A stretch of DNA of 64,000 nt from an uncultured Gemmatimonadales bacterium. GTDB taxonomy: Bacteria > Gemmatimonadota > Gemmatimonadetes > Gemmatimonadales > GWC2-71-9. Below, one piece after another: positions 1 to 64,000 of the stretch. The notes below the pieces were generated by a model that was not told the origin of the DNA, ran no database searches, and worked only from the letters and a program-made list of their open reading frames with translations. The translations under genes and the position numbers were made by a program. The stretch is from assembly GCA_963705985.1 (NCBI GenBank), contig CAVPLK010000003.1:67745-131744 (forward strand). Reading direction: 5' to 3'. Positions within the stretch are counted from its first letter, which is position 1. Each line of letters begins with the position of its first letter.

Positions 1-125
1 CTGATATATAGCAACGACTTAGACATACCGGTCTGGCGCTGGGCTCCCCAATCGCACAGATTGATACCCTCCATGACTAGCCCCTTCTCCCCCCCCGGAG
101 CCTCCTCAACCCCACTAGGGGTGTA

Positions 126-992
126 ATGGCCTGGTTCAAGAAAGAGCGAAAGCCCCGGACCCCGGTCCGGGAGCGTCGCGAGGTCCCCGCCGACGCCTGG
201 GAGAAGTGTGACGGATGCGGTCACATGGACATCCGGGACAAGTTTGAGCGCGCCCTCAGCGTCTGCCCCGAGTGCGGGAAGCACCGCCGGATCAGTGCCG
301 AGGAGTACATCGAGCTCCTGACCGACGAGGGATCGTGGCGGGAACTCTGGGGCAACCTGCGCTCCGAGGACCCGCTCAAGTTCGAGCAGTATCCCGAGCG
401 GCTGGCCAAGGCGCTCGCGAAGGCCGGTCCCGCCGACGCCATCTATACTGGCATCGGGCAGCTCGACGGGCTCGCCTACTATCTGGGCGTGATGAACTTC
501 GCGTTCATGGGCGGCTCGATGGGTTCGGTAGTCGGGGAGAAGATTGCACGACTCGCCCGGCGGGCCCTGCAGAAGAAGCGGCCGCTGGTGCTGGTCTGCG
601 CCTCGGGCGGCGCGCGGATGCAGGAGGGGGTGTACTCCCTGATGCAGATGGCCAAGACCAGCGCGGCGCTGGCGCAGCTGGGTCTGCACGGCATTCCGTT
701 CGTCACCATCCTGACGGATCCCACGACCGGAGGCGTCTCGGCGTCGTACGCCATGCAGGGCGACGTGATCCTCGCCGAGCCGGGTGCGCTGATCGGGTTC
801 GCCGGGCAGCGGGTCATCAAGCAGACTATTGGCCAGGACCTGCCGGAGGGGTTCCAGACCGCGGAGTTCCTGCTGGACCACGGCCAGATCGACGACGTGG
901 TGCCCCGCGGGTCGTTGCGCGACACGACGGCGCGCCTGCTGCGGCATATGCAGGGTGCGCGGGCGCGCTACGAGGCGGCCGACGCGGTGTGA
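126..992 (+). CDS. accD: acetyl-CoA carboxylase carboxyltransferase beta subunit
   Basis: 288-aa ORF with the N-terminal Zn-ribbon (CDGCGH...CPECGK) and the carboxyltransferase core (MGGSMGSVVG, ASGGARMQEG) typical of AccD. Confidence 0.95.
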   Translation: MAWFKKERKPRTPVRERREVPADAWEKCDGCGHMDIRDKFERALSVCPECGKHRRISAEEYIELLTDEGSWRELWGNLRSEDPLKFEQYPERLAKALAKAGPADAIYTGIGQLDGLAYYLGVMNFAFMGGSMGSVVGEKIARLARRALQKKRPLVLVCASGGARMQEGVYSLMQMAKTSAALAQLGLHGIPFVTILTDPTTGGVSASYAMQGDVILAEPGALIGFAGQRVIKQTIGQDLPEGFQTAEFLLDHGQIDDVVPRGSLRDTTARLLRHMQGARARYEAADAV

Positions 993-994
993 GC

Positions 995-1129
995 GGAGTT
1001 CCGCAGCAGCATCCACGAAAACACGAAAACACGAAAACACGAGAACAAGGTCGCTGCCAGAGCGCGCCGTCGGGTGAAATCAGGGGGAGTTCTTTCGTGC
1101 TTTCGTCATTTCGTGCTTTCGTGAACTCC
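995..1129. repeat. long imperfect hairpin built from tandem octamers (copy 1 of CACGAAAR element)
   Basis: 5' arm 1014-1046 is CACGAAAA x3 + CACGAGAAC. 3' arm 1089-1122 is GTTC + (C/A)TTTCGT(G/C) x4, complementary to the 5' arm. Outer GGAGTTC (995-1001) is complementary to GAACTCC (1123-1129). Fills the accD-folC spacer. Confidence 0.8.
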
Positions 1130-1134
1130 CCGCC

Positions 1135-2361
1135 GTGAATTACGCACAGGCCCTGGCCTTCCTCTTCCCCCGCACGACCACCATCAAGTTCGGGCTCGAC
1201 ACCACCGCCGCGCTCCTTCGGGAGCTGGGCGATCCGCATACGGTCATCCCCTCGATTCATATCGGCGGCACCAACGGCAAGGGCAGCGTCGCGGCCCTCG
1301 TGGCCGAGGCACTCGCCTGCGCCGGCTGGCGAGTGGGGCTGTATACGTCGCCGCACCTGGTCTCCTTCCGCGAGCGGATCCGGGTGAATGGCGTCCCCAT
1401 CTCCGAGGCGGCGGTGGCGATGTGGACGGCCCGCATGGCGCCCCGGATCCAGGAGCTCGGCGCGACGTTTTTCGAGGCCTCCACCGCGATGGCGTTCGCC
1501 GATTTCGCCGCCCGTGGGGCGGAGATCGCGGTCGTCGAAGTGGGCCTCGGCGGGCGGCTCGACAGCACCAACATCGTCACCCCGCTGGTCAGCGCCGTGA
1601 CGAAGATCGCCATGGACCACATGAAGTACCTGGGCGACAATCTGTCGGATATCGCCCGCGAAAAGGCGGGGATCTCCAAGCCCGGCGTGCCGTTCGTGAT
1701 CGGCGAGCGGGACCCGGCGCTCGTCGACGTGCTGCGCCGGGAGACGCGCCGGATCGCGGGCCAGGCCGGTGCGCGGCCGGATGTGCGGGTGCTTCCGCCT
1801 GAGTACGAGTGGACGGGCCCGCTGGGGCTCCACGGTCCCCACCAGCGCCGAAACGCCGGTGTCGCGCACGGGATCCTCATGGCGCTGCCGGAGCGCTGGC
1901 GGCCGAGCCGGGACTCGATCGAGGCGGGGTTTGCCAATGCGCGCGTCCCGGGACGGCTCGACCGGCGGGGCAGGTGGCTGTTCGACGTCGCCCACAACCC
2001 CGACGGGATGGAGTCGCTCGTGGCGGCGCTCCGAGTCGAGCCGCCACCGGGCCCGGTCCACGCGCTGGTGAGCATCCTCGGCGACAAGGAGTGGCCGACG
2101 ATGCTGGTCTGGCTCGACTCCGTGGTCGACCAGGGAATCCTGACGGTGGCCCCTTCCGCGGCAGAGCGGGGTTGGGACCTGGCCTGGCTCAGCGACTGGC
2201 TGGCGCGCCCGGACCGGCCTCCCTCGCGTGCGCACTGGAGGCTCATCCCGGACTTCACCGCCGCACTCCGGGAGGTGCAGCTGGAGGCTGGCACCATGCT
2301 GGTGACCGGTTCCTTTCACACCGTGGGCGACGTGATGGAGGCGCTCGGGCTCGGCGAATGA
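1135..2361 (+). CDS. folC: bifunctional folylpolyglutamate synthase / dihydrofolate synthase
   Basis: GTG start. Mur-ligase type ATP site HIGGTNGKGS with FolC-like length (408 aa). Classical accD-folC adjacency. Confidence 0.9.
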   Translation: MNYAQALAFLFPRTTTIKFGLDTTAALLRELGDPHTVIPSIHIGGTNGKGSVAALVAEALACAGWRVGLYTSPHLVSFRERIRVNGVPISEAAVAMWTARMAPRIQELGATFFEASTAMAFADFAARGAEIAVVEVGLGGRLDSTNIVTPLVSAVTKIAMDHMKYLGDNLSDIAREKAGISKPGVPFVIGERDPALVDVLRRETRRIAGQAGARPDVRVLPPEYEWTGPLGLHGPHQRRNAGVAHGILMALPERWRPSRDSIEAGFANARVPGRLDRRGRWLFDVAHNPDGMESLVAALRVEPPPGPVHALVSILGDKEWPTMLVWLDSVVDQGILTVAPSAAERGWDLAWLSDWLARPDRPPSRAHWRLIPDFTAALREVQLEAGTMLVTGSFHTVGDVMEALGLGE

Positions 2362-2411
2362 GCCGGTGGCCGGCATAGCCAAATCCTTTGTTTTCAAGTA
2401 TTTTGCCCCCC

Positions 2412-5200
<2,789 letters not shown>

Positions 5201-5207
5201 TGAAGGC

Positions 5208-5235
5208 GGGGCCGGGGGGCCGGGGGGCAGGGGGG
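5208..5235 (+). other. G-quadruplex-forming tract (G4-CC-G6-CC-G6-CA-G6)
   Basis: Four G-runs of 4-6 nt separated by 2-nt loops on the sense strand, between the proS stop (5200) and the lysA start (5263). Confidence 0.7.
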
Positions 5236-5262
5236 CAGGAGGCCCTCCTGGCAGATGCAGGG

Positions 5263-6534
5263 ATGACCGTGTCCGAGGAAGGACTCGTCATGGCGGGGGT
5301 GCCGCTGGCGCGGATCGCGCGCGACGTCGGCACCCCTGTCTTCGTCTACAACGCGGAGACCATCCGCCGGCAGTTCCGCGCGCTCGAGGCGGCGTTCGCG
5401 GAGGTTCCCCACCGGATCTGCTACGCGGTGAAGGCGAACAGCAACCTCGCGGTCCTGCGGCTGATGCACGACCTGGGCGCCGGCGCCGACCTGGTGTCCG
5501 CCGGCGAGATGCGCCGCGCCCGGGCGGCGGGGTTCGCGCCGGGCAGCCTCGTCTTCAGTGGGGTCGGGAAGACCGCCGCGGAACTCGAGGAGACGGTCGC
5601 CGCCGGGATCGGTCAGGTCAACGTGGAGTCGCTCGAGGAGCTCAAGTTGCTCGGTGCGATCTCTGCGCGCCTCGACCGGATCACCGCCGTCGGCATCCGG
5701 GTGAATCCCGACGTGACGACCGACACCCACCCCTACATCTCGACCAGCCACGGCGGCATCAAGTTCGGCGTGCCGCACGACCAGGTGCGCGCGGCGGCGA
5801 CATACATCCAGGATCATCCCTACCTGCGGCTCGTGGCCGTGGCCATGCATCTCGGCAGTCAACTTCTCGATCCCACGCCGTACGCGGAGGCGCTGACGAA
5901 ACTGGTCGACCTCATCGGAGAGTTGAAGAGCGCCGGGGTCTCGACCCTCGAGTCCCTCGACATCGGCGGGGGGCTCGGCATCCGGTATCAGTCCGACGGC
6001 GGGGCCGGGATGGATCCTGTCTCCCTGGCGGCGGTGGTGGGCCCCCTCGCCGCCCGGGCGGGACTCCCCGTGACGATGGAGCCGGGGCGGTTCCTGGTCG
6101 GGAGCGCTGGCGTGTTGCTGACCGAGGTGCTGTACCGGAAGCACTCCGGAGGGCGGGATTTCGTCATCGTGGACGCGGCGATGAACGACCTGCTCCGGCC
6201 GAGTCTCTACCGCGCCCACCACGAGATCGTGGAGGTCGTCCCTGCGGGTCGCGCCGTGGGCCAGGTGGACGTGGTGGGGCCGATCTGCGAGACGGGCGAT
6301 TTCCTGGCGCTGGAGCGTGCGTTGCCGAGGGTCGAGCCGGGAGAACGCCTGGCGGCGCTCTGCGCCGGCGCGTACGGGTTCGCGATGAGTTCGAACTACA
6401 ACACCCGGGGCCGGGTGGCGGAAGTGCTGGTCGATGCGGGGCGCTCGGCGGTGGTGCGCCCCCGCGAACCGGTCGATAGCCTGTTCGCCACCGAGATTGC
6501 GGATCCCTTCGCCACACTGTCGGACAACGGCTGA
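5263..6534 (+). CDS. lysA: diaminopimelate decarboxylase
   Basis: PLP fold-III decarboxylase motifs (YAVKAN, GGGLGI, CETGD). ATG 5263 chosen; the upstream part of ORF 5152-6534 is Gly/Arg-rich read-through of the G-tract. Confidence 0.92.
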   Translation: MTVSEEGLVMAGVPLARIARDVGTPVFVYNAETIRRQFRALEAAFAEVPHRICYAVKANSNLAVLRLMHDLGAGADLVSAGEMRRARAAGFAPGSLVFSGVGKTAAELEETVAAGIGQVNVESLEELKLLGAISARLDRITAVGIRVNPDVTTDTHPYISTSHGGIKFGVPHDQVRAAATYIQDHPYLRLVAVAMHLGSQLLDPTPYAEALTKLVDLIGELKSAGVSTLESLDIGGGLGIRYQSDGGAGMDPVSLAAVVGPLAARAGLPVTMEPGRFLVGSAGVLLTEVLYRKHSGGRDFVIVDAAMNDLLRPSLYRAHHEIVEVVPAGRAVGQVDVVGPICETGDFLALERALPRVEPGERLAALCAGAYGFAMSSNYNTRGRVAEVLVDAGRSAVVRPREPVDSLFATEIADPFATLSDNG

Positions 6535-6546
6535 GGAGCCAGCGAC

Positions 6547-8106
6547 ATGGACACGCGGAAGCACCACGACGGCATCCTGATTCTCGATTACGGCTCGCAG
6601 TTCACCCAGCTGATCGCGCGGCGCGTCCGCGAGGCGCATGTGTACTGCGAGATTCACCCGGGCACGAAGTCCCTCGAATGGGTGCGCGAGTGGCGACCCA
6701 AGGGGATCATCCTCTCCGGCGGCCCCAACTCGGTGTACGACGCGGGCGCCCCGATCGCACCCGATGGGATCCTGGATCTGGGCGTCCCCGTGCTTGGGCT
6801 CTGCTACGGCATGGGACTGATTGCGAAAATGGCCGGGGCCAAGGTGGTGGGCGCGGATCGGCGCGAGTACGGCCGGGCCGTCGTCACGGTCGCGGGGGGC
6901 CGGCTGTTCAGCGGATTTGCGGCCGGCGAGGAGACCACCGTCTGGATGAGCCACGGCGATCACGTCGACGCCGCACCCTCCGGATATTCCATCACCGCCT
7001 CGAGTCCCAACTGCCCGGTCGCCGGCTTCGAGCACGCCAGCCGCCCGATCTTCGGCGTGCAGTTCCACCCCGAGGTGGCGCACACGGCCCGGGGCGGCGA
7101 GATCATCGGCGCGTTCCTCTTCGACGTCTGCGGCGCAACGCCCGACTGGACCGCCGGTCACTTCATCGAGACCGAGACGGCCAGAATTCGGGAGCTGGCC
7201 GGTTCCGCCCGCGTCATCTGCGGGCTCTCCGGGGGAGTGGACTCGTCGGTGGCGGCGGCGCTGGTCCATCGCGCCGTCGGGGACCGTCTGACCTGCATCT
7301 TCGTCGATCACGGATTGCTGCGGCTCCACGAGCGGGAGCAGGTCGAGGCGACCTTCCGCCGCCACCTGGGCATCGACCTGCGGGTCGTGGAGGCGAGCGA
7401 CCTCTTTCTCAAGGCGCTGGAGGGGATCAGTGACCCGGAGGAAAAGCGGCGCCGCATCGGGCACACCTTCATCGACGTCTTCGAGGCAGAGGCGCAAAAG
7501 GTCGGCTCCGACGTCGGGTTCCTGGTGCAGGGGACGCTCTATCCCGACGTGATCGAGTCGGTGTCGCCCACCGGGGGGCCGTCGGTCACCATCAAGACGC
7601 ACCACAACGTCGGCGGACTGCCGGAGCGGCTGCCCTTCAAGCTGATCGAACCGCTGCGCGAACTGTTCAAGGACGAGGTGCGGCAGGTGGGACGCGAGCT
7701 CGGGTTGCCGGAGGAGATGGTGGGGCGGCATCCGTTCCCCGGCCCCGGGTTGGCCATCCGGATCCTCGGGGCGGTGGCGAAGCCCGACCTCGATATTCTC
7801 CGGGCGGTAGACGACATCTACATCGAGGAAATCCGGGCGGCGGGACTCTACGACGATATCTGGCAGGCGTTCGCCGTCCTGCTGCCGATCCGTTCGGTGG
7901 GGGTCCAGGGAGACTTCCGGACCTACGACCAGGCGGTGGCGCTCCGCGCGGTCACCAGCCGGGACGGGATGACCGCTGACTGGTTTCCCTTCCCGCACGA
8001 GGTCCTGTCGCACATCTCGAACCGGATTGCCAACGAGGTGAAGGGGGTCAACCGGGTGGTGTACGACGTGAGCAGCAAGCCGCCCGCAACGATCGAGTGG
8101 GAGTAG
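6547..8106 (+). CDS. guaA: glutamine-hydrolysing GMP synthase
   Basis: GATase-1 domain (GLCYG), ATP-PPase loop SGGVDSS, and a C-terminal dimerisation domain ending IEWE. Confidence 0.96.
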
Positions 8107-8131
8107 CGCACCGGCCGCTGGCGATGTCCGA

Positions 8132-9631
8132 CTACGGGTGTGGAACGGGCGCAGAGCGTCCGTCGCGTGCGACAATGCCCTCGGCGATACGCTCCGCATT
8201 CGCCAGGATGGTGAGACTCGTGTTCACGGCCAGCGACGAAGGGATCGCCGCCCCGTCCGCCACGTAGAGCCCGGGGTGCCCATGCACTTCGCCGCGCGCG
8301 TCGACGACGCCGGTGCGCGGGGTGTCGGACATGCGGCAGGAACCGGTCTGGTGGGTGGAGCTGAAGGCGGTACCAGGCTGCAGCGCGCCAGTCCGACTCA
8401 CCGCATCCACCGCCACAAGCCGGCAGCCGTTCCGGGTCAGGATGGAATGGAGAATCGCCTCGGTATCCCGCTCGTACCGTGTGAGCTCCGGGAGGCGGGA
8501 CACGGAGAGCCGAGGCTTCCCCGCGCTGTCGAGTGTGAGTTCTCCAACGGGCGGGGTCAGCCCCATGGTAAACAGCACCATCATCCTGTGCCGGACCTGT
8601 TCCATGAGCGCGACGTTGTCCGCCCCCCACCAGCCGGTGGCCGCCGGAACATCCGGCATCCGGAGCCGGGCGGTCGCGATCATGGGGACCGGCAGCGGTT
8701 TGGCCGCGGAAATCGTGATCCCGTGCGACTCCAGGAACTCGTAGCTGATCATGCCCGGATGAGAGCGCCCCGTGTACATGTCACCGTCGGGCAGGTCCGC
8801 CGGGAGGATCCCCGCCGCCTTGACGCTGCCGTTGAACGCGATGTTGCGGCCGACCTGGGCGCTCAGGTTCGGGAGGCCGGCCCGCGAGGCGAGGAGCAGG
8901 CGCGCACTCCCCACGGTTCCGCCACCCAGAATCACGATGCTGGCCCGATACTCCACCAGTCGACCCTGATACCCTCCGATCCGGCAACGAACGGCATACC
9001 GGGGACCGCGGGCGGCGCGAATCTCCAGTGCTTCCGCCTCGCAGATGATCTCGGTGCCTGCCGCAGCGGCCTGGGGCAGGTAGTTCACGTGGAGCGATTG
9101 CTTGGCGCCGTAGATGCATCCGGTCACACAGAACCCACTGCCGAGGCAGTTGCGGACGGCGTAGCGCGCGCGATCACAGGAATACCCGAGCCGGGCCATC
9201 ATCAGGGCGAACACCTGCCCGGTCTTCGGCACCTCGTCCTCCCGGATCTGTTCGACCCGCAGCATGGCCTCGGCGCGATCGTAATAGGGATCCAGCGACT
9301 CGCGATTCACCCCCTCCGGCCAGAGGGGACGCCCCTCGGCGTCCCGCTGGGCGAACGCCACCGTCGGTGTCCGCAGGGAGACCATTTCGTAAAACCCTGA
9401 CCCGCCGCCCAACGCCTCGGCGTAGACCAGGTCGAGGTGGTCGCTGCCGAGCCCCTTCAGGTATCGCGTCAGATATTTCGGATCCTGGGTTTGCCGATAC
9501 TGGCCGGGACCGACGTTCGGGCCCTTCTCGAGCATGGTGACCCGCAGGCCTGCCTGCGAGAGCCGCAGGGCGGGGGCTGCTGCCCCGAAGCCGCTTCCGA
9601 TGATGAGAACGTCCGTCCGTCTGGTCTCCAT
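8132..9631 (-). CDS. GMC-family FAD-dependent oxidoreductase
   Basis: N-terminal Rossmann motif VLIIGSGFGAA...LEKG and a C-terminal GMC-type region. 499 aa. Confidence 0.85.
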   Translation of the reverse strand: METRRTDVLIIGSGFGAAAPALRLSQAGLRVTMLEKGPNVGPGQYRQTQDPKYLTRYLKGLGSDHLDLVYAEALGGGSGFYEMVSLRTPTVAFAQRDAEGRPLWPEGVNRESLDPYYDRAEAMLRVEQIREDEVPKTGQVFALMMARLGYSCDRARYAVRNCLGSGFCVTGCIYGAKQSLHVNYLPQAAAAGTEIICEAEALEIRAARGPRYAVRCRIGGYQGRLVEYRASIVILGGGTVGSARLLLASRAGLPNLSAQVGRNIAFNGSVKAAGILPADLPDGDMYTGRSHPGMISYEFLESHGITISAAKPLPVPMIATARLRMPDVPAATGWWGADNVALMEQVRHRMMVLFTMGLTPPVGELTLDSAGKPRLSVSRLPELTRYERDTEAILHSILTRNGCRLVAVDAVSRTGALQPGTAFSSTHQTGSCRMSDTPRTGVVDARGEVHGHPGLYVADGAAIPSSLAVNTSLTILANAERIAEGIVARDGRSAPVPHP

Positions 9632-9640
9632 AGGGTCCCC

Positions 9641-10231
9641 CTAGGCAGGATTGCCATCGCGTGAGGTCACGCGCGCGGCAAACCGGCGGGTATCGGGATA
9701 GGACGAAAGCGCGGGATCGACGAAATGATTCCCGCCGGGGAAACCGGTGAGGCGACATCCGGACGTGTCATCGTCGATGCCGCCGTACACCGCGGCCTGG
9801 GTCAGGAAGACCGCGCCGGTGTACAGCTTCCGGGCGGTGGCGTCTCCATCGAGCGCCTGCCGCACGATGGCGGTCCGTTGCGGCAGATCGAGGGTGCTGA
9901 ACAGGCGTTCATGCCGGTGCATGGCCCGACGATCGAGGTCGCTCGCCAGGAAATCACAGTACTTGGCCGTGGGGTAGAACGGGTCTTCCAGGGCGGTGAC
10001 CGCCTGGGCCTCCGCGGGTGTGAGCCCGGGCACGACCGTGGCGGTGAAGGCACAGAGCGCCCGGCGTGTCGCGACGGTTCCGCGTCGGTACTGCTCGGGG
10101 TAGCTCTTGAGGATGATGGTCGCCGGGGTGCAGGCTCCCATGGCAAGTGCGGCGACCCCGCCGGCCAGCATGCGGATGGCCTGGCGGCGAGACGGACCCT
10201 GGCGAGCGGCGATTGTGGTTGAGTCGGACAT
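9641..10231 (-). CDS. Tat-signal small subunit (gluconate 2-dehydrogenase subunit 3-like) partner of the GMC oxidoreductase
   Basis: Twin-arginine motif SRRQAIRMLAGG. GGAGG lies 6 nt upstream of ATG 10231. Sits immediately upstream of the GMC gene. Confidence 0.7.
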   Translation of the reverse strand: MSDSTTIAARQGPSRRQAIRMLAGGVAALAMGACTPATIILKSYPEQYRRGTVATRRALCAFTATVVPGLTPAEAQAVTALEDPFYPTAKYCDFLASDLDRRAMHRHERLFSTLDLPQRTAIVRQALDGDATARKLYTGAVFLTQAAVYGGIDDDTSGCRLTGFPGGNHFVDPALSSYPDTRRFAARVTSRDGNPA

Positions 10232-10292
10232 GGCACCCTCCATCGTTGGATGGAGAGTGCTGCGGAGGGGTCAAGCCATCATCAAGCGGGGA

Positions 10293-10745
10293 TCAGACGC
10301 CTTTGTCGGTCAACAACTGAAGAAACTCCTCGGCCGAGGTCAGCCGGGAGAGTTGCTCCGGAACCCCCGGCTCCTTCGCCAGCTGGGCAATCTTGCCGAG
10401 GATGGGCAGGTACTGGTTGGACATCTCGTTCGGCGGGGCCACGATCAGGAACAGGTGGTGCACCGGCTGCCCGTCCGCGGCGTCGAAGGGGATGCCGAGG
10501 GCCGAGTGGCCGTAGGCGAGCTGGAGGCGCTGGACGACCAGCGAGCGACAGTGGGGTACCGCGACGCCCCGCCCCACGCCCGTGGAGCCGAGCGCCTCGC
10601 GCCGGTGCAGCATCTTGAGCAGCGTGTCAGCCGACTTTTCGTCGGCGTGCAACAACCCCACCATTTCGGCGAGGGCCTCGTCTTTCGTCGTCGCGGCGAG
10701 GGGCAATCGAATGGCGTCGGCCGCAAAGAAATCTCGGAGATGCAT
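10293..10745 (-). CDS. ptsN: PTS EIIA (nitrogen-regulatory, PtsN-type) protein
   Basis: 150-aa EIIA-2 fold with the phosphorylatable His context GVAVPHCR. Confidence 0.8.
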   Translation of the reverse strand: MHLRDFFAADAIRLPLAATTKDEALAEMVGLLHADEKSADTLLKMLHRREALGSTGVGRGVAVPHCRSLVVQRLQLAYGHSALGIPFDAADGQPVHHLFLIVAPPNEMSNQYLPILGKIAQLAKEPGVPEQLSRLTSAEEFLQLLTDKGV

Positions 10746-10827
10746 GGCGGGGAAGCTAACCGCCGTCCGGAATGCGTGTCAAATCCCTATCATTGCTCGG
10801 TTTAGGCCGCGGCCGTATTTTTGGGGC

Positions 10828-11811
10828 ATGCGGCCTCCCTATCCCTCCCCCCACGACTTCACCCTGATCCTGGCCCCCATGGCCGGGGTCTCGGAGCCGC
10901 CATTCCGCCAAATCTGCCGGCGGCTGGGGGCCGATGTCGTCCTGTCGGAGTTTCTGTCCTCGGAGGCGATTCGCCGCCGGATCCGGAACACGCTGGAGGG
11001 GGCGGAGTTCGAGGAGTGTGAGCGGCCGATCGGGATCCAGATCTACGGCGCCGAGCCTGCCGCCATGGCGGAGGCCACTGCGCTCATCACCGAGCATTAC
11101 AAGCCGGAGTTCATCGACATCAACTTCGGCTGTCCGGTCAAGAAGGTGGTCAGACGGAACGGCGGCTCGGGGTGCCTGCGCGAGCCGCAGTTGATCACCG
11201 ACATCATCCGCGCCTGCGTAGCGGCGACGCACCTGCCGGTGACCGTGAAGACGCGGAGTGGGTGGAACGACGACATGCGCGACCCGGTCGGTATCGCGCT
11301 CCGGATGCAGGACGCCGGGGCCAGGGCGTTCACCCTGCACGCCCGGACGCGGACCCAGATGTACTCGGGGAAGGCCAACTGGGACGAGATCGCGCGCGTG
11401 GTCGAGGCGCTGGAGATTCCCGTCATCGGCAACGGCGATGTGCAGACGCCGGAGGACGTGGTGCGGATGCGGGACCACACCGGCGCGGCCGGCGTGATGG
11501 TCGGGCGGGGCGCGTTCGGCAACCCGTGGCTCTTCCGCGACGCGCGTGCGCTGCTCGACGGCCGGCCGAAGCCGGTGGCGCCGACGGCGGCCGAGCGGTT
11601 CGAGCTGGCGCTGATCCATGCGCGGCTCGCCGTGCGCCTGCAGGGCGACAGCCGGAAGACCGTGGTCGAGTTCCGCAAGCACTTCGGGTGGTACACCAAG
11701 GGGCTGCACGGCTCGAGCGACCTCCGCCAGCGGCTCTTCCAGGTGGAGTCGATCGCGGAGGCGGAACAGATCTTCGTCGACTACCTCGCCCCGTTCGCAC
11801 AGCTGGCGTGA
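10828..11811 (+). CDS. dusB: tRNA-dihydrouridine synthase
   Basis: Dus signatures LAPMAGVS, INFGCP, VTVKTRSGW. ATG 10828 chosen inside ORF 10582-11811. Confidence 0.9.
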   Translation: MRPPYPSPHDFTLILAPMAGVSEPPFRQICRRLGADVVLSEFLSSEAIRRRIRNTLEGAEFEECERPIGIQIYGAEPAAMAEATALITEHYKPEFIDINFGCPVKKVVRRNGGSGCLREPQLITDIIRACVAATHLPVTVKTRSGWNDDMRDPVGIALRMQDAGARAFTLHARTRTQMYSGKANWDEIARVVEALEIPVIGNGDVQTPEDVVRMRDHTGAAGVMVGRGAFGNPWLFRDARALLDGRPKPVAPTAAERFELALIHARLAVRLQGDSRKTVVEFRKHFGWYTKGLHGSSDLRQRLFQVESIAEAEQIFVDYLAPFAQLA

Positions 11812-12569
11812 GCCCCGAGCGGCTGACCGCCTTGCTGGCGGAGGTTGTGGCAGGCCGAGTGTCGCCGGCGGCCGCGCTGGAGCAGCTGCGGCACTTCCCC
11901 TCCGAGCAACTTCCGTTTGCCAGCATCGACCACCATCGCACCCTCCGCCAGGGGCAGCCGGAGGTGATCTTCTGCGCCGGCAAGACCGTCGAGCAGGTGG
12001 TGGCAATCGCCGAACGCCTGGTCGCGGCCTCCGGCGGGTTCCTCGGCACCCGGGCCACGCCCGACCAGGCCGCGGCGTTGGGCGCCGTATTCCCACGGCT
12101 TGAGTGGAACCCGCTGGCGCGCACCGTCTTCCTGCCGGCCGACCCCCGCCCGGCGCCGACGGGGAAGGGGACGGTTCTGGTGGTCTGTGCCGGAACCAGC
12201 GACCTGCCGGTGGCGGAGGAGGCGGCGATCGTGGCGGAGGCGTTCGGCAATCGGGTGGACCGGATGGTCGATGTCGGCGTGGCCGGCCTTCACCGACTCA
12301 TGGCCCAGAGCGAGCGGCTCCGTGAGGCGGCGGTGGTGATCGTCGTCGCGGGCATGGAGGGGGCGCTGCCGAGCGTCGTCGGCGGGCTGGTGAGTGTGCC
12401 GGTCATTGCGGTCCCGACCAGCGTGGGGTATGGGGCGTCGTTTGGAGGGATCGCCGCCCTCCTCGGAATGCTCAACAGCTGTGCCGCTGGCGTGACGGTG
12501 GTCAACATCGACAACGGGTTTGGTGCGGCGGCGGCGGCGACGCGCATCAACCAGGGAGATGCGGCCTGA
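11808..12569 (+). CDS. larB: nickel-pincer cofactor biosynthesis protein LarB (PurE-like carboxylase/hydrolase)
   Basis: GTG 11808 overlaps the dus stop (GTGA). N-terminal DHHRTLRQGQPEVIFCAGKT and a PurE-like C-terminal domain (VVCAGTSD...VAGMEGALPSVV). Confidence 0.8.
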   Translation: MSPERLTALLAEVVAGRVSPAAALEQLRHFPSEQLPFASIDHHRTLRQGQPEVIFCAGKTVEQVVAIAERLVAASGGFLGTRATPDQAAALGAVFPRLEWNPLARTVFLPADPRPAPTGKGTVLVVCAGTSDLPVAEEAAIVAEAFGNRVDRMVDVGVAGLHRLMAQSERLREAAVVIVVAGMEGALPSVVGGLVSVPVIAVPTSVGYGASFGGIAALLGMLNSCAAGVTVVNIDNGFGAAAAATRINQGDAA

Positions 12570-13480
12570 TGCTGGAGACGGTCCTGCGGCGCAGCGCGCC
12601 CGACCTCGAGTGGCTCGATGTGACCGCTCCGACGCCCGACGAGCTCGATGGTCTTGCGGAGTCGTACGGCCTCCACCCCCTGTCCCTGCAGGACTGCCTT
12701 GACCCCGAGCACCTGCCGAAGCACGAACGGGTCGGTGGCGCCACGTTCGTCATCGTCCGCGCCTACGACGAGGGCGCACCGCCGGATGCGGTCACCGTGC
12801 AGCAGATGACCCGGAAGGTCGCAGCGTTCGCCGGCCTGACCTTTCTGGTCACCGTCCACCGGCAGGCGATGCCGTTCTTCGATGGGTTCAAGGCGGGCTG
12901 CGCGCAGCGCACGCCGGACCAGGCCGGCCTGGGGGAGGTGCTGGTGGACCTCATCGCCGCGGTGGTGGCCACGTACGAGAAGCCGCTGGAGCAGGCGGAG
13001 CAAGTGCTGGACGACTTCGAGGAGGCGCTGTTCGATGGAGGCCGGGCCGAGGCCGGGCTGGAGGAGATCCACCTCGTCAAGCGCCGCGTCACCCTCATCA
13101 AGCGCACGCTCTGGCAGACCCTCGGCGTGGTGCAGAAGCTCCACCCGGCGTCCGAGGGGCACGCAGCCATCTACCAGGACCTGCGCGAGACCATCGAGAG
13201 CCTGCACACTTACGCCGACGAGATCCACGACAACGTCACCAATCTGCTGACGGTGCAGCTCAATATCGCATCGCACCGGACCAACGAGGTGATGCGCATC
13301 CTGACTGTCTTCTCCGCCTTTTTCTTGCCGCTGACGTTCATCGTCGGCATTTACGGGATGAACTTTCGCCGGATGCCCGAGCTTGAGTTGCCCTACGGGT
13401 ACCCGCTCACTGTCGCGGTCATGATCGCCGTCTGCGTGGGCATCTTCCTCTGGTTCCGCCACCGGGGATGGATGCGGTGA
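12569..13480 (+). CDS. corA: CorA-family divalent cation (Mg/Co/Ni) channel
   Basis: YGMNF signature followed by the second C-terminal TM helix. Start overlaps the larB stop (TGATG). Confidence 0.9.
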   Translation: MLETVLRRSAPDLEWLDVTAPTPDELDGLAESYGLHPLSLQDCLDPEHLPKHERVGGATFVIVRAYDEGAPPDAVTVQQMTRKVAAFAGLTFLVTVHRQAMPFFDGFKAGCAQRTPDQAGLGEVLVDLIAAVVATYEKPLEQAEQVLDDFEEALFDGGRAEAGLEEIHLVKRRVTLIKRTLWQTLGVVQKLHPASEGHAAIYQDLRETIESLHTYADEIHDNVTNLLTVQLNIASHRTNEVMRILTVFSAFFLPLTFIVGIYGMNFRRMPELELPYGYPLTVAVMIAVCVGIFLWFRHRGWMR

Positions 13481-14916
13481 CCGGCACCTTGCTCCTGGCG
13501 CTCGTGGCCGGGGCCGCGGTCGGGGTGCTCATCGACCGTCGCTTCCGCTCCAACCGGGCTCGATCGTTCGGTGCACTTCCTGACGCTGCCACCCCCCACC
13601 TTCTGCCTGACCCTGCCCTCGAGTGGCTGCGCCGCGCCGTTGGCGCACGCGGCGTCTGGGCAGTCGAGACGACGGGGCCCGGAAAGGGCGCACGCACCTA
13701 CCAGAGTATCGCTCCCGATTGGCGTGTGGCGGACGCCGACCTCGACCTGATCGAGCAGCGGCTCGGGGCGGCGTCCACGCGCGAAGGTGATGGAGCCGAA
13801 CGCCTGGACGCGGGGCTCCTCCTGACCGCGGCTGCTGGCGGAGCGGTCGTGGCGGCCCTCCTCGCCTCCGAGGCGTCCCACGCCGCGCAAGCGACGGTGC
13901 GCGCCGACCTGGCAGCGCTCCTCGACGGGATCGGCCGGCGCCCCGTGCTGCACGATCTTGCCCAGGTGCAGGAGGGCTTGGCCATCGAATCGGTCGAAAG
14001 CGTCGGGATGCGGCTGGCATACCAAGTGGAGCGAATCGCGGGGGCCGAAGCGTACGTCGCCGCGTCAGAGGGAACTGGTGTGCGAGTCATCGGTGTGTCG
14101 GGGCTCGCGGACCGCCGAGCGCTGGGCCAGATGCTCCCGGCTCAGGCGATGCTCGCTCGGGTGGCGCTGGGTGCCGAGCCGGAGGCCGCGAGCGGCGATC
14201 CGCTGGGCGGGTCCGCCACCGATCGGCGCCGCCATCCTCCCGCGCGGGTGACGCCAATGCTGCAGCACGACCAGGCCATCGGCGCCATCGCCTGGCGGGT
14301 GCCTGATGGCGGCCTGATTGGCCCGGAGACGGTGCGAGAGGTGAACGAGGCGATTCGCGCGGCGACGCCGCGGCTGGAGGTGGCCGTGCGGCTTGCGGCC
14401 GAGACCGACCGGGCCATCAAGGATCCGTTGACCGGGTTGTTGAATCGGCGTGGCCTCGCTGAACGGATGAGCCTTCTCGGGCCGGAGCGAGGCGCGCTCA
14501 TCTCGCTGGATATCGACAAATTCAAGTTGCTGAACGACACACTCGGCCACGCGGCGGGAGATGCCGCCCTCATGCACCTGGCGCGCATTCTCCAGGAGCA
14601 GGTCCGTGGAGTGGACTCGGCGGCCCGGGTCGGCGGGGAGGAATTCCTCCTCTGGCTGCCGGGGACGTCGCTCGAGGAAGGGGTCCGGGTGGCGGAACGG
14701 ATTCGAGTGCGCATCGGGACCGCCGGGTGGGATTGGCAGGGAAAGTCGTGGCCGCTCTCCGCCTCCTTCGGAGTCGCGGGATGGCCGGAGACCACCTTGA
14801 GCAAGGACAATCTTGCCACGCAGGCCGACGCGGCGCTCTATGCCGCGAAACGGGGTGGGCGGGACCGGGTGGTGACGTGGAGGTCTGACCTGAAGAACGC
14901 TCCAGAGGAGGCGTAG
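13468..14916 (+). CDS. membrane-anchored diguanylate cyclase (GGDEF)
   Basis: N-terminal TM helix. GGDEF domain with active GGEEF and an RxxD I-site (RGVD) five residues upstream. Overlaps corA by 13 nt. Confidence 0.88.
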   Translation: MDAVTGTLLLALVAGAAVGVLIDRRFRSNRARSFGALPDAATPHLLPDPALEWLRRAVGARGVWAVETTGPGKGARTYQSIAPDWRVADADLDLIEQRLGAASTREGDGAERLDAGLLLTAAAGGAVVAALLASEASHAAQATVRADLAALLDGIGRRPVLHDLAQVQEGLAIESVESVGMRLAYQVERIAGAEAYVAASEGTGVRVIGVSGLADRRALGQMLPAQAMLARVALGAEPEAASGDPLGGSATDRRRHPPARVTPMLQHDQAIGAIAWRVPDGGLIGPETVREVNEAIRAATPRLEVAVRLAAETDRAIKDPLTGLLNRRGLAERMSLLGPERGALISLDIDKFKLLNDTLGHAAGDAALMHLARILQEQVRGVDSAARVGGEEFLLWLPGTSLEEGVRVAERIRVRIGTAGWDWQGKSWPLSASFGVAGWPETTLSKDNLATQADAALYAAKRGGRDRVVTWRSDLKNAPEEA

Positions 14917-15053
14917 GGTGTTTGCCGGGCACGGGGTAGCCGCGAAGCACGCCGCGCCTTAGTGTTCCGGCAGTGTCGGCGCTGACGGTGACGAAGAAGT
15001 AGGGCGATTGACTGCCCGGGATACCCACAACGACCAGTCGAAAGGCGACAGCA

Positions 15054-15875
15054 ATGCGCAATGGCGTTCTCGCGGCGATGGCGGTCCTCGTTCTCCCGGC
15101 GCTCCTTGCCGGGCAGGAACCGGAAACCAAAGCCGGCATGCAGGCGAAGGCGGAGGAACTGGCCAAGGCCGCCCAGAATCCGGTCGCCAACATGAACTCG
15201 GTGCCGATCCAGTTCAACTGGACGACGGGTGGCGCGCTGGGCGACGAGACGCAGTCGGTCGTGAACGTCCAGCCGGTGCTGCCGCTTCAGATCGACGAGA
15301 AGTGGAACCTCATTTCCCGGACGATTATCCCCTTTGTGAGCCTGCCCGGTGAAGGGCCCGATCGAATCAAGGGGATCGGCGACATTCAGGCGCAGCTCTA
15401 CCTGACGCCAATCAAGGCGGGGTCGCTGGTGTGGGGCTTCGGGCCGGTCCTGTCCTTCCCGACGGCCACCAACGCCGCCATCTCGACCGGCCAATTTGCC
15501 ATGGGACCGGCGCTCGTGGTGCTGAGCATGGGCAAGAAGTGGGTTTACGGCGGGGTGGCGAACCAGCTCTGGCGCGTCGCAGGTGGTAACTCCGACGAGG
15601 CCATCAACAGCTTCTTCGTCCAGCCGTTCATCAACTACAACCTGAAGCGGGGATGGGTCATCTCGACCGCGCCGGCGATTACCGCCAACTGGGACGCGCC
15701 CAGCGGTCAGCAGTGGACAGTACCCCTCGGCGTCGGCATCTCGAAGCTCACCGTGGTCGGCAAGCAGCCGATGAACCTCGTCCTGCAGTACTACGCCAAT
15801 GTGGTCCGACCGGACAATGCCGGCTCCTCGGTGATCCGGATGCAGGTGGCGCTGCTCTATCCGAAGGGAATGTAG
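15054..15875 (+). CDS. outer-membrane beta-barrel channel (phenol MetA-degradation-like 'transporter' family)
   Basis: Signal peptide, QNPVANMNSVPIQFN motif, alternating beta-strand pattern. 273 aa. Confidence 0.7.
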   Translation: MRNGVLAAMAVLVLPALLAGQEPETKAGMQAKAEELAKAAQNPVANMNSVPIQFNWTTGGALGDETQSVVNVQPVLPLQIDEKWNLISRTIIPFVSLPGEGPDRIKGIGDIQAQLYLTPIKAGSLVWGFGPVLSFPTATNAAISTGQFAMGPALVVLSMGKKWVYGGVANQLWRVAGGNSDEAINSFFVQPFINYNLKRGWVISTAPAITANWDAPSGQQWTVPLGVGISKLTVVGKQPMNLVLQYYANVVRPDNAGSSVIRMQVALLYPKGM

Positions 15876-15903
15876 GCGGGGAGGCGGGGCCGGGATCTGC
15901 ATT

Positions 15904-15961
15904 CACGAAAGCACGAAAGTACGAGATTGAACGGCTCGTTTCGTGTTTTCGTGCTTTCGTG
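15904..15961. repeat. hairpin built from CACGAAAG octamers (copy 2 of CACGAAAR element)
   Basis: 5' arm is CACGAAAG CACGAAAG TACGAG, loop is ATTGAACGG, 3' arm is CTCGTTTCGTGTTTTCGTGCTTTCGTG. Starts 29 nt after the OMP stop codon. Confidence 0.8.
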
Positions 15962-15989
15962 GCCTCGGGGGCGGAGGTTGGGCGTCTGC

Positions 15990-16018
15990 TTGCCGGCATG
16001 GCATGAAAAGTGTATCAT
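15990..16018 (+). promoter_or_regulatory. candidate sigma-70 promoter of ssrA (TTGCCG-N17-TATCAT)
   Basis: -35 at 15990-15995 and -10 at 16013-16018, 14 nt upstream of the mature tmRNA 5' end. Confidence 0.5.
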
Positions 16019-16032
16019 TCTGACACACCCAA

Positions 16033-16394
16033 GGGGGCGATCGGCTTCGACGGGTTGGAAGAAGGAATTGCTGCGTGCCCAGGTCCAAGTCCCTGGCTAA
16101 ACCGCTTGGAAACTACCAAACGCCAACGATAACCTGGCGCTGGCTGCGTAAGCTGAGCTAACGCTCGCTTGACGCTCCTCCGGTTCATTGAGCCCGCCCG
16201 GGGCGCGGTGGATCGGATCGAAAATCCGGGCTGGCTGAGCGCGGTCCTCCGACGCACGAGGCGAGACTTCAGGAGGTTGTCCCCAAAGCGGCCGATTCCT
16301 TGCCGGGTTGGGGAGACGCAAGAAGAGGGATCTACGCACGTAGATGCGGTTCTGGAACCACACTCGGACCAGGGTTCGATTCCCTGCGCCTCCA
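16033..16394 (+). ncRNA. ssrA: transfer-messenger RNA (tmRNA, one-piece)
   Basis: 5' GGGGGCG pairs with 3' CGCCTCC, including a G3:U pair. 5' GGGGGCGATCGGCTTCGACGGG is tmRNA-like. T-arm GGTTCGATTCC. Tag reading frame 16122-16151 is GCC AAC GAT AAC CTG GCG CTG GCT GCG TAA = ANDNLALAA. Discriminator A at 16394; CCA is not encoded. Confidence 0.93.
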
Positions 16395-16412
16395 CTGCAC
16401 GACCACGCTGAG

Positions 16413-16448
16413 GACCGGAAGGGCCAGCCCTTACGGTCTTCGCTTTTT
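16413..16448 (+). terminator. rho-independent terminator of ssrA
   Basis: GACCGGAAGGGC / GCCCTTACGGTC stem followed by TTCGCTTTTT. Confidence 0.7.
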
Positions 16449-16617
16449 GTGCCCTCGCCCAGTCCTTGGCCTTCACTCTCCGGTCGCCAGTTCCGCTTCA
16501 CTCAATCATGACTCTTCCGGACCTTTACCGAGGGCCCGAAGAGGCATACGTTTCCCGAGTCCTTGGGGTGGCCACGTTGCGCCCCAGCGATCCCCCCCCT
16601 GAATCGTTGGAGGATGG

Positions 16618-19071
16618 ATGTCTCGCCGAGCCACCAGTGCAGTTGTAGCCCTGACCCTGTTTTCCTGGATGCCGTTGGCCGCCCAGCAGACCACCGGCAA
16701 GCCGGGGTCTCCCGACGCCACGACCACAATCGACGGACGGTATATCCCTGCCCAGCCGCAGCCGTTCCGCGGCACGATCAACATGGGCGCCCCGGAGTCC
16801 AGGCCCTACTGGGAGCCGGCCGTCGTGCCACCCAAGGGCGCGCCGAATATTCTGCTGATCATGACCGATGACGCCGGCTACGGCGTCTCGGGGACCTTTG
16901 GCGGCATCATCCCGACGCCGGCTCTCGACCGGGTCGCGAACGCCGGGCTCCGGTACACGCAGTTCCATTCCACGGCCCTCTGCTCACCGACCCGAGCCGC
17001 GTTGATCACCGGACGCAATCACCATTCAGTCGGCTTCGGCGTGATTGCCGAGCAGTCCACTGGCTACCCGGGGTACGATGCGGTCATCGGGCCGGAGAAC
17101 GCCACGGTGGGGACTATCCTCCGCGACAATGGATACGCCACCTCGTGGTTCGGCAAGAACCACAACACCCCCGGCTTCCAGTACAGCATCGCCGGCCCCT
17201 TTGACCAGTGGCCAAGCGGCATGGGCTTCGAGTACTTCTACGGGTTCATGGGCGGTGAGACGGACCAGTGGACGCCGTACCTCTTCCGGGACCACTCGCA
17301 GGTCTACCCCTGGGTCGGGAAGCCCGGCTACAACCTGATCACCGACATGGCGGACGACGCCATCCGGTACATGAACCAGCTCAACGATGCGGCGCCGGAC
17401 AAGCCGTTCTTCATCTATTACGTGCCAGGCGGCACCCACGCCCCGCACCAGCCGAAGCCGGAGTGGGTTGCCAAGTTCAAGGGCAAGTTCGACATGGGCT
17501 GGAATGCGATGCGGGACACCATCTTCGCCAACCAGAAGCGGCTCGGCGTGATCCCCGCCAATGCTCAGCTGACCCCGTGGCCCGACGATCTTCCAGAGTG
17601 GAACTCGCTCCCCGCGTTGAACAAGAAGCTCTTCGCGAGGCAGGCAGAGGTCTTTGCCGCCTACGTGGCCTACACTGACAATGAGATCGGTCGGGTCATT
17701 CAGGAAGTCGCAAACCTGGGCAAGCTCGACAACACCCTCATCATCTATATCGAGGGCGACAACGGGACGAGCGCGGAAGGATCCACGGTCGGCACCCCCT
17801 TCGACCTGGCCTCGATTCAGGGTATCGACGTGCCCGTGGCCGAACAGATGAAATACTATGACGCGTGGGGCTCGGCCGTGACACAGCCGCACATGTCGGT
17901 CGCATGGTCCTGGGCGTTCGATACACCGTTCAAGTGGACCAAGCAGATCGCCTCACACTTCGGCGGTACCCGACAGGGCATGGCCATGTCGTGGCCCGGG
18001 CACATTCCCGCCGGTGGTGTACGCAGCCAGTTCCATCACATGATCGACATCGCCCCGACGCTCCTCGAAGCCACGGGCGTCACCGCGCCGATCATGGTGA
18101 ATGGGATCGCGCAGCGCCCCATCGAGGGCGTGAGCATGGCCTACACCTGGAAACAGGATGGTGCCAAGGCGGCGTCAGCCAGGGAAACCCAGTACTTCGA
18201 AATGTTCGGTGGCCGTGCCATCTACCACGATGGGTGGGTCGCCGCGACCACCCCCTGGGCGGCGCCGTGGCTCATGGGCCTGGTCGGGAAGCCGCCGGCC
18301 GATGTGATCAACGGCTACACCTGGGAGCTCTACCACATCGACGAGGATTTCACGCAGAACAACGATCTGGCCGCCAAGAATCCAGACAAACTCCGGGAAC
18401 TCCAGGAGTTGTTCCTGGTGGAGGCGACCAAGTACCAGGTCTTCCCACTCGACAACTCGGTCGTGGCTCGCATTCTCGCGCCGCGCCCGAGCGCGAGCGC
18501 TGGCAAGGACCTCTTCACCTACAGTCGTGCGGAAGTCGGCCTTCCGCCCAGCGTGGCGCCGGATATTCTCACCAAGTCGTATACGGTCACGGCAGATGTG
18601 GACGTCCCGAAGGGCGGTGGTGAGGGGGTGCTGGCGACATTGGGTGGCCGGTTCGGCGGTTTCGGGCTCTATCTCGTCAAGGGTAAGCCAGTATTCTCCT
18701 ACAACCTCCTCGCGTTGGAGACGTTCCGCTGGGCCGGCGCTCAGGCGCTTTCCCCCGGCCGGCACACCATCGTCTTCGACTTCACCTATGACGGGCCCGG
18801 TGCCGGCAAGGGCGGCACTGGTGTGCTGAAGGTGGATGGCAAGGTGGTCGCCACCAAGGCCGTTCCGCACACCATCCCGTTCCTGATGACGATCGACGAG
18901 ACGTTTGACATCGGGTCCGACACGCGGACGTCGGTCAATCCGGCCGACTATGCGGTGCCGTTCACGTTCACCGGCACGATCAACGAGGTGACGATCGAGC
19001 TGGGGCCGTCGCGCCTGCTGAGCCAGGAGCGGCAGTCGATTCAACAGCGACTCGCGAGCGCGCTGGACTAG
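16618..19071 (+). CDS. secreted arylsulfatase (formylglycine-dependent sulfatase family)
   Basis: Signal peptide, sulfatase signature CSPTRAALITGRNHH, 817 aa, GGAGG RBS. By eye lower GC than the flanking genes. Confidence 0.9.
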   Translation: MSRRATSAVVALTLFSWMPLAAQQTTGKPGSPDATTTIDGRYIPAQPQPFRGTINMGAPESRPYWEPAVVPPKGAPNILLIMTDDAGYGVSGTFGGIIPTPALDRVANAGLRYTQFHSTALCSPTRAALITGRNHHSVGFGVIAEQSTGYPGYDAVIGPENATVGTILRDNGYATSWFGKNHNTPGFQYSIAGPFDQWPSGMGFEYFYGFMGGETDQWTPYLFRDHSQVYPWVGKPGYNLITDMADDAIRYMNQLNDAAPDKPFFIYYVPGGTHAPHQPKPEWVAKFKGKFDMGWNAMRDTIFANQKRLGVIPANAQLTPWPDDLPEWNSLPALNKKLFARQAEVFAAYVAYTDNEIGRVIQEVANLGKLDNTLIIYIEGDNGTSAEGSTVGTPFDLASIQGIDVPVAEQMKYYDAWGSAVTQPHMSVAWSWAFDTPFKWTKQIASHFGGTRQGMAMSWPGHIPAGGVRSQFHHMIDIAPTLLEATGVTAPIMVNGIAQRPIEGVSMAYTWKQDGAKAASARETQYFEMFGGRAIYHDGWVAATTPWAAPWLMGLVGKPPADVINGYTWELYHIDEDFTQNNDLAAKNPDKLRELQELFLVEATKYQVFPLDNSVVARILAPRPSASAGKDLFTYSRAEVGLPPSVAPDILTKSYTVTADVDVPKGGGEGVLATLGGRFGGFGLYLVKGKPVFSYNLLALETFRWAGAQALSPGRHTIVFDFTYDGPGAGKGGTGVLKVDGKVVATKAVPHTIPFLMTIDETFDIGSDTRTSVNPADYAVPFTFTGTINEVTIELGPSRLLSQERQSIQQRLASALD

Positions 19072-19093
19072 TTTCGCCAGGACCGAAAGTCGA

Positions 19094-19132
19094 ATCGGGG
19101 ACCCGGGGGCAGTTTGCCCTGGGATCCCCGAT
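19094..19132 (+). terminator. hairpin downstream of the sulfatase gene
   Basis: ATCGGGGA...TCCCCGAT outer stem with inner GC pairs. No clear U-tract. Confidence 0.4.
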
Positions 19133-19158
19133 CGCTTCGCCGTTGCGTTTCCCGTGTC

Positions 19159-19215
19159 GTCACCCCCGCGAACGCGGGGGTCCAGTTACTGGATTCCCGC
19201 GTGCGCGGGAATGAC
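19159..19215. repeat. double-hairpin palindromic element (REP/MITE-like)
   Basis: GTCACCCCCGCGAACGCGGGGGTCCAGT + ACTGGATTCCCGCGTGCGCGGGAATGAC. Each half is a hairpin and the halves are inverted copies. One frame reads YWIPACAGMTG. Confidence 0.75.
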
Positions 19216-19229
19216 GGGCGTCCCGTCGG

Positions 19230-19724
19230 CTAGATGTGTCCCGCCAGGTCGATCTTCTTGATCTTCTCTTCCTGCTCCTGCCGGAATTCCTTCAACTTCT
19301 TGGCCAGCACCTTGTCGGTGCGGGCCAGCATCGCCACGGCAAAGAGCGCGGCGTTGTGCGCACCAGCGTCGCCGATGGCGAAGGTGGCGACCGGAACGCC
19401 GGCTGGCATCTGCACGGTGGCGAGGAGCGAATCCATCCCCTGCAGGTGCCCCCCCGGCATTGGGACGCCGAGTACCGGGATCGTGGTACCCGCCGCCATG
19501 ACCCCGGCCAGGTGCGCCGCCATGCCTGCGGCGGCGATGATGCAGGTGAGCCCACGCGCCTCCGCGGTAGCGGCATACTCATGCGCCATGACGGGGGAGC
19601 GGTGCGCCGAGATGACCCTCGACTCACAGGCCACCCCGAAGTGAGAGAGGCGATTGGCGGCGTGCAGCATCACCGGCCAGTCGGAGGCGCTGCCCATCAC
19701 GATACCTACCAGGGGAGTCGTCAT
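19230..19724 (-). CDS. purE: 5-(carboxyamino)imidazole ribonucleotide mutase
   Basis: PLVGIVMGSASDW and class I PurE core. ATG 19724 shares one nt with the ppdK stop (TAATG). Confidence 0.93.
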   Translation of the reverse strand: MTTPLVGIVMGSASDWPVMLHAANRLSHFGVACESRVISAHRSPVMAHEYAATAEARGLTCIIAAAGMAAHLAGVMAAGTTIPVLGVPMPGGHLQGMDSLLATVQMPAGVPVATFAIGDAGAHNAALFAVAMLARTDKVLAKKLKEFRQEQEEKIKKIDLAGHI

Positions 19725-22390
19725 TATACCGTCGCTCGTGTGCGGTCCATGGTGCCGCGCTTGGCCAGCGCCGCTTGCGCGGCGGCCAGCCGGGCAATCG
19801 GCACGCGGAAGGGTGAACAACTGACGTAATTCATGCCCAGGTCATCGCAGAAGCCGATGGCAGCTGGCTCGCCGCCATGCTCCCCGCAGATACCGAGCTT
19901 GAGGTCCTGCCGGGTCCGGCGGCCGAGGTCGCAGGCCATCGCGACGAGCTTCCCGACCCCGGACTGGTCCAGGACCTGGAAGGGGTCGTCGGGGATGATG
20001 CCGTGCTCGATGTAATAGGGCAGGAAGCTGCCGGCGTCGTCCCGGGACAGGCCCCACGTCATCTGGGTCAGGTCGTTGGTGCCGAAGCTGAAGAACTGCG
20101 CCTCCCCCGCGATCTCGTCGGCGGTGAGCGCGGCGCGCGGCACCTCGATCATCGTCCCCAGCAGGTAGGGCACCGTCAGCTGTCGCTCCCGGAACACCTC
20201 TTCGGCGACCTGCCGCACGATGAGCGCCTGGCGACGATACTCCACGACGGTGGAGGTGAGCGGGATCATCACTTCCGGTTGGACCCGCCCCTTCCGCGCC
20301 GCCACCGTGCACGCCGCCTCAAAGATGGCCCGCGCCTGCATGGCGGTAATCTCGGGATGGATGATGCCGAGCCGGCATCCGCGGAGCCCGAGCATCGGGT
20401 TTTGCTCCTTCAGGCGGTCCACGATCCGCTGCAGCTCCTTCGGGTCCCGTCCCATTTCTGCCGCCAACCCGGCCACTTCGTCCGGGTCGTGCGGCAGGAA
20501 CTCGTGCAGCGGCGGATCGAGCAGGCGGATGGTGACCGGATAGCCCTCCATCGCCCGGAAGATGCCCTCAAAATCGCCGCGTTGCATCGGCAGCAGGCGG
20601 GCCAGCGCCTTCCGGCGTCCCTCGTCGTCGGCGGCGACGATCATCTCCCGCATCGCCGAGAGTCGGTCGCCCTCGAAGAACATATGCTCGGTGCGGCAGA
20701 GCCCGATCCCCTCGGCGCCAAAGTCGCGGCCCTTGTGGGCATCGGCCGGAGTGTCGGCGTTGACCCGAATCCGGAGCGTGCGCACCTTGTCGGCCCAGCC
20801 GAGGAGCTTGTCGAAGTTCCCCGACACCTCCGGGGCCACCAGCGCCGCCCGGCCAGCCAGCACCCGGCCGGTCGCGCCGTCGAGCGTGATCCACTCCCCC
20901 TCGCCAATCCGCCGGCCGTCGACCGAGAAGTGGCCCCCCTCCTCGTCGACGGTGAGTTCCTGTGCTCCCGCCACGCACGGCTTGCCCATGCCGCGCGCGA
21001 CCACCGCAGCGTGGGAGGTCATCCCGCCACGCGCGGTCAGGATGGCCTTTGCCTGGATCATCCCGTGGAAATCTTCCGGGCTCGTCTCGCGGCGCACCAG
21101 GATGACCGCCTCGCCCTTCTTGCCCAGTGCCTCCGCCCGGTCGGCGGTGAAGACCACGGCCCCCGAGGCCGCGCCAGGTGACGCCGGGAGGCCGGTCGTC
21201 AGGAGGTCGAGGGTGGCCTTCGGGTCGATGGTGGGGTGCAGGAGCTGGTCGAGGTCCATGGGAGGGATTCGGGCGACCGCCTCTTCCTGCGTGATCAGCC
21301 CTTCCGCGACCATCTCGCACGCGATGCGCACCGAGGCGTGCCCGGTGCGTTGCGCGCGGCGCGTCTGCAGCATGTAGAGCTTACGGTTCTCGATCGTGAA
21401 CTCGAGGTCCTGCACGTCGCGGAAATGGCGCTCCAGCGTGCGCGCCACTCGCTCGAGCTCCGCGAACGCCACCGGCAACGTCTCGCGGAGCGTCTCGATC
21501 GGCTCCGGGTCGCGCGAACCGCTGACGACGTCCTCACCCTGCGCGTTCAGCAGGTACTCCCCGTACAGCCGGTCCTCCCCGGTGGACGGGTCGCGGGTGA
21601 AGGCGACGCCGGTGCCGGAGCCCTCGCCGAGGTTTCCGAAGACCATCGTCACGATGTTGACCGCGGTGCCCATCGAGTCGGGAATGTCGTGTAGCCGGCG
21701 GTAGTCGATGGCGCGCTTGGTGTGCCAGCTCTCGAAGACCGCCTCGATGGCGCCCCACAACTGGTCGAGCGGGCGGTCCGGAAACGGCTTGCCGGTGGCG
21801 GCGGTGATGTGCGCCTTGAACTCCTTCACCAGCGCCTGCATCTCCTCGGCCGGCAGGTCGATGTCGCGCGCGACCTTGGCCTTCAGCTTGCGCTGCGCCA
21901 GCATCTCCTCGAACGGCGCCTTGGGCAGGTCGAACACCACGCAGCCGTACATCTGCACGAACCGCCGGTAGGAATCCCATGCGAAGCGGGGGTTCTTGCT
22001 CTGCTTCGCGAGGCCCGCAACCGTCTCGTCGTTGAGGCCGAGGTTGAGGATCGTCTCCATCATCCCGGGCATGGAGACGGCAGCCCCGGAGCGCACCGAC
22101 ACCAGCAGCGGATCGTCCACGCCGCCGAAGATCCTGCCGGTGGCGGCCTCGAGCCGCTGCAGCGCCGCCTCGACCTGCTGCAGCAGGCGCGGCGGGAACT
22201 GGCGCGACTCGAGGTAGGCGATGCAGATGGAACTGGCGATCGTGAATCCCGGGGGGACCGGGATGCCGATATTGGTCATCTCCGCAAGGCCGGCGCCCTT
22301 GCCGCCGAGGAGATCCTTCATGGCGGCCGTGCCGTCGGCGCGGCCCTGGCCAAAAAAGTAGACGAGAGGTTGGGTCATTCCACCGGTCAT
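19724..22390 (-). CDS. ppdK: pyruvate, phosphate dikinase
   Basis: 888 aa. ATP-grasp N-terminus, phospho-His swivel domain (TARGGMTSHAAVVARG) and PEP-utilising C-terminal TIM barrel. Confidence 0.96.
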   Translation of the reverse strand: MTGGMTQPLVYFFGQGRADGTAAMKDLLGGKGAGLAEMTNIGIPVPPGFTIASSICIAYLESRQFPPRLLQQVEAALQRLEAATGRIFGGVDDPLLVSVRSGAAVSMPGMMETILNLGLNDETVAGLAKQSKNPRFAWDSYRRFVQMYGCVVFDLPKAPFEEMLAQRKLKAKVARDIDLPAEEMQALVKEFKAHITAATGKPFPDRPLDQLWGAIEAVFESWHTKRAIDYRRLHDIPDSMGTAVNIVTMVFGNLGEGSGTGVAFTRDPSTGEDRLYGEYLLNAQGEDVVSGSRDPEPIETLRETLPVAFAELERVARTLERHFRDVQDLEFTIENRKLYMLQTRRAQRTGHASVRIACEMVAEGLITQEEAVARIPPMDLDQLLHPTIDPKATLDLLTTGLPASPGAASGAVVFTADRAEALGKKGEAVILVRRETSPEDFHGMIQAKAILTARGGMTSHAAVVARGMGKPCVAGAQELTVDEEGGHFSVDGRRIGEGEWITLDGATGRVLAGRAALVAPEVSGNFDKLLGWADKVRTLRIRVNADTPADAHKGRDFGAEGIGLCRTEHMFFEGDRLSAMREMIVAADDEGRRKALARLLPMQRGDFEGIFRAMEGYPVTIRLLDPPLHEFLPHDPDEVAGLAAEMGRDPKELQRIVDRLKEQNPMLGLRGCRLGIIHPEITAMQARAIFEAACTVAARKGRVQPEVMIPLTSTVVEYRRQALIVRQVAEEVFRERQLTVPYLLGTMIEVPRAALTADEIAGEAQFFSFGTNDLTQMTWGLSRDDAGSFLPYYIEHGIIPDDPFQVLDQSGVGKLVAMACDLGRRTRQDLKLGICGEHGGEPAAIGFCDDLGMNYVSCSPFRVPIARLAAAQAALAKRGTMDRTRATV

Positions 22391-22392
22391 GC

Positions 22393-23778
22393 TCAGCTCA
22401 CGGTCAGGGGGGACGCGTGCTGGATCTGGACCACGGCATCCGGCACGGCGGTCGGATAGTCGCCGGAGAAACAGGCGTGACAGAACGGCCCTCCGCCGGC
22501 CGCGCCGACCATGCCATCGAGACTGAGGTATCCCAGCGTGTCGACGCCGAGGTATTCCCGGATCTCTTCCAGCGAATGCGTCGAGGCGATCAGCTCTTCT
22601 CTGGTCGGGGTGTCGATACCGTAGTGGCAGGGCCCGGTGATGGGGGGTGAGGCCAGGCGGAGATGCACTTCGCGGGCGCCGGCGGCGCGGATCATCTGGA
22701 CCAGGCCCCGGCTCGTGGTCCCGCGGACCAGGCTGTCGTCGATGACAACGACCTTCTTGCCCTCGATGATGCCGCGCACCGGATTGAACTTGATCTTGAC
22801 CTTGGCGACCCGGTGCGACTGGGTCGGGTGGATGAAGGTGCGGCCGACGTAGTGATTGCGGATCAGTCCATGCTCGAGCTTGATGCCGGAGGCCTCGCTG
22901 TAGCCGAGGGCCATGGCGTTGCTGCTGTCCGGAACGGAGAAGACCACGTCGGCGCCGGGCGCCGGGTGCTCCAGGGCCAGCCGCCGGCCGGCCTCGCGGC
23001 GGACGCGGTCGACCGACATCCCGAAGATGTCGCTGTCGGGCCGGGCAAAGTAGATCAACTCAAAGACGCAACGGCTGACCGGCTTGGGCCGAAGCGGCTG
23101 CAGGTCCTCGATGACGCCATCGGTGATGCGCAGGAACTCGCCGGGCTTCATTTCGCGGAGGAAGGTCGCGCCGACCAGGTCCAGAGCGCAGGTCTCGCTG
23201 GCGGCCACCACTCCCGTGCCGAGGCGGCCAAGCACCAGCGGCCGGAAGCCGCGCGGATCGACCACCGCGTAGAGCGTGCGTCCGACGCCGATGATCAGGC
23301 TGTATGCGCCCTCGACCCGCGCCAGTGCGGACCGGATCTGGAGTTCGGGGTCAGGAACTTCGGAGCGTGCGATCAGGTGGACCAGCACTTCGGTATCGCT
23401 CGACGACGTGAAGATCGAACCGCGTTCGACCAGCGTCTTCTTGATGTCGGCGGCGTTGGTCAGGTTGCCGTTGTGCGCGACACAGAGCGACCCGATGCGA
23501 TAGTTGACGAGGCAGGGCTGGGCGTTGGCCAGGACGGTGCTGCCCGTGGTGGAGTAGCGGGTGTGCCCGACCGCGACGTCACCCGGGAGCTGTTCCAGCT
23601 CGGCTTCGCCGAAGGTCTCCGACACCAGGCCCATCCCGATGGTCTGGCGTGACTCGCCGTCCGGCGTGATGGCCACGATGCCGGCACTCTCCTGCCCCCG
23701 ATGCTGGAGGGCATAGAGCCCGAGATAGGCCACGCGGGCCGCATCGGGGACACCGGACACTCCCATGATTCCGCACAT
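22393..23778 (-). CDS. purF: amidophosphoribosyltransferase
   Basis: N-terminal MCGI (Ntn Cys), PRT motif VVVIDDSLVRGTT, C-terminal Cys cluster. Confidence 0.96.
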   Translation of the reverse strand: MCGIMGVSGVPDAARVAYLGLYALQHRGQESAGIVAITPDGESRQTIGMGLVSETFGEAELEQLPGDVAVGHTRYSTTGSTVLANAQPCLVNYRIGSLCVAHNGNLTNAADIKKTLVERGSIFTSSSDTEVLVHLIARSEVPDPELQIRSALARVEGAYSLIIGVGRTLYAVVDPRGFRPLVLGRLGTGVVAASETCALDLVGATFLREMKPGEFLRITDGVIEDLQPLRPKPVSRCVFELIYFARPDSDIFGMSVDRVRREAGRRLALEHPAPGADVVFSVPDSSNAMALGYSEASGIKLEHGLIRNHYVGRTFIHPTQSHRVAKVKIKFNPVRGIIEGKKVVVIDDSLVRGTTSRGLVQMIRAAGAREVHLRLASPPITGPCHYGIDTPTREELIASTHSLEEIREYLGVDTLGYLSLDGMVGAAGGGPFCHACFSGDYPTAVPDAVVQIQHASPLTVS

Positions 23779-23781
23779 GCG

Positions 23782-26085
23782 CTAGGCCTCCGCTCGGTCG
23801 CTGACGACCTCGCGCATCCGGCGCGGGATCGCGTCATCGTACACAGAACGGAGCCGGTCGATCGGCCACCGGTGGACAGTGCCAGGCAGGACGAATTCCA
23901 GTGATTCGCCGGGCGCCCGAACCTCGCCGGCGAGGTAGCCCTGCAGTCCGTGACGGCTGAGGAGCGCTCGGAGGCCCGGCAGAGCAGACGGGGCCACGCT
24001 GAGCACGACCCGGCCATGATCCTCGCCGTAGAGCACCTGGACGTCGGAGAGGCCGGGGGCGTAGGTGCGGAGGTCGATGATGGCTCCGAAGCCCCGCTCC
24101 GCGTAGGGGCCGCCGATGGCTGCCTCGGCCAGGGCGACGGCGAGTCCGCCCTCGGAACAGTCGTGCGCCGACCGAACGAGCCGCGCGGCGGCGGCTGCCA
24201 CGAGGAACCGCTGGAGCCGTGCCTCGTGGTCCAGGTCCACCGTCGGGCCGGCTCCGCCGAGGAAGTCACAGAGCTCCGCCCAGTACGCCGAGCCGCCCAA
24301 GGCGCCGGTACTGCCGCCGACGATCACGATGCGGTCGCTCACGGCCCGGAAATGGCTTGGCACGCGGTCTTCCGCCTTGCGGAGGAGGCCGACCATGCCC
24401 ACCGTCGGCGTGGGGTCCACCGCTCCGGTGGGACTCTCGTTGTAGAACGAGACGTTGCCGCCCGTCACCGGCGTTCCGAACGCGCGGCAGGCGTCGGAGA
24501 TCCCGCGACAGGCTTCGGTGAACTGGAAGAACACTTCCGGCTTCTCGGGGTTGCCGAAGTTCAGGCAGTCGGTGATGCCCAGCGGTTCGGCGCCGGTGCA
24601 GGCGACGTTGCGCGCCGCCTCGGCGACCGTCGCCTTGCCCCCCTCGTAGGGATCAAGCGCCACCAGCCGGTTGTTGCAATCGACGCTCACCGCCATGGCG
24701 AACGGCTCGGTCCCGACCCGGAAGACGCCGGCGTCACCGCCGGGGCCGAGCATCGTGGCGGCCTGCACCGTGGAATCGTACTGCTCGTACACCCACCGCT
24801 TGCTGGCGATGGAGGGCGCGTCGAGCAGCGCCTCCAGCGCCTCGGTCACGCCGACCCGCGGAGCCGTGGCGGGTTTCGCCTTGCGGCGCGCGGCGGCCGC
24901 AGGGGCCTCCCGCGCCTCGGGGGTGTAGATCGGGCAGTCATCCACCAGCGGCTGACCGGGAATCTCGGCGACGGTCAGGCCGTTGTGCCGGACGCGGAAC
25001 AGCCCGTCGTCGGTGACGTGACCGATGGCCGTGGCGTCGAGCTCCCACTTCTGGCAAACGGCCTGGATGGCGCTGACCTGGTGCGGTTCGGCCACCACGA
25101 GCATCCGCTCCTGTGATTCGGAGAGGAGAATCTCGTAGGGCGTCATCCCGGCTTCTCGCGTCGGGACCAGGCCGGTGTCGATCTCCACCCCGACGCCGCC
25201 GCGGGCGGCCATCTCGGCGCTGGAGCTGGTGAGCCCCGCCGCGCCCATGTCCTGGATCGCCACGATGAGTTTCGAGGTAATCAGCTCGAGGCTCGCCTCG
25301 AGGAGCAGCTTCTCGGTAAACGGATCGCCGACCTGCACCTGCGGGCGGCGCGCCTCGCTCTCTTCGGAGAGCTCTTCCGAGGCGAAGCTCGCGCCGTGGA
25401 TGCCGTCGCGGCCGGTCTTGGCACCGACGTTGAGCAGCACGTTTCCGACGCCGTGGGCCCGGGCCGTGGCCAGGTCCGCCTCCCGCAGGATGCCCACGCA
25501 CATCGCGTTGACAAGCGGATTGCCGGAGTACCCCGGCGCGAAGCCGACTTCGCCGCCGAGGGTGGGCACGCCGATGCAGTTGCCGTAGTCGCCCACGCCG
25601 CGCACCACGCCGGCAAAGAGGTAGCGGTTGCGCGGCTCCGTCAGCGGACCGAACCGGAGACTGTTCAGCACCGCCACGGGGCGGGCGCCCATGGTGAAGA
25701 CGTCCCGCAGGATGCCGCCGACCCCGGTCGCGGCGCCCTGGTAGGGTTCCACCGCGGAGGGATGGTTGTGGGACTCGATCTTGAACGCGACGGCCCAGCC
25801 GTCGGGAAGCCGCAGCACGCCGGCGTTCTCGCCGGGACCCTGGACGACCTGGGGTCCCGTGGTCGGGAATCGCCGGAGGACCGGCTTGGAGTGCTTGTAG
25901 GAGCAGTGCTCCGACCAGAGCGCGGAGAAGACGCCGAGCTCCGTCAGCGTCGGTTGCCGGCCGAGCATCGCCACGATGCGGTCGAATTCGGAGGCGGTCA
26001 GGTTGTGCTCCCGGACGACCTCCATGGTCACCGGTCGTTCTCCCGGGAAGGAGGCGGCGCGGGTGACCGGTGCAGCAGTGCTCAT
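23782..26085 (-). CDS. purL: phosphoribosylformylglycinamidine synthase subunit PurL
   Basis: 767 aa small-PurL architecture (duplicated AIRS-like domains; ESHNHPS motif). Confidence 0.96.
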
Positions 26086-26411
26086 TTCGACTCCGGGCGG
26101 GGCGCACGCAGCGCCGCAGAAAAATCACGCACGACGCGGCCCAGCAGGGTGGGGTCGTTCTTGGCGACCACCGCCGCGATCTCATCGGCGTCCAGGAAGA
26201 TGCCCTGGCAGTGCACGCAGCGGTCCACCGTCACCCCGTGGAACTCCTCGTGCACCAGGTCGTGTCCGTCCTTCGGGCACTTCATGTGGTGCAGCTGCCG
26301 GGTCGCTTCCTCGGCGGCGGCCTTGGCCCGCTCGCGCTGCGCCTTGAGCAGCTCCGCCTCTTCCCTGGCGAAGTACTCGTCTTCGCTCTTGCTTGGTTTT
26401 TGTGGGGTCAT
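26082..26411 (-). CDS. small coiled-coil + zinc-ribbon (zf-TFIIB-like) protein
   Basis: 109 aa. Charged helical N-terminus, then KCPKDGH...[15 protein letters not shown]. Stop overlaps the purL start (ATGA). GGAG lies 10 nt upstream of its ATG. Confidence 0.65.
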
Positions 26412-26425
26412 GCGCGGCGACTCCG

Positions 26426-27118
26426 TCAAGAAGTGGATCGAGTGGTCCGGCCAGGGAGCCACTCGGCAATGGAACGGAAGAACCCGGCGCCGACATCGCT
26501 CCCGGTCAGGGGCTCGGCATAGCGCTCGGGGTGGGGCATGAAGCCGACGACGGTGCCGGCGGCGTTCGAGACGCCGGCAATATCGGCGACCGACCCGTTG
26601 GGGTTTTCCCCCCGGGTGTACCGCAACACGACCCGGCCCTCGGCTTCCAGCATCCGGAGGGTATCGTCGTCCGCCACATAACAGCCGTCGCCGTGGGCCA
26701 CCGGTATCCGGATCTCCGTCCCGCGTGCATAGGCGCTGGTGCAGAAGGTGTCGGTGCGCTCGACGCGGACCCACACCGGACGCGACACGAACGTCAGGCG
26801 GTCGTTCCGGACCAGCGCCCCGGGGAGCAGATGCGCTTCGCAGAGGATCTGGAACCCGTTGCAGATGCCGAGCACGGCGCCCCCCTCGGCGGCGTGGCGC
26901 TGCACCGCCTGCATGACCGGGCTGAACCGGGCAATGGCGCCGGAGCGGAGATAGTCGCCGTAGCTGAATCCGCCCGGCAGGATCACCACGTCGGCCTGCT
27001 GCAGGTCGGTGTCGCGGTGCCAGACGAATCGTGCCTCCGCCCCGGCGTTCGCCACCGCACGGTACGCATCCCAGTCGCAGTTGCTGCCCGGGAACCGAAC
27101 GACCGCAACGCGCAGCAT
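26426..27118 (-). CDS. purQ: phosphoribosylformylglycinamidine synthase glutaminase subunit
   Basis: MLRVAVVRFPGSNCD..., with GICNGFQ (nucleophile Cys) and HPE triad elements. Start shares one nt with the purS stop. Confidence 0.94.
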   Translation of the reverse strand: MLRVAVVRFPGSNCDWDAYRAVANAGAEARFVWHRDTDLQQADVVILPGGFSYGDYLRSGAIARFSPVMQAVQRHAAEGGAVLGICNGFQILCEAHLLPGALVRNDRLTFVSRPVWVRVERTDTFCTSAYARGTEIRIPVAHGDGCYVADDDTLRMLEAEGRVVLRYTRGENPNGSVADIAGVSNAAGTVVGFMPHPERYAEPLTGSDVGAGFFRSIAEWLPGRTTRSTS

Positions 27119-27366
27119 CAGCCCTCCACGGCCAGGCTGAAGTCTTCGGTCACCGGGTTGGCCAGCAGCTTCTCGCACATCTGGCGGGCCGACGCCTGGG
27201 CGGCTTCAGCGCTTGGGGCGTCGATCGCGAGCTCGATGGCCCGGCCGACGCGGACATCGCCCGCGCCCTTGAACCCCAGGACCGCCAGTGCATGCTCGAC
27301 GGCCTGGCCCTGCGGATCGAGCAGACCGGCCCGGGGGACGACCCGGATGTGTACGCGATACGTCAT
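27118..27366 (-). CDS. purS: phosphoribosylformylglycinamidine synthase subunit PurS
   Basis: 82 aa with LLDPQGQAVEHAL and ANPVTEDF motifs typical of PurS. Confidence 0.9.
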   Translation of the reverse strand: MTYRVHIRVVPRAGLLDPQGQAVEHALAVLGFKGAGDVRVGRAIELAIDAPSAEAAQASARQMCEKLLANPVTEDFSLAVEG

Positions 27367-28205
27367 GAGGTGGATCCCTCGTGGTGGTCGTGCCCGTGGT
27401 CCGGGCGTACCTGAAGAGTCTGGGCTTCCACGGTGTCCTCGGCCCGCTCGGACAGGGCGATGAACGTGCTCCGGAGAATACCGAAGAGGAGATAGCCGAT
27501 GAAGAACGGAAAGAGGAACCGGGACGGGGCAAGGATCACCCCGGCCAGAATGCCCAGGGTGATCAGCGTGCCGAGTATGCCGGCGAGGGACCGGAAGCCG
27601 ATCCGGGGCGTCCGGGGGTACTTGACGGTGCTGAGCATCATCGCGGAGAGCGCGAGCATCAGGAAGGTCAGTCCCTGGCGCTGGAGGTCCAGGTATTCCG
27701 GGAACTTCTGATACCACTCGGTCTGGCTGAAGGCGAAATAGGTGGCCAGCGTCATCCCGGCGGCCGTCGAGGGGAGCCCGCTGAACCAGCCGGGAGTCCC
27801 TGAGCCGGCGGCCGTGATGTTGTACCGCGCCAGGCGGATGGCCGCGGCCGCGATGTAGAGGAAACTGAGCACCCACGCAAATCGGCCGGCTTCGGCAAAC
27901 TCCAGGAAATACATGAGCATGGCGGGGGCCACGCCGAAGGAGATCACGTCGACGAGCGAATCGAGCTCGGCGCCGAACCGGGTGCCGGTGTGCGAAAGGC
28001 GCGCCAGGCGTCCGTCGAGCACGTCGGCGACTCCGGCGAAGACGATGAACCACCCCGCCCACTTGAAGTTGCCCTGGGCGGCGTAGACGATCGACCAGAT
28101 GCCGAAGAAGAGGTTGCCCAGGGTGAACGCGCTGGGGATCACGATGATGGCGCGCCGGAGGCCGGGACGGCGAGGGGGCTGCCCGGCCGTTGCCTGATCG
28201 CTCAT
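27363..28205 (-). CDS. pssA: CDP-diacylglycerol--serine O-phosphatidyltransferase
   Basis: CDP-alcohol phosphatidyltransferase motif DVLDGRLAR...GAELDSLVD and a multi-TM body. ATG 28205 gives an ATGA overlap with psd; ATG 28211 is the alternative. Confidence 0.88.
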   Translation of the reverse strand: MSDQATAGQPPRRPGLRRAIIVIPSAFTLGNLFFGIWSIVYAAQGNFKWAGWFIVFAGVADVLDGRLARLSHTGTRFGAELDSLVDVISFGVAPAMLMYFLEFAEAGRFAWVLSFLYIAAAAIRLARYNITAAGSGTPGWFSGLPSTAAGMTLATYFAFSQTEWYQKFPEYLDLQRQGLTFLMLALSAMMLSTVKYPRTPRIGFRSLAGILGTLITLGILAGVILAPSRFLFPFFIGYLLFGILRSTFIALSERAEDTVEAQTLQVRPDHGHDHHEGSTS

Positions 28206-28828
28206 GGCCACTCCCCGATGATGGTGACGCCTGCCACGGTCCGCTCCCCCTCCGCCACCGTGATGGTGGCACCCCTGGGAAGGAAGACGTCGACCCGCGA
28301 CCCGAACCGGATCAGGCCCATCCGCTCTCCTTGCCGCACCGCGGTGCCCTCGCCGTGGTCGGTGACGATGCGGCGGGCAACCAGCCCGGCAATTTGCCGC
28401 ACGAGGACCTTGCCCCGCGTCGTCACGATGCCCACCGAGGACTGCTCGTTTTCCAGCGAGGCCTTCTCGGACGCCGCGTTCACGAACGCCCCGGGCGAGT
28501 ACTTCCGGTAGGTAATCGACCCGTCCACCGGATACCGGTTCACGTGCACGTTGAAGACGTTCATGAAAATGGAGACCCGGCGCACCTCGCCACCGTGGAA
28601 GTCGGGCTCGTCGATGTCCCGGACGCTCACCACCAGCCCGTCCGCGGGGGCGATCACCAGCCGCTCGCCCCGGGGACCGGTCCGGACCGGATCGCGGAAG
28701 AAGGCGATCACCCAGATCGCGACCGGAAGCCAGATGATCGCGGCGGTGGGAAAGCCGAACATCACCAGCCCCAGCTCGGCGAACCAGAACGCCGCAATGA
28801 ACGGCCAGCCCTCACGCGCGATGCGCAT
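28202..28828 (-). CDS. psd: phosphatidylserine decarboxylase proenzyme (short form)
   Basis: 208 aa. N-terminal TM and an FGSRVDV-type self-cleavage region. Confidence 0.88.
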   Translation of the reverse strand: MRIAREGWPFIAAFWFAELGLVMFGFPTAAIIWLPVAIWVIAFFRDPVRTGPRGERLVIAPADGLVVSVRDIDEPDFHGGEVRRVSIFMNVFNVHVNRYPVDGSITYRKYSPGAFVNAASEKASLENEQSSVGIVTTRGKVLVRQIAGLVARRIVTDHGEGTAVRQGERMGLIRFGSRVDVFLPRGATITVAEGERTVAGVTIIGEWP

Positions 28829-29750
28829 CAGCCGTCCTCGGGCAGCGGGTGCCCGGTCAGGCGTTCGTAGGCGTCCACGTAGCGGGCGCTGGTGGCGTCC
28901 AGGACCTCACGCGGCAGCGTGGGCGGGGGTGCCTCGCCGTTCCAGCGCCCGCTCGGCCTTCAGCACCGCGAGGTAGTCGCGCAGCGGCTGCTTGTCGAAG
29001 CTGGGCTGGGCCCGCCCCGGCTGGTAGCGGTCGGCGGGCCAGAACCGGGACGAATCGGGGGTGAGCACCTCGTCGATGACCCGGAGGGTGCCGTCGGCGT
29101 CCCGGCCGAACTCGAACTTCGTGTCGGCGATGATGATGCCGCGCGCCGCGGCGTGCCCGCGGCCCGCCTCGTAGAGGCGGAAGCTGGCGTCCCGCAACGC
29201 CTCCGCCTCCACCGTGCCGAGGGCCTCGGCCATCGTGTCGAACGTCACGTTCTCGTCGTGGCCGCTCTCCGCCTTGGTGGCAGGGCTGAAGATCGGCGGG
29301 TCGAGCCGGTCGCTCTCCACCAGGCCGGGCGCCAACGGCTCTCCCGCCAGGGTGCCGGTCTTCCGATACTCCGCCCAGGCCGAGCCGGTGATGTAGCCGC
29401 GGACCACGCATTCGAACGGCACCGGCGTCGTCCGGCGCACCAGCATGGTGCGCCCGCGAATGGCCTCACGATGCGGGGCGAGGTCCGGGTAGCGCTCGAG
29501 GATCTCGCCCGCATTGGCCGAGATGAAGTGCGACGGGAAGACGCCGGCCAGCTGTCCGAACCAGAAGGCGCTGACCTGGGTGAGGACGCGGCCCTTCTGC
29601 GCGATCGGTTCGTGCATCACCACGTCGAACGCGCTGATCCGGTCGCTGGCCACCAGCAGGAGTCGATCGGCGCTCGACCTCGTAGACCTCGCGCACCTTG
29701 CCCGCGCGGAGGAGGGGGAGGGGCAGCTCGCTGCGGAACATGACGGTCAT
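28828..29750 (-). pseudogene. purC: SAICAR synthase carrying two +1 frameshifts (or two assembly errors)
   Basis: N-terminal GKVREVYEV (frame 1), [11 protein letters not shown]...[10 protein letters not shown] (frame 2) and [31 protein letters not shown] (frame 3) are all PurC-like. Removing one nt near 29672 and one near 28945 gives a continuous 306-aa PurC. Confidence 0.85.
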
Positions 29751-31190
29751 ACTCGTACCTCGGCGGTGTCAGGGCGTACCGCCAGCGGGCGCGCGCGTGC
29801 GGCCAGCGGGACGGCGTATTCCTGCAGGAACTCGGCGACCTGCTGCCGGGCCCGCCCCGCGTACTTCGACGGTTCGAGCTCGGCCTTCAGCGCGCCCGAG
29901 GGAATCTTCGCGAACGCGGGGTCGGCGCCGAGTCGGTCCATCAGGTCGTTGGGCTCGCCCCGCGCGACGTTGGCGGCGACGATCATGCTGTGCCGGCGCA
30001 TCACCTCGTGCAGCGCCTGGCGGTCGCCTCCGGCCGAGACGCCCAGCATCAGCCACCGCTCGGTGGCCATGAACGGCATCTGGGTCATCACGTGGCGGCG
30101 AATCACGTCCGGCCGCACCTCGAGGCCGGCGGCGATGTTCCCGGCGAGGATGAGGATCGCATCGGTGGCGAGAAACGCCTCCGGCAGAGTCAGGCGCCGG
30201 TTGGCGCTGTCGTCGAGGGTGCGCTCGAGCCACTGGTTGGCTGCCGTCTGCGCCGTGTTGGCCTGCAGGGACATGACGAACCGGGCGAGCGCGCTGATCC
30301 GCTCGGCGCGCATCGGGTTCCGCTTGTAGGCCATGGCGCTCGAGCCGATCTGCTCCGATTCGAAGGGTTCCAGGAACTCGCCCTCGTGCTGCAGGAGGCG
30401 GAGGTCGCCGGCCAGCTTGGAGGCGGACTGCGCGACGCCGGAGAGCACGTCGAGCACGGCGCGTCGACCTTGCGCGTGTAGGTCTGTCCGGTGACGGCCC
30501 AGGTGCGGTCGAACCCCAGGCGCTGGGCGACCCGCCGGTCGAGTTCGCGCACCTTGCCGTGGTCGCCGCCGAAGAGCTCGAGGAACGACGCCTGGGTTCC
30601 GGTGGTGCCCTTGCAGCCGCGGAGGCGCAGCGTCTCGAGGCGGTGGCAGAGGTCCTCGACGTCGAGCGCCGAAGTCCTGCATCCAGAGCGTGGCGCGCTT
30701 GCCGACGGTGGTGAGCTGGGCCGGCTGGAAATGGGTGTAGGCCAGGCAGGGCTCGCCGGCGTGACCGCTCGGCGAAGCCGCCGAGGGCGTCGAGGACCGC
30801 GAGGAGCCGCCCCAGCACGAGGCGGAGCCCTTCGCGGATGACGAGCAGATCGGCGTTGTCGGTCACGAAGGCGCTGGTGGCGCCCGAGGTGCAGGAACGG
30901 ACGCGGCGGCGGGGGCCTGGTCGCCGAAGTGCGTGCACGTGCGCCATCACGTCGTGCCGGAAGCGCCGCTCGTATTCGGCGGCGGTGGCGAGGTCGGCAT
31001 CGTCCAGGTGGGCGCGCATTTCCTCGAGCGCGGCCTTCGGGATGTCGAGGCCCAGCTCGCGTTCCGACTCGGCGAGGGCCAGCCAGACACGGCGCCAGAG
31101 ACCGATGCGGTGCGGCTCGCCCCAGAGGCGCTGCATGGCCGGGGAGGCGTAGCGGGAGCCGAGGGGGGAGCGCCAGCGATCGTCGGTCAT
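29747..31190 (-). pseudogene. purB: adenylosuccinate lyase carrying about six single-nt indels (or assembly errors)
   Basis: PurB-like segments switch among all three frames. Putative +1 insertions lie near 30929, 30901, 30882, 30764 and 30670, and a -1 deletion near 30460. The corrected reading is 479 aa with [33 protein letters not shown] and [14 protein letters not shown] motifs. Confidence 0.85.
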
Positions 31191-32593
31191 CGATACACCA
31201 GGTCCGTGTAGGCGGTTTGCCCGTTGCGTTCGACCCAGATGCGAAACGCTTGGCCGGGGCGGAGGTCGTCCAGAAACACGCTCAAGTCGGTCGCGGTGGC
31301 CACGCGACGGCGGTCGAGACCGATGATGACGTCATTCTCGCGCAATCCGGTCGCGTCGGCGGTCCGTGGCGCGATGCTGACGACGAGCGCACCCTGGTCG
31401 CTTTGCAGGCCGCGTTCGGCCCGGATGGCCGGCGTGATGCTCACCAGCTGCAGGTCCTCCAGCACCGTCACGCGCGCGGCGGTCCGGGTCGGGAGGTCGC
31501 TCGCGACGAGGGTGCGGGTGAAGGTGGCGTTCCCGCGGCGCGTGACGAGCAGGACGGTGTCTCCCACGCCCAGGTCGAGCTTGACCGATTCCCAGTCGAG
31601 ATGATTGTGCAGGGTGCGCCCGTTGGCCGAGACGAGGACGTCGCGCCGCTGGATGCCGGCGCGTGCGGCGGGCCCGCTGGGGGCTACGCCGGCCACCACG
31701 AGGCCGTTCGACGCGCGCCAGTCCTCGAAGTTCTGCGGCGGCGTGACGTCGAGGCCGGTCCAGGCCCGTCGCACGGCGCCGTTGCCGAGCAGCAAGTCCG
31801 CCACCCGCAGCGCGCGCTCGATGGGAATCGCGAAGCCGAGGCCGATCGAGCCGCCGCTGTTCGAGAGGATGGATGAATTCACCCCGACCACCTGGCCCAG
31901 CGCGTTGGCGAGGGGCCCGCCGGAATTGCCGGGATTGATGGCGGCGTCGGTCTGGATCATGTCGAGGTACAGGCCCGCCTGGCCCTCCGAGGGGAGGATG
32001 TTGCGCCCGGTCGCGCTCACCACGCCGGCGGTGACCGTCGGTTCGGTATTCCCGAGGTAGTCGGCGTACGGGTTGCCGAGCGCGACGACCCACTCGCCGA
32101 CCATGAGCTCGCTGCTCTTCCCGAGCGGGACGGTCGGCAGGCCGCGTCCCGCCACCTGGATCACGGCGATGTCCGACACCGGGTCGGCGCCCACGAGGGT
32201 CGCCGGAAGCTGGGTGCCGTCGGTGAGGGTCACGGTGATCTGTTCCGCACCGGCCACGACGTGCTGGTTGGTGAGGATCACCCCGTTGCCCCGGATCAGG
32301 AAGCCGGTGCCGGAGCCGCGGACGAGTTGCGAGGTGTACCGGGGCACAAACATGTCGGCCCAGGAAGACCGCATCGCCACCTGCTGCCGGGCGGCGACGC
32401 TGATCGACACGACCGCCGGCGCGAGTCGTTCCACCGCCGTGACGATGGCGGTGCGTCGACCGGTATCGAGCGTGGATTGGGCGCTGAGGGCGGGGGCGAC
32501 GCAGGCCAGCAGCATGCCGCCGACCGCACCCGCCCGCGCACCGTCGAGCGCGCGGCGGAAGGCGGGTCGTGCGGAGTTGTGGCGAGACGTCAT
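31187..32593 (-). CDS. periplasmic serine endoprotease, HtrA/DegP family (trypsin domain + 2 PDZ)
   Basis: Signal sequence, catalytic GNSGGPL, two PDZ-like repeats. ATG 32593 overlaps the truA stop (ATGA). The longer ORF to 32986 is Arg/Gly-rich non-homologous extension. Confidence 0.88.
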
Positions 32594-33375
32594 GCGGCAT
32601 CCCCGGCGTGGTCGGCGAATGCCCCCGCCGGATACTCGGCGGAGACGAAATACAGTCCTTCGGGCGGCGCGGGTGGACTGGTGTCGGCGTTGTCCTCCCG
32701 CGCCAGCAGGGCGGCGAGGTCCTCGACCGGTCTCCGCCCGAGGCCGATGTCCACCATCGTGCCGACCAGCATCCGGACCATATGGTGCAGGAACCGGTCG
32801 GCCGCGACGTGAAAGGTGAATCCCTGGTCGGCTACCCGCGGCCGCCACTCCGCCCGCCGGAGGGTGCACCGGTAGTGCGGCTTCGGCTCGCCCTTGACCG
32901 CGAAGGCCCGGAAGCTGTGTTCGCCGGGCAGCGAGGCGGCGGCCTCGTGCAGCCGGTCGCTGTTGAGGTCCCGACCCAGCGCCCATTCATAGGGGCGGCG
33001 AAAGGGGGACATCGACGCGGCGTCCACGCCCACCAGGTAGCGATACTCGCGACCGATGGCGCTCTTCCGCGCGTGGAACCCGGGATTCGCCAGCCGGACC
33101 CGCTCCACCCAGCAGTCGCGGGGAAGCAGCGCGTTCAACGCGCGATGCACCGCGTCGGGTTCCCACTTGGCCGCCAGGCTGAAGCTGACACCCATTCCCA
33201 CGGCATGGACGCCCGCATCGGTCCGGCCGGCGCCGTGGGCGACCACGCGACGTCCGTCGAGCCGCTCCAGAACCCCTTCAATTTCGGCCTGAACTGTGCG
33301 GCCGGATGCCTGCCGTTGCCAGCCGAGAAATCGGCCGCCATCAAAGTGCAACAGGGCGAGAAAAGTCCGGCTCAT
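32590..33375 (-). CDS. truA: tRNA pseudouridine(38-40) synthase
   Basis: GAGRTDAGVHA catalytic-Asp motif. 261 aa. Confidence 0.93.
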   Translation of the reverse strand: MSRTFLALLHFDGGRFLGWQRQASGRTVQAEIEGVLERLDGRRVVAHGAGRTDAGVHAVGMGVSFSLAAKWEPDAVHRALNALLPRDCWVERVRLANPGFHARKSAIGREYRYLVGVDAASMSPFRRPYEWALGRDLNSDRLHEAAASLPGEHSFRAFAVKGEPKPHYRCTLRRAEWRPRVADQGFTFHVAADRFLHHMVRMLVGTMVDIGLGRRPVEDLAALLAREDNADTSPPAPPEGLYFVSAEYPAGAFADHAGDAA

Positions 33376-33383
33376 CGGGGCGA

Positions 33384-33413
33384 AATCTACCCCGTTTGAC
33401 GGGCCCCCGGCAA
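33384..33413 (-). promoter_or_regulatory. candidate promoter of the truA...purE block (TTGCCG-N18-TAGATT)
   Basis: On the minus strand: -35 TTGCCG (33413-33408) and -10 TAGATT (33389-33384), only about 8 nt from the truA ATG. Same -35 hexamer as the ssrA candidate. Confidence 0.3.
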
Positions 33414-33426
33414 GACACGCAAATGC

Positions 33427-33465
33427 TTGTCAGAATTGACAAAAGGCCGTGTTGGCCGCTACCAT
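33427..33465 (+). promoter_or_regulatory. consensus-like orphan promoter (TTGACA-N18-TACCAT) overlapped by the palindrome TTGTCA-gaat-TGACAA
   Basis: -35 at 33436-33441 and -10 at 33460-33465. A 6-4-6 perfect inverted repeat at 33427-33442 covers the -35. No protein gene follows on this strand. Confidence 0.45.
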
Positions 33466-33471
33466 TTTCTT

Positions 33472-33725
33472 GCGCTCGTGCGGCCTTCTCGGGGTCGCCG
33501 GACTATCCCCCGATCCCCTCCCAAGTGACCCAGACCGCTCCACCCCTCGCCGCGTGGCACCTGTGCTGGTCGACGCCTGCGTCCGCCCGGGCACCAGCCC
33601 GACCGCTGTCGCACAGGCCGAGACCGGCGCCGACGAAATCGGGCCGACGGGTGTGACGGAGGTTTGAGAGGTCCGGGAGGGTGTGGCGTGGGGCCGGTGG
33701 CGAGCCCGCCGTCTCCGGCGGGCGC
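33472..33725 (+). ncRNA. candidate small RNA (unclassified; possibly 6S-like)
   Basis: About 250 nt between the orphan promoter and the hairpin GCCCGCC-GTCTCC-GGCGGGC (33704-33723) followed by a moderately U-rich tail. The 5' GGGGTCGCC and CCCCTCCC segments can pair with 3' GGCGAGCCC and GGGAGGG. No convincing ORF. Confidence 0.3.
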
Positions 33726-33728
33726 TGT

Positions 33729-34337
33729 CTAGTATTTGCGGATGACTCCGACCACGACGCCCTGGATCAGCACGTCGCGTTCCTGGAAGCGCATCGGCGA
33801 CATCGTCTCGTTGGCCGGCTGCAGGCGGATCCACCCCCCCGCCTCGCGGTAGAACTTCTTGACCGTGGCCTCGGCGCCGTTGATGAGGGCAATGACCATT
33901 TCTCCGTTTTCGGCCGACTGCTTGCCGTGCACCACGACGTAGTCGCCGTCGATGATGTGGGCCTCGACCATGGAGTCTCCCCGCACCTGCAGGGCGTAAT
34001 TGGGGCCCCGGGCCGGCAGCATCTCGTTGGGCACGGCGAGGGTTTCGCTGTGCATGACCGCCTCGATCGGCGTGCCCGCCGCGACCCGCCCGAGCACGGG
34101 GATTTCAGAGGCGACCGCGGTCCCCTTGGGAGGGAGCACCTCGATGGACCGACTCTCGTTATATCCGCGGCGGATGTAGCCCTTCCGCTCGAGGTTGGTC
34201 AGGTGCTCGTGCACCGTGGCCAGCGACTGGAATCCGAAGTGCTCCGCGATTTCCTCGAAGCTCGGCGCATACCCGTTGTCCGCAATTTGTGCCTGCAGGT
34301 AGGTGAGGATATCGCTTTGTCGGCGAGTGAGCGGCAT
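33729..34337 (-). CDS. lexA: LexA repressor
   Basis: Winged-HTH N-terminus (SFEEIAEHFGF...TVHEHL), cleavage site AAG, S24 peptidase Ser (GDSM) and Lys (TVKKF). ATG 34337 chosen. Confidence 0.93.
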   Translation of the reverse strand: MPLTRRQSDILTYLQAQIADNGYAPSFEEIAEHFGFQSLATVHEHLTNLERKGYIRRGYNESRSIEVLPPKGTAVASEIPVLGRVAAGTPIEAVMHSETLAVPNEMLPARGPNYALQVRGDSMVEAHIIDGDYVVVHGKQSAENGEMVIALINGAEATVKKFYREAGGWIRLQPANETMSPMRFQERDVLIQGVVVGVIRKY

Positions 34338-34670
34338 GACCGTCCTCCGAGCGAGTGACCGAAGAGAGCCCGAATCAAGGTACCCGAACACGAACCGAAG
34401 GTCAAGATGGCCAGGTTCACGCGGCGTGGGCCCCCCCTCCGCCGACCCCCTCCCGGACGGAATTCCCCCGGTGTTACGCACCGGGCGTGAAGCGCAGGGT
34501 TCGAGGAGGGCGGTCCCGGGCCGTGCGGCGGTGGCCGTGGAGGCGGGTGCCTCTTACCTTGGAGTGATGTTCCAGCGCGGTGGCGATGAGACGCCCCCGA
34601 CCTGCCCGGTCCGTACGGGATGGGGCACGAAGGCGTCGAGTTCTGTGGCGGCATTGACGGGGGAGGTGCG

Positions 34671-36458
34671 TTGACCGAACCGGGCGGGGAGTTCGAACAG
34701 GTACTGCCACCGGAACAGGTGGAGGAACTCCTGCGCACGCTGGTCAAGGCGTCGCGCGCGTTCCAGATGTACCTGCCGAACAACCCGATGTTCCACCGCG
34801 CGGCCAAGAACCTCGAGGCGGCGTTCGATCCGGTCTGGTCCGCCACCGATGAACTCGTCCTCACCGTGCACGAGACGGACTTCGTCTGGGAAGGCACGGT
34901 GGTGTACCACCAGCTCAGCAAGGCGGACAGTCTCGCCTGGACGCTCTACAAGGATGGGCTTCGGGTGCTGACGCTGCGCAAGGGCGTCGAAATCGAGGAA
35001 CTGCCGCGGCTCCTCCGCGTGGTGAACAAGGTCCGCGGGCTGGCGCCGGACGCGACCGACGACCTCTTCACCTTGCTGTGGGCCGAGGAGTTTCAGTTCG
35101 TCGACGTGCGGTTTGCGGAATTCGTCCAGGATTTCGGCACCGGCGACCTCGTCCCCGGCGCGCAATTTTCGGCGGGGGCGAGCTACGCCTCCGAAGTGAA
35201 GAGCGACCTGGCGGGGACGACCGCGGGCGAGGGCACCGGTGGGGTGGCGGCGCCCGGCGAGACCGTCGGCGAAGGGGAAGCGGCGGGCACGGGCGGCGAG
35301 GCGGGCGGTGCGGCCGACGCCGTCGAACGGCCGAAGGGCGTCGTCGACCTCGACGAGTTCGACTCGACGCTGTACTTCCTCGACGCCGCCGAAATCGACA
35401 TGCTGACCGCCGACCTCAATCTCGAGTACTCGCGCGACCTGCGCGAGGCCTCGCTCACCGCCCTCTACGACCTCTTCGAAACCCAGGCCGAACCGGACAT
35501 CCGGGAGGAGATCCTCGGCGTGCTCGAGGCGCTCTTTCCCAGCATGCTCAACGCCGGTGAATTCCGCGCGAGCGCGGCGGTGCTGCGGGAGACCCGCGTG
35601 CTCGCGGAGCGCTCGGTCGACCTGGTCCTGGCGCACAAGGAGCGGTTGATCCAGTTCATCGAGCAGCTCAGCGAGCCGGCCATCGTGAGCCAGCTGATGC
35701 AGGCCCTCGACGAGGGCACGGGCCGGCCGAGCGACGCCGACATCGCCGAACTCCTGCGCGAGCTGCGGCCGCGGGCGCTCTCCACGCTGGTGGAGTGGAC
35801 GCCGCGCCTCACCTCCGCGCCGGTGCGCGCCCTCGTGGAGGAGGCGGTGCAGCAGCTGGCGTCGTCCCATCAGGGGGAGCTGCTCCGCCTGCTGCGCTCC
35901 GGCGATCCCGAGGCGCTCCCTGGCGCCATCGAACTGGCCGGCCGCCTCAAGCTGGAGGGGGCCGTCGCCGGCCTGGGCGACGTGATGAACAGCCCCGATG
36001 CGACGCTGCGGCACGCCGCCGCCGAGGCGCTGGTCCAGATCGGGACGCCGGGGGCGCTCGTCCTGCTCGAGCGCGCCATCGGTGACGACGATCGCGCCGT
36101 GCGGGTCGCCGCGCTGAAGGCGCTCAGCGCGCGCGGGTACAAGGGGGCGCTTCGCCGGGTCGAAGAGGTGGTGAGCGGCAAGGGGCGGAAGGACCTCGAC
36201 TTCAACGAACGGCGCGCCTTCTTCGAGGCGTACGGGGCCATCGTGGGGCCCGGCGGCGTCGAGGCGCTGCGCGACCTGCTCGTCCGGCGCGGCTTCTTCC
36301 GGCGAAAGCAGAGCGCCGATGTCCGGATGTGTGCCGCGCTCGGGCTGGGAAAGATCGGCACGCCTGAGGCGCGGGCGGTGCTCGAGTCGGTCGCGGAGGA
36401 CAACGACCGCCAGGTCCGCAATGCCGTCACCGCGGCGCTTCGGGGGGTGGCCGAATGA
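34671..36458 (+). CDS. HEAT-repeat protein with an N-terminal domain shared with the downstream HD-GYP protein
   Basis: C-terminal PBS-lyase/HEAT-like repeats (LRHAAAEALVQIGTPGA, AVRVAALKALS, DVRMCAALGLGKIGTPEA, QVRNAVTAAL). TTG 34671 is preceded by GGGGGAGG; ATG 34620 is the alternative. Confidence 0.7.
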   Translation: MTEPGGEFEQVLPPEQVEELLRTLVKASRAFQMYLPNNPMFHRAAKNLEAAFDPVWSATDELVLTVHETDFVWEGTVVYHQLSKADSLAWTLYKDGLRVLTLRKGVEIEELPRLLRVVNKVRGLAPDATDDLFTLLWAEEFQFVDVRFAEFVQDFGTGDLVPGAQFSAGASYASEVKSDLAGTTAGEGTGGVAAPGETVGEGEAAGTGGEAGGAADAVERPKGVVDLDEFDSTLYFLDAAEIDMLTADLNLEYSRDLREASLTALYDLFETQAEPDIREEILGVLEALFPSMLNAGEFRASAAVLRETRVLAERSVDLVLAHKERLIQFIEQLSEPAIVSQLMQALDEGTGRPSDADIAELLRELRPRALSTLVEWTPRLTSAPVRALVEEAVQQLASSHQGELLRLLRSGDPEALPGAIELAGRLKLEGAVAGLGDVMNSPDATLRHAAAEALVQIGTPGALVLLERAIGDDDRAVRVAALKALSARGYKGALRRVEEVVSGKGRKDLDFNERRAFFEAYGAIVGPGGVEALRDLLVRRGFFRRKQSADVRMCAALGLGKIGTPEARAVLESVAEDNDRQVRNAVTAALRGVAE

Positions 36459-37897
36459 GCCAGGACCCACAGTCCGCCGATCACAACCTCCGGCACGATG
36501 GCCGCAGCCTCCTCCTCTCGTTCTATGCCGCATTGCGGAGCCTCAAGCTCTACCCGCTCGAGAACACCACCGTCCAGAAGGCGCTCGATGACCTGCTCAC
36601 GGCGGGGGAGCAGCTGCTCGCCGAGGAGGAGGACGTGGAGATTCGGGTGTCGGGCGACTTCCTCTTCGTCAACGACACCAGGCTCCGGCTCGAACTCGAC
36701 AACTACGCATCGTTCAGCCAGGTCCTCGGGCTCCTCCGCACGTTCGAGGTCGGGACGCTGCGCATCGTGCGGGGTGTCGAACGCCGGGAGTGGCAGGCGT
36801 TGCTCAGCGTCTTTCTCAGCCTCGGGACCCGCGACGTGGCGGGGAGCAGGTTCGAGGAGTTGCTGGCCCGCCTCCAGCGCGCCGACCTTCGGCATATCCA
36901 GCTGGAGCCGCTCAGTGCGGTGGAGGAACAGGAAGACTCCGCCGAGGCGCGCGAGGTGGCCAAGCGCACCTACGCGCAGGGCGTCGCCGTCACCAAGGAC
37001 GTGGTCAACAGCGTCCGGATGGGGCGTACCGCCAACCTGAAGAAGGTGAAGCGTGCGGTGCAGCTCGTGGTCGACCAGGTGCTCAACAACGAGACCTCCA
37101 TCGTCGGGCTCACCACCATTCGCGACTACGACGAGTACACGTTCACGCACTCGGTGAACGTCTGCATCTTTTCCGTGGCGCTCGGCAAGAAGCTCGGGCT
37201 CGGCAAGCTGCAGCTCTACGATCTCGGGCTGGCGGCACTCCTGCACGACATCGGCAAGGCCCGCATCAGCCTCGACATCCTCAACAAGACCACCGGACTC
37301 GATGAGGACGAGTGGAGGGTGATGACGCGGCATCCCTGGTTCGGGACCCTGACCCTCTTCAGCTCGCGCCGCTACGAGGAGACTCCCTACCGGGCCATCC
37401 TCGTGGCGCATGAGCACCACATGAAGACCGACCTGACCGGATATCCCCGGCCGATTCGCCCGCGGAAGCTCGGCCTCTACTCCCGCCTGGTGGCCGTGGC
37501 CGATGGCTTCGATGCCGCGACGACCCGGCGCAGCTATCAGACGGTGCCGATCCAGCCGGACGCGGTGCTGAAGGAGATGTGGGAGAACCCGATGCGCGGC
37601 TATGACCGGGTGCTCGTCAAGGCACTCATCAACCTCATCGGCATCTATCCGGTCGGCACCTGCGTCATTCTCGACACGCTCGAGGTGGGCATCGTGGCGG
37701 CGGCCAACCCCGATCCCACGATGCTGAACCGGCCGCTGGTGCGCATCGCCATCGACACCAACGGCGCCGTCCTGCCGCCCCCGGGCGACCCGGCGGATCT
37801 CGGCGATGGCAACGGGCAGGGGGGCTACGCCCGCTCCATCGTCAAGGTCACCGACCCGACCCGGTACGGCCTGGTGGTGGGAGACTACTTTGTCTGA
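36455..37897 (+). CDS. HD-GYP domain protein (putative c-di-GMP phosphodiesterase)
   Basis: LLHDIGK and [11 protein letters not shown] motifs. Start overlaps the stop of the HEAT gene (ATGA). Confidence 0.88.
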
Positions 37898-37911
37898 CGC
37901 GGGCGCCTCCG

Positions 37912-39993
37912 GTGTTTGACACCTCGCGCGTCCTCGCGCTCTACGGGCGCGTCCTGGTCTGGTTCGGCCTCTCGCTCGCGGCCGTGGCCATGCTGGTGGA
38001 CCTCCGCTGGATCCAGCAACCCCTTCCGACGCTGCTGATCCTGGTGACGGTCGTCGCGCTGCGCGCCTCGCCCGTCCGGCTCAGCAAGTATTCCTACCTG
38101 ACCCAGCACGCCGTCCCGGTCATCGTCGGGATCATGGTCGCGGCGCCGGCCCAGATCGTGGCGGGGATGGCGGCCGGAGTCTACCTGGTGGACACGCTCT
38201 GGCTGCGGAAGCCGATGGGCGCCGGCCTGGTGAACGCTGGGCGCGAGAACATCGCGTTCATGGCGTCGTTCGGCATCTTCTCGCTGGTCTGGCGGCTGAG
38301 CGGATCGCCGGGCCTCGGCCTCGACTTCCTCCCCGCGGCCTTCACGCTGGCGGGCATCTACTTTTTCCTGTCGCGCGCCCTCTTCTACTTCACGCTGCTC
38401 CTGCGGGACAAGCTCGAAAGCGAAGAGCGGCTGCTCATCCTGCGCTACGAGGTCGTGTCCTACCTGCTGACGCTCGGCGCCGCGGCGATCGTCATCGGCG
38501 CCATCCAGGCCCTCAGCCCGCCAGGCTGGGTCGCAGTACTGGCGGTCGTCAGCGTCTTCGGGCTCCTGACCAAGAAGATCCTGGAGGAAGCGATCGCCGC
38601 CGAGGACCTGAACAAGGTCCACATGATGGAGACAGCGATCACCACGAACGTGACGCTGATGGATTCGTTCCAGCAGATCGAGCGCCTGGCGCACCGGCTG
38701 CTCGACTGGGGCGACCTGCGGATCTATCGCCGCGATGACAACGACGTGGTGTCGCTGGCGTATCGGGGCGAGGTGGGGCGCAGTGGCCGGGGCGAGGTGC
38801 CGGCGGACCTGGAGCCGCTCCGGCGCGCGGCCATCACGACGGCGGCCCCGGTCATCCTCCACGACACATCGAAGGACGAGCGGCTGCCGATGGCGGGCGT
38901 AGACACCCAGAGCCTGGTCATCCTTCCGCTGCGCTTCGGCTCCGACGTGATCGGCACCCTGGAGCTGGAGCACCACAAGCGGCACATGTACCGCGCGCGC
39001 GACCTGGCCGCGATGTCCACGCTGGCCACCCAGGTGGCGACCGCCATTCACATCGCCGAGCTCCGCCGCCCGCTGGTCACGACGGTGGACAGCATCGGTT
39101 CGCAGGTCGGCGCGCTGGCCCGCGCGACCGAGTCGCTGCACGCCTCCGCGGACGCGCTGACGGCCGCCTCCAAGTCGCTGCGGATCGGCCTGGGAGAGCA
39201 GGACGCGTTCGTCACGGCCGGACTCAAGGCGACGAAGGCGCTCGCGAGCGGCTCGGCCGAGATCGCCGTGCAGGGGAAGCGGGCGGCCGAGGCGAGCGCG
39301 CTGGCGTCCGAGACGGCGTCGCGGAATCGCGAGACGATCCGGGACGCGATCAGGCGGCTGGTGGACCTGAAGCATTTCGTGGCCGAGAGCTCGCGGCAGG
39401 TCGGCGAGCTGGGCCACGTCACCAAGCGGATCACCGGGTTCATCGGGTCGATCCGGGAAATTGCCGACCTCACCAACCTGATCTCCCTCAATGCCGCCAT
39501 CGAGGCGGCCCGGGCGGGGCAGGAAGGGAAGGGGTTCGCCGTGGTCGCGGCCGAGGTGCGGGATCTGGCGGACCAGAGCGCGGTGGCGGCTCGGGAGGCG
39601 AGCGGGCTCCTTGCCGCCATCGCGGAACAGGTCACGGAAATCACCGCGCAGATGTCGCACGGCGAACGGGCGGTCGAGGGCGTCGAGCAACTGGGCGAGG
39701 CGGCGGTCGAGGCCCTGGAGGGGATCGTGAACACGACGCGCGAGGCGGGCACCGCCGCGCAGCGAATCGGCGAGACCGCCGGCCAGCAGGAGGGGGCGTT
39801 CGCCAAGCTCCAGGAACAGATCGGGCACCTGGCCACCGTGTCCACCCGGATCCGGGAGGAGACCACCGTGCTGGCCAGCCAGGCGGGACGGGCAGCCGAC
39901 GCGCAGGCGGAACTCGACGGCGCCATCAAGCAGCTGGAGCAGGTGTCCACCCACCTGCAGTCGATCGCGCGCCACTTCACCGTCGGGGAATAG
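37912..39993 (+). CDS. 7-TM / GAF / methyl-accepting chemotaxis signalling-domain protein
   Basis: About seven N-terminal TM helices, a GAF-like region, then the MCP hairpin core [29 protein letters not shown]. No HAMP recognised. GTG start. Confidence 0.85.
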
Positions 39994-39994
39994 C

Positions 39995-40402
39995 GTGGCG
40001 GAGGAGGTGACCGTGGCGCTGGGGAGCAACCTCGGCGACCGGGCCGCACACCTCGCGGCCGCGCGCGCCGCGCTGGGCCGACTGCCCGGTACCCGGCTGG
40101 TGAAGGTGTCCACCGTGGAGGAAACGGCGCCTCTCGGCGGGCTGGATCAGCCGCCGTACCTCAATCAGGTGGCGCTGCTGGAAACGGACCTGGACCCGCG
40201 CACCCTGCTCGACGCCTGTCAGGGCATCGAGCGCGCGGAGGGGCGGGCACGGGGCGCGCGCTGGGCCTCGCGTTCGCTCGACATCGATATCATTCAATTC
40301 GGCCGGCGGCATGTCGCCGAGCCCGGCCTCACGATCCCGCATCCGGAGCTCCCCAACCGCGACTTCTGGCAACGCGGGCTGGCGGAAGTGCAGATCCCAT
40401 GA
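39995..40402 (+). CDS. folK: 2-amino-4-hydroxy-6-hydroxymethyldihydropteridine diphosphokinase
   Basis: VALGSNLGDR...YLNQV...RWASRSLDIDI...PHPEL motifs of HPPK. 135 aa. Confidence 0.9.
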   Translation: MAEEVTVALGSNLGDRAAHLAAARAALGRLPGTRLVKVSTVEETAPLGGLDQPPYLNQVALLETDLDPRTLLDACQGIERAEGRARGARWASRSLDIDIIQFGRRHVAEPGLTIPHPELPNRDFWQRGLAEVQIP

Positions 40403-41211
40403 GCGACACCCCCCGTCCCCTGACGACGCGCGATTTCCTCGCGATGAAGCGAGCGGGCACGAAAATCGTCTCCCTGACCGCCTACGACGCCCTGATGGCG
40501 CGCATCCTCGACGCCTCCGGCGTGGACATCATCCTGGTCGGCGACTCGGTGAACCAGGTGGTTGCCGGGCGAAGCACCACGCTGAGCGCCACGCTCGACC
40601 AGATGATCTATCACGCCCGTGCGGTCCAGGGGGCGGTGCGCCGCGGGCTGGTCGTGGTGGACCTGCCGTTCCTGACCTACCAGGTCACGATCGAGGACGC
40701 GATTCGGAACGCCGGCCGGGTCATGCAGGCGACCGGTGCGCCCGCCGTCAAACTCGAAGGTGGCGTGACGATGGGGCCGACCATTCGTGCGCTGGTCGAT
40801 CGCGGCATCCCGGTGATGGGGCATGTCGGGCTGACTCCCCAGTCGGTGCACGCCCTCGGCGGGTACCGGGTGCAGGGGAGGGAGGAGGCGGCCGCCGAGC
40901 GGCTGCTGGCCGATGCCCGCGCGGTGGAGGAAGCGGGAGCGTTTGCCGTCGTGCTCGAGCTCGTCCCCGCGGCCCTCGCGGGCCGGGTCACCCGGGAACT
41001 CACCATTCCCACGATCGGAATCGGTGCCGGCGCCGAGTGCGACGGACAAGTCCTCGTCCTCCCGGACATGCTGGGGATGAACCCGGGCTTCACCGTGAAA
41101 TTCCTCAAGAAGTACGCCGATCTCGATGGGATCGTCCGCGCAGCGGTCGCCTCGTACAGCGACGACGTCCGTGCCGGCAGGTACCCCGGGCAGGAACACA
41201 GCTTCGAGTGA
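40399..41211 (+). CDS. panB: 3-methyl-2-oxobutanoate hydroxymethyltransferase
   Basis: LTAYD...ILVGDS...VKLEGG...GHVGLTPQ motifs. ATGA overlap with folK. Confidence 0.95.
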   Translation: MSDTPRPLTTRDFLAMKRAGTKIVSLTAYDALMARILDASGVDIILVGDSVNQVVAGRSTTLSATLDQMIYHARAVQGAVRRGLVVVDLPFLTYQVTIEDAIRNAGRVMQATGAPAVKLEGGVTMGPTIRALVDRGIPVMGHVGLTPQSVHALGGYRVQGREEAAAERLLADARAVEEAGAFAVVLELVPAALAGRVTRELTIPTIGIGAGAECDGQVLVLPDMLGMNPGFTVKFLKKYADLDGIVRAAVASYSDDVRAGRYPGQEHSFE

Positions 41212-42080
41212 ACCGCCGAACCGCCCCCAGAGAGTTCACAACGGTCGCGGGCATCCGCGCCTGGACCTCGGCGCAAAGGGCGGGGGGCTCCCGGATCGGC
41301 TTTGTGCCCACCATGGGGTTTCTCCACGAGGGCCATCTCGCGCTCGTCGACGCGGCGCGCGCCGTGTCGGACGTCGTGGTGATGAGCATCTTCGTCAATC
41401 CGCTGCAGTTCGGCCCCTCCGAAGATCTGTCCCGCTATCCCCGTGACCTCCCGCGCGATCGCGCCCTGGCCGCCGGCCGCGGCGTGGATGCGCTCTTCCT
41501 TCCCGACGTCTCCGTCATGTATCCGCCAGGGAGCGACACCCGGGTGGTCCCCGGCCCCGGCGCCGACCGCTGGGAAGGGGAAATACGCCCCGGGCATTTC
41601 GTCGGGGTGCTGACCGTGGTGGCCAAGCTCTTCCACCTGGTGGCCCCCGACGTGGCGGTCTTCGGGCAGAAGGACGCCCAGCAGGCGGCGCTGATCCGGC
41701 GCATGGTGCACGACCTTGACTGGCCCATCGCCCTGGTGGTGGCGCCGACCACGCGGGAGCCGGACGGCCTGGCCCTGAGCAGCCGGAACAGCTACCTGTC
41801 GGCCGAGGCGCGGAGGGAGGCGGTCGGGCTTAGCGCGGCGCTGCGGGCGGCGCACGAGGGGTGGCGGGGTGGGGAGACGCGGGGCGACCGGCTGGTGGCG
41901 ATCGCCCGGCAGACACTCGAGGTGTATCAGGGTGTGCAGCCGGAGTATATTTCCGTGGTCGAGCCCGAGGCGCTGGCCCCCGTCGAGACGGCGGGGGCGG
42001 GGTGTCTTATGCTGATCGCCGCCCGGGTCGGATCGACGAGGCTGATCGACAACGTCATATTCGGGGAAGGGATCCCGTGA
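41208..42080 (+). CDS. panC: pantoate--beta-alanine ligase
   Basis: [27 protein letters not shown] motifs. GTG 41208 overlaps the panB stop; the upstream part of ORF 40311-42080 is an alternative frame of panB. Confidence 0.94.
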
Positions 42081-42451
42081 TGCAGCGACATCTCATGAAG
42101 TCCAAGATTCACCGCGCCACGATTACGTCGGCGGACCTCCATTACGAGGGCTCCCTGACGGTGGACGAGGACCTGCTGGACGCCGCCGACCTGCTGGAGC
42201 ACGAGGAGGTGCAGGTCGTCAACGTCAATAACGGGGCGCGGTTCAGCACCTACGTCATCCCGGGGCCCCGGGGCTCTGGCGTCATCCAGCTGAACGGCGC
42301 GGCCGCGCGGCTCGGGATGGCGGGCGATCTGGTCATCGTCATCAGCTATGGGGTCTTCGACGCCGCGGCGGCCGAGCACCACACGCCGACCGTCGTCTTC
42401 GTCGACGGGCACAATCGCATTGTGCGCCCGCCGCTTCGGGCCGAGGGATGA
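42080..42451 (+). CDS. panD: aspartate 1-decarboxylase
   Basis: [11 protein letters not shown]...HYEGSLTVD (self-processing G-S). 123 aa. Confidence 0.95.
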
Positions 42452-42455
42452 TTCG

Positions 42456-43037
42456 GTGACCGGCGGCTCCGCGTCGGGCGTGTCCCCTGCGCTCCGGCCG
42501 ACGCTGCCGGACTGGGCGGAGGTCACGCCCGAACGGGTCGAACATATCGAACGGGTCGCCACGCTGGTGTCGTCGTGGGCGGAGCGGATGGGGGTCCACG
42601 ACTCCGAGCGGAATCGCTGGCTGAAGGCGGTCTGGTTGCACGACGCCTTACGCGACGCCAGTGCCGAAACGCTGGGGCAGTGGGCTGCGAGCTCGTCCGG
42701 CGCGGTCGAACTCTGGCACGGCCCCGCCGCCGCGGCTCGCGCCAAGGCGGAGGGCGAGACCGACCGCGGTGTGCTCGACGCCGTGCGCTACCACTCGCTC
42801 GGCCTCGCCGAATGGGACATGGTCGGACGGGTGCTCTACTGCGCCGACTACCTCGAGCCCGGCCGGACCTTCGACGAGGCGGCGCGCGCCGAACTGGCCG
42901 CCCTCTTTCCCCGCGACGTCGCCGGCGTCATCCGCGCGGTGGCGCGGGCGCGGCTCACCTACCTGGCGCGGTCCGGTTGGCCGTTGCCGGAGCCGATGGT
43001 CCGATTTTGGAACAGCCTGTCCGTCGCCTCGCCCTGA
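42456..43037 (+). CDS. HD-domain phosphohydrolase, YqeK-like (putative Ap4A hydrolase)
   Basis: H...HD (WLHDALRD), LWHGPAAA, AVRYHSLG, YCADYLEPGR pattern as in YqeK. GTG start. Confidence 0.7.
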   Translation: MTGGSASGVSPALRPTLPDWAEVTPERVEHIERVATLVSSWAERMGVHDSERNRWLKAVWLHDALRDASAETLGQWAASSSGAVELWHGPAAAARAKAEGETDRGVLDAVRYHSLGLAEWDMVGRVLYCADYLEPGRTFDEAARAELAALFPRDVAGVIRAVARARLTYLARSGWPLPEPMVRFWNSLSVASP

Positions 43038-43429
43038 CCGGGGCGGGAGTCCTCCTCCTCGCCCTCCTCGCAGTCCTGTACCGGTCGACACCCTCGACAC
43101 TGCCCGATCACGCCTTTCCCATCCCCGGCGAGTCCGATCACCTGCTGACCGAAGTGCTGAACGGGTCAGGCAAGGCGGGGCTGGCACGCACGGCCACCCG
43201 GGTGCTCCGCCGCGGCGGGATGGACGTCGTGTTTTTCGGGAACGCCGAGGGCGGGGAGGTTCCGTCCACCCAACTGCTGGTGCGCCGTGGGGACAGCACC
43301 GCGGCACGGCGTGCGGCCCGGTTGCTCGGCGTGGGGGCCATCGCCTGGAAACCCGATTCGACCCGTCGGGTGGACGTGACGGTGATTCTCGGTGCCGACT
43401 ACGATCCGCCGGCGGAACTGCACCCCTGA
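43007..43429 (+). CDS. LytR_C domain membrane protein
   Basis: One TM helix, then VLNGSGKAGLARTATRVLRRGGMDV...VILGADY, typical of the LytR C-terminal domain. Start (TTG 43007) uncertain. Confidence 0.55.
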   Translation: MEQPVRRLALTGAGVLLLALLAVLYRSTPSTLPDHAFPIPGESDHLLTEVLNGSGKAGLARTATRVLRRGGMDVVFFGNAEGGEVPSTQLLVRRGDSTAARRAARLLGVGAIAWKPDSTRRVDVTVILGADYDPPAELHP

Positions 43430-43430
43430 G

Positions 43431-44717
43431 CTATCCGGTGCCGCGCTGGCGGACTCCAATCACGATATCCATCACATTGGTGCCAGTCGGACCGGTGCGC
43501 ACCAGCGCGCCCACCGCGTCGAGTGCTCGATAGGCATCATGAGAGGCCAGGTCGTCTTCGGGCCTGCGCCCCGCGCCGGTGATCCGCGCCCAGGTGGCGC
43601 CATCCACGATGGCACCGGCGGCGTCGGTCGGCCCATCCCGGCCATCGGTGCCGGCGGCCAGGAGTGCGACGCCGGGCACCTCCTCCAGTTCAGCAGCCGC
43701 GGCCAGCGCCAGCTCCTGGCTGCGGCCGCCGAGTCCGGCCGGCCCGTCGCCCAGCGAGACGGTGGTCTCTCCGCCCCAGACGAAGCAGTTGGCACCGCCG
43801 CCGCCCGCATGGAGGAACGCGCCGATCCGGGTGCCCGCCTCCCTGGCCTCGCCCGAGAGGTCGGAGGCGCCCGCCAGCACCGAGAGCCCGAGGGCCTGGG
43901 CCCGGCTCCGCACCCCCTGCACGGCGAGCCGGTTACTGGCGATGATATGGGTGGTCACGTTGCGGAACGCGGGGTCGCCGGGCTTCGGGGTGTCGGGAAG
44001 GGCCCCGGAAGCCTGATGCTCGAGCAGGCGACGGACCGAGGCCGGAATGCCAGGAGACCCTGCCACCGACTCGACCAGCGCCAGCACTTCTCGGGCTGAG
44101 CGAGGGTCTGGAGCGCAGGGGCCGGAGCCGATGGTGCCGGGGTCATCGCCGATGACGTCGGAAATGCAGAGCACCGTCACGGTCCTCGGCGCGAGTGCGG
44201 CGGCGAGACGACCGGCTCCCCAGCGGAGGCACCGCTTCCGGATGGCGTTCATCACGCCGATGGGGTGGCCACTGCCGAGCAGGAAGGTCCAGAGCGCAGT
44301 GAGGTCGCCGGGCTCGATGCCGTCCACGGGGAGGGCGGCGAGGCTCGAAGACCCTCCCGACAGGAGGATCAGTGCCTGATGGTGTGCCGGCATGCCTCCG
44401 ACCGCTTCCGCGAGGGCGCCGGCCGCGCGCGCGGAATTGGCGCCTGGCACGGGGTGGTCGCCGGCGACGCTGGGCAGCGAGGAGTTTCCCGAGCCACGTT
44501 CTGGCCCGATGATGAGCCCGCCCGCCAGCGGAATCCTGGACGCAGTCAGGGTCGAGAGGGCGGCGTCCGACATGCCGAGCGCCGCCTTGCCGATCGCGAA
44601 GAGGTGGACGGGAGCGCGCGAGGGGAGAGGGCGCTCGCTTAATTCCCGCCTGACGGCGGCCGCTGGGTCGGCGGCCCGGAGCGCCGCAGCATAGAGATCG
44701 AGCAGGAGTTCGCGCAT
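43431..44717 (-). CDS. glycerate 2-kinase / hydroxypyruvate reductase-like (DUF4147 + MOFRL)
   Basis: 428 aa; AIGKAA, GGETTV and GTDGRDGPTDAAGAIVD motifs. Confidence 0.85.
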   Translation of the reverse strand: MRELLLDLYAAALRAADPAAAVRRELSERPLPSRAPVHLFAIGKAALGMSDAALSTLTASRIPLAGGLIIGPERGSGNSSLPSVAGDHPVPGANSARAAGALAEAVGGMPAHHQALILLSGGSSSLAALPVDGIEPGDLTALWTFLLGSGHPIGVMNAIRKRCLRWGAGRLAAALAPRTVTVLCISDVIGDDPGTIGSGPCAPDPRSAREVLALVESVAGSPGIPASVRRLLEHQASGALPDTPKPGDPAFRNVTTHIIASNRLAVQGVRSRAQALGLSVLAGASDLSGEAREAGTRIGAFLHAGGGGANCFVWGGETTVSLGDGPAGLGGRSQELALAAAAELEEVPGVALLAAGTDGRDGPTDAAGAIVDGATWARITGAGRRPEDDLASHDAYRALDAVGALVRTGPTGTNVMDIVIGVRQRGTG

Positions 44718-44761
44718 TCACTAGTATGGGGCCGCGGGGCACCGCGGCCAAGGAGCCCGAC

Positions 44762-45739
44762 GTGAGTATCCCGGACCGTCCGATCGTGACTCTCACCCGC
44801 CGCCTGCCAGCCCCGGTGGAGAGGACGTTGCTGGAGCGGTTCGACGCCCGGCTGAACGCTGCCGACGTGCCGCTCGGCGCGGACGGCCTCCGGGAAGCGC
44901 TGCGGGCATCCGATGCGGTGTTATGCGCGGTGTCGGACCGGATCGATGCCGAGGTGCTCCGGGTGGAGCCGCTTCGGGCGCAACTCCTCGCCAACTTTGG
45001 CGTGGGGTTCGAACACATCGACCTGGACACGGCGCGTGAGCGAGGGCTCATGGTCACCAACACCCCGGGCGTGCTGACGGATGACACGGCAGACCTGGCG
45101 ATGGGCCTCATGCTCATGGCCATGCGCCGGCTCGGGGAAGGGGAGCGGGCGCTCCGCGCGGGGGCGTGGCGTGGGTGGTACCCGACGCACCACCTCGGGC
45201 GGCGGCTGTCGGGCAAGACGCTCGGCATCGTGGGGATGGGGCGGATCGGGCGAGCCGTGGCACGGCGGGCGGTGCACGGGTTCGGGATGCAGCTGCTCTA
45301 CGCGAGCCGGTCGGAGCTTCCCGCGGGGGAGGCGGCGGCGCTCGACGCCGTGTGTGTCGACCTCGACCGGGTCTTTGCCGAATCGGACGTGGTGTCGCTG
45401 CACGTGCCGTCCAACGACGAGACGCGCAACCTGGTCGACGCACGCCGGCTGCGGCTGATGCCGCCGCATGGCATCCTCATCAACACTTCGCGGGGCGACG
45501 TGGTCGACGAAGCGGCACTCGCGGCGGCCCTGCACGACGGGACGATTGCCGGCGCGGGCCTCGACGTCTACGCAGAGGAGCCGAGGGTGTACCCGGCGCT
45601 CCTGGCGCTCGAAAACGCCGTCCTGCTGCCGCACCTCGGCAGCGCCACCGTGGAGTCGAGGACCGCGATGGGGATGCGGGCGTACGAAAACCTCGTGGCG
45701 TGGAGCGAGGGGCGGGAATTGCCGGACCGGGTAGCGTAG
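44762..45739 (+). CDS. D-2-hydroxyacid dehydrogenase (glyoxylate/hydroxypyruvate reductase type)
   Basis: NAD site GIVGMGRIGRAVARR and catalytic R/E/H context (NTSRGDVVDE...PHLGSAT). GTG 44762 is preceded by AGGAG; ATG 44726 is the alternative. Confidence 0.88.
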   Translation: MSIPDRPIVTLTRRLPAPVERTLLERFDARLNAADVPLGADGLREALRASDAVLCAVSDRIDAEVLRVEPLRAQLLANFGVGFEHIDLDTARERGLMVTNTPGVLTDDTADLAMGLMLMAMRRLGEGERALRAGAWRGWYPTHHLGRRLSGKTLGIVGMGRIGRAVARRAVHGFGMQLLYASRSELPAGEAAALDAVCVDLDRVFAESDVVSLHVPSNDETRNLVDARRLRLMPPHGILINTSRGDVVDEAALAAALHDGTIAGAGLDVYAEEPRVYPALLALENAVLLPHLGSATVESRTAMGMRAYENLVAWSEGRELPDRVA

Positions 45740-45747
45740 ACGACCGC

Positions 45748-47028
45748 TTACGGCGCCCAATACCTCGGCGGCAGCGTGAGATAGCGCCTGGTCAGCATGT
45801 CCTGCCGAGAGGGGGCCGTGAATTCCACGCCGCGCACGTAGACGTGCTCGGCCCGGGTGGCGAACTCGAAGGGATCGCCATCCCACACGACGACGTTCCC
45901 TTCCATTCCCGGCTTCAGCGCGCCGATCCTGTCCGCCACACCAAACACCATCGCCGGCCCGAGCGTGATCGCGGCCAGGGCGTCGTCCCATGTCATGCCA
46001 TACCCGACGGCATTCCCCGCCTCGTAACGGATGTTCCGGACGTTGAACCCCTCCTCTCCGCCACCGGCGTTGCCAATCAGGATGACCTCGACGCCGGCCT
46101 TCCGGAGGATGGCCGCGTTGTCCTGCCTGGTGCCGAGCTGGGTGAAGGTGCGCGGGACGTTGTCCATCGCGCCGGTCATCACCGGTACCCTTGCCGCGGC
46201 GATCTTGTCGGCCACCATCCACGCCTCGTCCGCGCCGTACAAGACCAGCTTGAACTGATAGCGCCGCGACAGGTCGAGCGCCGCCTCGAGGCTCGCCGCC
46301 TGATTGACTGCCAGGACCAGCGGCAGCTGGCCGCTCACGACCGGGATCATCGCCTCCATGTCCACCCGACGGAAGGCGAACGGCCGCATCTTCGCAGCGT
46401 CGTACGCCTTCTTGTTGGCCATGTAGGCTTTCGTGTCGTCCAGCAGTTCCACCAGCTTGCCGATGAGCTCACCGCGGGCCCCGACGCCGGCGCTCTGGTT
46501 GCCCTCCAGCTGGCCGAACATGCCGATGGGTCCCCGCACCAGGACACCCGCAAGCGACCCCGCCCCGAGATCAATGGCCGCGCCCTGGCCTGCGATCAGG
46601 TTGCCGTTGGGCCACACGACCACGGACGTGACCCCATGCGCCCGGTTGTCGGGGATGAGCACGCTCTGGGGGTTGTAGGCCAGCCACGGCTGAAACGAGG
46701 CTGAGACCTCATCGAACCCGTCCGCGCTCGTCTCGTTCGCGCTGGCGCCGCCGCCCACCTCCGTGAGGCCGAGCTCGGAACTCGCATTGAACAGGCCCGG
46801 CGTCACCCACTTGCCGGTGGCATCGATGACGGTGGCCCCGGCCGGTACCGCGACCGAGGCGCCGACCTCCGTGACAGTGCCGTTCACGATCACCACCGTG
46901 CCGCCGGAGATCGGCGGACCGCTGACCGGGTAGACGGTCCCTCCGGTGATGGCGATGGTCTGTGCCCGGGCGGCAGGAGCGGTCAGGCAGAGCAGCAGGG
47001 CGGAGGCCCCGAAACGAATGGCGCGCAT
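45748..47028 (-). CDS. secreted amidohydrolase-family protein
   Basis: Signal peptide (LLLCLTAPAARAQ), metal-dependent hydrolase fold. ATGA overlap with the upstream paralog. Confidence 0.8.
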   Translation of the reverse strand: MRAIRFGASALLLCLTAPAARAQTIAITGGTVYPVSGPPISGGTVVIVNGTVTEVGASVAVPAGATVIDATGKWVTPGLFNASSELGLTEVGGGASANETSADGFDEVSASFQPWLAYNPQSVLIPDNRAHGVTSVVVWPNGNLIAGQGAAIDLGAGSLAGVLVRGPIGMFGQLEGNQSAGVGARGELIGKLVELLDDTKAYMANKKAYDAAKMRPFAFRRVDMEAMIPVVSGQLPLVLAVNQAASLEAALDLSRRYQFKLVLYGADEAWMVADKIAAARVPVMTGAMDNVPRTFTQLGTRQDNAAILRKAGVEVILIGNAGGGEEGFNVRNIRYEAGNAVGYGMTWDDALAAITLGPAMVFGVADRIGALKPGMEGNVVVWDGDPFEFATRAEHVYVRGVEFTAPSRQDMLTRRYLTLPPRYWAP

Positions 47029-48461
47029 CAGTTGCTCCCTCCCGCGGACGTCACGTAGCCGAGTTCGAAGTCGGTTCGCCACCGCTCGGTGGGGTCAGCG
47101 CGGTCGTAGAGCAGCGCGCCGTCGATCCAGACCTTCTCGGCGTGGGTGTAAATGCTGAACGGGTTCCCGGACCAGAGGACGATGTCGGCGTTCTTCCCGA
47201 CCTCGATCGATCCGATCCGGTCGTCGAGGCCCAGCGCCCAGGCAGGATTGATGGTCATCCACTCCACGGCGTGGTCCTCGGAGATGTCGAGGCCGGCGGC
47301 CCGCCCTGCGGCGAGCGCCTTGGCCGTCTCCTGGTTGAGCCGCTGCGCGAAGGACTCGTCGTCGGAGTGGGTGATGGCGCGCGCACCGGCGTGATCCACC
47401 AGCGCGATGTTGGCGGGGATGCCGTCGAGCGCCTCCATCTTGAATCCGCCCCAGTCGGCCCAGAGCGAACCCGCGATCCCCTCGGTGGCGAGCACGTCGG
47501 CGATCTTGTAGGCCTCGACCCCGTGGTGAAAGGAGCGGATGGAATAGCCGAACTCCTTCGAAATATCGATCATCTGCATCATCTCATCGGCACGGTAGCA
47601 GTGGTTCTGCACCAGGATATTCCCGCGCAGCACCTCCGAGAGGGTTTCCAACGCAAGGTCTCGCTTCGGCGGGGTCTTCGTCGTGGGTTCCGCCCAGTAC
47701 TCGTCCCACGACCGCCGGTACGCCTCGGCATCGATCCACGCCTGTCGGTAGCCGGCCACGTTGCCCATCCGTGTCTGCGGTCCGCCCCGATCGCCGTACA
47801 CCCGTTTGGGGTTTTCCCCGCAGGCCATCTTCAGCCCGTACTTGGCCCCGGGGAACTTCATCCCCTGCACGCTGCGGGAGGGCACCACCTTGAGCGTGAC
47901 GCCGCGTCCGCCGAAGAGGTTCGCCGAGCCGGGCAGGACCTGCAGCGTGGTGACGCCACCGGCCAGGACCCGTGGAAACTGGGGATCCTGCGGCCAGACC
48001 GAGTGCTCGGCCCAGACGTACGCGGTGTTCGGCTTGACCGCCTCGTTGCCATCGCTGTGGGATTCCACGCCCGGGGCGGAATAGACGCCGAGATGGGAGT
48101 GGGTGTCGATGATGCCGGGGGTGACAAACTTGCCGGCGCCATCGACGACCACGGCATCGGCGGGTGCCGCCACCTGCCCGCCCACCGCCACAATCTTTCC
48201 GTCCTTCATCAGCACCGAGCCGTCCACGATCCGTGGGCCGGCCGCAGTCAGAATGGTGACATGCGTGATGACCGTCGGGCGGGAAGGGAAGGGCAGGTAG
48301 GTGCTGGGGAAGGGATTGGCGTTGGGGAGTGAGACGCCGCCGGGCCCTGGCGGGGTCTTCGGCATGCTGTCGCGCCGGGCGGAGTCGGCGCTGGCGCGCT
48401 GGGCGAGGAGGGGACCCGCCGAGGCAACGGCGACGGCGAGAATGAGGGCTAGTCGGCGCAT
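47028..48461 (-). CDS. secreted amidohydrolase-family protein
   Basis: Signal peptide. HSH metal motif (IIDTHSHLG), imidazolonepropionase-like amidohydrolase core. Confidence 0.82.
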   Translation of the reverse strand: MRRLALILAVAVASAGPLLAQRASADSARRDSMPKTPPGPGGVSLPNANPFPSTYLPFPSRPTVITHVTILTAAGPRIVDGSVLMKDGKIVAVGGQVAAPADAVVVDGAGKFVTPGIIDTHSHLGVYSAPGVESHSDGNEAVKPNTAYVWAEHSVWPQDPQFPRVLAGGVTTLQVLPGSANLFGGRGVTLKVVPSRSVQGMKFPGAKYGLKMACGENPKRVYGDRGGPQTRMGNVAGYRQAWIDAEAYRRSWDEYWAEPTTKTPPKRDLALETLSEVLRGNILVQNHCYRADEMMQMIDISKEFGYSIRSFHHGVEAYKIADVLATEGIAGSLWADWGGFKMEALDGIPANIALVDHAGARAITHSDDESFAQRLNQETAKALAAGRAAGLDISEDHAVEWMTINPAWALGLDDRIGSIEVGKNADIVLWSGNPFSIYTHAEKVWIDGALLYDRADPTERWRTDFELGYVTSAGGSN

Positions 48462-48495
48462 GGCGTGCTCGACCTCTGGCGTGGTGAATGCAAGC

Positions 48496-48522
48496 GGGGG
48501 AGCGCCCGATGGACGCTCCCCC
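48496..48522 (-). terminator. hairpin after the cytochrome c gene
   Basis: GGGGGAGCG / CGCTCCCCC 9-bp stem, 9-nt loop, weak T-tract. Confidence 0.35.
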
Positions 48523-48557
48523 AACCTATGCCCACCAGGTCGAATCGGCCACTAGGC

Positions 48558-49097
48558 CTACTTCAGCTTGGCGGCCTGCAGTTCGTCCCAGGTCCAGGGG
48601 GCGGTGCGGCCCGCGGTGGCCGATCGGACCGCCGCCACCTCGGCGGCAGTCACTGCGGAGGCTGCGTTGCCCCACGAGGCCCGAACATACGTCAACGTGG
48701 CGGCGATATCGTCATCGCTGAACTGACCCCAGGCCGCCATCGCACCGTTGTAGGTGGCCCCGTGCACGGTCAGAGGGCCCTGCATCCCGTGCAGGACGAT
48801 GGCAATGGGGACCTCCGCCGGGCCGGTGGCGATCTCCGAACCGGCCAGCGGCGGGAAGGCGTTGGGCACGCCCTGGCCTTCCGCTTGGTGGCAGGTCTGG
48901 CAGACGGCGTACTGCCCCTGCGGCATGGCCGCGGGAGTGGCGGGGGCGGCGGAGGCCGCCTCGGCCTGGGGGGCTGCTTCCTGCTTCTCGCCGCCGCAGG
49001 CCGCGAGGACGAGGGCGAGCGCGCCCAAAGTGGTGGTCCTGCCCAGGGAGGTCATCGTGGCTGTTCCTTTGCGCTGATCGGGGGTCGAGAGACTCAT
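48558..49097 (-). CDS. c-type cytochrome lipoprotein (class I, mono-haem)
   Basis: Lipobox LVLAAC, haem motif CQTCH, distal Met region YNGAMAAWG. Start shares one nt with the MbnH-like stop. Confidence 0.85.
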   Translation of the reverse strand: MSLSTPDQRKGTATMTSLGRTTTLGALALVLAACGGEKQEAAPQAEAASAAPATPAAMPQGQYAVCQTCHQAEGQGVPNAFPPLAGSEIATGPAEVPIAIVLHGMQGPLTVHGATYNGAMAAWGQFSDDDIAATLTYVRASWGNAASAVTAAEVAAVRSATAGRTAPWTWDELQAAKLK

Positions 49098-50254
49098 CAG
49101 GGGTTGGCCGGCGAGCCCTTCGGCCAGGGGTTGGAGAACGCCGGGTTGGTGATGAATGTAGAGTCAGTGAGGCTCCGGAGGAATGCCAGCACATCCGCCC
49201 GCTCAGACGGACTCAGGTCAAACCCGACGAGGAAGCCGCTCTTGTACGGGTTGGCGCTGCCGACTCCGGCGTGCGGGCCGCTGGCAATGGTCCGCCCACC
49301 CGCCATGTAATGGTCCAGGACCTCATCAAGCGTCGCGATGCTGCCGTCGTGCATGTACGGGGCGGTCAATGCGATGTTCCGGAGTGACGGCGCCTTGAAC
49401 CGACCCATGTCCTGCGGAAGCCCGGTGAACTCAATCAGTCCGACGTTGGGCGCCGGGTATCTGCCGAGCCCGTCGATGTTGTACAGGGCGTTGTTGTGGA
49501 ACTCCTTCTCCGCGAAGCCTTTCCCCTCGTAATCCGTCGAGCCGGTGAAGTTGAACCCGCCATGGCAATGGAAGCACTCCAGCCGTTCGCTGAAGAACAG
49601 CTCGCTCCCGCGCTTCGAGGCGGCCGAGATGGCGAGCGGTTTCCCCTGGCGCGCGAACCGGTCGTATGGCGAATCCCCCGAGATGAGGGTGCGCTGGAAG
49701 GCGCCCAGCGCGCGCGTGATGGTGGCGACCGAAATGGACGCCGTGTCCCCAAAGGCGGCGGGGAAGAGGCGCTGGTAGAGCGTGTCGGCCCCGAGCCGGT
49801 TGAAGAGCGCCGTTTCCTGGCCGGAGAGGCCGAGCTCGATGGGCGACTCGCCGAACATCGGCGTGAGGGCCTGGTGCTCCAGCGCCGTTTCGTTCGGATT
49901 CGCCCAGGTCAGGACCGAGGCGTACCCGGCGTTGGTCAGCCCCATGCTATTGCGGGGGTGGACCATCCCCGTGGCCCCGATCCCGGTGAGATTGGAGTCC
50001 GCGAACGCCCGCCGCTGCTCGTGGCAGGACGCGCACGAGAAGGTGCCGGTGACGGACATCCGGGCGTCGTAGAACAGCCTCCGGCCAAGCTCCACCTTCT
50101 CCACCGACATCGGGTTGTCCGCCGGGACCCTCGGCTGCGGGAACCCCGCGGGGAGGTTCCACTGGAACCCCGTCACGCCCGGCGCCGTGGGACCGTCCTC
50201 CGCGCAGGCGAGGAGGACGGCCGCGGCGGCCAGGAGGAGCAGCCGCCTGGTCAC
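49097..50254 (-). CDS. mbnH: MbnH-like di-haem cytochrome c peroxidase family enzyme
   Basis: Two CxxCH motifs (CASCH, CFHCH). RFKAPSLRNIALTAPYMHDGS motif of the bacterial CCP/MauG/MbnH family. Directly downstream of an MbnP-like gene (GTGA overlap). Confidence 0.8.
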   Translation of the reverse strand: MTRRLLLLAAAAVLLACAEDGPTAPGVTGFQWNLPAGFPQPRVPADNPMSVEKVELGRRLFYDARMSVTGTFSCASCHEQRRAFADSNLTGIGATGMVHPRNSMGLTNAGYASVLTWANPNETALEHQALTPMFGESPIELGLSGQETALFNRLGADTLYQRLFPAAFGDTASISVATITRALGAFQRTLISGDSPYDRFARQGKPLAISAASKRGSELFFSERLECFHCHGGFNFTGSTDYEGKGFAEKEFHNNALYNIDGLGRYPAPNVGLIEFTGLPQDMGRFKAPSLRNIALTAPYMHDGSIATLDEVLDHYMAGGRTIASGPHAGVGSANPYKSGFLVGFDLSPSERADVLAFLRSLTDSTFITNPAFSNPWPKGSPANP

Positions 50255-51111
50255 GGGGCGCTGCTCCTGAAAAGGGCCTGCGTGGGGAGTGGGGAGCCGT
50301 CAACGGCGGAGACGCCGAGCGCCGGCAGGATGGCGTCGCACTCGGGATCGGTGGTGCCCGACATGCAACCCGGCGCGGCGGTGTTCACATCCACGTTCGA
50401 GGAGGCGTAGAACTCCCCAACGTCCGTAATGACGAGGTCGCTGGCGACGTCAAACACCGGCAGGGAGATCTCGGCCATGTTCAGGTTGGTGCAGGCGGTC
50501 GGCGGGTCGGTCGGCGAGGCGCCGTTGCAGCCGGTGCTACCCAGATGGACGTACCAGCCGGTGGGCTGGCCGGTCGTGCCGACATCGAGGCGGAGAAACT
50601 TGTACCCGCCGTTCCAGCTCCAGAACATCTCGGTCAGATCCAGCGGCGAGGCGGCGGTGGTCGGATCCGAGTGGTTGAGCGCGAAGGGAACGCCGAGCGT
50701 GAACTTCAGGCCGGTGTAGCTCCCCTTCGCGACCGTGCCAGTCACGACGGTCCGCGTGGCCGCGGTCCCGTTGGCGCATCCCGGAGGACCGTTCTCGAAG
50801 TCCACCAGCGCGACGCCCTTTGACTGCCACGGCGCCACGCTGTCGAGGGTCACGGCGACTTCATCGCCGTTGGCCTGCACGAGGCGGACGTTCGTCACGT
50901 ACATGCGGAAATCGGTCGGCGAGATGGTCGAGCCGGTCGTGCCGATGTTGGCGTACGACTGGCCGCAGGCGAAGGCGACGCCGTTGACCTCGGCGGCGAA
51001 CTGGACGGAGACGGCCTCGGTCTGGGTGGGGTCGGTCGTGGAGTCGCTGCAGGCGACGACGAGCAGGGCTCCGACACAACCGAGGGCGGCGGCGCGGGTG
51101 AAATGCGACAT
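50251..51111 (-). CDS. mbnP: MbnP-like (metallo-mystery pair, multi-Cys) periplasmic copper-binding lipoprotein
   Basis: Lipobox LLVVAC. Motifs FACGQ, DFRMYVTNVRL, WSWNGGYKFLRLD, STGC...C as remembered for MbnP. GGAG lies 9 nt upstream of ATG 51111. Confidence 0.7.
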   Translation of the reverse strand: MSHFTRAAALGCVGALLVVACSDSTTDPTQTEAVSVQFAAEVNGVAFACGQSYANIGTTGSTISPTDFRMYVTNVRLVQANGDEVAVTLDSVAPWQSKGVALVDFENGPPGCANGTAATRTVVTGTVAKGSYTGLKFTLGVPFALNHSDPTTAASPLDLTEMFWSWNGGYKFLRLDVGTTGQPTGWYVHLGSTGCNGASPTDPPTACTNLNMAEISLPVFDVASDLVITDVGEFYASSNVDVNTAAPGCMSGTTDPECDAILPALGVSAVDGSPLPTQALFRSSAP

Positions 51112-51238
51112 TGGGGTAGCTCCGGGAAAGGCATAAGACATCGGCCGACCGGGGCGCGCACGCCGGTCAGGCGAGGCGTCCGGTCACTGGGACCGACGAC
51201 GAATTGTCAGCGGGGGAGCGCTGTTGGGAGAGTAGCGC

Positions 51239-51619
51239 TCAGGCCTGCGAGGGGGGAGGCTGCGCCAGGTGAAGGGTGAAGTCCGGACGGAGGTACGGAC
51301 GAACCTGGACTTCGGGGAGGATGCTGACGCCCAGCGCCACCACCACGGGCACCACCTGCACGGTGGTGGTGGGGAGGCTTGGGGCCGCAGCCGAACACGA
51401 CATGCCCACACACTGGCAGTCGCCGGGGCGTGGCGCCGGGGCTGGTTCGTCCGTCGGGTCGTGCGAATGGTGGCCCGCCATCGCTGCCATCGGAGGCGCG
51501 CCTTGCGTCGCTTCCATCCCGCAGCCGTGGAAACGCCCGGGCGCTGCCGAGCCCGCCGTGAAGGTCACGGCGAGGAGGAGGCTGAGCATCCATTTTGACG
51601 GGCGAGGGCGCATCGGCAT
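51239..51619 (-). CDS. small secreted Cys/His/Met-rich protein (function unknown)
   Basis: Signal-like MRPRPSKWMLSLLLAVTFTAGSA, then HGCGME, MAAMAGHHSHD, CQCVGMSC. Start uncertain (ATG 51619 or 51613, TTG 51634). Confidence 0.5.
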   Translation of the reverse strand: MPMRPRPSKWMLSLLLAVTFTAGSAAPGRFHGCGMEATQGAPPMAAMAGHHSHDPTDEPAPAPRPGDCQCVGMSCSAAAPSLPTTTVQVVPVVVALGVSILPEVQVRPYLRPDFTLHLAQPPPSQA

Positions 51620-51817
51620 TTCGGTTCGGGTCAAAGACTATTCATTCAAATATCGCGAGGGACCGGCAACGATCGCAACCCTTCAGGGTGACCGGCCGAT
51701 GTCGGCGAGGCGACCCCGTGCCTCGCTGTTTGTCGAATCCTGAGCAATGGCCTCCCAATAGGCGGCGATTGCGATAGGGAGCAGGGATGGGAGCTGCAGG
51801 GAGCCGCCTCGGTGGTT

Positions 51818-51858
51818 GTGGCAAAGAGCAGCGCCTCCCCACACGAGGAGGCGTGCTC
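51818..51858 (-). terminator. rho-independent terminator after the OMP gene
   Basis: Minus strand GGAGCACGCCTCC-loop-GGAGGCGCTGCTC followed by TTTG. Confidence 0.55.
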
Positions 51859-51890
51859 CGGGCAGTTAGGAAGCCGTCGCCGCGTCCCGA

Positions 51891-52451
51891 TCAGAACCAG
51901 GTGAATCCGAGTCCAAACTGGAAGAGGTGCAGCCGTGCGTCGACGACGCTCTCGCCGGTATCCGAGTAGCGGTAGGAGCCGCCGAACTGGCTCACGTAAT
52001 TGACGTAGGGCGACAACGCGAAATTCCGCGCCAGCCGGAAATCGTAGCCCGCGCCGATCGAGCCGGCGAATCCCGACGTCGAGAAATACGTGTAGACGGT
52101 GGAATAGGAGTATCCGAGCCCGGCCTTCAGGTAGAGCCCCTGATCGACCATCGGGTACCACTGTGCCACGCCCATGATCGCCCCGAGGGTGGGGGCGTCA
52201 TAGGCGTTGCTGCTCCCGACCCAGCCGTTGGTCTCCGCGGCCAGGAAGAGCGAGGGATTGAGGTACCCGCCGAGCCTGAGATAGCCGGAGAGCTCGGTGC
52301 TGGCCAGCTCGTCGCAGTCGTCGCAGAAGTTGGCGCTGCCGGCGCCGAGGCCGAGGCTGATGCCGAATCCTTGCCGGGTCTGGGGGTGCTGCGCCGTCGC
52401 GACGACCGGCAGCAGCATGAACAGGGTGAGAACTGCGGTGATGCGCTTCAT
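51891..52451 (-). CDS. small outer-membrane beta-barrel protein
   Basis: Signal peptide ending ATAQ, alternating Gly/aromatic strands, C-terminal GFTWF. Confidence 0.75.
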   Translation of the reverse strand: MKRITAVLTLFMLLPVVATAQHPQTRQGFGISLGLGAGSANFCDDCDELASTELSGYLRLGGYLNPSLFLAAETNGWVGSSNAYDAPTLGAIMGVAQWYPMVDQGLYLKAGLGYSYSTVYTYFSTSGFAGSIGAGYDFRLARNFALSPYVNYVSQFGGSYRYSDTGESVVDARLHLFQFGLGFTWF

Positions 52452-52526
52452 TGTGTGCCTCCCGAGTATGGGTCAGGCGGCGAGATGCCGCTGCACCCAT
52501 GCTGGGAGGGGTCCGTCAAGCGAGCG

Positions 52527-53561
52527 TCAAGGCGCCTGAAACCAACTCCCGACCTTGGGAAGGAGGAACTCGCTGATGCGTTGCCGCTGCATGTCCACAT
52601 GCCCACCCGTATAGGCAACGACGGTGTTCGGAATCTGGGCGTCGTCCAGAGCCGCCGCCAGGGCGAGGGACCCTGGTACAACGCTCAGCGCCCCGTCCTG
52701 CAGGCCGAACTCGATCACAATGGTCGGCGGCGGGCCCGGTTCGGCAACGAGCGTCGAGATGAGGCCGATCGGCATGCGGGCCTCCCACCGGGCCTGTACC
52801 TCCGGGACTGGCTGCAACTGCCCCGCGGAATCGGGCTCGAAAGGAAGCGTTCCGTACCATCGCCCGGGGCCCGGGGCGGGGGAGAGCGCCGCTGCCAGTG
52901 CGACCACAAGCGCGGTACCGCGGGGCGCTCCCGCAACCGGCCACGAGGTAGCCGCGGCCGCCGCGGCCCATGCCGGGCTCGCGGGAGAAAGATCTCCCAC
53001 GAAGGTGGCGCAACAGGGACTCATCGCGTAGAGCATCCCGAACAATTCAGGGTGCGCAAAGCCGAGGACGAGCGTGCCGAACCCTCCCATCGAATGCCCC
53101 GCCAGCGCGCGACCACTCCGCTCCGGAATGGTACGGTATCGGCCGTCGATGAAGCCGAGCAGGTCGTGCACCACGAAGGCGGCCCAGCCGCCGGTGGTCG
53201 GAGAGTCGGCGTAGAAGCCGCCCCCAAGCTTCGTGTCCACGTTCGGGATCACCACGATGAACTCGTCGATGGCGTGCGCCGCGATGAGACTGTCCATCGC
53301 GACCCGAAGGTCGAGACCGTCGTAGGTGCCGTCGAGCCACTCCTCCGGGGTGGAGGTGGTGCCGTGGAGCATGTAGAGCACGGGGTAGTGTCGGCCCGGA
53401 GCCGTCCGGTACGAGGGCGGCAGGTAGATGACGACGTCGCGGACCGGGCTGTCCCCTGTCAGGTTGCCGTTGAGCGCAGCGGACCGCAGGGAATCATGGA
53501 CGATTCGTCCCTGCCCCCACGCCGGAGCGGTGAGGAGCACGAGAGCCAGCAGTCCCGTCAC
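52527..53561 (-). CDS. secreted alpha/beta-hydrolase ('putative esterase' family)
   Basis: GHSMGGFG nucleophile elbow and YPVLYMLHG motif. GTG start. Confidence 0.8.
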   Translation of the reverse strand: MTGLLALVLLTAPAWGQGRIVHDSLRSAALNGNLTGDSPVRDVVIYLPPSYRTAPGRHYPVLYMLHGTTSTPEEWLDGTYDGLDLRVAMDSLIAAHAIDEFIVVIPNVDTKLGGGFYADSPTTGGWAAFVVHDLLGFIDGRYRTIPERSGRALAGHSMGGFGTLVLGFAHPELFGMLYAMSPCCATFVGDLSPASPAWAAAAAATSWPVAGAPRGTALVVALAAALSPAPGPGRWYGTLPFEPDSAGQLQPVPEVQARWEARMPIGLISTLVAEPGPPPTIVIEFGLQDGALSVVPGSLALAAALDDAQIPNTVVAYTGGHVDMQRQRISEFLLPKVGSWFQAP

Positions 53562-53577
53562 GCTGCGCAGCGCCGAT

Positions 53578-55149
53578 CTACCGCTCCCGCAGCCAGTCCG
53601 AGCGATGCTTGGCCGCCGCCAGGCCCGACAGCAGCAGGGTGGCCACCAGATAGCCGATCCGCGTTGAGCCGGTGGCCACCCCGTTCCACCCCGCGAAATC
53701 GAGTCCTGGTGTCTGCCCGCCGTTCAGGACCAGGTAGAGGAAGAGGAGGAACACCCCCATGAACGCCTTCGGCGTGCGTGACAGGAACCCGAGCGCGGTC
53801 GCGAGCGCGGCCATGAACCCGGCCGCAATGAGGAGGGAGAGCGCGGCGCCGGGGGAACCGAAGGCGATCCGAAGCGCCGGTGGAAGGCAGAACAGGAGCG
53901 CCAGGAGCGTCGCCGCCCCCATCTTGATCCAGGCATACGCCGGTTGCACCCGCGGCATGCCGAACAGCATCCCGAGCGTGCCCGCCGCCCGATCACGGGT
54001 GGAGAGGTCCGCAAGGGCGATGGCAAGGATGACCGCGACCACAAGCGGGAGCGTGTGGTGCACGGTGGCATCGGTCCCGACAGCTGTGGTCGCCAGAACC
54101 CCGAGCCACGCCAGCAGGATCAGCGGCGACTGGCACAGGGTCATGACCGTTTCTGCGAGCACCGGCCGGATGGCGGCGGGCGCGGCGGGCACGATGGAGG
54201 CTCCCGCGGCAGAGACGGGACGCGTCAGTGGCTTGAGGGCCAGGGAGAGGCGAGGAAGCAGGCGCCCACCTGAACCCTGGTCGCGTCCCCGCACTTTGGC
54301 CGGGTCGAACCGGTGAAACGAGAGACGGGCCAGCAGCAGCACTGGGATGGCGAGCAACGCCGTCGCAAGCCGGGGGATCAGCAATCCTGGAGCGAGCGAG
54401 AGGGCCGGCAGCAACCACGGATTGACGCTCGGGTCGAAGGGCGTCATGCCGATGGAGAGGCTCTGGGCACCTGTGGCCCCGTTGACTTGCCGGAGTACGA
54501 AGCCGATGCCCAGGACATCGAGAAACTGATCGCCGCCACCCTGCGCGCCGATAGCCCCGAGGGCCAGCAGAAAGGTCCAGAGGAAGAAGTACCCCACATC
54601 GCCGAGGCGGCCGGCAAGCAGCGGGACGCATTCGAAGCAGAGGGCAAGCGCCGCGACGACGAGTACCGCCGGGCCGAGAATGACGAGGTAGGTGAGGAGA
54701 TAGGTGATCGGCTCCAGCGCCCCCTCGCCACGGAGCAGGTGCATGGCCATCACGTTCAGCAGGTAAAACAGTCCCACCATCCCGAGGTAGGCGGCTCCGC
54801 CCAGCCACTTGCCCACGAGGTAGCGCAGCGAACTGACGGGCGTGGCGGCAATGATGCCGCCGGTTCGCGCCAGCAGGTCGCGGCGGAGGGCGTTGCTGAT
54901 CAGGTAGAAGCCCACGAACGTCAGCAGAAACCCGGCAAGCGCCGCCGTCGTCGTCGCGATGACCTGCGAGGTGTAGAGCGCGCGTGCACCGTTGACCACC
55001 ATCAGCGCGGAGCCGGTGGCGAGGTCCGGAATCAGCATGTACGCCATCCCGGAAAGGGCGACCACCAGCCAGAGCGTGGCGGGGCGGCGGAGCCGGAGCT
55101 TCAGGTCGGTGAGGACGATCGAGCCGATCTGGCCGGATGCCGAGGACAC
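53578..55149 (-). CDS. large polytopic ABC exporter permease (unclassified)
   Basis: 523 aa, about 12 hydrophobic helices, GTG start 3 nt after the stop of the ATPase gene. Confidence 0.7.
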   Translation of the reverse strand: MSSASGQIGSIVLTDLKLRLRRPATLWLVVALSGMAYMLIPDLATGSALMVVNGARALYTSQVIATTTAALAGFLLTFVGFYLISNALRRDLLARTGGIIAATPVSSLRYLVGKWLGGAAYLGMVGLFYLLNVMAMHLLRGEGALEPITYLLTYLVILGPAVLVVAALALCFECVPLLAGRLGDVGYFFLWTFLLALGAIGAQGGGDQFLDVLGIGFVLRQVNGATGAQSLSIGMTPFDPSVNPWLLPALSLAPGLLIPRLATALLAIPVLLLARLSFHRFDPAKVRGRDQGSGGRLLPRLSLALKPLTRPVSAAGASIVPAAPAAIRPVLAETVMTLCQSPLILLAWLGVLATTAVGTDATVHHTLPLVVAVILAIALADLSTRDRAAGTLGMLFGMPRVQPAYAWIKMGAATLLALLFCLPPALRIAFGSPGAALSLLIAAGFMAALATALGFLSRTPKAFMGVFLLFLYLVLNGGQTPGLDFAGWNGVATGSTRIGYLVATLLLSGLAAAKHRSDWLRER

Positions 55150-55151
55150 GC

Positions 55152-56009
55152 CTACGCCCCTGTCTGCATCAGGTGGACAAAGGCATCCTCGAGATCCGGC
55201 TCCACCACCGAGGCCGAGGCGAACGGCTGCGCCGCGGCCACCACCCTCACATGGACTCCGTCGGCTTGCCGGACAGCGCGCGTCACCTTGAGCCGCCCCT
55301 TCGCCTGCTCGTACTGCGCGGACGGAACCACCGCCTGCCAGACCTGTCCGCGTGCCGACTGGAGCAGCGCCTCGGGTGCGGCGCAGGTCACCAGTCGCCC
55401 CTCCCGCAGCACGGCGATGGTATCGGCCAGGGACTCGACGTCGGAGACAATGTGCGTGGACAGCAGGACGAGCTTTCCCTGGCCGAGGTCGGTGAGCAGG
55501 TGGCGGAACCGTACCCGTTCCTCGGGATCGAGGCCGGCGGTCGGTTCATCGACGATGAGCAGGGCAGGGTCGTTGAGGAGCGCCTGGGCGATGCCGAGCC
55601 GCTGCCGCATGCCGCCGGAAAAGGTGGCGGCCTGGCGGTGTGCCACCGTGTGGAGATTGACCGTTTCCAGCAGCTCGTCAATGCGGCTCCGCGACGTGAC
55701 GCCCTTGAGCCCGGCGAAGTAGCTCAGGAACTCGAAGGCGGTGAGGTTGTCGTACACCCCAAAGTCCTGCGGCAGGTAGCCGAGCTGACGGCGAAGCGCC
55801 TCCGGCTCCTTGCGGACGTCCACTCCCTGGAACTCGATCTGCCCGTCGGTCGGTCGCGTGATGGTGGCCACCATCTGCATCAGCGTCGTCTTCCCGGCGC
55901 CATTCGGTCCGAGCAGTCCGACTACGCCGGCCTTGAGGTCGAGCGAGACGTCGTTGACGGCGGTGACGCCGCCAGCGAAGCGCTTGGTGACGTGGGTGAG
56001 TGTGAGCAT
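55152..56009 (-). CDS. ABC transporter ATP-binding protein
   Basis: Walker A GPNGAGKTT, signature SGGMRQR, Walker B LLIVDEPT. Confidence 0.93.
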   Translation of the reverse strand: MLTLTHVTKRFAGGVTAVNDVSLDLKAGVVGLLGPNGAGKTTLMQMVATITRPTDGQIEFQGVDVRKEPEALRRQLGYLPQDFGVYDNLTAFEFLSYFAGLKGVTSRSRIDELLETVNLHTVAHRQAATFSGGMRQRLGIAQALLNDPALLIVDEPTAGLDPEERVRFRHLLTDLGQGKLVLLSTHIVSDVESLADTIAVLREGRLVTCAAPEALLQSARGQVWQAVVPSAQYEQAKGRLKVTRAVRQADGVHVRVVAAAQPFASASVVEPDLEDAFVHLMQTGA

Positions 56010-56102
56010 CAGGAAAAGGTAATCACCCCACCACCGGGCGGGCCGGGGAGCTGAGGCGGAGCATCGCCGCCCTCGGCCACACCGGTCCCGGGGCCCCCGG
56101 CG

Positions 56103-56561
56103 CTATCGCAATTCGAGCCGATAGGCGGCGTGGCACGTCACACACGTCTCCGTGATCGCCGCCAGGCCCTCGATCGCCGCGGCGGGCCCTGCGGAGGCAT
56201 TCGCGGCCAGGGAGTCGAAGGCGCGGTGCGTCGCCATGCCGTATTGGAGGAAGCCGCCGGGGAGGATCTTCTCGAGTGTCGGATCGGCGGCCATCACCAG
56301 CCCGGACGCGGCGGCGGCCCGCTGGATGGCTGCCGTATCGGACTGCGCCGCGCCGGCCAGGACCCCCTGCACCGAGCTCAGCATGAGACGCATCTCGGCA
56401 AGCACGGCGTCCCGGGCCTCGATCGGGAGTGGGACCGCAGTCCGGCCGTCGGCGGACTCAGTGGTGACGGTCGCGGTCTCCGGTGCGCGGGTGACGGCGC
56501 GGACGGTCCACACGGTATTGGCCGCGGTCCAGAGGGCAAGGACGATCATGGCAGTGCGCAT
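56103..56561 (-). CDS. cytochrome c-prime-like (class II, C-terminal haem site)
   Basis: Signal peptide, four-helix-bundle-like sequence, and a single CVTCH eight residues from the C-terminus. Confidence 0.7.
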   Translation of the reverse strand: MRTAMIVLALWTAANTVWTVRAVTRAPETATVTTESADGRTAVPLPIEARDAVLAEMRLMLSSVQGVLAGAAQSDTAAIQRAAAASGLVMAADPTLEKILPGGFLQYGMATHRAFDSLAANASAGPAAAIEGLAAITETCVTCHAAYRLELR

Positions 56562-56588
56562 ACAATCTCCTGGGGCGTTGTGAGGGGT

Positions 56589-57224
56589 TTATTTTCCGGC
56601 GATGTTCGTCGATCGCTTCCGACCTCGTCGCCGGGCCTTCTCCAGCATGACCAGGAAGCCGAAGGTCTGATCCTTGATCTGTGCGTGGCGCAGCAGGTCC
56701 CAATGACGGTTCAGGTGTTCATGCAGGAATTCGACCACGTGATCCAGCTGCACCACACGGGACCGGCTACGCCCAGTGGGCCGGCCGGTCCCGAAGGCGA
56801 TCAACCTGACGTCGAGCCCGATACCCGAGTCGACCGTTGCTTCCCCGTTCTGAAGCAATCTGTCTACGGCGCTCGCCACGGCATCGGTGGAACAGCACGC
56901 GAAGCGCGAGAGAACTGCCCTCAGGACTTTCGGATTGGTCGCTCCCCGATTCAGGGTGGGCGCTCCTTCCTTGACCTCTCCGATGAGCAGGTGGCCTCGG
57001 TCCGTCGCTACGCCCAGGGCCGGGTCTGGTCGAAAGTCGGCACCACGGCCCGATCCGATGGTGACCAGCCCTCCGGCACGGGGGAGTCGGAGGGCGATGA
57101 TGTCAATATCGGTGGCACTCTGAACGCCCCCACCCTCGAGCGCTTCGAGCACCGGGTACTCGGTGACCGTGAAGAAGCCGTTGACGTGCAGGTACGCCTG
57201 CACGAGCCCGACGGCGTTGTCCAT
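56589..57224 (-). CDS. hypothetical protein with PD-(D/E)XK-like motif order
   Basis: Strong RBS (GGAGG 7 nt upstream of ATG 57224). TEYP...DIDIIAL...GEVKEG resembles the E / D / ExK arrangement of restriction-endonuclease-fold proteins. Basic C-terminal tail. Confidence 0.45.
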   Translation of the reverse strand: MDNAVGLVQAYLHVNGFFTVTEYPVLEALEGGGVQSATDIDIIALRLPRAGGLVTIGSGRGADFRPDPALGVATDRGHLLIGEVKEGAPTLNRGATNPKVLRAVLSRFACCSTDAVASAVDRLLQNGEATVDSGIGLDVRLIAFGTGRPTGRSRSRVVQLDHVVEFLHEHLNRHWDLLRHAQIKDQTFGFLVMLEKARRRGRKRSTNIAGK

Positions 57225-57243
57225 ACATACACCTCCAAACAGT

Positions 57244-58107
57244 TCACAACCAGAAATACAACCCCAGTCCGAGGGATGCGATATCTTCGTCGTAGAATTG
57301 ACCGTAGGGTGACGGCCCACTGTACCCTTCGACCAGGATGCTCCAGTGCCGCCCACTGTCCTCGCTGGCACCATGCGGCGAAAACTCCAGGCCAGCCTTC
57401 CCGCTCACCCCCGGAACCCAGGCGTGCTGCTCCCAGAACCGGGCGTCCACTGCCAACACGAAGCGGGCCGCGCCAACGTCCCCGGCACGCAGGACGGGAT
57501 GCACGGCCCGGTACTCGAGGCCTGCGATCAACACCCCCGGCCGCAGTGTGTCCGGCTCACGGTGCACGAGGTACTCGCCTCCGCCGTAGACTCGCCACGG
57601 ACCAAAGTTGCCCGAGAACAGGAGCTCGATCGCCTCGAAGCTGAGGTTGATGCGATCGGGCTGGTACCGAATCAGGTACTCGTCTCCCAAGTGGGAGCTC
57701 TGATGATAGAATTGCACGCGACCTGTGAACCTGTGCGTCCGGAAGGAGACCGGGATGCCGATGATGTAGTCGGCGTTCATGAGATCGGTGGACGGAGACT
57801 CCATGTCGAATTGAGCGAACACGCCACCAGCCAGGCCGATCTGCACGCCTGGCCCGTCGGCCGCGCCGCCCCAGCGCACAATGCCGATGTCCGCGCCGAA
57901 CGCCGTGGCGCCGACCCGGGTATCCCGCAATGGGGAGGAGGCCCAGAGGTAGCTCGCCGAAAACCGCGGCTGCCTCGGACTGGCCATTAGCGGTTGGAAG
58001 AGGTCGCCAGCCGGGAGCCCCACTTGCGCCGAGGCCCCGCCACCACCGAACAACGACAGCGCAAGCGCCACCACCGTTGCCGCCCACCGCGACACCATCG
58101 GCGCCAT
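57244..58107 (-). CDS. DUF1207-like outer-membrane protein
   Basis: Signal peptide ending ASAQ. FQPLMASPRQPRFSASY and FYHQSSHLGDEY motifs as remembered for DUF1207. C-terminal aromatic FWL. Confidence 0.6.
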   Translation of the reverse strand: MAPMVSRWAATVVALALSLFGGGGASAQVGLPAGDLFQPLMASPRQPRFSASYLWASSPLRDTRVGATAFGADIGIVRWGGAADGPGVQIGLAGGVFAQFDMESPSTDLMNADYIIGIPVSFRTHRFTGRVQFYHQSSHLGDEYLIRYQPDRINLSFEAIELLFSGNFGPWRVYGGGEYLVHREPDTLRPGVLIAGLEYRAVHPVLRAGDVGAARFVLAVDARFWEQHAWVPGVSGKAGLEFSPHGASEDSGRHWSILVEGYSGPSPYGQFYDEDIASLGLGLYFWL

Positions 58108-58113
58108 TGTTGG

Positions 58114-58533
58114 TCATCCCTCGAGGGCGGCGGCCGGGCGGTTGCTCCGGAGCCGATGCAGGTATGTCGCCGCGGCAAAGAGCGCCAACCAAACGACGGT
58201 CCGAAGCGACATGGCCCGCAGGCTGTCCGGCGCGACCGCGCCACCGCCCGCGAAGATCGCGATGATACCCGCCAGCACCATCACGTTCAGGACTACAATC
58301 ACGCCGGCAGCCACGCGCCCCTGGCGGAGGTTGCGCCACAGCAGCACCCCCGCTGCCAAGTAGGCAAAACCCATGGCCGTGTTGTACAGCAGCAACGGGC
58401 GGAACACCACGTATCCCGGATCGGCCAGGCCAACGGCGATACGCCCCCCCGCAATGACGGTCATGAGGCCGAACACCAGGGCGACCGTCGCGACAGCGCG
58501 TTGCATGATCCGCGTGGCAGGAGTCCTGGTCAT
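58114..58533 (-). CDS. 4-TM small membrane protein, unknown function
   Basis: 139 aa, four hydrophobic helices. ATGA overlap with the upstream gene. Confidence 0.55.
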   Translation of the reverse strand: MTRTPATRIMQRAVATVALVFGLMTVIAGGRIAVGLADPGYVVFRPLLLYNTAMGFAYLAAGVLLWRNLRQGRVAAGVIVVLNVMVLAGIIAIFAGGGAVAPDSLRAMSLRTVVWLALFAAATYLHRLRSNRPAAALEG

Positions 58534-58964
58534 GGGCGCATGCCCGCATCAGAATGTGCCGGGTGCGGAAGCCGGGCCACCGCGACCCCCAGCCATGCCG
58601 TGCCGACGAGCATCGAAAGGCCTCCGACGAGGACGAGGATCGGCGGCACGCCGAGCAGCACCTCCGCCAGAATCCCGATTGGCATGAGGAGCCCAACCAG
58701 CACCAACCATGAGATCCAGCGTGCCTGCGGCCCAGTCAGCGGGAGCCGGAGCAGGAGGAACCCGAAGACGACATTCAGCAGGGCAAACAGATTGCCGTGC
58801 GCGTGCGCCAGGCGGGACTCAAAGTGCTTCCCCGCTCCGTAGGAAGCGATCCACGCCTCCTTGTCGGGGGCGAAGTCCCGCAGGTAGATGAGCACGAAGC
58901 CGTAGAACATGAATCCCGCCAGAATCGTCAAGCCCGCGACGATGTTCCGCTTTCCTTCGCGCAT
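58530..58964 (-). CDS. 4-TM small membrane protein, unknown function
   Basis: 144 aa. GGAGG lies 6 nt upstream of ATG 58964. Contains a conserved-looking HFESRLAHAHGN loop. Confidence 0.55.
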   Translation of the reverse strand: MREGKRNIVAGLTILAGFMFYGFVLIYLRDFAPDKEAWIASYGAGKHFESRLAHAHGNLFALLNVVFGFLLLRLPLTGPQARWISWLVLVGLLMPIGILAEVLLGVPPILVLVGGLSMLVGTAWLGVAVARLPHPAHSDAGMRP

Positions 58965-59020
58965 GTGACCCTCCGTGATTGTGGTGGGGCCACACCTGGG
59001 CGGCCCCGGTGTCGTTGCCA

Positions 59021-60145
59021 TCAACTCGTGCGTTTTTCGAACCGGCTGGCAGCGAGTCCGAGCAGGGCAGCGCCCAGCATCAGCAGCGCCGTGAATTCCG
59101 GCCACATCGCCTGGAACCCGACACCCTTCAGGAAGACGCCGCGTACGATGATCAAGTAGTGCCGGACCGGGTTGAGGTACGTCAGCCACTGGAACACGTC
59201 CGGCATGCTACTCACCGGGAACATGAACCCAGACAGCAGAATGGCTGGCATGAAGACCAGGAAGCTGGCCATGAACGCTTCCTGCTGTGTGGCCGAGACG
59301 GTCGAAATCAAGAGCCCGACGCCGAGGCCCGAAAGCAGGTAGAGCACACTCGCCGCCAGCAACGGGACGAGGCTCCCCTCGAACGGGACGCCAAACCACA
59401 CGATGGCCACGATCGTGACGATGGTGAGGTCCACCAGGCCGATGATAGCGAAGGGAATGGTCTTCCCGGCGATCAGCTCGCCGGGCGTGAGCGGGCTCAC
59501 CATGAGTTGCTCCAGCGTGCCCAGCTCCCGTTCACGCACGACCGCCAGAGAGGTCAGCAGCAGACAAACGAGCAGGATGATGGCGCCGACGACGGCCGGC
59601 ACGTTGTAGTTCCTGCTGCTGAGGTCAGGGTTGAACCAGGCGCGCTCTCGCAGATCGACGCCCCGCACGAGCGGCGCGCCGCTGAGGCCTGCCCCGAACG
59701 CCTGCACGATCCGCTCGGCGTAGCCCATCGCCACGGTGGCCGTGTTCGAATTGGTGCCATCAAACAGCATCTGGACCTGCGCGCGCCGGCCTCCACGAAG
59801 CGCATCGGTGAAGCCAACCGGGATGTCCAGTGCGACCAGGGCGTCGCCGTACTCCAGCGCCCGCACCGCGTCACGCGCCTGATCCGACCGGCCGGAAACG
59901 CGAAAGTGCCCGGAAGAGGTGAGGGCGGTCACCAAGTCCCGCGAGGCCTGGCTCTGTTCGTGGTCGACGACGAAGAGGGTCGTATCGCGGATATCGGTGG
60001 ACACCGCGTACCCGAAGACGAGGAGCTGTATCAGCGGCGCCACGAAGACCACCCGGGACATGCGCGGGTCCCGGAACAGCTGGAGGAATTCCTTCTTTAC
60101 CAATTCCCAGACTCGCTCCAGGCTGGCGCTCCACGCGGGGCTCAT
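59021..60145 (-). CDS. ABC-2 type exporter permease
   Basis: 374 aa, YbhS/YbhR-like (large periplasmic loop after TM1, five C-terminal TMs). ATGA overlap with the paralog upstream. Confidence 0.88.
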   Translation of the reverse strand: MSPAWSASLERVWELVKKEFLQLFRDPRMSRVVFVAPLIQLLVFGYAVSTDIRDTTLFVVDHEQSQASRDLVTALTSSGHFRVSGRSDQARDAVRALEYGDALVALDIPVGFTDALRGGRRAQVQMLFDGTNSNTATVAMGYAERIVQAFGAGLSGAPLVRGVDLRERAWFNPDLSSRNYNVPAVVGAIILLVCLLLTSLAVVRERELGTLEQLMVSPLTPGELIAGKTIPFAIIGLVDLTIVTIVAIVWFGVPFEGSLVPLLAASVLYLLSGLGVGLLISTVSATQQEAFMASFLVFMPAILLSGFMFPVSSMPDVFQWLTYLNPVRHYLIIVRGVFLKGVGFQAMWPEFTALLMLGAALLGLAASRFEKRTS

Positions 60146-61245
60146 TCGATCACCTTCTTGAACGCGCGCGTCGCGAGCACCAGGCCGAGGATGCCGAAGC
60201 TGATCATCAGGAGCCCTTGGACCCGGAGGACTTCGATGCCGACACCCTTCAGGAAGATCCCGCGGGTCACGACGAGAAAGTAGCGTGCGGGAACCAGGTA
60301 CGTCACGGCCTGGAGTGGAGCGGGCATGATCGTAATGGCGTACATGAAACCGGACAGCAGAAACGCCGGGAGGAACGTGGCCACCATGGCGAGTTGGGTG
60401 GCAAGCAGCTGCGATCGCGCGACGGCGGAGATGAACATCCCCAGGCCGAGGGCCCCGACCAGGAAGGCGGTGCTCAGCAGCAGGAAAAGGAGCGGGTTGC
60501 CTCGGAACGGCACGCCGAAGACCACCACACCAAGCCCGCTGATCAGGAGCACGTCCAGCAGGCCGATGCCCAGATAGGGCAACAGCTTCCCCAGGACCAC
60601 TTCGATGCGTTGGACCGGGGTGGCCGCGAGCTGCTCCATCGTTCCCCGCTCCCATTCTCGCGCAATCGTCAGGGAGGTCAACATGGCGGCGATAATCATC
60701 ATGATCACCGCGACCAGGCCGGGCACGATCATGTTGCGGCTGCGCAGCTCCTCGTTGAACCAGACCCGGCTCTGCAGCTGGATAGCCGGCCCGGCCCCCT
60801 CAGCCACCCCAAGCCGGGAGGAGAATGACCGGGTGATTCCCTGGGTGTAGCCCAGGACGATGCTGGCGGTGTTGGCGTCGCTACCGTCGACGATCGCCTG
60901 CAGAGGAGCCAACCGTCCCGCGCCCAGTGCCGCTTCGAAGCCGGGGGGGATCACCAGGCCAAGCTGCACACGTCCGCGGTCCAGCAGGGGTCCGAGGTCG
61001 CTGGTGCGGTCGGGGCGGAGGTCGACGGTGAAGTATCCGGAAGCTCGGAACGCCTCGACCAAGGCCCGGCTGCTCGCGGAGGCGTCTTGATCGATGACGG
61101 CCATGCGGACGTCGGTGACGTCCCAGGTGATCGCGTACCCGAAGAGCACCAACAGCAATGCCGGGAGCAGGAAGGCCAGCGCCAGGCTCCGGGAGTCTCG
61201 GCGGAGCTGGATGATCTCCTTCCGCGCAATGGCGAACAACCGCAT
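60142..61245 (-). CDS. ABC-2 type exporter permease
   Basis: Paralog of the downstream permease. ATG 61245 chosen; TTG 61275 (overlapping the ATPase stop) is the alternative. Confidence 0.88.
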   Translation of the reverse strand: MRLFAIARKEIIQLRRDSRSLALAFLLPALLLVLFGYAITWDVTDVRMAVIDQDASASSRALVEAFRASGYFTVDLRPDRTSDLGPLLDRGRVQLGLVIPPGFEAALGAGRLAPLQAIVDGSDANTASIVLGYTQGITRSFSSRLGVAEGAGPAIQLQSRVWFNEELRSRNMIVPGLVAVIMMIIAAMLTSLTIAREWERGTMEQLAATPVQRIEVVLGKLLPYLGIGLLDVLLISGLGVVVFGVPFRGNPLLFLLLSTAFLVGALGLGMFISAVARSQLLATQLAMVATFLPAFLLSGFMYAITIMPAPLQAVTYLVPARYFLVVTRGIFLKGVGIEVLRVQGLLMISFGILGLVLATRAFKKVIE

Positions 61246-61267
61246 GCGGCTCAGGCCGCCCAGGCTC

Positions 61268-62221
61268 TCAGTCAACGACCGCCCCCCCCTCGGCGCGGAC
61301 CAACGCCACGAAGACATCCTCGAGGGAGGGGGCGATGGGCGCCAGACCCAGCAATTCCACTCCCCGTGCGGCCAACCGCTCGGGGATCACCGCTTCTGCC
61401 TCGGCCAGGTCCCGCACCACTGCGTGGACGTTGCGGCCAAACAGGCCGGTGTCGAGCACGGCGGGATCGCCCTGCAGCGCCTCGACGGCCCGGGGGCCAT
61501 CGCCGGTGCGGATGCTCAGGATTGGCTCCACCATGCCGGCCCGAAGCCGCTGCGGCGTGTCGAGCGCGATGAGCCGACCCCGGTTCATCAGCGCCAGGCG
61601 ATGGCAGTACTCCGCCTCCTCCATGTAGTGGGTGCTCACGAACACGGTGGTGCCACTCTCGGCCAGGCCGTCAATGAGATCCCAGAACTGCCGGCGCGAA
61701 ATGGGGTCGACGCCTGAGGTCGGCTCATCGAGAAAGAGCAGCGGCGGTTCATGCAGGACGGCGCAGCCCAGCGCCAGACGCTGCTTCCAGCCGAGCGGGA
61801 GTTCTCCGGTCAACCGGGCGCGGTGCTCGGTGAGCCCGGCCATCTCAAGCACCCAATCGCGTCGCTCCCCGCGGCGAGCCCGGTTCACCCCGTAGAGGCC
61901 GGCGAAGAACCCGATGTTTTCCTCCACCGTGAGATCGGCATATAACGAAAAGAGCTGGGACATGTAGCCGATACTGTGCTTGATGGCCTCGCTGTCGGTC
62001 ATGATGTCATGGCCGGCGACCGTGCCATGTCCTGACGAGGGGAGGAGTAGCCCGGTGAGCATCTTGATCGTGGTGGTCTTGCCGGCTCCATTGGGCCCCA
62101 GAAAACCGAAGATCTCGCTCCGTTCGACTTGAAACGACACCTGGTCGACGGCGGTGAATGCACCGAACCGCTTGGTGAGGTCCGCCACGGAGACCGCCAC
62201 GTTGGCGACTCGGGCGGTCAC
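61268..62221 (-). CDS. ABC transporter ATP-binding protein
   Basis: Walker A GPNGAGKTT, LPLGWKQR signature variant, Walker B LLFLDEPT. GTGA overlap with the upstream ATPase. Confidence 0.93.
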   Translation of the reverse strand: MTARVANVAVSVADLTKRFGAFTAVDQVSFQVERSEIFGFLGPNGAGKTTTIKMLTGLLLPSSGHGTVAGHDIMTDSEAIKHSIGYMSQLFSLYADLTVEENIGFFAGLYGVNRARRGERRDWVLEMAGLTEHRARLTGELPLGWKQRLALGCAVLHEPPLLFLDEPTSGVDPISRRQFWDLIDGLAESGTTVFVSTHYMEEAEYCHRLALMNRGRLIALDTPQRLRAGMVEPILSIRTGDGPRAVEALQGDPAVLDTGLFGRNVHAVVRDLAEAEAVIPERLAARGVELLGLAPIAPSLEDVFVALVRAEGGAVVD

Positions 62222-63153
62222 GCCGCGTTCCCTTCCGCAACCAGGGCAATGAACACATCCTCCATCGACGGGACGATCGGGTCGATGCCGGTGACCGTCA
62301 TCCCGCCGCTGGTGAGCGTGGAGCGGAGGTGCTCCGCGTCCTCGCCGCGGTCGCGGAGGGTCACATGCAGCCGGTCGCCGAAGATGGCCGCGCGCCGGAC
62401 CGACGGCAGCTGGAGGGCCAGGTCTCGCGCGGCGCGCGGTCGATCGACCTGCACAGCGAGCACCTCGCCGTGCCTGGCCTCTTGCAACGCACTCGGGAAA
62501 TCGAGAGCGAGCAGGCGGCCCTGGTGCAGGACGGCGAGGCGATCGAAGCGTTCGGCCTCGTCCATGTAGGCCGTGCTCACGACCACCGTCACCCCCTGGG
62601 CCACCATGTCGTGCACGATGAGCCAGAGGTCTCGTCGAGAAATCGGGTCCACGCCAAACGTCGGTTCGTCGAGGAGCAACACCTGGGGCTGGTGAATCAG
62701 CGCACAGGAGAGCCCCAACTTCTGCTTCATTCCCCCCGACAGCTTGCCCGCGAGCCGGTGCTGAAACGGCCCCAGGTTCGAGAAGTGGAACAGCCGTTCC
62801 ATCCGGGCCGGTCGTTCATGGTAGGGGACCTCGTACAGATCCGCGTAAAAGGTGAGATTCTCAAGCACCGTCAGATCGCCGTAGAGGCCAAAGCGCTGTG
62901 ACATGTACGCGATCTGGTGTTTTGTCGCTTCGGGGTTCTTCACGACGCTGACCCCGTTGATGAACGCGTCGCCCGAGGTGGGCCGGAGCACACCGGCCAG
63001 CATCCTGAGCGTCGTGGTCTTGCCGGCACCGTCGGGCCCGAGCAGCCCGAACAACTCACCGGGCGCGACCGTGAACGTCAAGTCGTCGACCGCCACGACG
63101 GCCCCAAAGCGACGCCCGAGGCCGACGACTTGCACCGCTGACGTCTCGGTCAT
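62218..63153 (-). CDS. ABC transporter ATP-binding protein
   Basis: Walker A GPDGAGKTT, signature SGGMKQK, Walker B LLLLDEPT. ATGA overlap with the HlyD gene. Confidence 0.93.
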   Translation of the reverse strand: MTETSAVQVVGLGRRFGAVVAVDDLTFTVAPGELFGLLGPDGAGKTTTLRMLAGVLRPTSGDAFINGVSVVKNPEATKHQIAYMSQRFGLYGDLTVLENLTFYADLYEVPYHERPARMERLFHFSNLGPFQHRLAGKLSGGMKQKLGLSCALIHQPQVLLLDEPTFGVDPISRRDLWLIVHDMVAQGVTVVVSTAYMDEAERFDRLAVLHQGRLLALDFPSALQEARHGEVLAVQVDRPRAARDLALQLPSVRRAAIFGDRLHVTLRDRGEDAEHLRSTLTSGGMTVTGIDPIVPSMEDVFIALVAEGNAA

Positions 63154-64000
63154 GGGCGGCTCTCGAGTCGGACGTCGGCCGGCATCCCCGGCTTCAGCTG
63201 GTAGAGCGAATCATCCGTGATCTGCACCTTGACGGCGTACACCAACTTGACCCGTTCCTCCTGGGTCTGGACGGTCTTGGGTGTAAATTCGGCCTCGCTC
63301 GCGATGAACACGACCTGCCCGCCGTATCGTCGGTCCCGGTACGTGTCCGCCGTGATGGTGGCGGGCGCCCCAATCTGGACCGCTCCGATCCGGTCCTCCG
63401 GCACATAGATCCGGACCCAGCGATCATCGAATCGTGTGACCGTGAGCACGGCGCCGCCGGGCGGGACGATCTCCCCCGGCTCACGGTGGCGCGCCGTGAC
63501 GAGGCCGTCGAAGGGGCTGCGAACGGTCAGGTGGTCCAGGGCAGCCTCGAGTGCGCGGACGGCGGCGTCAGCCTGGGCGACCATGGCGCGGGCCCCGTCG
63601 ATGCGCTCCGGGCGGGGTCCGGCCGTCATCAACCCCATCTGCTCCGCCGCCTGATCGCGCTGGCTCCGGGCGATATCAAAGGCAATCTGCGCGCGGTCCA
63701 GCGCCTCCTGGCTGACCGCCCCCCCGGTGTGCAGCGTCCTGGTGCGGTCCAGGGTTTGTTCGGCGTCGTCCAACCGCCGGCCAGCCGCCTCAAGAGCGGA
63801 GGCGGCCTGGGCGACCTCCTCGGCGCGAAACCCCCGTGTGAGTTCCGCCAGTTGGGCTCGGGCCGCACTCGCCTGTGCGGCCGCCTGGTCCCGGCGCGCC
63901 TCGACCTCCACGCGATCCAGCCGCGCGAGGTCCTGATTGGCGCGGACCCGTTCCCCCTCCCGCACCAAGACCGAATCGATCCGGCCCGTCGCGGCGAATC
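63150..64000 (-). CDS. HlyD-family periplasmic adaptor (N-terminus cut by window edge)
   Basis: Long coiled-coil (Ala/Gln/Arg heptads), then a beta-barrel region (PGMPADVRL). The reading frame stays open to position 64000. Confidence 0.85.
   Translation of the reverse strand, partial: FAATGRIDSVLVREGERVRANQDLARLDRVEVEARRDQAAAQASAARAQLAELTRGFRAEEVAQAASALEAAGRRLDDAEQTLDRTRTLHTGGAVSQEALDRAQIAFDIARSQRDQAAEQMGLMTAGPRPERIDGARAMVAQADAAVRALEAALDHLTVRSPFDGLVTARHREPGEIVPPGGAVLTVTRFDDRWVRIYVPEDRIGAVQIGAPATITADTYRDRRYGGQVVFIASEAEFTPKTVQTQEERVKLVYAVKVQITDDSLYQLKPGMPADVRLESRP

Follow-up and report, generated by a model that had tools for sequence, protein, structure and literature searches.

Has this bacterium lost two steps of purine synthesis, or has its assembly misread them? 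The question is raised by purB (adenylosuccinate lyase) and purC (SAICAR synthetase), two adjacent genes of the 64-kb stretch of DNA analysed here (the window), whose reading frames are broken by eight single-base indels. From comparisons with related sequences, we conclude that the eight indels are very probably errors in the consensus of a metagenome assembled from long reads and not the trace of a lost pathway. Purine synthesis is almost certainly complete in this organism.

Position and repair of the frame changes

Translation of the minus strand in three frames, together with a GC3 frame plot, agrees with the initial annotation in that purB and purC are recognisable only by hopping between frames. 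The indels were placed by frameshift-aware protein-to-DNA alignments, using four relatives per gene. They were also placed by aligning the DNA with that of the unbroken orthologues in a sister Gemmatimonadales MAG (L081), then in L081 and a second sister (L082). The eight coordinates first proposed were recovered to within a few bases (Table 1).

Table 1 Genes and frame changes at the purB-purC locus, in window coordinates. Inserted bases are in square brackets.
Feature	Position	Strand	Description
htrA-like serine protease	31187..32593	(-)	intact; stop overlaps purB start (ATGA); upstream boundary of the patch
purB (adenylosuccinate lyase)	29747..31190	(-)	1444 nt as sequenced; six frame changes; repaired product 479 aa
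purB +1 insertion no. 1	30929-30932	(-)	CACGC[A/C]CTTCGG, directly 5' of the FGDQ motif
purB +1 insertion no. 2	30901-30906	(-)	GCCGCC[G]CGTCCG
purB +1 insertion no. 3	30882-30885	(-)	CTCGG[G]CGCC, within HLGATS
purB +1 insertion no. 4	30761-30764	(-)	GAGCGG[T]CACGCC
purB +1 insertion no. 5	30661-30670	(-)	TTCGGCGC[T]CGAC; aligner position 30665
purB -1 deletion	30458-30463	(-)	GAC-GCGCC, without the A of GAC AGC
purC (SAICAR synthetase)	28828..29750	(-)	two +1 insertions; repaired product 306 aa
purC +1 insertion	29669-29675	(-)	GTCG[A]GCGCC, near codon 25-28
purC +1 insertion	28945-28956	(-)	about 40 codons 5' of the stop, upstream of WNGEAPPP
psd (phosphatidylserine decarboxylase)	28202..28828	(-)	intact; start overlaps purC stop (TGATG); downstream boundary of the patch

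As given, the purB DNA does not form an uninterrupted reading frame (six frame changes). Once the insertions are removed and the deleted base is restored, it measures 1440 nt. Repair of both genes yields the product lengths that had been announced, 479 aa for PurB and 306 aa for PurC, along with the canonical motifs. Repaired PurB scores 353.7 bits on TIGR00928 over profile positions 3-435 of 436, above the cut-off of this NCBIfam equivalog (326.2 bits). The two unrepaired ORFs reach 77.1 and 152.8 bits (positions 3-135 and 227-435), both below it. Pfam finds Lyase_1 and ADSL_C in the repaired protein. The first three purB insertions span 47-48 nt; as had been claimed, they jointly restore the frame and scramble the active-site segment FGDQ...HLGATS. 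The sequence FLHLGATSAF is regained only once insertions nos. 2 and 3 are removed, and the fumarase/lyase signature (GSSAM.YKRNP) is unbroken in the 3' frame of the unrepaired gene. The A put back at the deletion restores a serine that is invariant among 119 homologues. Repaired PurC scores 400.8 bits on NF010568 (positions 8-294 of 297; an NCBIfam equivalog, cf. TIGR00081, with a cut-off of 251 bits) and 248.9 bits on PF01259.

The indels had been called non-homopolymeric. This holds in that no site contains a run of four or more bases, but some three of the seven could be described as lengthening a run of one or two bases. The classic Nanopore signature is deletion within homopolymers; a ratio of seven insertions to one deletion, away from long homopolymers, departs from it and counts against an assembly artefact. 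Errors of basecalling at methylation motifs were considered, GCGC-like contexts being present at several sites, and rejected: at 70% GC such a motif occurs every ~70 nt and the errors would not stay within 2 kb.

Distribution of the indels in the window and in related assemblies

The two genes belong to an operon ordered truA-htrA-purB-purC-psd-pssA-purS-purQ-(Zn ribbon)-purL-purF-ppdK-purE. ATGA overlaps with the neighbours had been described; they are found at the htrA/purB and purB/purC junctions, but purC and psd share a 1-nt TGATG overlap. Some 56 further ORFs of the window were scanned with Pfam, and their domains are covered over their full length in a single frame. Outside purB and purC, no frameshift was found in the genes of the 64 kb, and purE, purF, purL, purQ, purS and guaA are all unbroken. 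Alignment of window positions 19.7-41.5 kb with L082 gives, as the sole other gap in a coding region, an in-frame gap of 3 nt near the 5' end of lexA (~34344). The Pfam scans and this alignment thus bear out the earlier statement that the other annotated genes are unaffected. No further gap was seen within the 2.36 kb of purB and purC in the DNA alignment with L081 and L082.

By scan-statistic arithmetic, the chance that eight uniformly placed events fall within ~2 kb of 64 kb is ~2e-10. Eight indels in 2 kb, against none in the other 62 kb, demand a local cause, and this concentration counts against an assembly artefact. A repeat search of 28-32 kb returned short chance matches only. The composition profile shows no anomaly at the patch.

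Alignment to the closest genomes, a check suggested with the initial annotation, found the indels to be private to the window's assembly. The three-way DNA alignment of the window with L081 and L082 covers 13.5 kb at 84-86% nucleotide identity. Its gaps are single-base only, each private to one assembly, and none reaches 3 nt. Those private to the window are seven insertions and one deletion, all in purB and purC; purB insertion no. 1 is absent from both sisters. L081 has nine private gaps (eight insertions and one deletion; two in htrA, five in purL, one in purF and one intergenic), dispersed across 9 kb, and 34 aa of its PurL are scrambled by frameshifts. L082 has none.

Frameshifts were also sought in a wider set of loci. 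In L081 (the 1.18-Mb contig_4) three genes are frameshifted and in the MFD MAG L004 one, ppdK. Over the same 12-15 genes, ten Gemmatimonadales loci from short-read assemblies are free of frameshifts. Two of the 83 loci with purB carry a frameshifted copy (L018 and L034, both MFD long-read MAGs), and purB is unbroken in 76 of the 76 other loci, those not on long contigs. Fisher arithmetic on this association gives ~0.006. Beyond the window, the frameshifts number nine in L081, one in L004, two in L018 and one in L034. They are limited to loci on Mb-scale or MFD Nanopore contigs, and more than 70 loci from short-read assemblies or isolates have none. Across the five assemblies, 19 of 21 frame changes are +1 and two are deletions. 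Purine genes are prominent among the genes struck in the window and in L081, which a biological explanation could use, yet htrA and ppdK are struck too.

The window's contig is 1,624,403 bp long (1.62 Mb). MFD-LR MAGs derive from Nanopore data alone, with Flye as the assembler and a single round of Medaka as the polishing step (PMC12313526). The sister MAGs have this kind of pipeline, in which short reads play no part in polishing. In Nanopore consensus sequences, indels are the dominant error; they produce false pseudogenes, the more so at low coverage (PMC8103633).

A search of the protein database for an intact purB or purC of the same species found none, the best matches being 89% identical; the closest PurB homologues, at this identity, have 479 aa. 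With a 196-aa query over all six purB sites, no same-species fragment was found (best match 86% identical). The scan of the genome collection likewise gave a best match of 86%. A Logan contig of ERR12037370 (2,140 bp), the only independent contig, which covers one of the eight indel sites (28945-28956), encodes Psd and PurS identical to those of the window. In its gene table, the 3' end of purC is an uninterrupted 100-codon frame across this site, where that of the window ends after 43 codons. A literature search for ERR12037370 gave no match. Judged from this table, the contig is implied to be without at least the 28945 insertion. Ten possible repairs of its 100-aa purC fragment were looked up exactly and none is in the collection. 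An exact look-up of PurS returned only the same contig, and those of the window's 248-aa PurC fragment (P0164) and of HtrA with three alternative starts gave no match.

Assembly error weighed against gene loss

The repaired proteins were compared with 119 homologues each. One of 188 invariant columns deviates in PurB and none of 107 in PurC. The lone PurB deviation stems from an arbitrary choice in the repair, which leaves 0 real changes at 295 invariant residues. No in-frame stop was found in repaired purB or purC. Window-private substitutions amount to 6.5-6.7% in the two genes and 67-72% of them are at third positions, as in neighbouring genes; taken alone, this codon-position test could hardly reveal a pseudogene phase that was very short, and the invariant-residue test is the stronger of the two. 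The initial annotation was therefore right to see no substitution decay. Thus purB and purC have the disrupted frame of a pseudogene and show no sign of its relaxed selection. What is found is a set of private single-base indels in genes under purifying selection, in an error class that recurs in long-read and not in short-read relatives.

Consensus error is the favoured reading because the indels are private, the same error class is present in sister long-contig MAGs, the genes show no decay and the Logan contig appears to be without at least one insertion. The comparative evidence supports the preference, expressed at the outset, for an assembly artefact over gene loss. purB and purC would then be normal, functional members of a translationally coupled operon, in a Gemmatimonadales bacterium of soil type. 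They would lie in a ~2-kb patch of a long-read contig where support for the polished consensus was poor. Given its Mb-scale length and its relatives, the contig is most probably a Nanopore-only product of a pipeline of the Flye and Medaka type. The patch may come from a local drop in usable coverage, or from a pile-up in which reads of closely related species or strains were mixed; extra bases would have been emitted there by the polisher. As a lead only, the polisher might have merged two wobble alleles at each insertion (GC[AC], CG[GT] and GC[TC] here, TA[TC] and GT[CG] in L081), the placement of the inserted bases being ambiguous.

A real and very recent loss of purC and purB, by a burst of single-base insertions, would make the organism a purine (and adenine) auxotroph dependent on its community. 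We consider this very unlikely. The deposited sequence does carry the indels, with both frames destroyed, the lesions are restricted to two genes that are neighbours and share a pathway, and there is no intact same-species copy among the database matches. However, five neutral substitutions per indel would, by our estimate, give ~10-20 changes at invariant residues, and eight frameshifts have come with none and with no stop. Private substitutions are mostly at third positions, as in the neighbours, and the remaining pur genes are all unbroken. Other essential genes show the same +1 pattern in other long-read MAGs, none of them in a short-read MAG, and the gene table of the Logan contig points to a copy of purC without at least one insertion. 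The bias towards insertions is also the reverse of that towards deletions in bacterial pseudogenes, reportedly described by Mira, Ochman and Moran in 2001.

A real defective variant could also have been caught by chance, if the consensus followed a few reads of a minority or dead-end lineage, or of relic DNA, while the bulk of the population is intact. The tight 2-kb patch would suit a stretch backed by very few molecules, and the Logan contig implies that some read set has at least one of the sites in intact form. This explanation is nevertheless very unlikely. Eight real +1 or -1 mutations on one molecule, without substitutions at conserved sites, are as unlikely as population-wide pseudogenisation. 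If the reads are few, raw-read error accounts more simply for the same pattern, and L081 shows this pattern over 9 kb.

It is highly improbable that an unrecognised mutational process of high-GC soil bacteria adds single bases in bursts beside codon third positions. If true, it would inactivate purB and purC here, htrA, purL and purF in L081, and purB in two Planctomycetota MAGs; such bursts would give rise to frequent, short-lived auxotrophs.

Recoding, by programmed ribosomal frameshifting or transcriptional slippage at eight sites, has a probability close to negligible: the corrected frames are perfectly conserved, as expected of a recoded gene, but no site has a slippery heptamer, an in-frame stop, a rare-codon pause context or a homopolymer of four or more bases, in line with what had been noted from the site contexts, and none is conserved in any orthologue. 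To our knowledge, eight shifts of both signs in two genes have no bacterial precedent (cf. prfB and dnaX frameshifting and poly-A slippage in endosymbionts).

Consequences and comparison with known systems

In Nanopore-only MAGs, conserved genes can bear frameshifts of the insertion type in tight clusters, and purB and purC provide a worked example. Read at face value, such clusters lead to false pseudogene counts, false calls of auxotrophy or host dependence, and fragmentary protein records in databases. One record of this kind is present already, the window's PurC fragment of 248 aa (P0164), and the protein search returned several truncated PurB ORFs on contigs of 0.1-1.9 Mb. The lesson is that auxotrophy should not be inferred from such MAGs. 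The 19:2 insertion bias over five assemblies may assist the tuning of polishers.

Among known systems, prfB, dnaX and slippage in endosymbionts are similar to purB and purC in that the product needs a change of frame relative to the DNA. In contrast, their sites are defined slippery or homopolymer motifs conserved among orthologues, and the eight sites of the window have neither property. Pseudogenes of Mycobacterium leprae, Sodalis and Serratia symbiotica likewise carry several frameshifts each, in biosynthetic genes that can still be recognised from end to end. These genuine pseudogenes show relaxed selection, deletional bias and usually a wider decay of the pathway, none of which is observed in purB and purC. 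The false pseudogenes of Nanopore-only MAGs are also made by private single-base indels that fragment conserved genes without decay (PMC8103633, PMC12313526). As with these errors, only long-contig assemblies are affected in this clade. The textbook Nanopore error is an error of homopolymer length, scattered with coverage, whereas the indels of the window are insertion-biased, outside long homopolymers and clustered.

Frame disruptions in purB and purC

The window, whose composition profile gives a G+C content of about 69%, carries a tightly packed purine operon on the minus strand. Within it, purB and purC are recognisable over their full length but scattered across all three frames of a minus-strand translation, and the phase switches of a GC3 frame plot agree with this. 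We wrote a frameshift-aware protein-to-DNA aligner and used as references PurB and PurC, each from four relatives. Every reference protein returned identical events (see table). Removing or adding one base per site gave a purB of 1440 nt (479 aa) and a PurC of 306 aa, the lengths proposed in the initial annotation. Both repaired proteins pass the NCBIfam equivalog thresholds (PurB, 353.7 bits on TIGR00928, cut-off 326.2; PurC, 400.8 bits on NF010568, cut-off 251). As they stand, the purB ORFs reach 77 and 153 bits, below the cut-off; the purC fragment (profile positions 36-267 of 297) scores 327.6 bits and passes even unrepaired. The eight single-nucleotide indels of the initial annotation are thus confirmed, coordinates included. 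The ATGA overlaps claimed with the neighbouring genes are found after repair at htrA/purB and purB/purC, but the purC/psd junction is a TGATG overlap.

Features of the window and of related loci (window coordinates unless stated; indels in window purB and purC from the frameshift-aware alignment, operon genes assigned from Pfam)
Feature	Position	Strand	Remark
Purine operon	19230-33246		
truA	33.2 kb	-	operon member
htrA-like protease	32593-31187	-	operon member
purB	31190-29747	-	operon member
purC	29750-28828	-	operon member
psd	28828-28202	-	operon member
pssA, purS, purQ, zinc-ribbon gene	downstream of psd	-	operon members
purL, purF, ppdK, purE	down to 19.2 kb	-	operon members
psd and pssA	27363-28828		phospholipid genes
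purB +1	about 30926-9	-	
purB +1	about 30901-4	-	
purB +1	about 30882-5	-	
purB +1	about 30758-64	-	
purB +1	about 30661-70	-	
purB -1	30458-61	-	
purC +1	29669-75	-	
purC +1	28948-51	-	
ORF without Pfam match	15054-15875		low-G+C stretch
No coding signal, ~0.9 kb	15857-16750		low-G+C stretch
Sulfatase, 800 aa	16669-19071		low-G+C stretch
Cytochrome c gene	48558-49097		after MauG-like gene
Di-haem cytochrome c peroxidase/MauG-like gene	49097-50254		after MbnP-family gene
MbnP-family gene	50251-51141		
ORF without Pfam match, 523 aa	53578-55149		adjoins ABC ATPase
ABC ATPase	55152-56009		
L081 htrA indels	7916, 8009		L081 coordinates
L081 purL indels	14109/14212, 14759, 14963, 15162		L081 coordinates
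L081 purF indel	16723		L081 coordinates
L081 purF/ppdK junction indel	17361		L081 coordinates
L004 ppdK	~20030		one +1
L018 purB	9297-10672		two +1 frame changes
L034 purB	9280-10696		one +1 frame change

Between purC and purS, the purine operon includes the phospholipid genes psd and pssA, whose start and stop codons overlap. All 14 Gemmatimonadales loci examined share the order truA-htrA-purB-purC-psd-pssA-purS-purQ-Zn ribbon-purL-purF-ppdK, where the locus is long enough.

About 60 coding segments were called by codon-position G+C and all were scanned against Pfam. Wherever a domain is recognisable, the gene is covered over its full length and in one frame, also in the cases suspected from the frame plot (a glycerate-kinase-like gene at 43434-44717, panC, truA and a DUF1207 gene). 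DNA alignment with L082, a sister Gemmatimonadales MAG, over 19.7-33.2 and 33.2-41.5 kb revealed no further coding-region gap except one of 3 nt, in frame, near the 5' end of lexA (~34344). Scan and alignment thus support the initial view that the defects are limited to purB and purC. By our arithmetic, eight events inside 1,988 nt of the 64-kb window have a probability of about 2e-10 under uniform placement. A repeat search and the composition profile gave no feature explaining why this 2 kb was affected.

Elsewhere in the window, the stretch 15000-19100 has a G+C of 0.62-0.64 vs ~0.69 and may be acquired DNA. The MbnP-family and MauG-like genes are a putative MbnP/MbnH-like copper-related pair. 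AT skew is strong (0.18-0.29) at 53000-55200 and 58000-61000, and several small ORFs without matches occupy 56.6-59.0 kb.

Comparison with sister and long-read assemblies

The nearest genomes to the window are uncultured Gemmatimonadales. Two sister assemblies that share the window's gene order were identified by exact look-up of its top-scoring PurC and PurB homologues: L081 (ERZ25039527 contig_4, 1.18 Mb) and L082 (ERZ25039503 contig_53150, 1.13 Mb). All operon genes are intact in L082; in L081, purB and purC are intact and htrA, purL and purF are split. A three-way DNA alignment (13.5 kb, pairwise identity 84-86%) is free of gaps of 3 nt or more. Its gaps are single bases, every one private to one assembly: seven insertions and one deletion in the window, all in purB/purC; eight insertions and one deletion in L081 (htrA 2, purL 5, purF 1, one intergenic); none in L082. 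Among the five purL events, a compensated -1/+1 pair scrambles 34 residues and leaves the ORF unbroken. Three genomes about 15% divergent thus show zero in-frame length differences in the operon genes, yet two of them carry 8-9 frameshifting single-base indels. The insertion bias is alike in both, roughly 8:1, and the essential genes affected differ. L081 also has tryptophan-pathway genes (PALP/trpB-like, PRAI, IGPS, trpD-like) around lexA, between a HEAT-repeat gene and truA (1972-6157), which are missing at window 33.2-34.7 kb and L082 6814-7837.

Across ten assemblies of this clade built from short reads, the 12-15 syntenic genes carry no frameshift. Several relatives of the window are Microflora Danica (MFD) long-read MAGs, with MFD... 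names and contig_N labels. The MFD MAG L004 is frameshifted once in ppdK. Two of the 83 purB loci examined are frameshifted, both from MFD long-read Planctomycetota MAGs (L018 and L034). purB is unbroken in all 76 loci outside long contigs; seven loci are on long contigs (Fisher ~0.006, our arithmetic). Over five assemblies, the spectrum is 19 insertion-type events vs 2 deletions. Nanopore reads were the sole input to the MFD catalogue, which used Flye --meta --nano-hq and one Medaka round without short-read polishing, and its authors state that lower-coverage MAGs carry Nanopore-associated errors (PMC12313526). The protein database assigns both the window's purC fragment and its Psd to one contig of 1,624,403 bp, present in NCBI and ENA. 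For such an organism this size suggests that the metagenome was assembled from long reads, and we infer that the contig belongs to an MFD-type Nanopore-only project.

Origin of the indels

Real, recent pseudogenisation of purB and purC is very improbable. Repaired PurB and PurC, each aligned with 119 homologues, were compared at columns invariant in all others. PurC deviates at 0 of 107 and PurB at 1 of 188; the homologues themselves average 0.2-0.4 deviations. The PurB deviation (Ser242) reflects an arbitrary base choice in repairing the deletion: DNA alignment shows that the A of GAC AGC is missing, and replacing it restores the invariant Ser. The repaired genes contain no in-frame stop. The share of window-private substitutions is 6.7% for purB and 6.5% for purC, against 4.6-9.7% for ten neighbouring genes, and about two thirds of them fall at third codon positions. 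Eight neutral indels, even at one per five substitutions, would imply about 30 amino-acid changes, 10-20 of them at invariant residues, but none was observed. Genuine bacterial pseudogenes are deletion-biased, opposite to the bias seen here. The remaining pathway is intact (purE, purF, purL, purQ, purS, with guaA), and the same pattern recurs in other long-read MAGs.

Gene loss is also opposed by an independent Logan contig (2,140 bp, run ERR12037370) encoding Psd and PurS identical to those of the window. Its 100-codon open frame upstream of psd ends exactly at the psd start; in the window a stop lying 43 codons short of its end interrupts this frame. Because the frame is open there, the contig indirectly indicates, from its gene table and for one of the eight sites, that the 28945-28956 insertion is absent. 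Exact-sequence look-up of the 100-aa purC fragment gave no match.

That the consensus caught a real defective minority molecule is similarly improbable, and no likelier than error in the raw reads. Recoding by programmed frameshifting or by transcriptional slippage is practically negligible, since a motif is wanting at the sites and these are not conserved.

The data are best explained by poor local support of the long-read consensus, which over ~2 kb would produce spurious single-base indels in purB and purC. The frameshifts are almost certainly not biological. Private indels, recurrence in long-read MAGs and the lack of decay support the artefact reading favoured in the initial annotation.

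Consequences and comparison with known Nanopore errors

Neither purine auxotrophy nor host dependence should be inferred from this MAG, and clustered +1 frameshifts in Nanopore-only MAGs deserve suspicion. Such assembly errors spread into protein databases. The window's 248-aa purC fragment (P0164) is already a public entry, and a protein database search with a short query found truncated PurB ORFs within 0.12-1.9 Mb contigs. P0164, P0245, P0298 and P0361, broken PurC/PurB ORFs of Mb-scale contigs, are separate entries.

Many window insertions can be written as two different tandem bases at a third codon position (GC[AC], CG[GT], GC[TC]), as can many in L081 (TA[TC], GT[CG], GC[GC]); placement of the inserted base is ambiguous in both. 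As a lead, the tandem bases might be both synonymous alleles of co-occurring strains or related species, emitted by the polisher on a mixed pile-up. Nanopore consensus errors are mostly indels, inflate pseudogene counts and worsen at low coverage (PMC8103633). The indels had been called non-homopolymeric, which holds in that none of the sites is part of a run of four or more bases, unlike the classic long-homopolymer error of Nanopore, but about three of the seven insertions lengthen a run of 1-2 bases.

Follow-up and report, generated by a model that had tools for sequence, protein, structure and literature searches.

A small Cys/His-rich ORF heading the MbnP-MbnH genes of an uncultured Gemmatimonadales bacterium is most likely a divergent copper-sensing leader

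Stand-alone pairs of MbnP and MbnH genes are widespread (PMC3621798), and 531 such loci were confirmed in the present analysis. In the MbnP whose structure has been solved, the kynurenine, Kyn174, sits within a WxW motif. Copper operons can be headed by small ORFs of the DUF2946 type, of which two kinds are pertinent here. CruR (Bp2923 of Bordetella pertussis) is a copper-responsive upstream ORF with the layout CXXC, 45 residues, RAPP, 3 residues, and stop; the Arg of RAPP is required, the intergenic region is long, the control is Rho-dependent, and a bubble of C over G has been mapped in cruR (PMC9426467). CruR-type ORFs head TBDT, PCuAC, Sco, and MbnPH operons, and a survey of DUF2946 ORFs listed Proteobacteria and a few Planctomycetes, Firmicutes, and Deinococcus (PMC9426467). 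CutF (Rhodobacter capsulatus, cutFOG) and CopL are DUF2946 leaders that turn on copper detoxification; CutF has the layout CxxxC, 45 residues, PPP, and copper induces stalling, with the downstream gene turned on (PMC9973294; bioRxiv 10.1101/2025.02.05.636593).

The window analysed is a stretch of 64,000 nt from an uncultured Gemmatimonadales bacterium (GCA_963705985.1, CAVPLK010000003.1, 67,745-131,744). A sequence-only reading had placed a cluster of five genes at positions 48558-52451, and all five were found there, on the minus strand, in the order OMP, leader ORF, mbnP, mbnH, and cytochrome c lipoprotein (Table 1). Its statement that methanobactin genes and a TonB-dependent receptor are missing also held, since a search of the ORFs bordering the cluster and of the window's long ORFs turned up no TonB-dependent receptor, MbnB/C-type, SCO1, or PCuAC gene. 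Judging from the sequences, the leader ORF, mbnP, mbnH, and the cytochrome c gene appear to form a copper-responsive operon.

Table 1. Features of the locus (positions in the window)
Feature	Position	Strand	Remarks
Mono-haem class I cytochrome c lipoprotein	48558..49055	-	165 aa, called gene, ATG 49055; haem motif CQTCH
mbnH, MbnH-family MauG-like di-haem enzyme	49097..50254	-	385 aa
mbnP, MbnP-family copper-binding lipoprotein	50251..51111	-	286 aa, called gene, ATG 51111
GC-rich hairpin/repeat (TGACCGG...TGACCGG...CCGGTC), candidate pause site, operator or structure	51147..51185	-	nearly invariant
Candidate rut (Rho utilisation) region, C-rich and G-poor on the mRNA strand	51200..51300	-	last ~60 nt of leader ORF and start of intergenic region
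Leader ORF (small Cys/His-rich gene)	51239..51621	-	126 aa from ATG 51621; gene callers: ATG 51589, 116 aa
Remnant 3' end of di-haem cytochrome c/TPR gene	51683..51760	-	gene intact in L002 and L004
Small beta-barrel OMP	51891..52451	-	186 aa; PF13505 at 4.9e-10

Both members of the pair scored well above the curated cut-offs, MbnP with 270.5 bits against TIGR04052 (cut-off 140) and MbnH with 479.2 bits against TIGR04039 (cut-off 362.85), so the profiles did not assign them to other families; the two accessions named in the sequence-only reading are the MbnP and MbnH models. MbnP also matched Pfam MbnP (PF20243, 1.4e-45), and the score of MbnH against the MauG model, 166, lay under the cut-off of 444. 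Solved structures agreed with this, MbnP matching PDB 7L6G (E=8.5e-37) and MbnH matching the MbnH structure 6E1C (E=1.2e-118). MbnH carries the haem motifs CASCH and CFHCH, and its GTG start overlaps the mbnP stop as GTGA. Numbered on the maximal mbnP ORF (50251-51141, 296 aa), the WSW motif of MbnP lies at W174/W176; both tryptophans are invariant across 36 homologues, and the WxW tryptophan aligns to Trp174/Kyn174 of the solved MbnP. Profile and structure matches together show the two proteins to be bona fide members of their families, and with methanobactin genes absent nearby the pair is indeed a stand-alone one. On the model of the homologous Methylosinus proteins, MbnH would oxidise the first Trp of the WxW motif to kynurenine and so give MbnP, a periplasmic lipoprotein, its Cu(I) site. 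MbnH directly followed MbnP in 76 of 80 loci.

Compared with the 'metallo-mystery pair' of Methylosinus trichosporium OB3b, the window pair is alike in passing the HMM cut-offs, in the aligned WxW Trp, and in the adjacency and translational coupling of the two genes, but it lies apart from any methanobactin operon or adjacent TonB-dependent transporter, and its host, a Gemmatimonadales bacterium, is not a methanotroph. The MopE/SACCP and CorA/CorB systems of gammaproteobacterial methanotrophs likewise pair a di-haem peroxidase gene with a copper-repressed, kynurenine-site copper protein; their copper protein is, however, of another fold and family, and the likeness drawn here concerns the gene pairing and the copper site.

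The small secreted ORF turned out to have the motifs first read in it (HGCGME, MAAMAGHHSHD, and CQCVGMSC), arranged as a signal-peptide-like N terminus, HGC, a His-rich stretch, CQCVGMSC, a spacer of 44 to 49 residues (depending on the Cys chosen as its start), LAQPPP, SQA, and stop. Its dN/dS was 0.29 to 0.41 in its own frame and 1.1 to 5.9 in the other two; the ORF is a real gene under purifying selection. Across four relatives the C terminus, RPDFTLHLAQPPPxQA, showed two conservative replacements only (D/E and T/S) plus synonymous changes, and the middle third of the protein was poorly conserved. Structure prediction (pTM 0.30) gave mostly coil except for the signal helix and no confident fold.

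The possibility that the small ORF is not conserved, raised in the sequence-only reading, is answered by these ratios (0.3-0.4) and by a family of about 40 proteins, including 23 remote members, which align end to end, and 14 from metagenomes. The layout is fixed: signal peptide, HGC, CxC-x4-C, a spacer of about 51 residues, (Q/L/N)(A/G/P)PP, 3 to 5 residues, and stop. Residues C23, C58, C60, P112, and P113 never vary, CxC and PP lie 50 to 52 residues apart in 37 of 42 family sequences, and 3 to 5 residues follow PP in 35 of the 42; most members carry APP or GPP rather than PPP. In every case the ORF opens a copper operon and is separated by 100 to 190 nt from MbnP-MbnH, TBDT-MbnP-MbnH, or PCuAC-cytochrome c-MbnP-MbnH, or from genes without MbnPH (cytochrome c-CcmH-SCO1-PCuAC-DsbD_2, PCuAC-Asp/Arg hydroxylase, or PCuAC alone). 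These operons encode uptake or assembly functions (TBDT, PCuAC, SCO1, MbnPH), not efflux or oxidase. In a neighbourhood census, a family ORF lay upstream in all eight Gemmatimonadota MbnP loci, plus L016, and a CruR-like ORF lay upstream of MbnP in 44 of 80 loci.

Like CruR, the leader ORF is short, comes first in its operon, and combines an export signal with a Cys metal motif, a conserved spacer of about 45 to 50 residues, and a C-terminal xxPP three residues ahead of the stop. In both, a long intergenic region follows and the 3' region is rich in C; both head copper-acquisition operons, MbnPH-like ones included. It differs in its Cys motif (CxC-x4-C plus an N-terminal HGC, against CXXC) and in having AQPPP (family consensus AQAPP) in place of RAPP, so that the Arg is missing (Q, L, or N in the family). 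The phylum to which the Gemmatimonadales belong is also absent from the CruR survey list. As regards DUF2946 (PF11162), the window ORF had no match even at E<=10, which counts against the leader reading. In favour of it, 12 of 26 family members matched at E<=1, and several fell just short of the Pfam threshold with matches from end to end: the relatives P0127 and P0135 reached 23.3 and 23.2 bits across the full model, for which the gathering score is 23.7. Profile-profile comparison (hhalign) with 44 proteobacterial DUF2946-like ORFs aligned 12 columns only, with 19% probability, and the family HMM recovered none of the 44. With CutF the ORF shares PPP, presumed action in cis, and a peptide predicted to be unstructured or degraded, but its Cys motif is CxC-x4-C and not CxxxC. 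On the strength of the shared layout, the small ORF is most likely a copper-sensing leader (arrest) peptide of the CruR/CutF (DUF2946) type, which would act in cis as a sensor and not as a structural partner. A role for the invariant HGC and the His-rich segment in a mature periplasmic peptide is also conceivable.

Two features mark the 127-nt region between the leader ORF and mbnP and the ORF end before it. The excess of C over G in 60-nt windows at the end of the ORF was +0.25 to +0.30, about the 97th to 99th percentile of same-strand windows in the 64 kb (99th, +0.283), which marks this segment as a candidate Rho utilisation region. The repeat block downstream surpasses the central part of the leader ORF in conservation across four relatives, but its predicted hairpin is statistically unsupported (z-score, -1.83; 10 of 200 shuffles fold equally well), and it showed no covariation. 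About 30 nt separate it from the mbnP Shine-Dalgarno sequence (GGAG) downstream, which is unpaired in the single-sequence fold and has two bases weakly paired in a four-sequence consensus fold.

We infer a CruR-like mode as the preferred one, on the basis of the C>G bubble, the Shine-Dalgarno sequence left free in the single-sequence fold, and the uptake and assembly targets. Given the fixed distances between the signal peptide, the Cys/His motifs, and AQPPP-SQA, the Cys cluster would be just out of the exit tunnel when the ribosome meets the proline motif. At low copper, the ribosome would pause at QPPP, three codons ahead of the stop, and occupy the C-rich stretch with which the ORF ends, so that Rho is excluded and mbnP, mbnH, and the cytochrome c gene are transcribed. 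Copper bound to the nascent Cys/His motif would relieve the pause, the ribosome would terminate, and Rho would then end transcription within the intergenic spacer; copper would therefore repress an operon for its own acquisition and handling.

It is also conceivable, if unlikely, that the leader works as CutF does, copper on the exported nascent Cys motif prolonging a stall at PPP, whereby the intergenic RNA is remodelled and translation of mbnP, mbnH, and the cytochrome c gene is switched on, so that the operon would answer to copper excess. The window PPP with its three following residues does resemble GPPPRL of CutF, both proteins have a Sec-type signal and an upstream Cys in the mature region, and the GC-rich intergenic hairpin is highly conserved. 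However, most family members lack PPP, the hairpin, upstream of the Shine-Dalgarno sequence, leaves it free in the single-sequence fold, the long spacer and the C>G bubble are like those of cruR, and the downstream genes serve acquisition and assembly, whereas CutF-like leaders typically precede efflux or oxidase genes.

The cytochrome c gene (PF00034, 36.6 bits; cut-off, 21.3) is probably co-transcribed with mbnPH, and its product may hand electrons to MbnH or to copper. The one-nucleotide overlap with mbnH claimed earlier exists in the maximal ORF only (to 49097, TGATG); the start used by gene callers and homologues, which has AAGGA upstream and gives a product with a lipobox (LAAC), leaves a spacer of 41 nt. 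Small c-type cytochromes are the usual donors of bacterial di-haem peroxidases. In keeping with this and with the same-strand position, cytochrome homologues occur within the MbnPH operons L111 and L119 (others lie in the copper operons L093/L122, L071, and L137), an independent cytochrome c follows MbnH in L053, and P0093 and P0102 are cytochrome c-MbnP fusions. Nevertheless, we regard as doubtful a three-component module in which the cytochrome is the dedicated electron partner of MbnH for O2- or peroxide-driven conversion of Trp to kynurenine. The related genomes L134 and L135 have an orthologue of 85 to 87% identity next to the same ABC transporter genes but no MbnPH there; L003 keeps MbnPH, while its cytochrome has lost the haem-binding part; among the other 79 genome loci, a homologue follows MbnH in none and an unrelated CxxCH ORF in one; the family also accompanies SCO1, PCuAC, or CopC where MbnH is absent; and the fused domains of P0093 and P0102 are not close relatives. 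The cytochrome is an accessory neighbour, not an obligate component of MbnPH.

The OMP, which had been read as a member of the system with its own terminator, is confirmed as a small barrel protein, but the terminator-like match at 51853-51832 is one of three in 5 kb (chance expectation, 2.1 +/- 1.6) and is by itself no evidence. The OMP adjoins the locus only in the closest relatives, L002 and L004. Its nucleotide sequence is just 76% identical to that in L004, whereas the mbn block reaches 90.5%. In these relatives a di-haem cytochrome c/TPR gene lies between the OMP and the leader ORF. In the window, 175 nt replace this 825-nt gene of L004, and the tail of ORF 51683-51844 (YWEAIAQDSTNSEARGRLADIGRSP) resembles the C terminus of the 277-aa L004 protein (YRQAIALDPANDEARARLKEIGRAP). 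The OMP is thus next to the leader ORF because the intervening gene was deleted; it is probably a separate transcription unit and is not part of the MbnPH system.

That the small protein instead works in trans, as a periplasmic metallochaperone or second MbnH substrate forming one machine with MbnP, MbnH, the cytochrome, and the OMP, as first proposed, is very unlikely, for although its abundant soft-metal ligands, invariant HGC and CxC-x4-C, export signal, purifying selection, and constant copper-gene neighbours would suit such a role, the family also heads operons lacking MbnH (and so is not generally a substrate of MbnH), always comes first and before a long spacer, keeps a strict Cys-to-PP distance and a PP near the stop that have no rationale in a chaperone, has a weakly conserved middle third and no confident fold, finds its characterized counterparts CruR and CutF undetectable or degraded after export and acting in cis, and has in the OMP and the cytochrome no conserved partners.

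Taken whole, the locus is best explained, and we think with reasonable probability, by a CruR-like cis-acting copper-sensing leader heading an MbnPH operon, the cytochrome c being accessory and the OMP unrelated. The combination had been thought undescribed; Roy et al. 2022 (PMC9426467) list MbnPH-like genes under DUF2946-headed operons. Since the small ORF is most likely a leader of the CruR/CutF type, this gene cluster represents a divergent form of an arrangement known before.

The mbn cluster (coordinates in the table) lies in high-GC DNA (about 68% in the window) and is flanked by an amidohydrolase pair, a 2-hydroxyacid dehydrogenase, an esterase, an ABC ATPase with its permease, and a cytochrome c'. 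The last of these is encoded just upstream of the ABC transporter genes and has no established link to the mbn cluster. Related loci or metagenome contigs are given L numbers here, and homologous proteins from database searches P numbers. The closest relative of the window was L004, from an uncultured Gemmatimonadales MAG, with 90.5% nucleotide identity across the mbn block. The GTGA overlap of mbnP and mbnH reported in the sequence-only reading is real. The overlap of mbnH with the cytochrome gene (TGATG) holds for the maximal ORF only; as called, the gene (165 aa) begins 41 nt further downstream at ATG 49055, with AAGGA in front of it, and this start yields a normal lipoprotein signal.

Features of the mbn cluster and its surroundings in the window
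Feature	Position	Strand	Remark
Haem c lipoprotein	48558-49055 (49097 as maximal ORF)	-	followed by two amidohydrolases
mbnH	49097-50254	-	
mbnP	50251-51111 (51141 as maximal ORF)	-	
Conserved spacer block	51147-51185	-	nearly invariant, GC-rich
Small (leader) ORF	51239-51621	-	
ATATTT	51640-51660	-	about 25-35 nt upstream of leader start
ORF with remnant of lost di-haem gene	51683-51844	-	about 25 C-terminal codons recognisable
Outer membrane protein (OMP), beta-barrel	51891-52451	-	186 aa; PF13505
ABC ATPase and permease	53578-56009		
Cytochrome c' family protein	56103-56561	-	152 aa; PF01322; C-terminal CVTCH

The pair at the centre of the cluster is genuine. The two family accessions proposed in the sequence-only reading proved to be the right ones, and the searches with these models identified MbnP (TIGR04052, 270.5 bits versus a cut-off of 140; also PF20243, 156 bits versus 27) and MbnH (TIGR04039, 479.2 bits versus a cut-off of 362.85). 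Against the MauG model, MbnH scored 166.3 bits, far under the cut-off of 443.85; its match to the solved MbnH 6E1C had an E value of 1.2e-118, compared with only about 1e-31 for bCcPs, MauG being far worse as well. It has two CxxCH haem c sites (CASCH and CFHCH) and adjoins mbnP. The window MbnP matched the solved Methylosinus MbnP 7L6G (E=8.5e-37), and the alignment proposed for locating the target Trp set its FWSWNGG opposite AWNWQAG of 7L6G. W174 and W176 were invariant in 36 homologues, H157 and H199 were also invariant among homologues, and M172 lay opposite a Met of 7L6G at a position occupied by Leu in most homologues. In Methylosinus MbnP, the first Trp of WxW is converted by MbnH to Kyn174, which is needed for copper binding; judged by the alignment, the first Trp of the WxW of the window protein would be the residue that becomes kynurenine in the solved MbnP.

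The absence of a methanobactin operon, also claimed from the sequence, was borne out: the defining set of MbnA with MbnB/MbnC and usually MbnT was not found among the ORFs that flank the cluster or the window's long ORFs, and phmmer and Pfam searches detected no TonB-dependent receptor (TBDT) among the latter. Pairs of MbnP and MbnH (MbnPH) without a methanobactin operon have been known since 2013 (PMC3621798), and that of the window adds one more member to this kind. Scanning one genome for each species gave 600 pattern matches, of which 531 were confirmed as MbnP loci. For the neighbourhood counts, 80 MbnP loci were kept; MbnH followed MbnP in 76 of them. A longer form of MbnP (L088:612-1808; P0024, P0051, P0053, P0055, and others, 398 to 406 aa) carries an additional N-terminal domain of about 110 to 140 residues; several of the operons that start with a member of the leader family described below encode it. 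In ten Acidobacteriota loci (L005, L012, L022, L046, L053, L059, L069, L072, L073, and L080), about 430 to 480 nt separate the aligned MbnP and MbnH; this gap contains no convincing ORF and is probably a C-terminal extension of MbnP or an N-terminal extension of MbnH. Some of these loci carry leader-like ORFs with CxxxC motifs, ending in RPPP or KPPP. The alignment of mbnH from L004 (L004:8888-10043) falls into two segments that overlap and lie in different frames, a frameshift-like pattern that is possibly a long-read assembly error and not the mark of a pseudogene.

We determined whether the small ORF 5' of mbnP is under selection from its alignment in the window, L001, L003, and L004. The dN/dS ratio was 0.29 to 0.41 in the annotated frame and 1.1 to 5.9 in the other two. 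Since it is low in the annotated frame alone, the ORF is selected as a protein, which rules out a spurious high-GC ORF. Direct scans of this ORF against Pfam and NCBIfam gave no match even at E<=10, and a word-indexed search returned only three relatives (72 to 100% identity), each directly upstream of mbnP. The family emerged when 1.84 billion representatives were searched exhaustively with a profile: 23 more small proteins of 110 to 156 aa aligned end to end. In addition, a degenerate DNA pattern for CxCVGH[AS]CC matched 46 metagenomic stretches, 14 of which were further true members, the remainder being chance matches.

Among the close relatives, the N-terminal 19 residues are invariant, the middle varies, and the C-terminus RPDFTLHLAQPPPxQA shows two conservative replacements only (D/E and T/S). 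By inspection, the window protein starts with an n-region, MPMRPRPSKW, followed by the hydrophobic segment MLSLLLAVTFTAGSAAPG, a putative export signal conserved in the family, which forms a helix in the AF2 model; AlphaFold gave no confident fold for the whole (pTM 0.30). The 26-sequence alignment has an N-terminal consensus LLxLLLAVxFTANAxAPGxxHGCG, then a His-rich stretch, CxCVGH(S/A)CC, a variable stretch, RPxxLLP(L/F)AQAPP, 3 to 5 residues, and the stop; C23 (in HGC), C58 and C60 (CxC), P112, and P113 are invariant. The third Cys (CxCVGHxC) is usually kept, and the upstream HGC is invariant. The distance from the second Cys of CxC to PP is 50 to 52 residues in 37 of 42 sequences, and that from the third Cys to the proline motif is 46; the intervening sequence is poorly conserved despite its fixed length. 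PP, present in 26/26 aligned sequences, is followed by 3 to 5 residues in 35/42; the window protein ends in QPPP, SQA, and the stop.

This layout resembles that of two published leader peptides. CruR, a DUF2946 protein encoded by a copper-responsive upstream ORF, consists of an export signal, CXXC, 45 residues, and RAPP, with 3 residues left to the stop and a spacer of 162 nt after it; a ribosome stalled at RAPP keeps Rho from acting at a C>G region, and copper sensed by the nascent CXXC lifts the stall so that transcription terminates (Roy et al., PMC9426467). CutF, also of DUF2946, has CxxxC, 45 residues, and PPP, and its sign is the opposite of that of CruR: copper induces stalling, which unmasks the ribosome-binding site of the next gene (Öztürk et al., PMC9973294, and a 2025 preprint). 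The predicted architecture of the leader family agrees with theirs point by point. Its proline motif lies 3 to 5 residues from the stop (2 to 3 in CruR and CutF), its spacing is near their 45 residues, particularly when counted from the third Cys, and it too comes first in copper-homeostasis operons and is followed by a long intergenic spacer. Like CruR as published, the window leader lacks a confident predicted fold. The family differs in having CxC, the usual third Cys, and the upstream HGC in place of CXXC or CxxxC, so that its Cys cluster would be a putative metal motif in a different spelling, and in having Q, L, or N in place of the Arg of RAPP.

The DUF2946 model (PF11162) did not match the window leader at E<=10. 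It matched 12 of the 26 family members at E<=1, the best scores being 23.3 (P0127) and 23.2 bits (P0135) over the whole model, below the gathering score of 23.7. An hhalign comparison of the family with 44 proteobacterial DUF2946-like ORFs was non-significant (12 N-terminal columns, 19% probability), and the leader-family HMM recovered none of those ORFs. Since the profile-profile score was not significant, homology to DUF2946 rests on the near-threshold Pfam matches together with the shared architecture. With these matches near threshold and the other comparisons negative, we file the family as working like CruR and CutF and probably as a divergent branch of their family, not as a demonstrated member of DUF2946. 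The proposal that the small protein is a metallochaperone or a substrate of MbnH is probably wrong, given that its family also heads copper operons that lack MbnPH and has the CruR/CutF-like layout.

The family ORF is the first gene in every informative contig, roughly 60 to 210 nt from the next gene. It is followed by long MbnP and MbnH (L088, L090, and L107); by a TBDT, MbnP, and MbnH (L121, and in part L098 and L130); by PCuAC, cytochrome c, MbnP, and MbnH (L111 and L119); by cytochrome c, CcmH, SCO1, PCuAC, DsbD_2, and a second family ORF (L093 and L122); or by PCuAC and an Asp/Arg hydroxylase (L085 to L087). The second ORF of L093 (L093:4360-4881), located after DsbD_2, ends in RYRHPPALAPPLLPA and suggests tandem leader-controlled copper operons. 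With the family HMM, a leader was detected before mbnP in L016 and in each of the eight loci that the genome set contains from Gemmatimonadota. In a census of the broader class, defined as a Cys motif, 30 to 65 residues, x(A/G/P)PP, no more than 8 residues, and the stop, 44 of the 80 MbnP loci had such an ORF upstream in the same orientation. The proteobacterial form upstream of mbnP has the classical CxxC, 41 to 45 residues, R(A/G)PP, and 3 residues, and several proteobacterial loci (e.g., L023, L037, L051, and L083) contain two to four DUF2946-like ORFs each. DUF2946 genes had already been surveyed as first in operons for TBDTs, PCuAC, Sco, CopC, and "MbnPH-like genes" (PMC9426467), so that a DUF2946-type ORF ahead of MbnPH is in print and the combination cannot be called undescribed, as it had been.

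Three observations favour a CruR-like mode of regulation. The mRNA strand has a C>G bubble of +0.25 to +0.30, at about the 97th to 99th percentile of the window (99th percentile, +0.283), that spans the last 60 nt or so of the leader ORF and reaches about 40 nt into the 127-nt spacer. The Shine-Dalgarno sequence of mbnP, GGAG, 9 nt before ATG 51111, was unpaired in a single-sequence fold and had two bases weakly paired in a four-sequence consensus fold. The genes downstream of family members have acquisition or assembly functions, without efflux pumps or oxidases. Because of this bubble, the unsequestered Shine-Dalgarno sequence, and these targets, we infer that the operon is copper repressed. 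A CutF-type mode, considered in the earlier part, in which copper-induced stalling would switch the downstream genes on, finds a parallel in the PPP of the window leader, and the conserved spacer block was counted against a CruR-like mode; next to the features that favour repression, we hold it to be improbable. Conservation of the block exceeds that of the central part of the leader ORF. TGACCGG recurs in it as a direct repeat, GACCGG...CCGGTC forms an inverted repeat, and the block may serve as a pause site or as an operator for a protein. A reading of the intergenic RNA as a structured regulatory element was set aside, its predicted hairpin being non-significant (z score of -1.83) and showing no covariation. 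The ATATTT upstream of the leader start, kept in all five relatives, is a candidate promoter element; a scan of 48000-53000 for the sigma-70 consensus yielded no promoter-like site.

The third gene behind the leader encodes a class I mono-haem cytochrome c (PF00034, 36.6 bits versus 21.3) with one CxxCH (CQTCH) and the lipobox LAAC. Its family is large in Gemmatimonadota (1,020 matches at E<=1e-10) and loosely associated with copper trafficking: homologues occur inside MbnPH operons (L111 and L119), immediately behind a leader ORF and together with CcmH, SCO1, and PCuAC (L093 and L122), divergently behind their own weak leader-like ORF (L071, the neighbouring L082 carrying only a partial copy), and before CopC (L137). 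The cytochrome of the window is probably co-transcribed with the mbn genes, and its casting as a dedicated partner of MbnH found no support. In two related genomes, an orthologue (85 to 87% identity) follows an ABC ATPase and permease that are 87% and 67 to 71% identical to the window pair, and MbnPH is missing there. In L003 (MbnP 87 to 88% identical), the leader, mbnP, and mbnH are intact, and an internal deletion of the CxxCH region leaves only 88 aa of the cytochrome (L003:2675-2983). The genes 3' of mbnH in other loci are heterogeneous, a CxxCH protein being found in one other only (L053). Two natural fusions join an N-terminal class I cytochrome c domain to a C-terminal MbnP domain (P0093, 438 aa; P0102, 430 aa); as a "Rosetta stone" for the window cytochrome they count for little, their haem domains not being close relatives of it.

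In the related Gemmatimonadales genomes L134 (2446-5495) and L135 (2476-5495), the ABC ATPase, permease, and cytochrome c genes adjoin one another; an OMP homologue follows after about 2.5 kb, and MbnPH is absent. The esterase-OMP-leader-mbnPH segment of the window therefore sits between genes that are neighbours elsewhere, and the two arrangements (48558-56009 in the window) differ by an insertion or a rearrangement. The OMP had been counted as part of the system; homologues beside the locus occur only in L002 and L004, and there a gene for a secreted di-haem cytochrome (253 to 277 aa, CPFCH and CRTCH, with a TPR tail; L004:6627-7460 and L002:1239-2000; PF02276 match) separates it from the leader ORF. 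In place of the 825-nt gene of L004, the window has 175 nt, so that the adjacency of OMP and leader is the product of a local deletion. Identity to L004 drops from 90.5% in the mbn block to 76% in the OMP block, and upstream of the latter the esterase region is altogether different. The terminator ascribed to the OMP gene was one of three terminator-like hairpins, with 2.1 expected by chance, and is not above chance.

Of the extended copper machine, MbnPH thus stands, and the extension was not upheld. The best-supported reading is a copper-regulated operon, which would comprise the leader arrest peptide, MbnP, MbnH, and the co-transcribed cytochrome c. What is new is a divergent, Arg-less Gemmatimonadota leader family with CxC-x4-C within a known regulatory class. 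A further, tentative proposal, which we consider possible but rather doubtful, is that these leaders (HGC, CxC-x4-C, about 51 residues, LLP(L/F)AQAPP or QPPP, 3 to 5 residues, stop), missed by Pfam DUF2946, form a distinct unrecognised branch of metal-sensing arrest peptides. Lacking the Arg of RAPP, they may differ in how they stall the ribosome, and in Gemmatimonadota they may control a regulon coupling MbnPH kynurenine copper sites with the recurrent cytochrome c lipoprotein; the latter might reduce MbnH or Cu(II), or carry electrons in a way that spares copper.

MbnPH pairs are widespread, and our counts suggest that a nascent-chain copper sensor normally stands at their head, in 44/80 loci across phyla and in all Gemmatimonadota sampled, which ties MbnPH to copper-regulated acquisition. 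The analysis replaces a plausible, probably wrong label for the small protein. The QAPP/QPPP family provides a natural variant that would show which features of RAPP-type arrest are essential and how metal binding by a nascent chain sets the sign of regulation.
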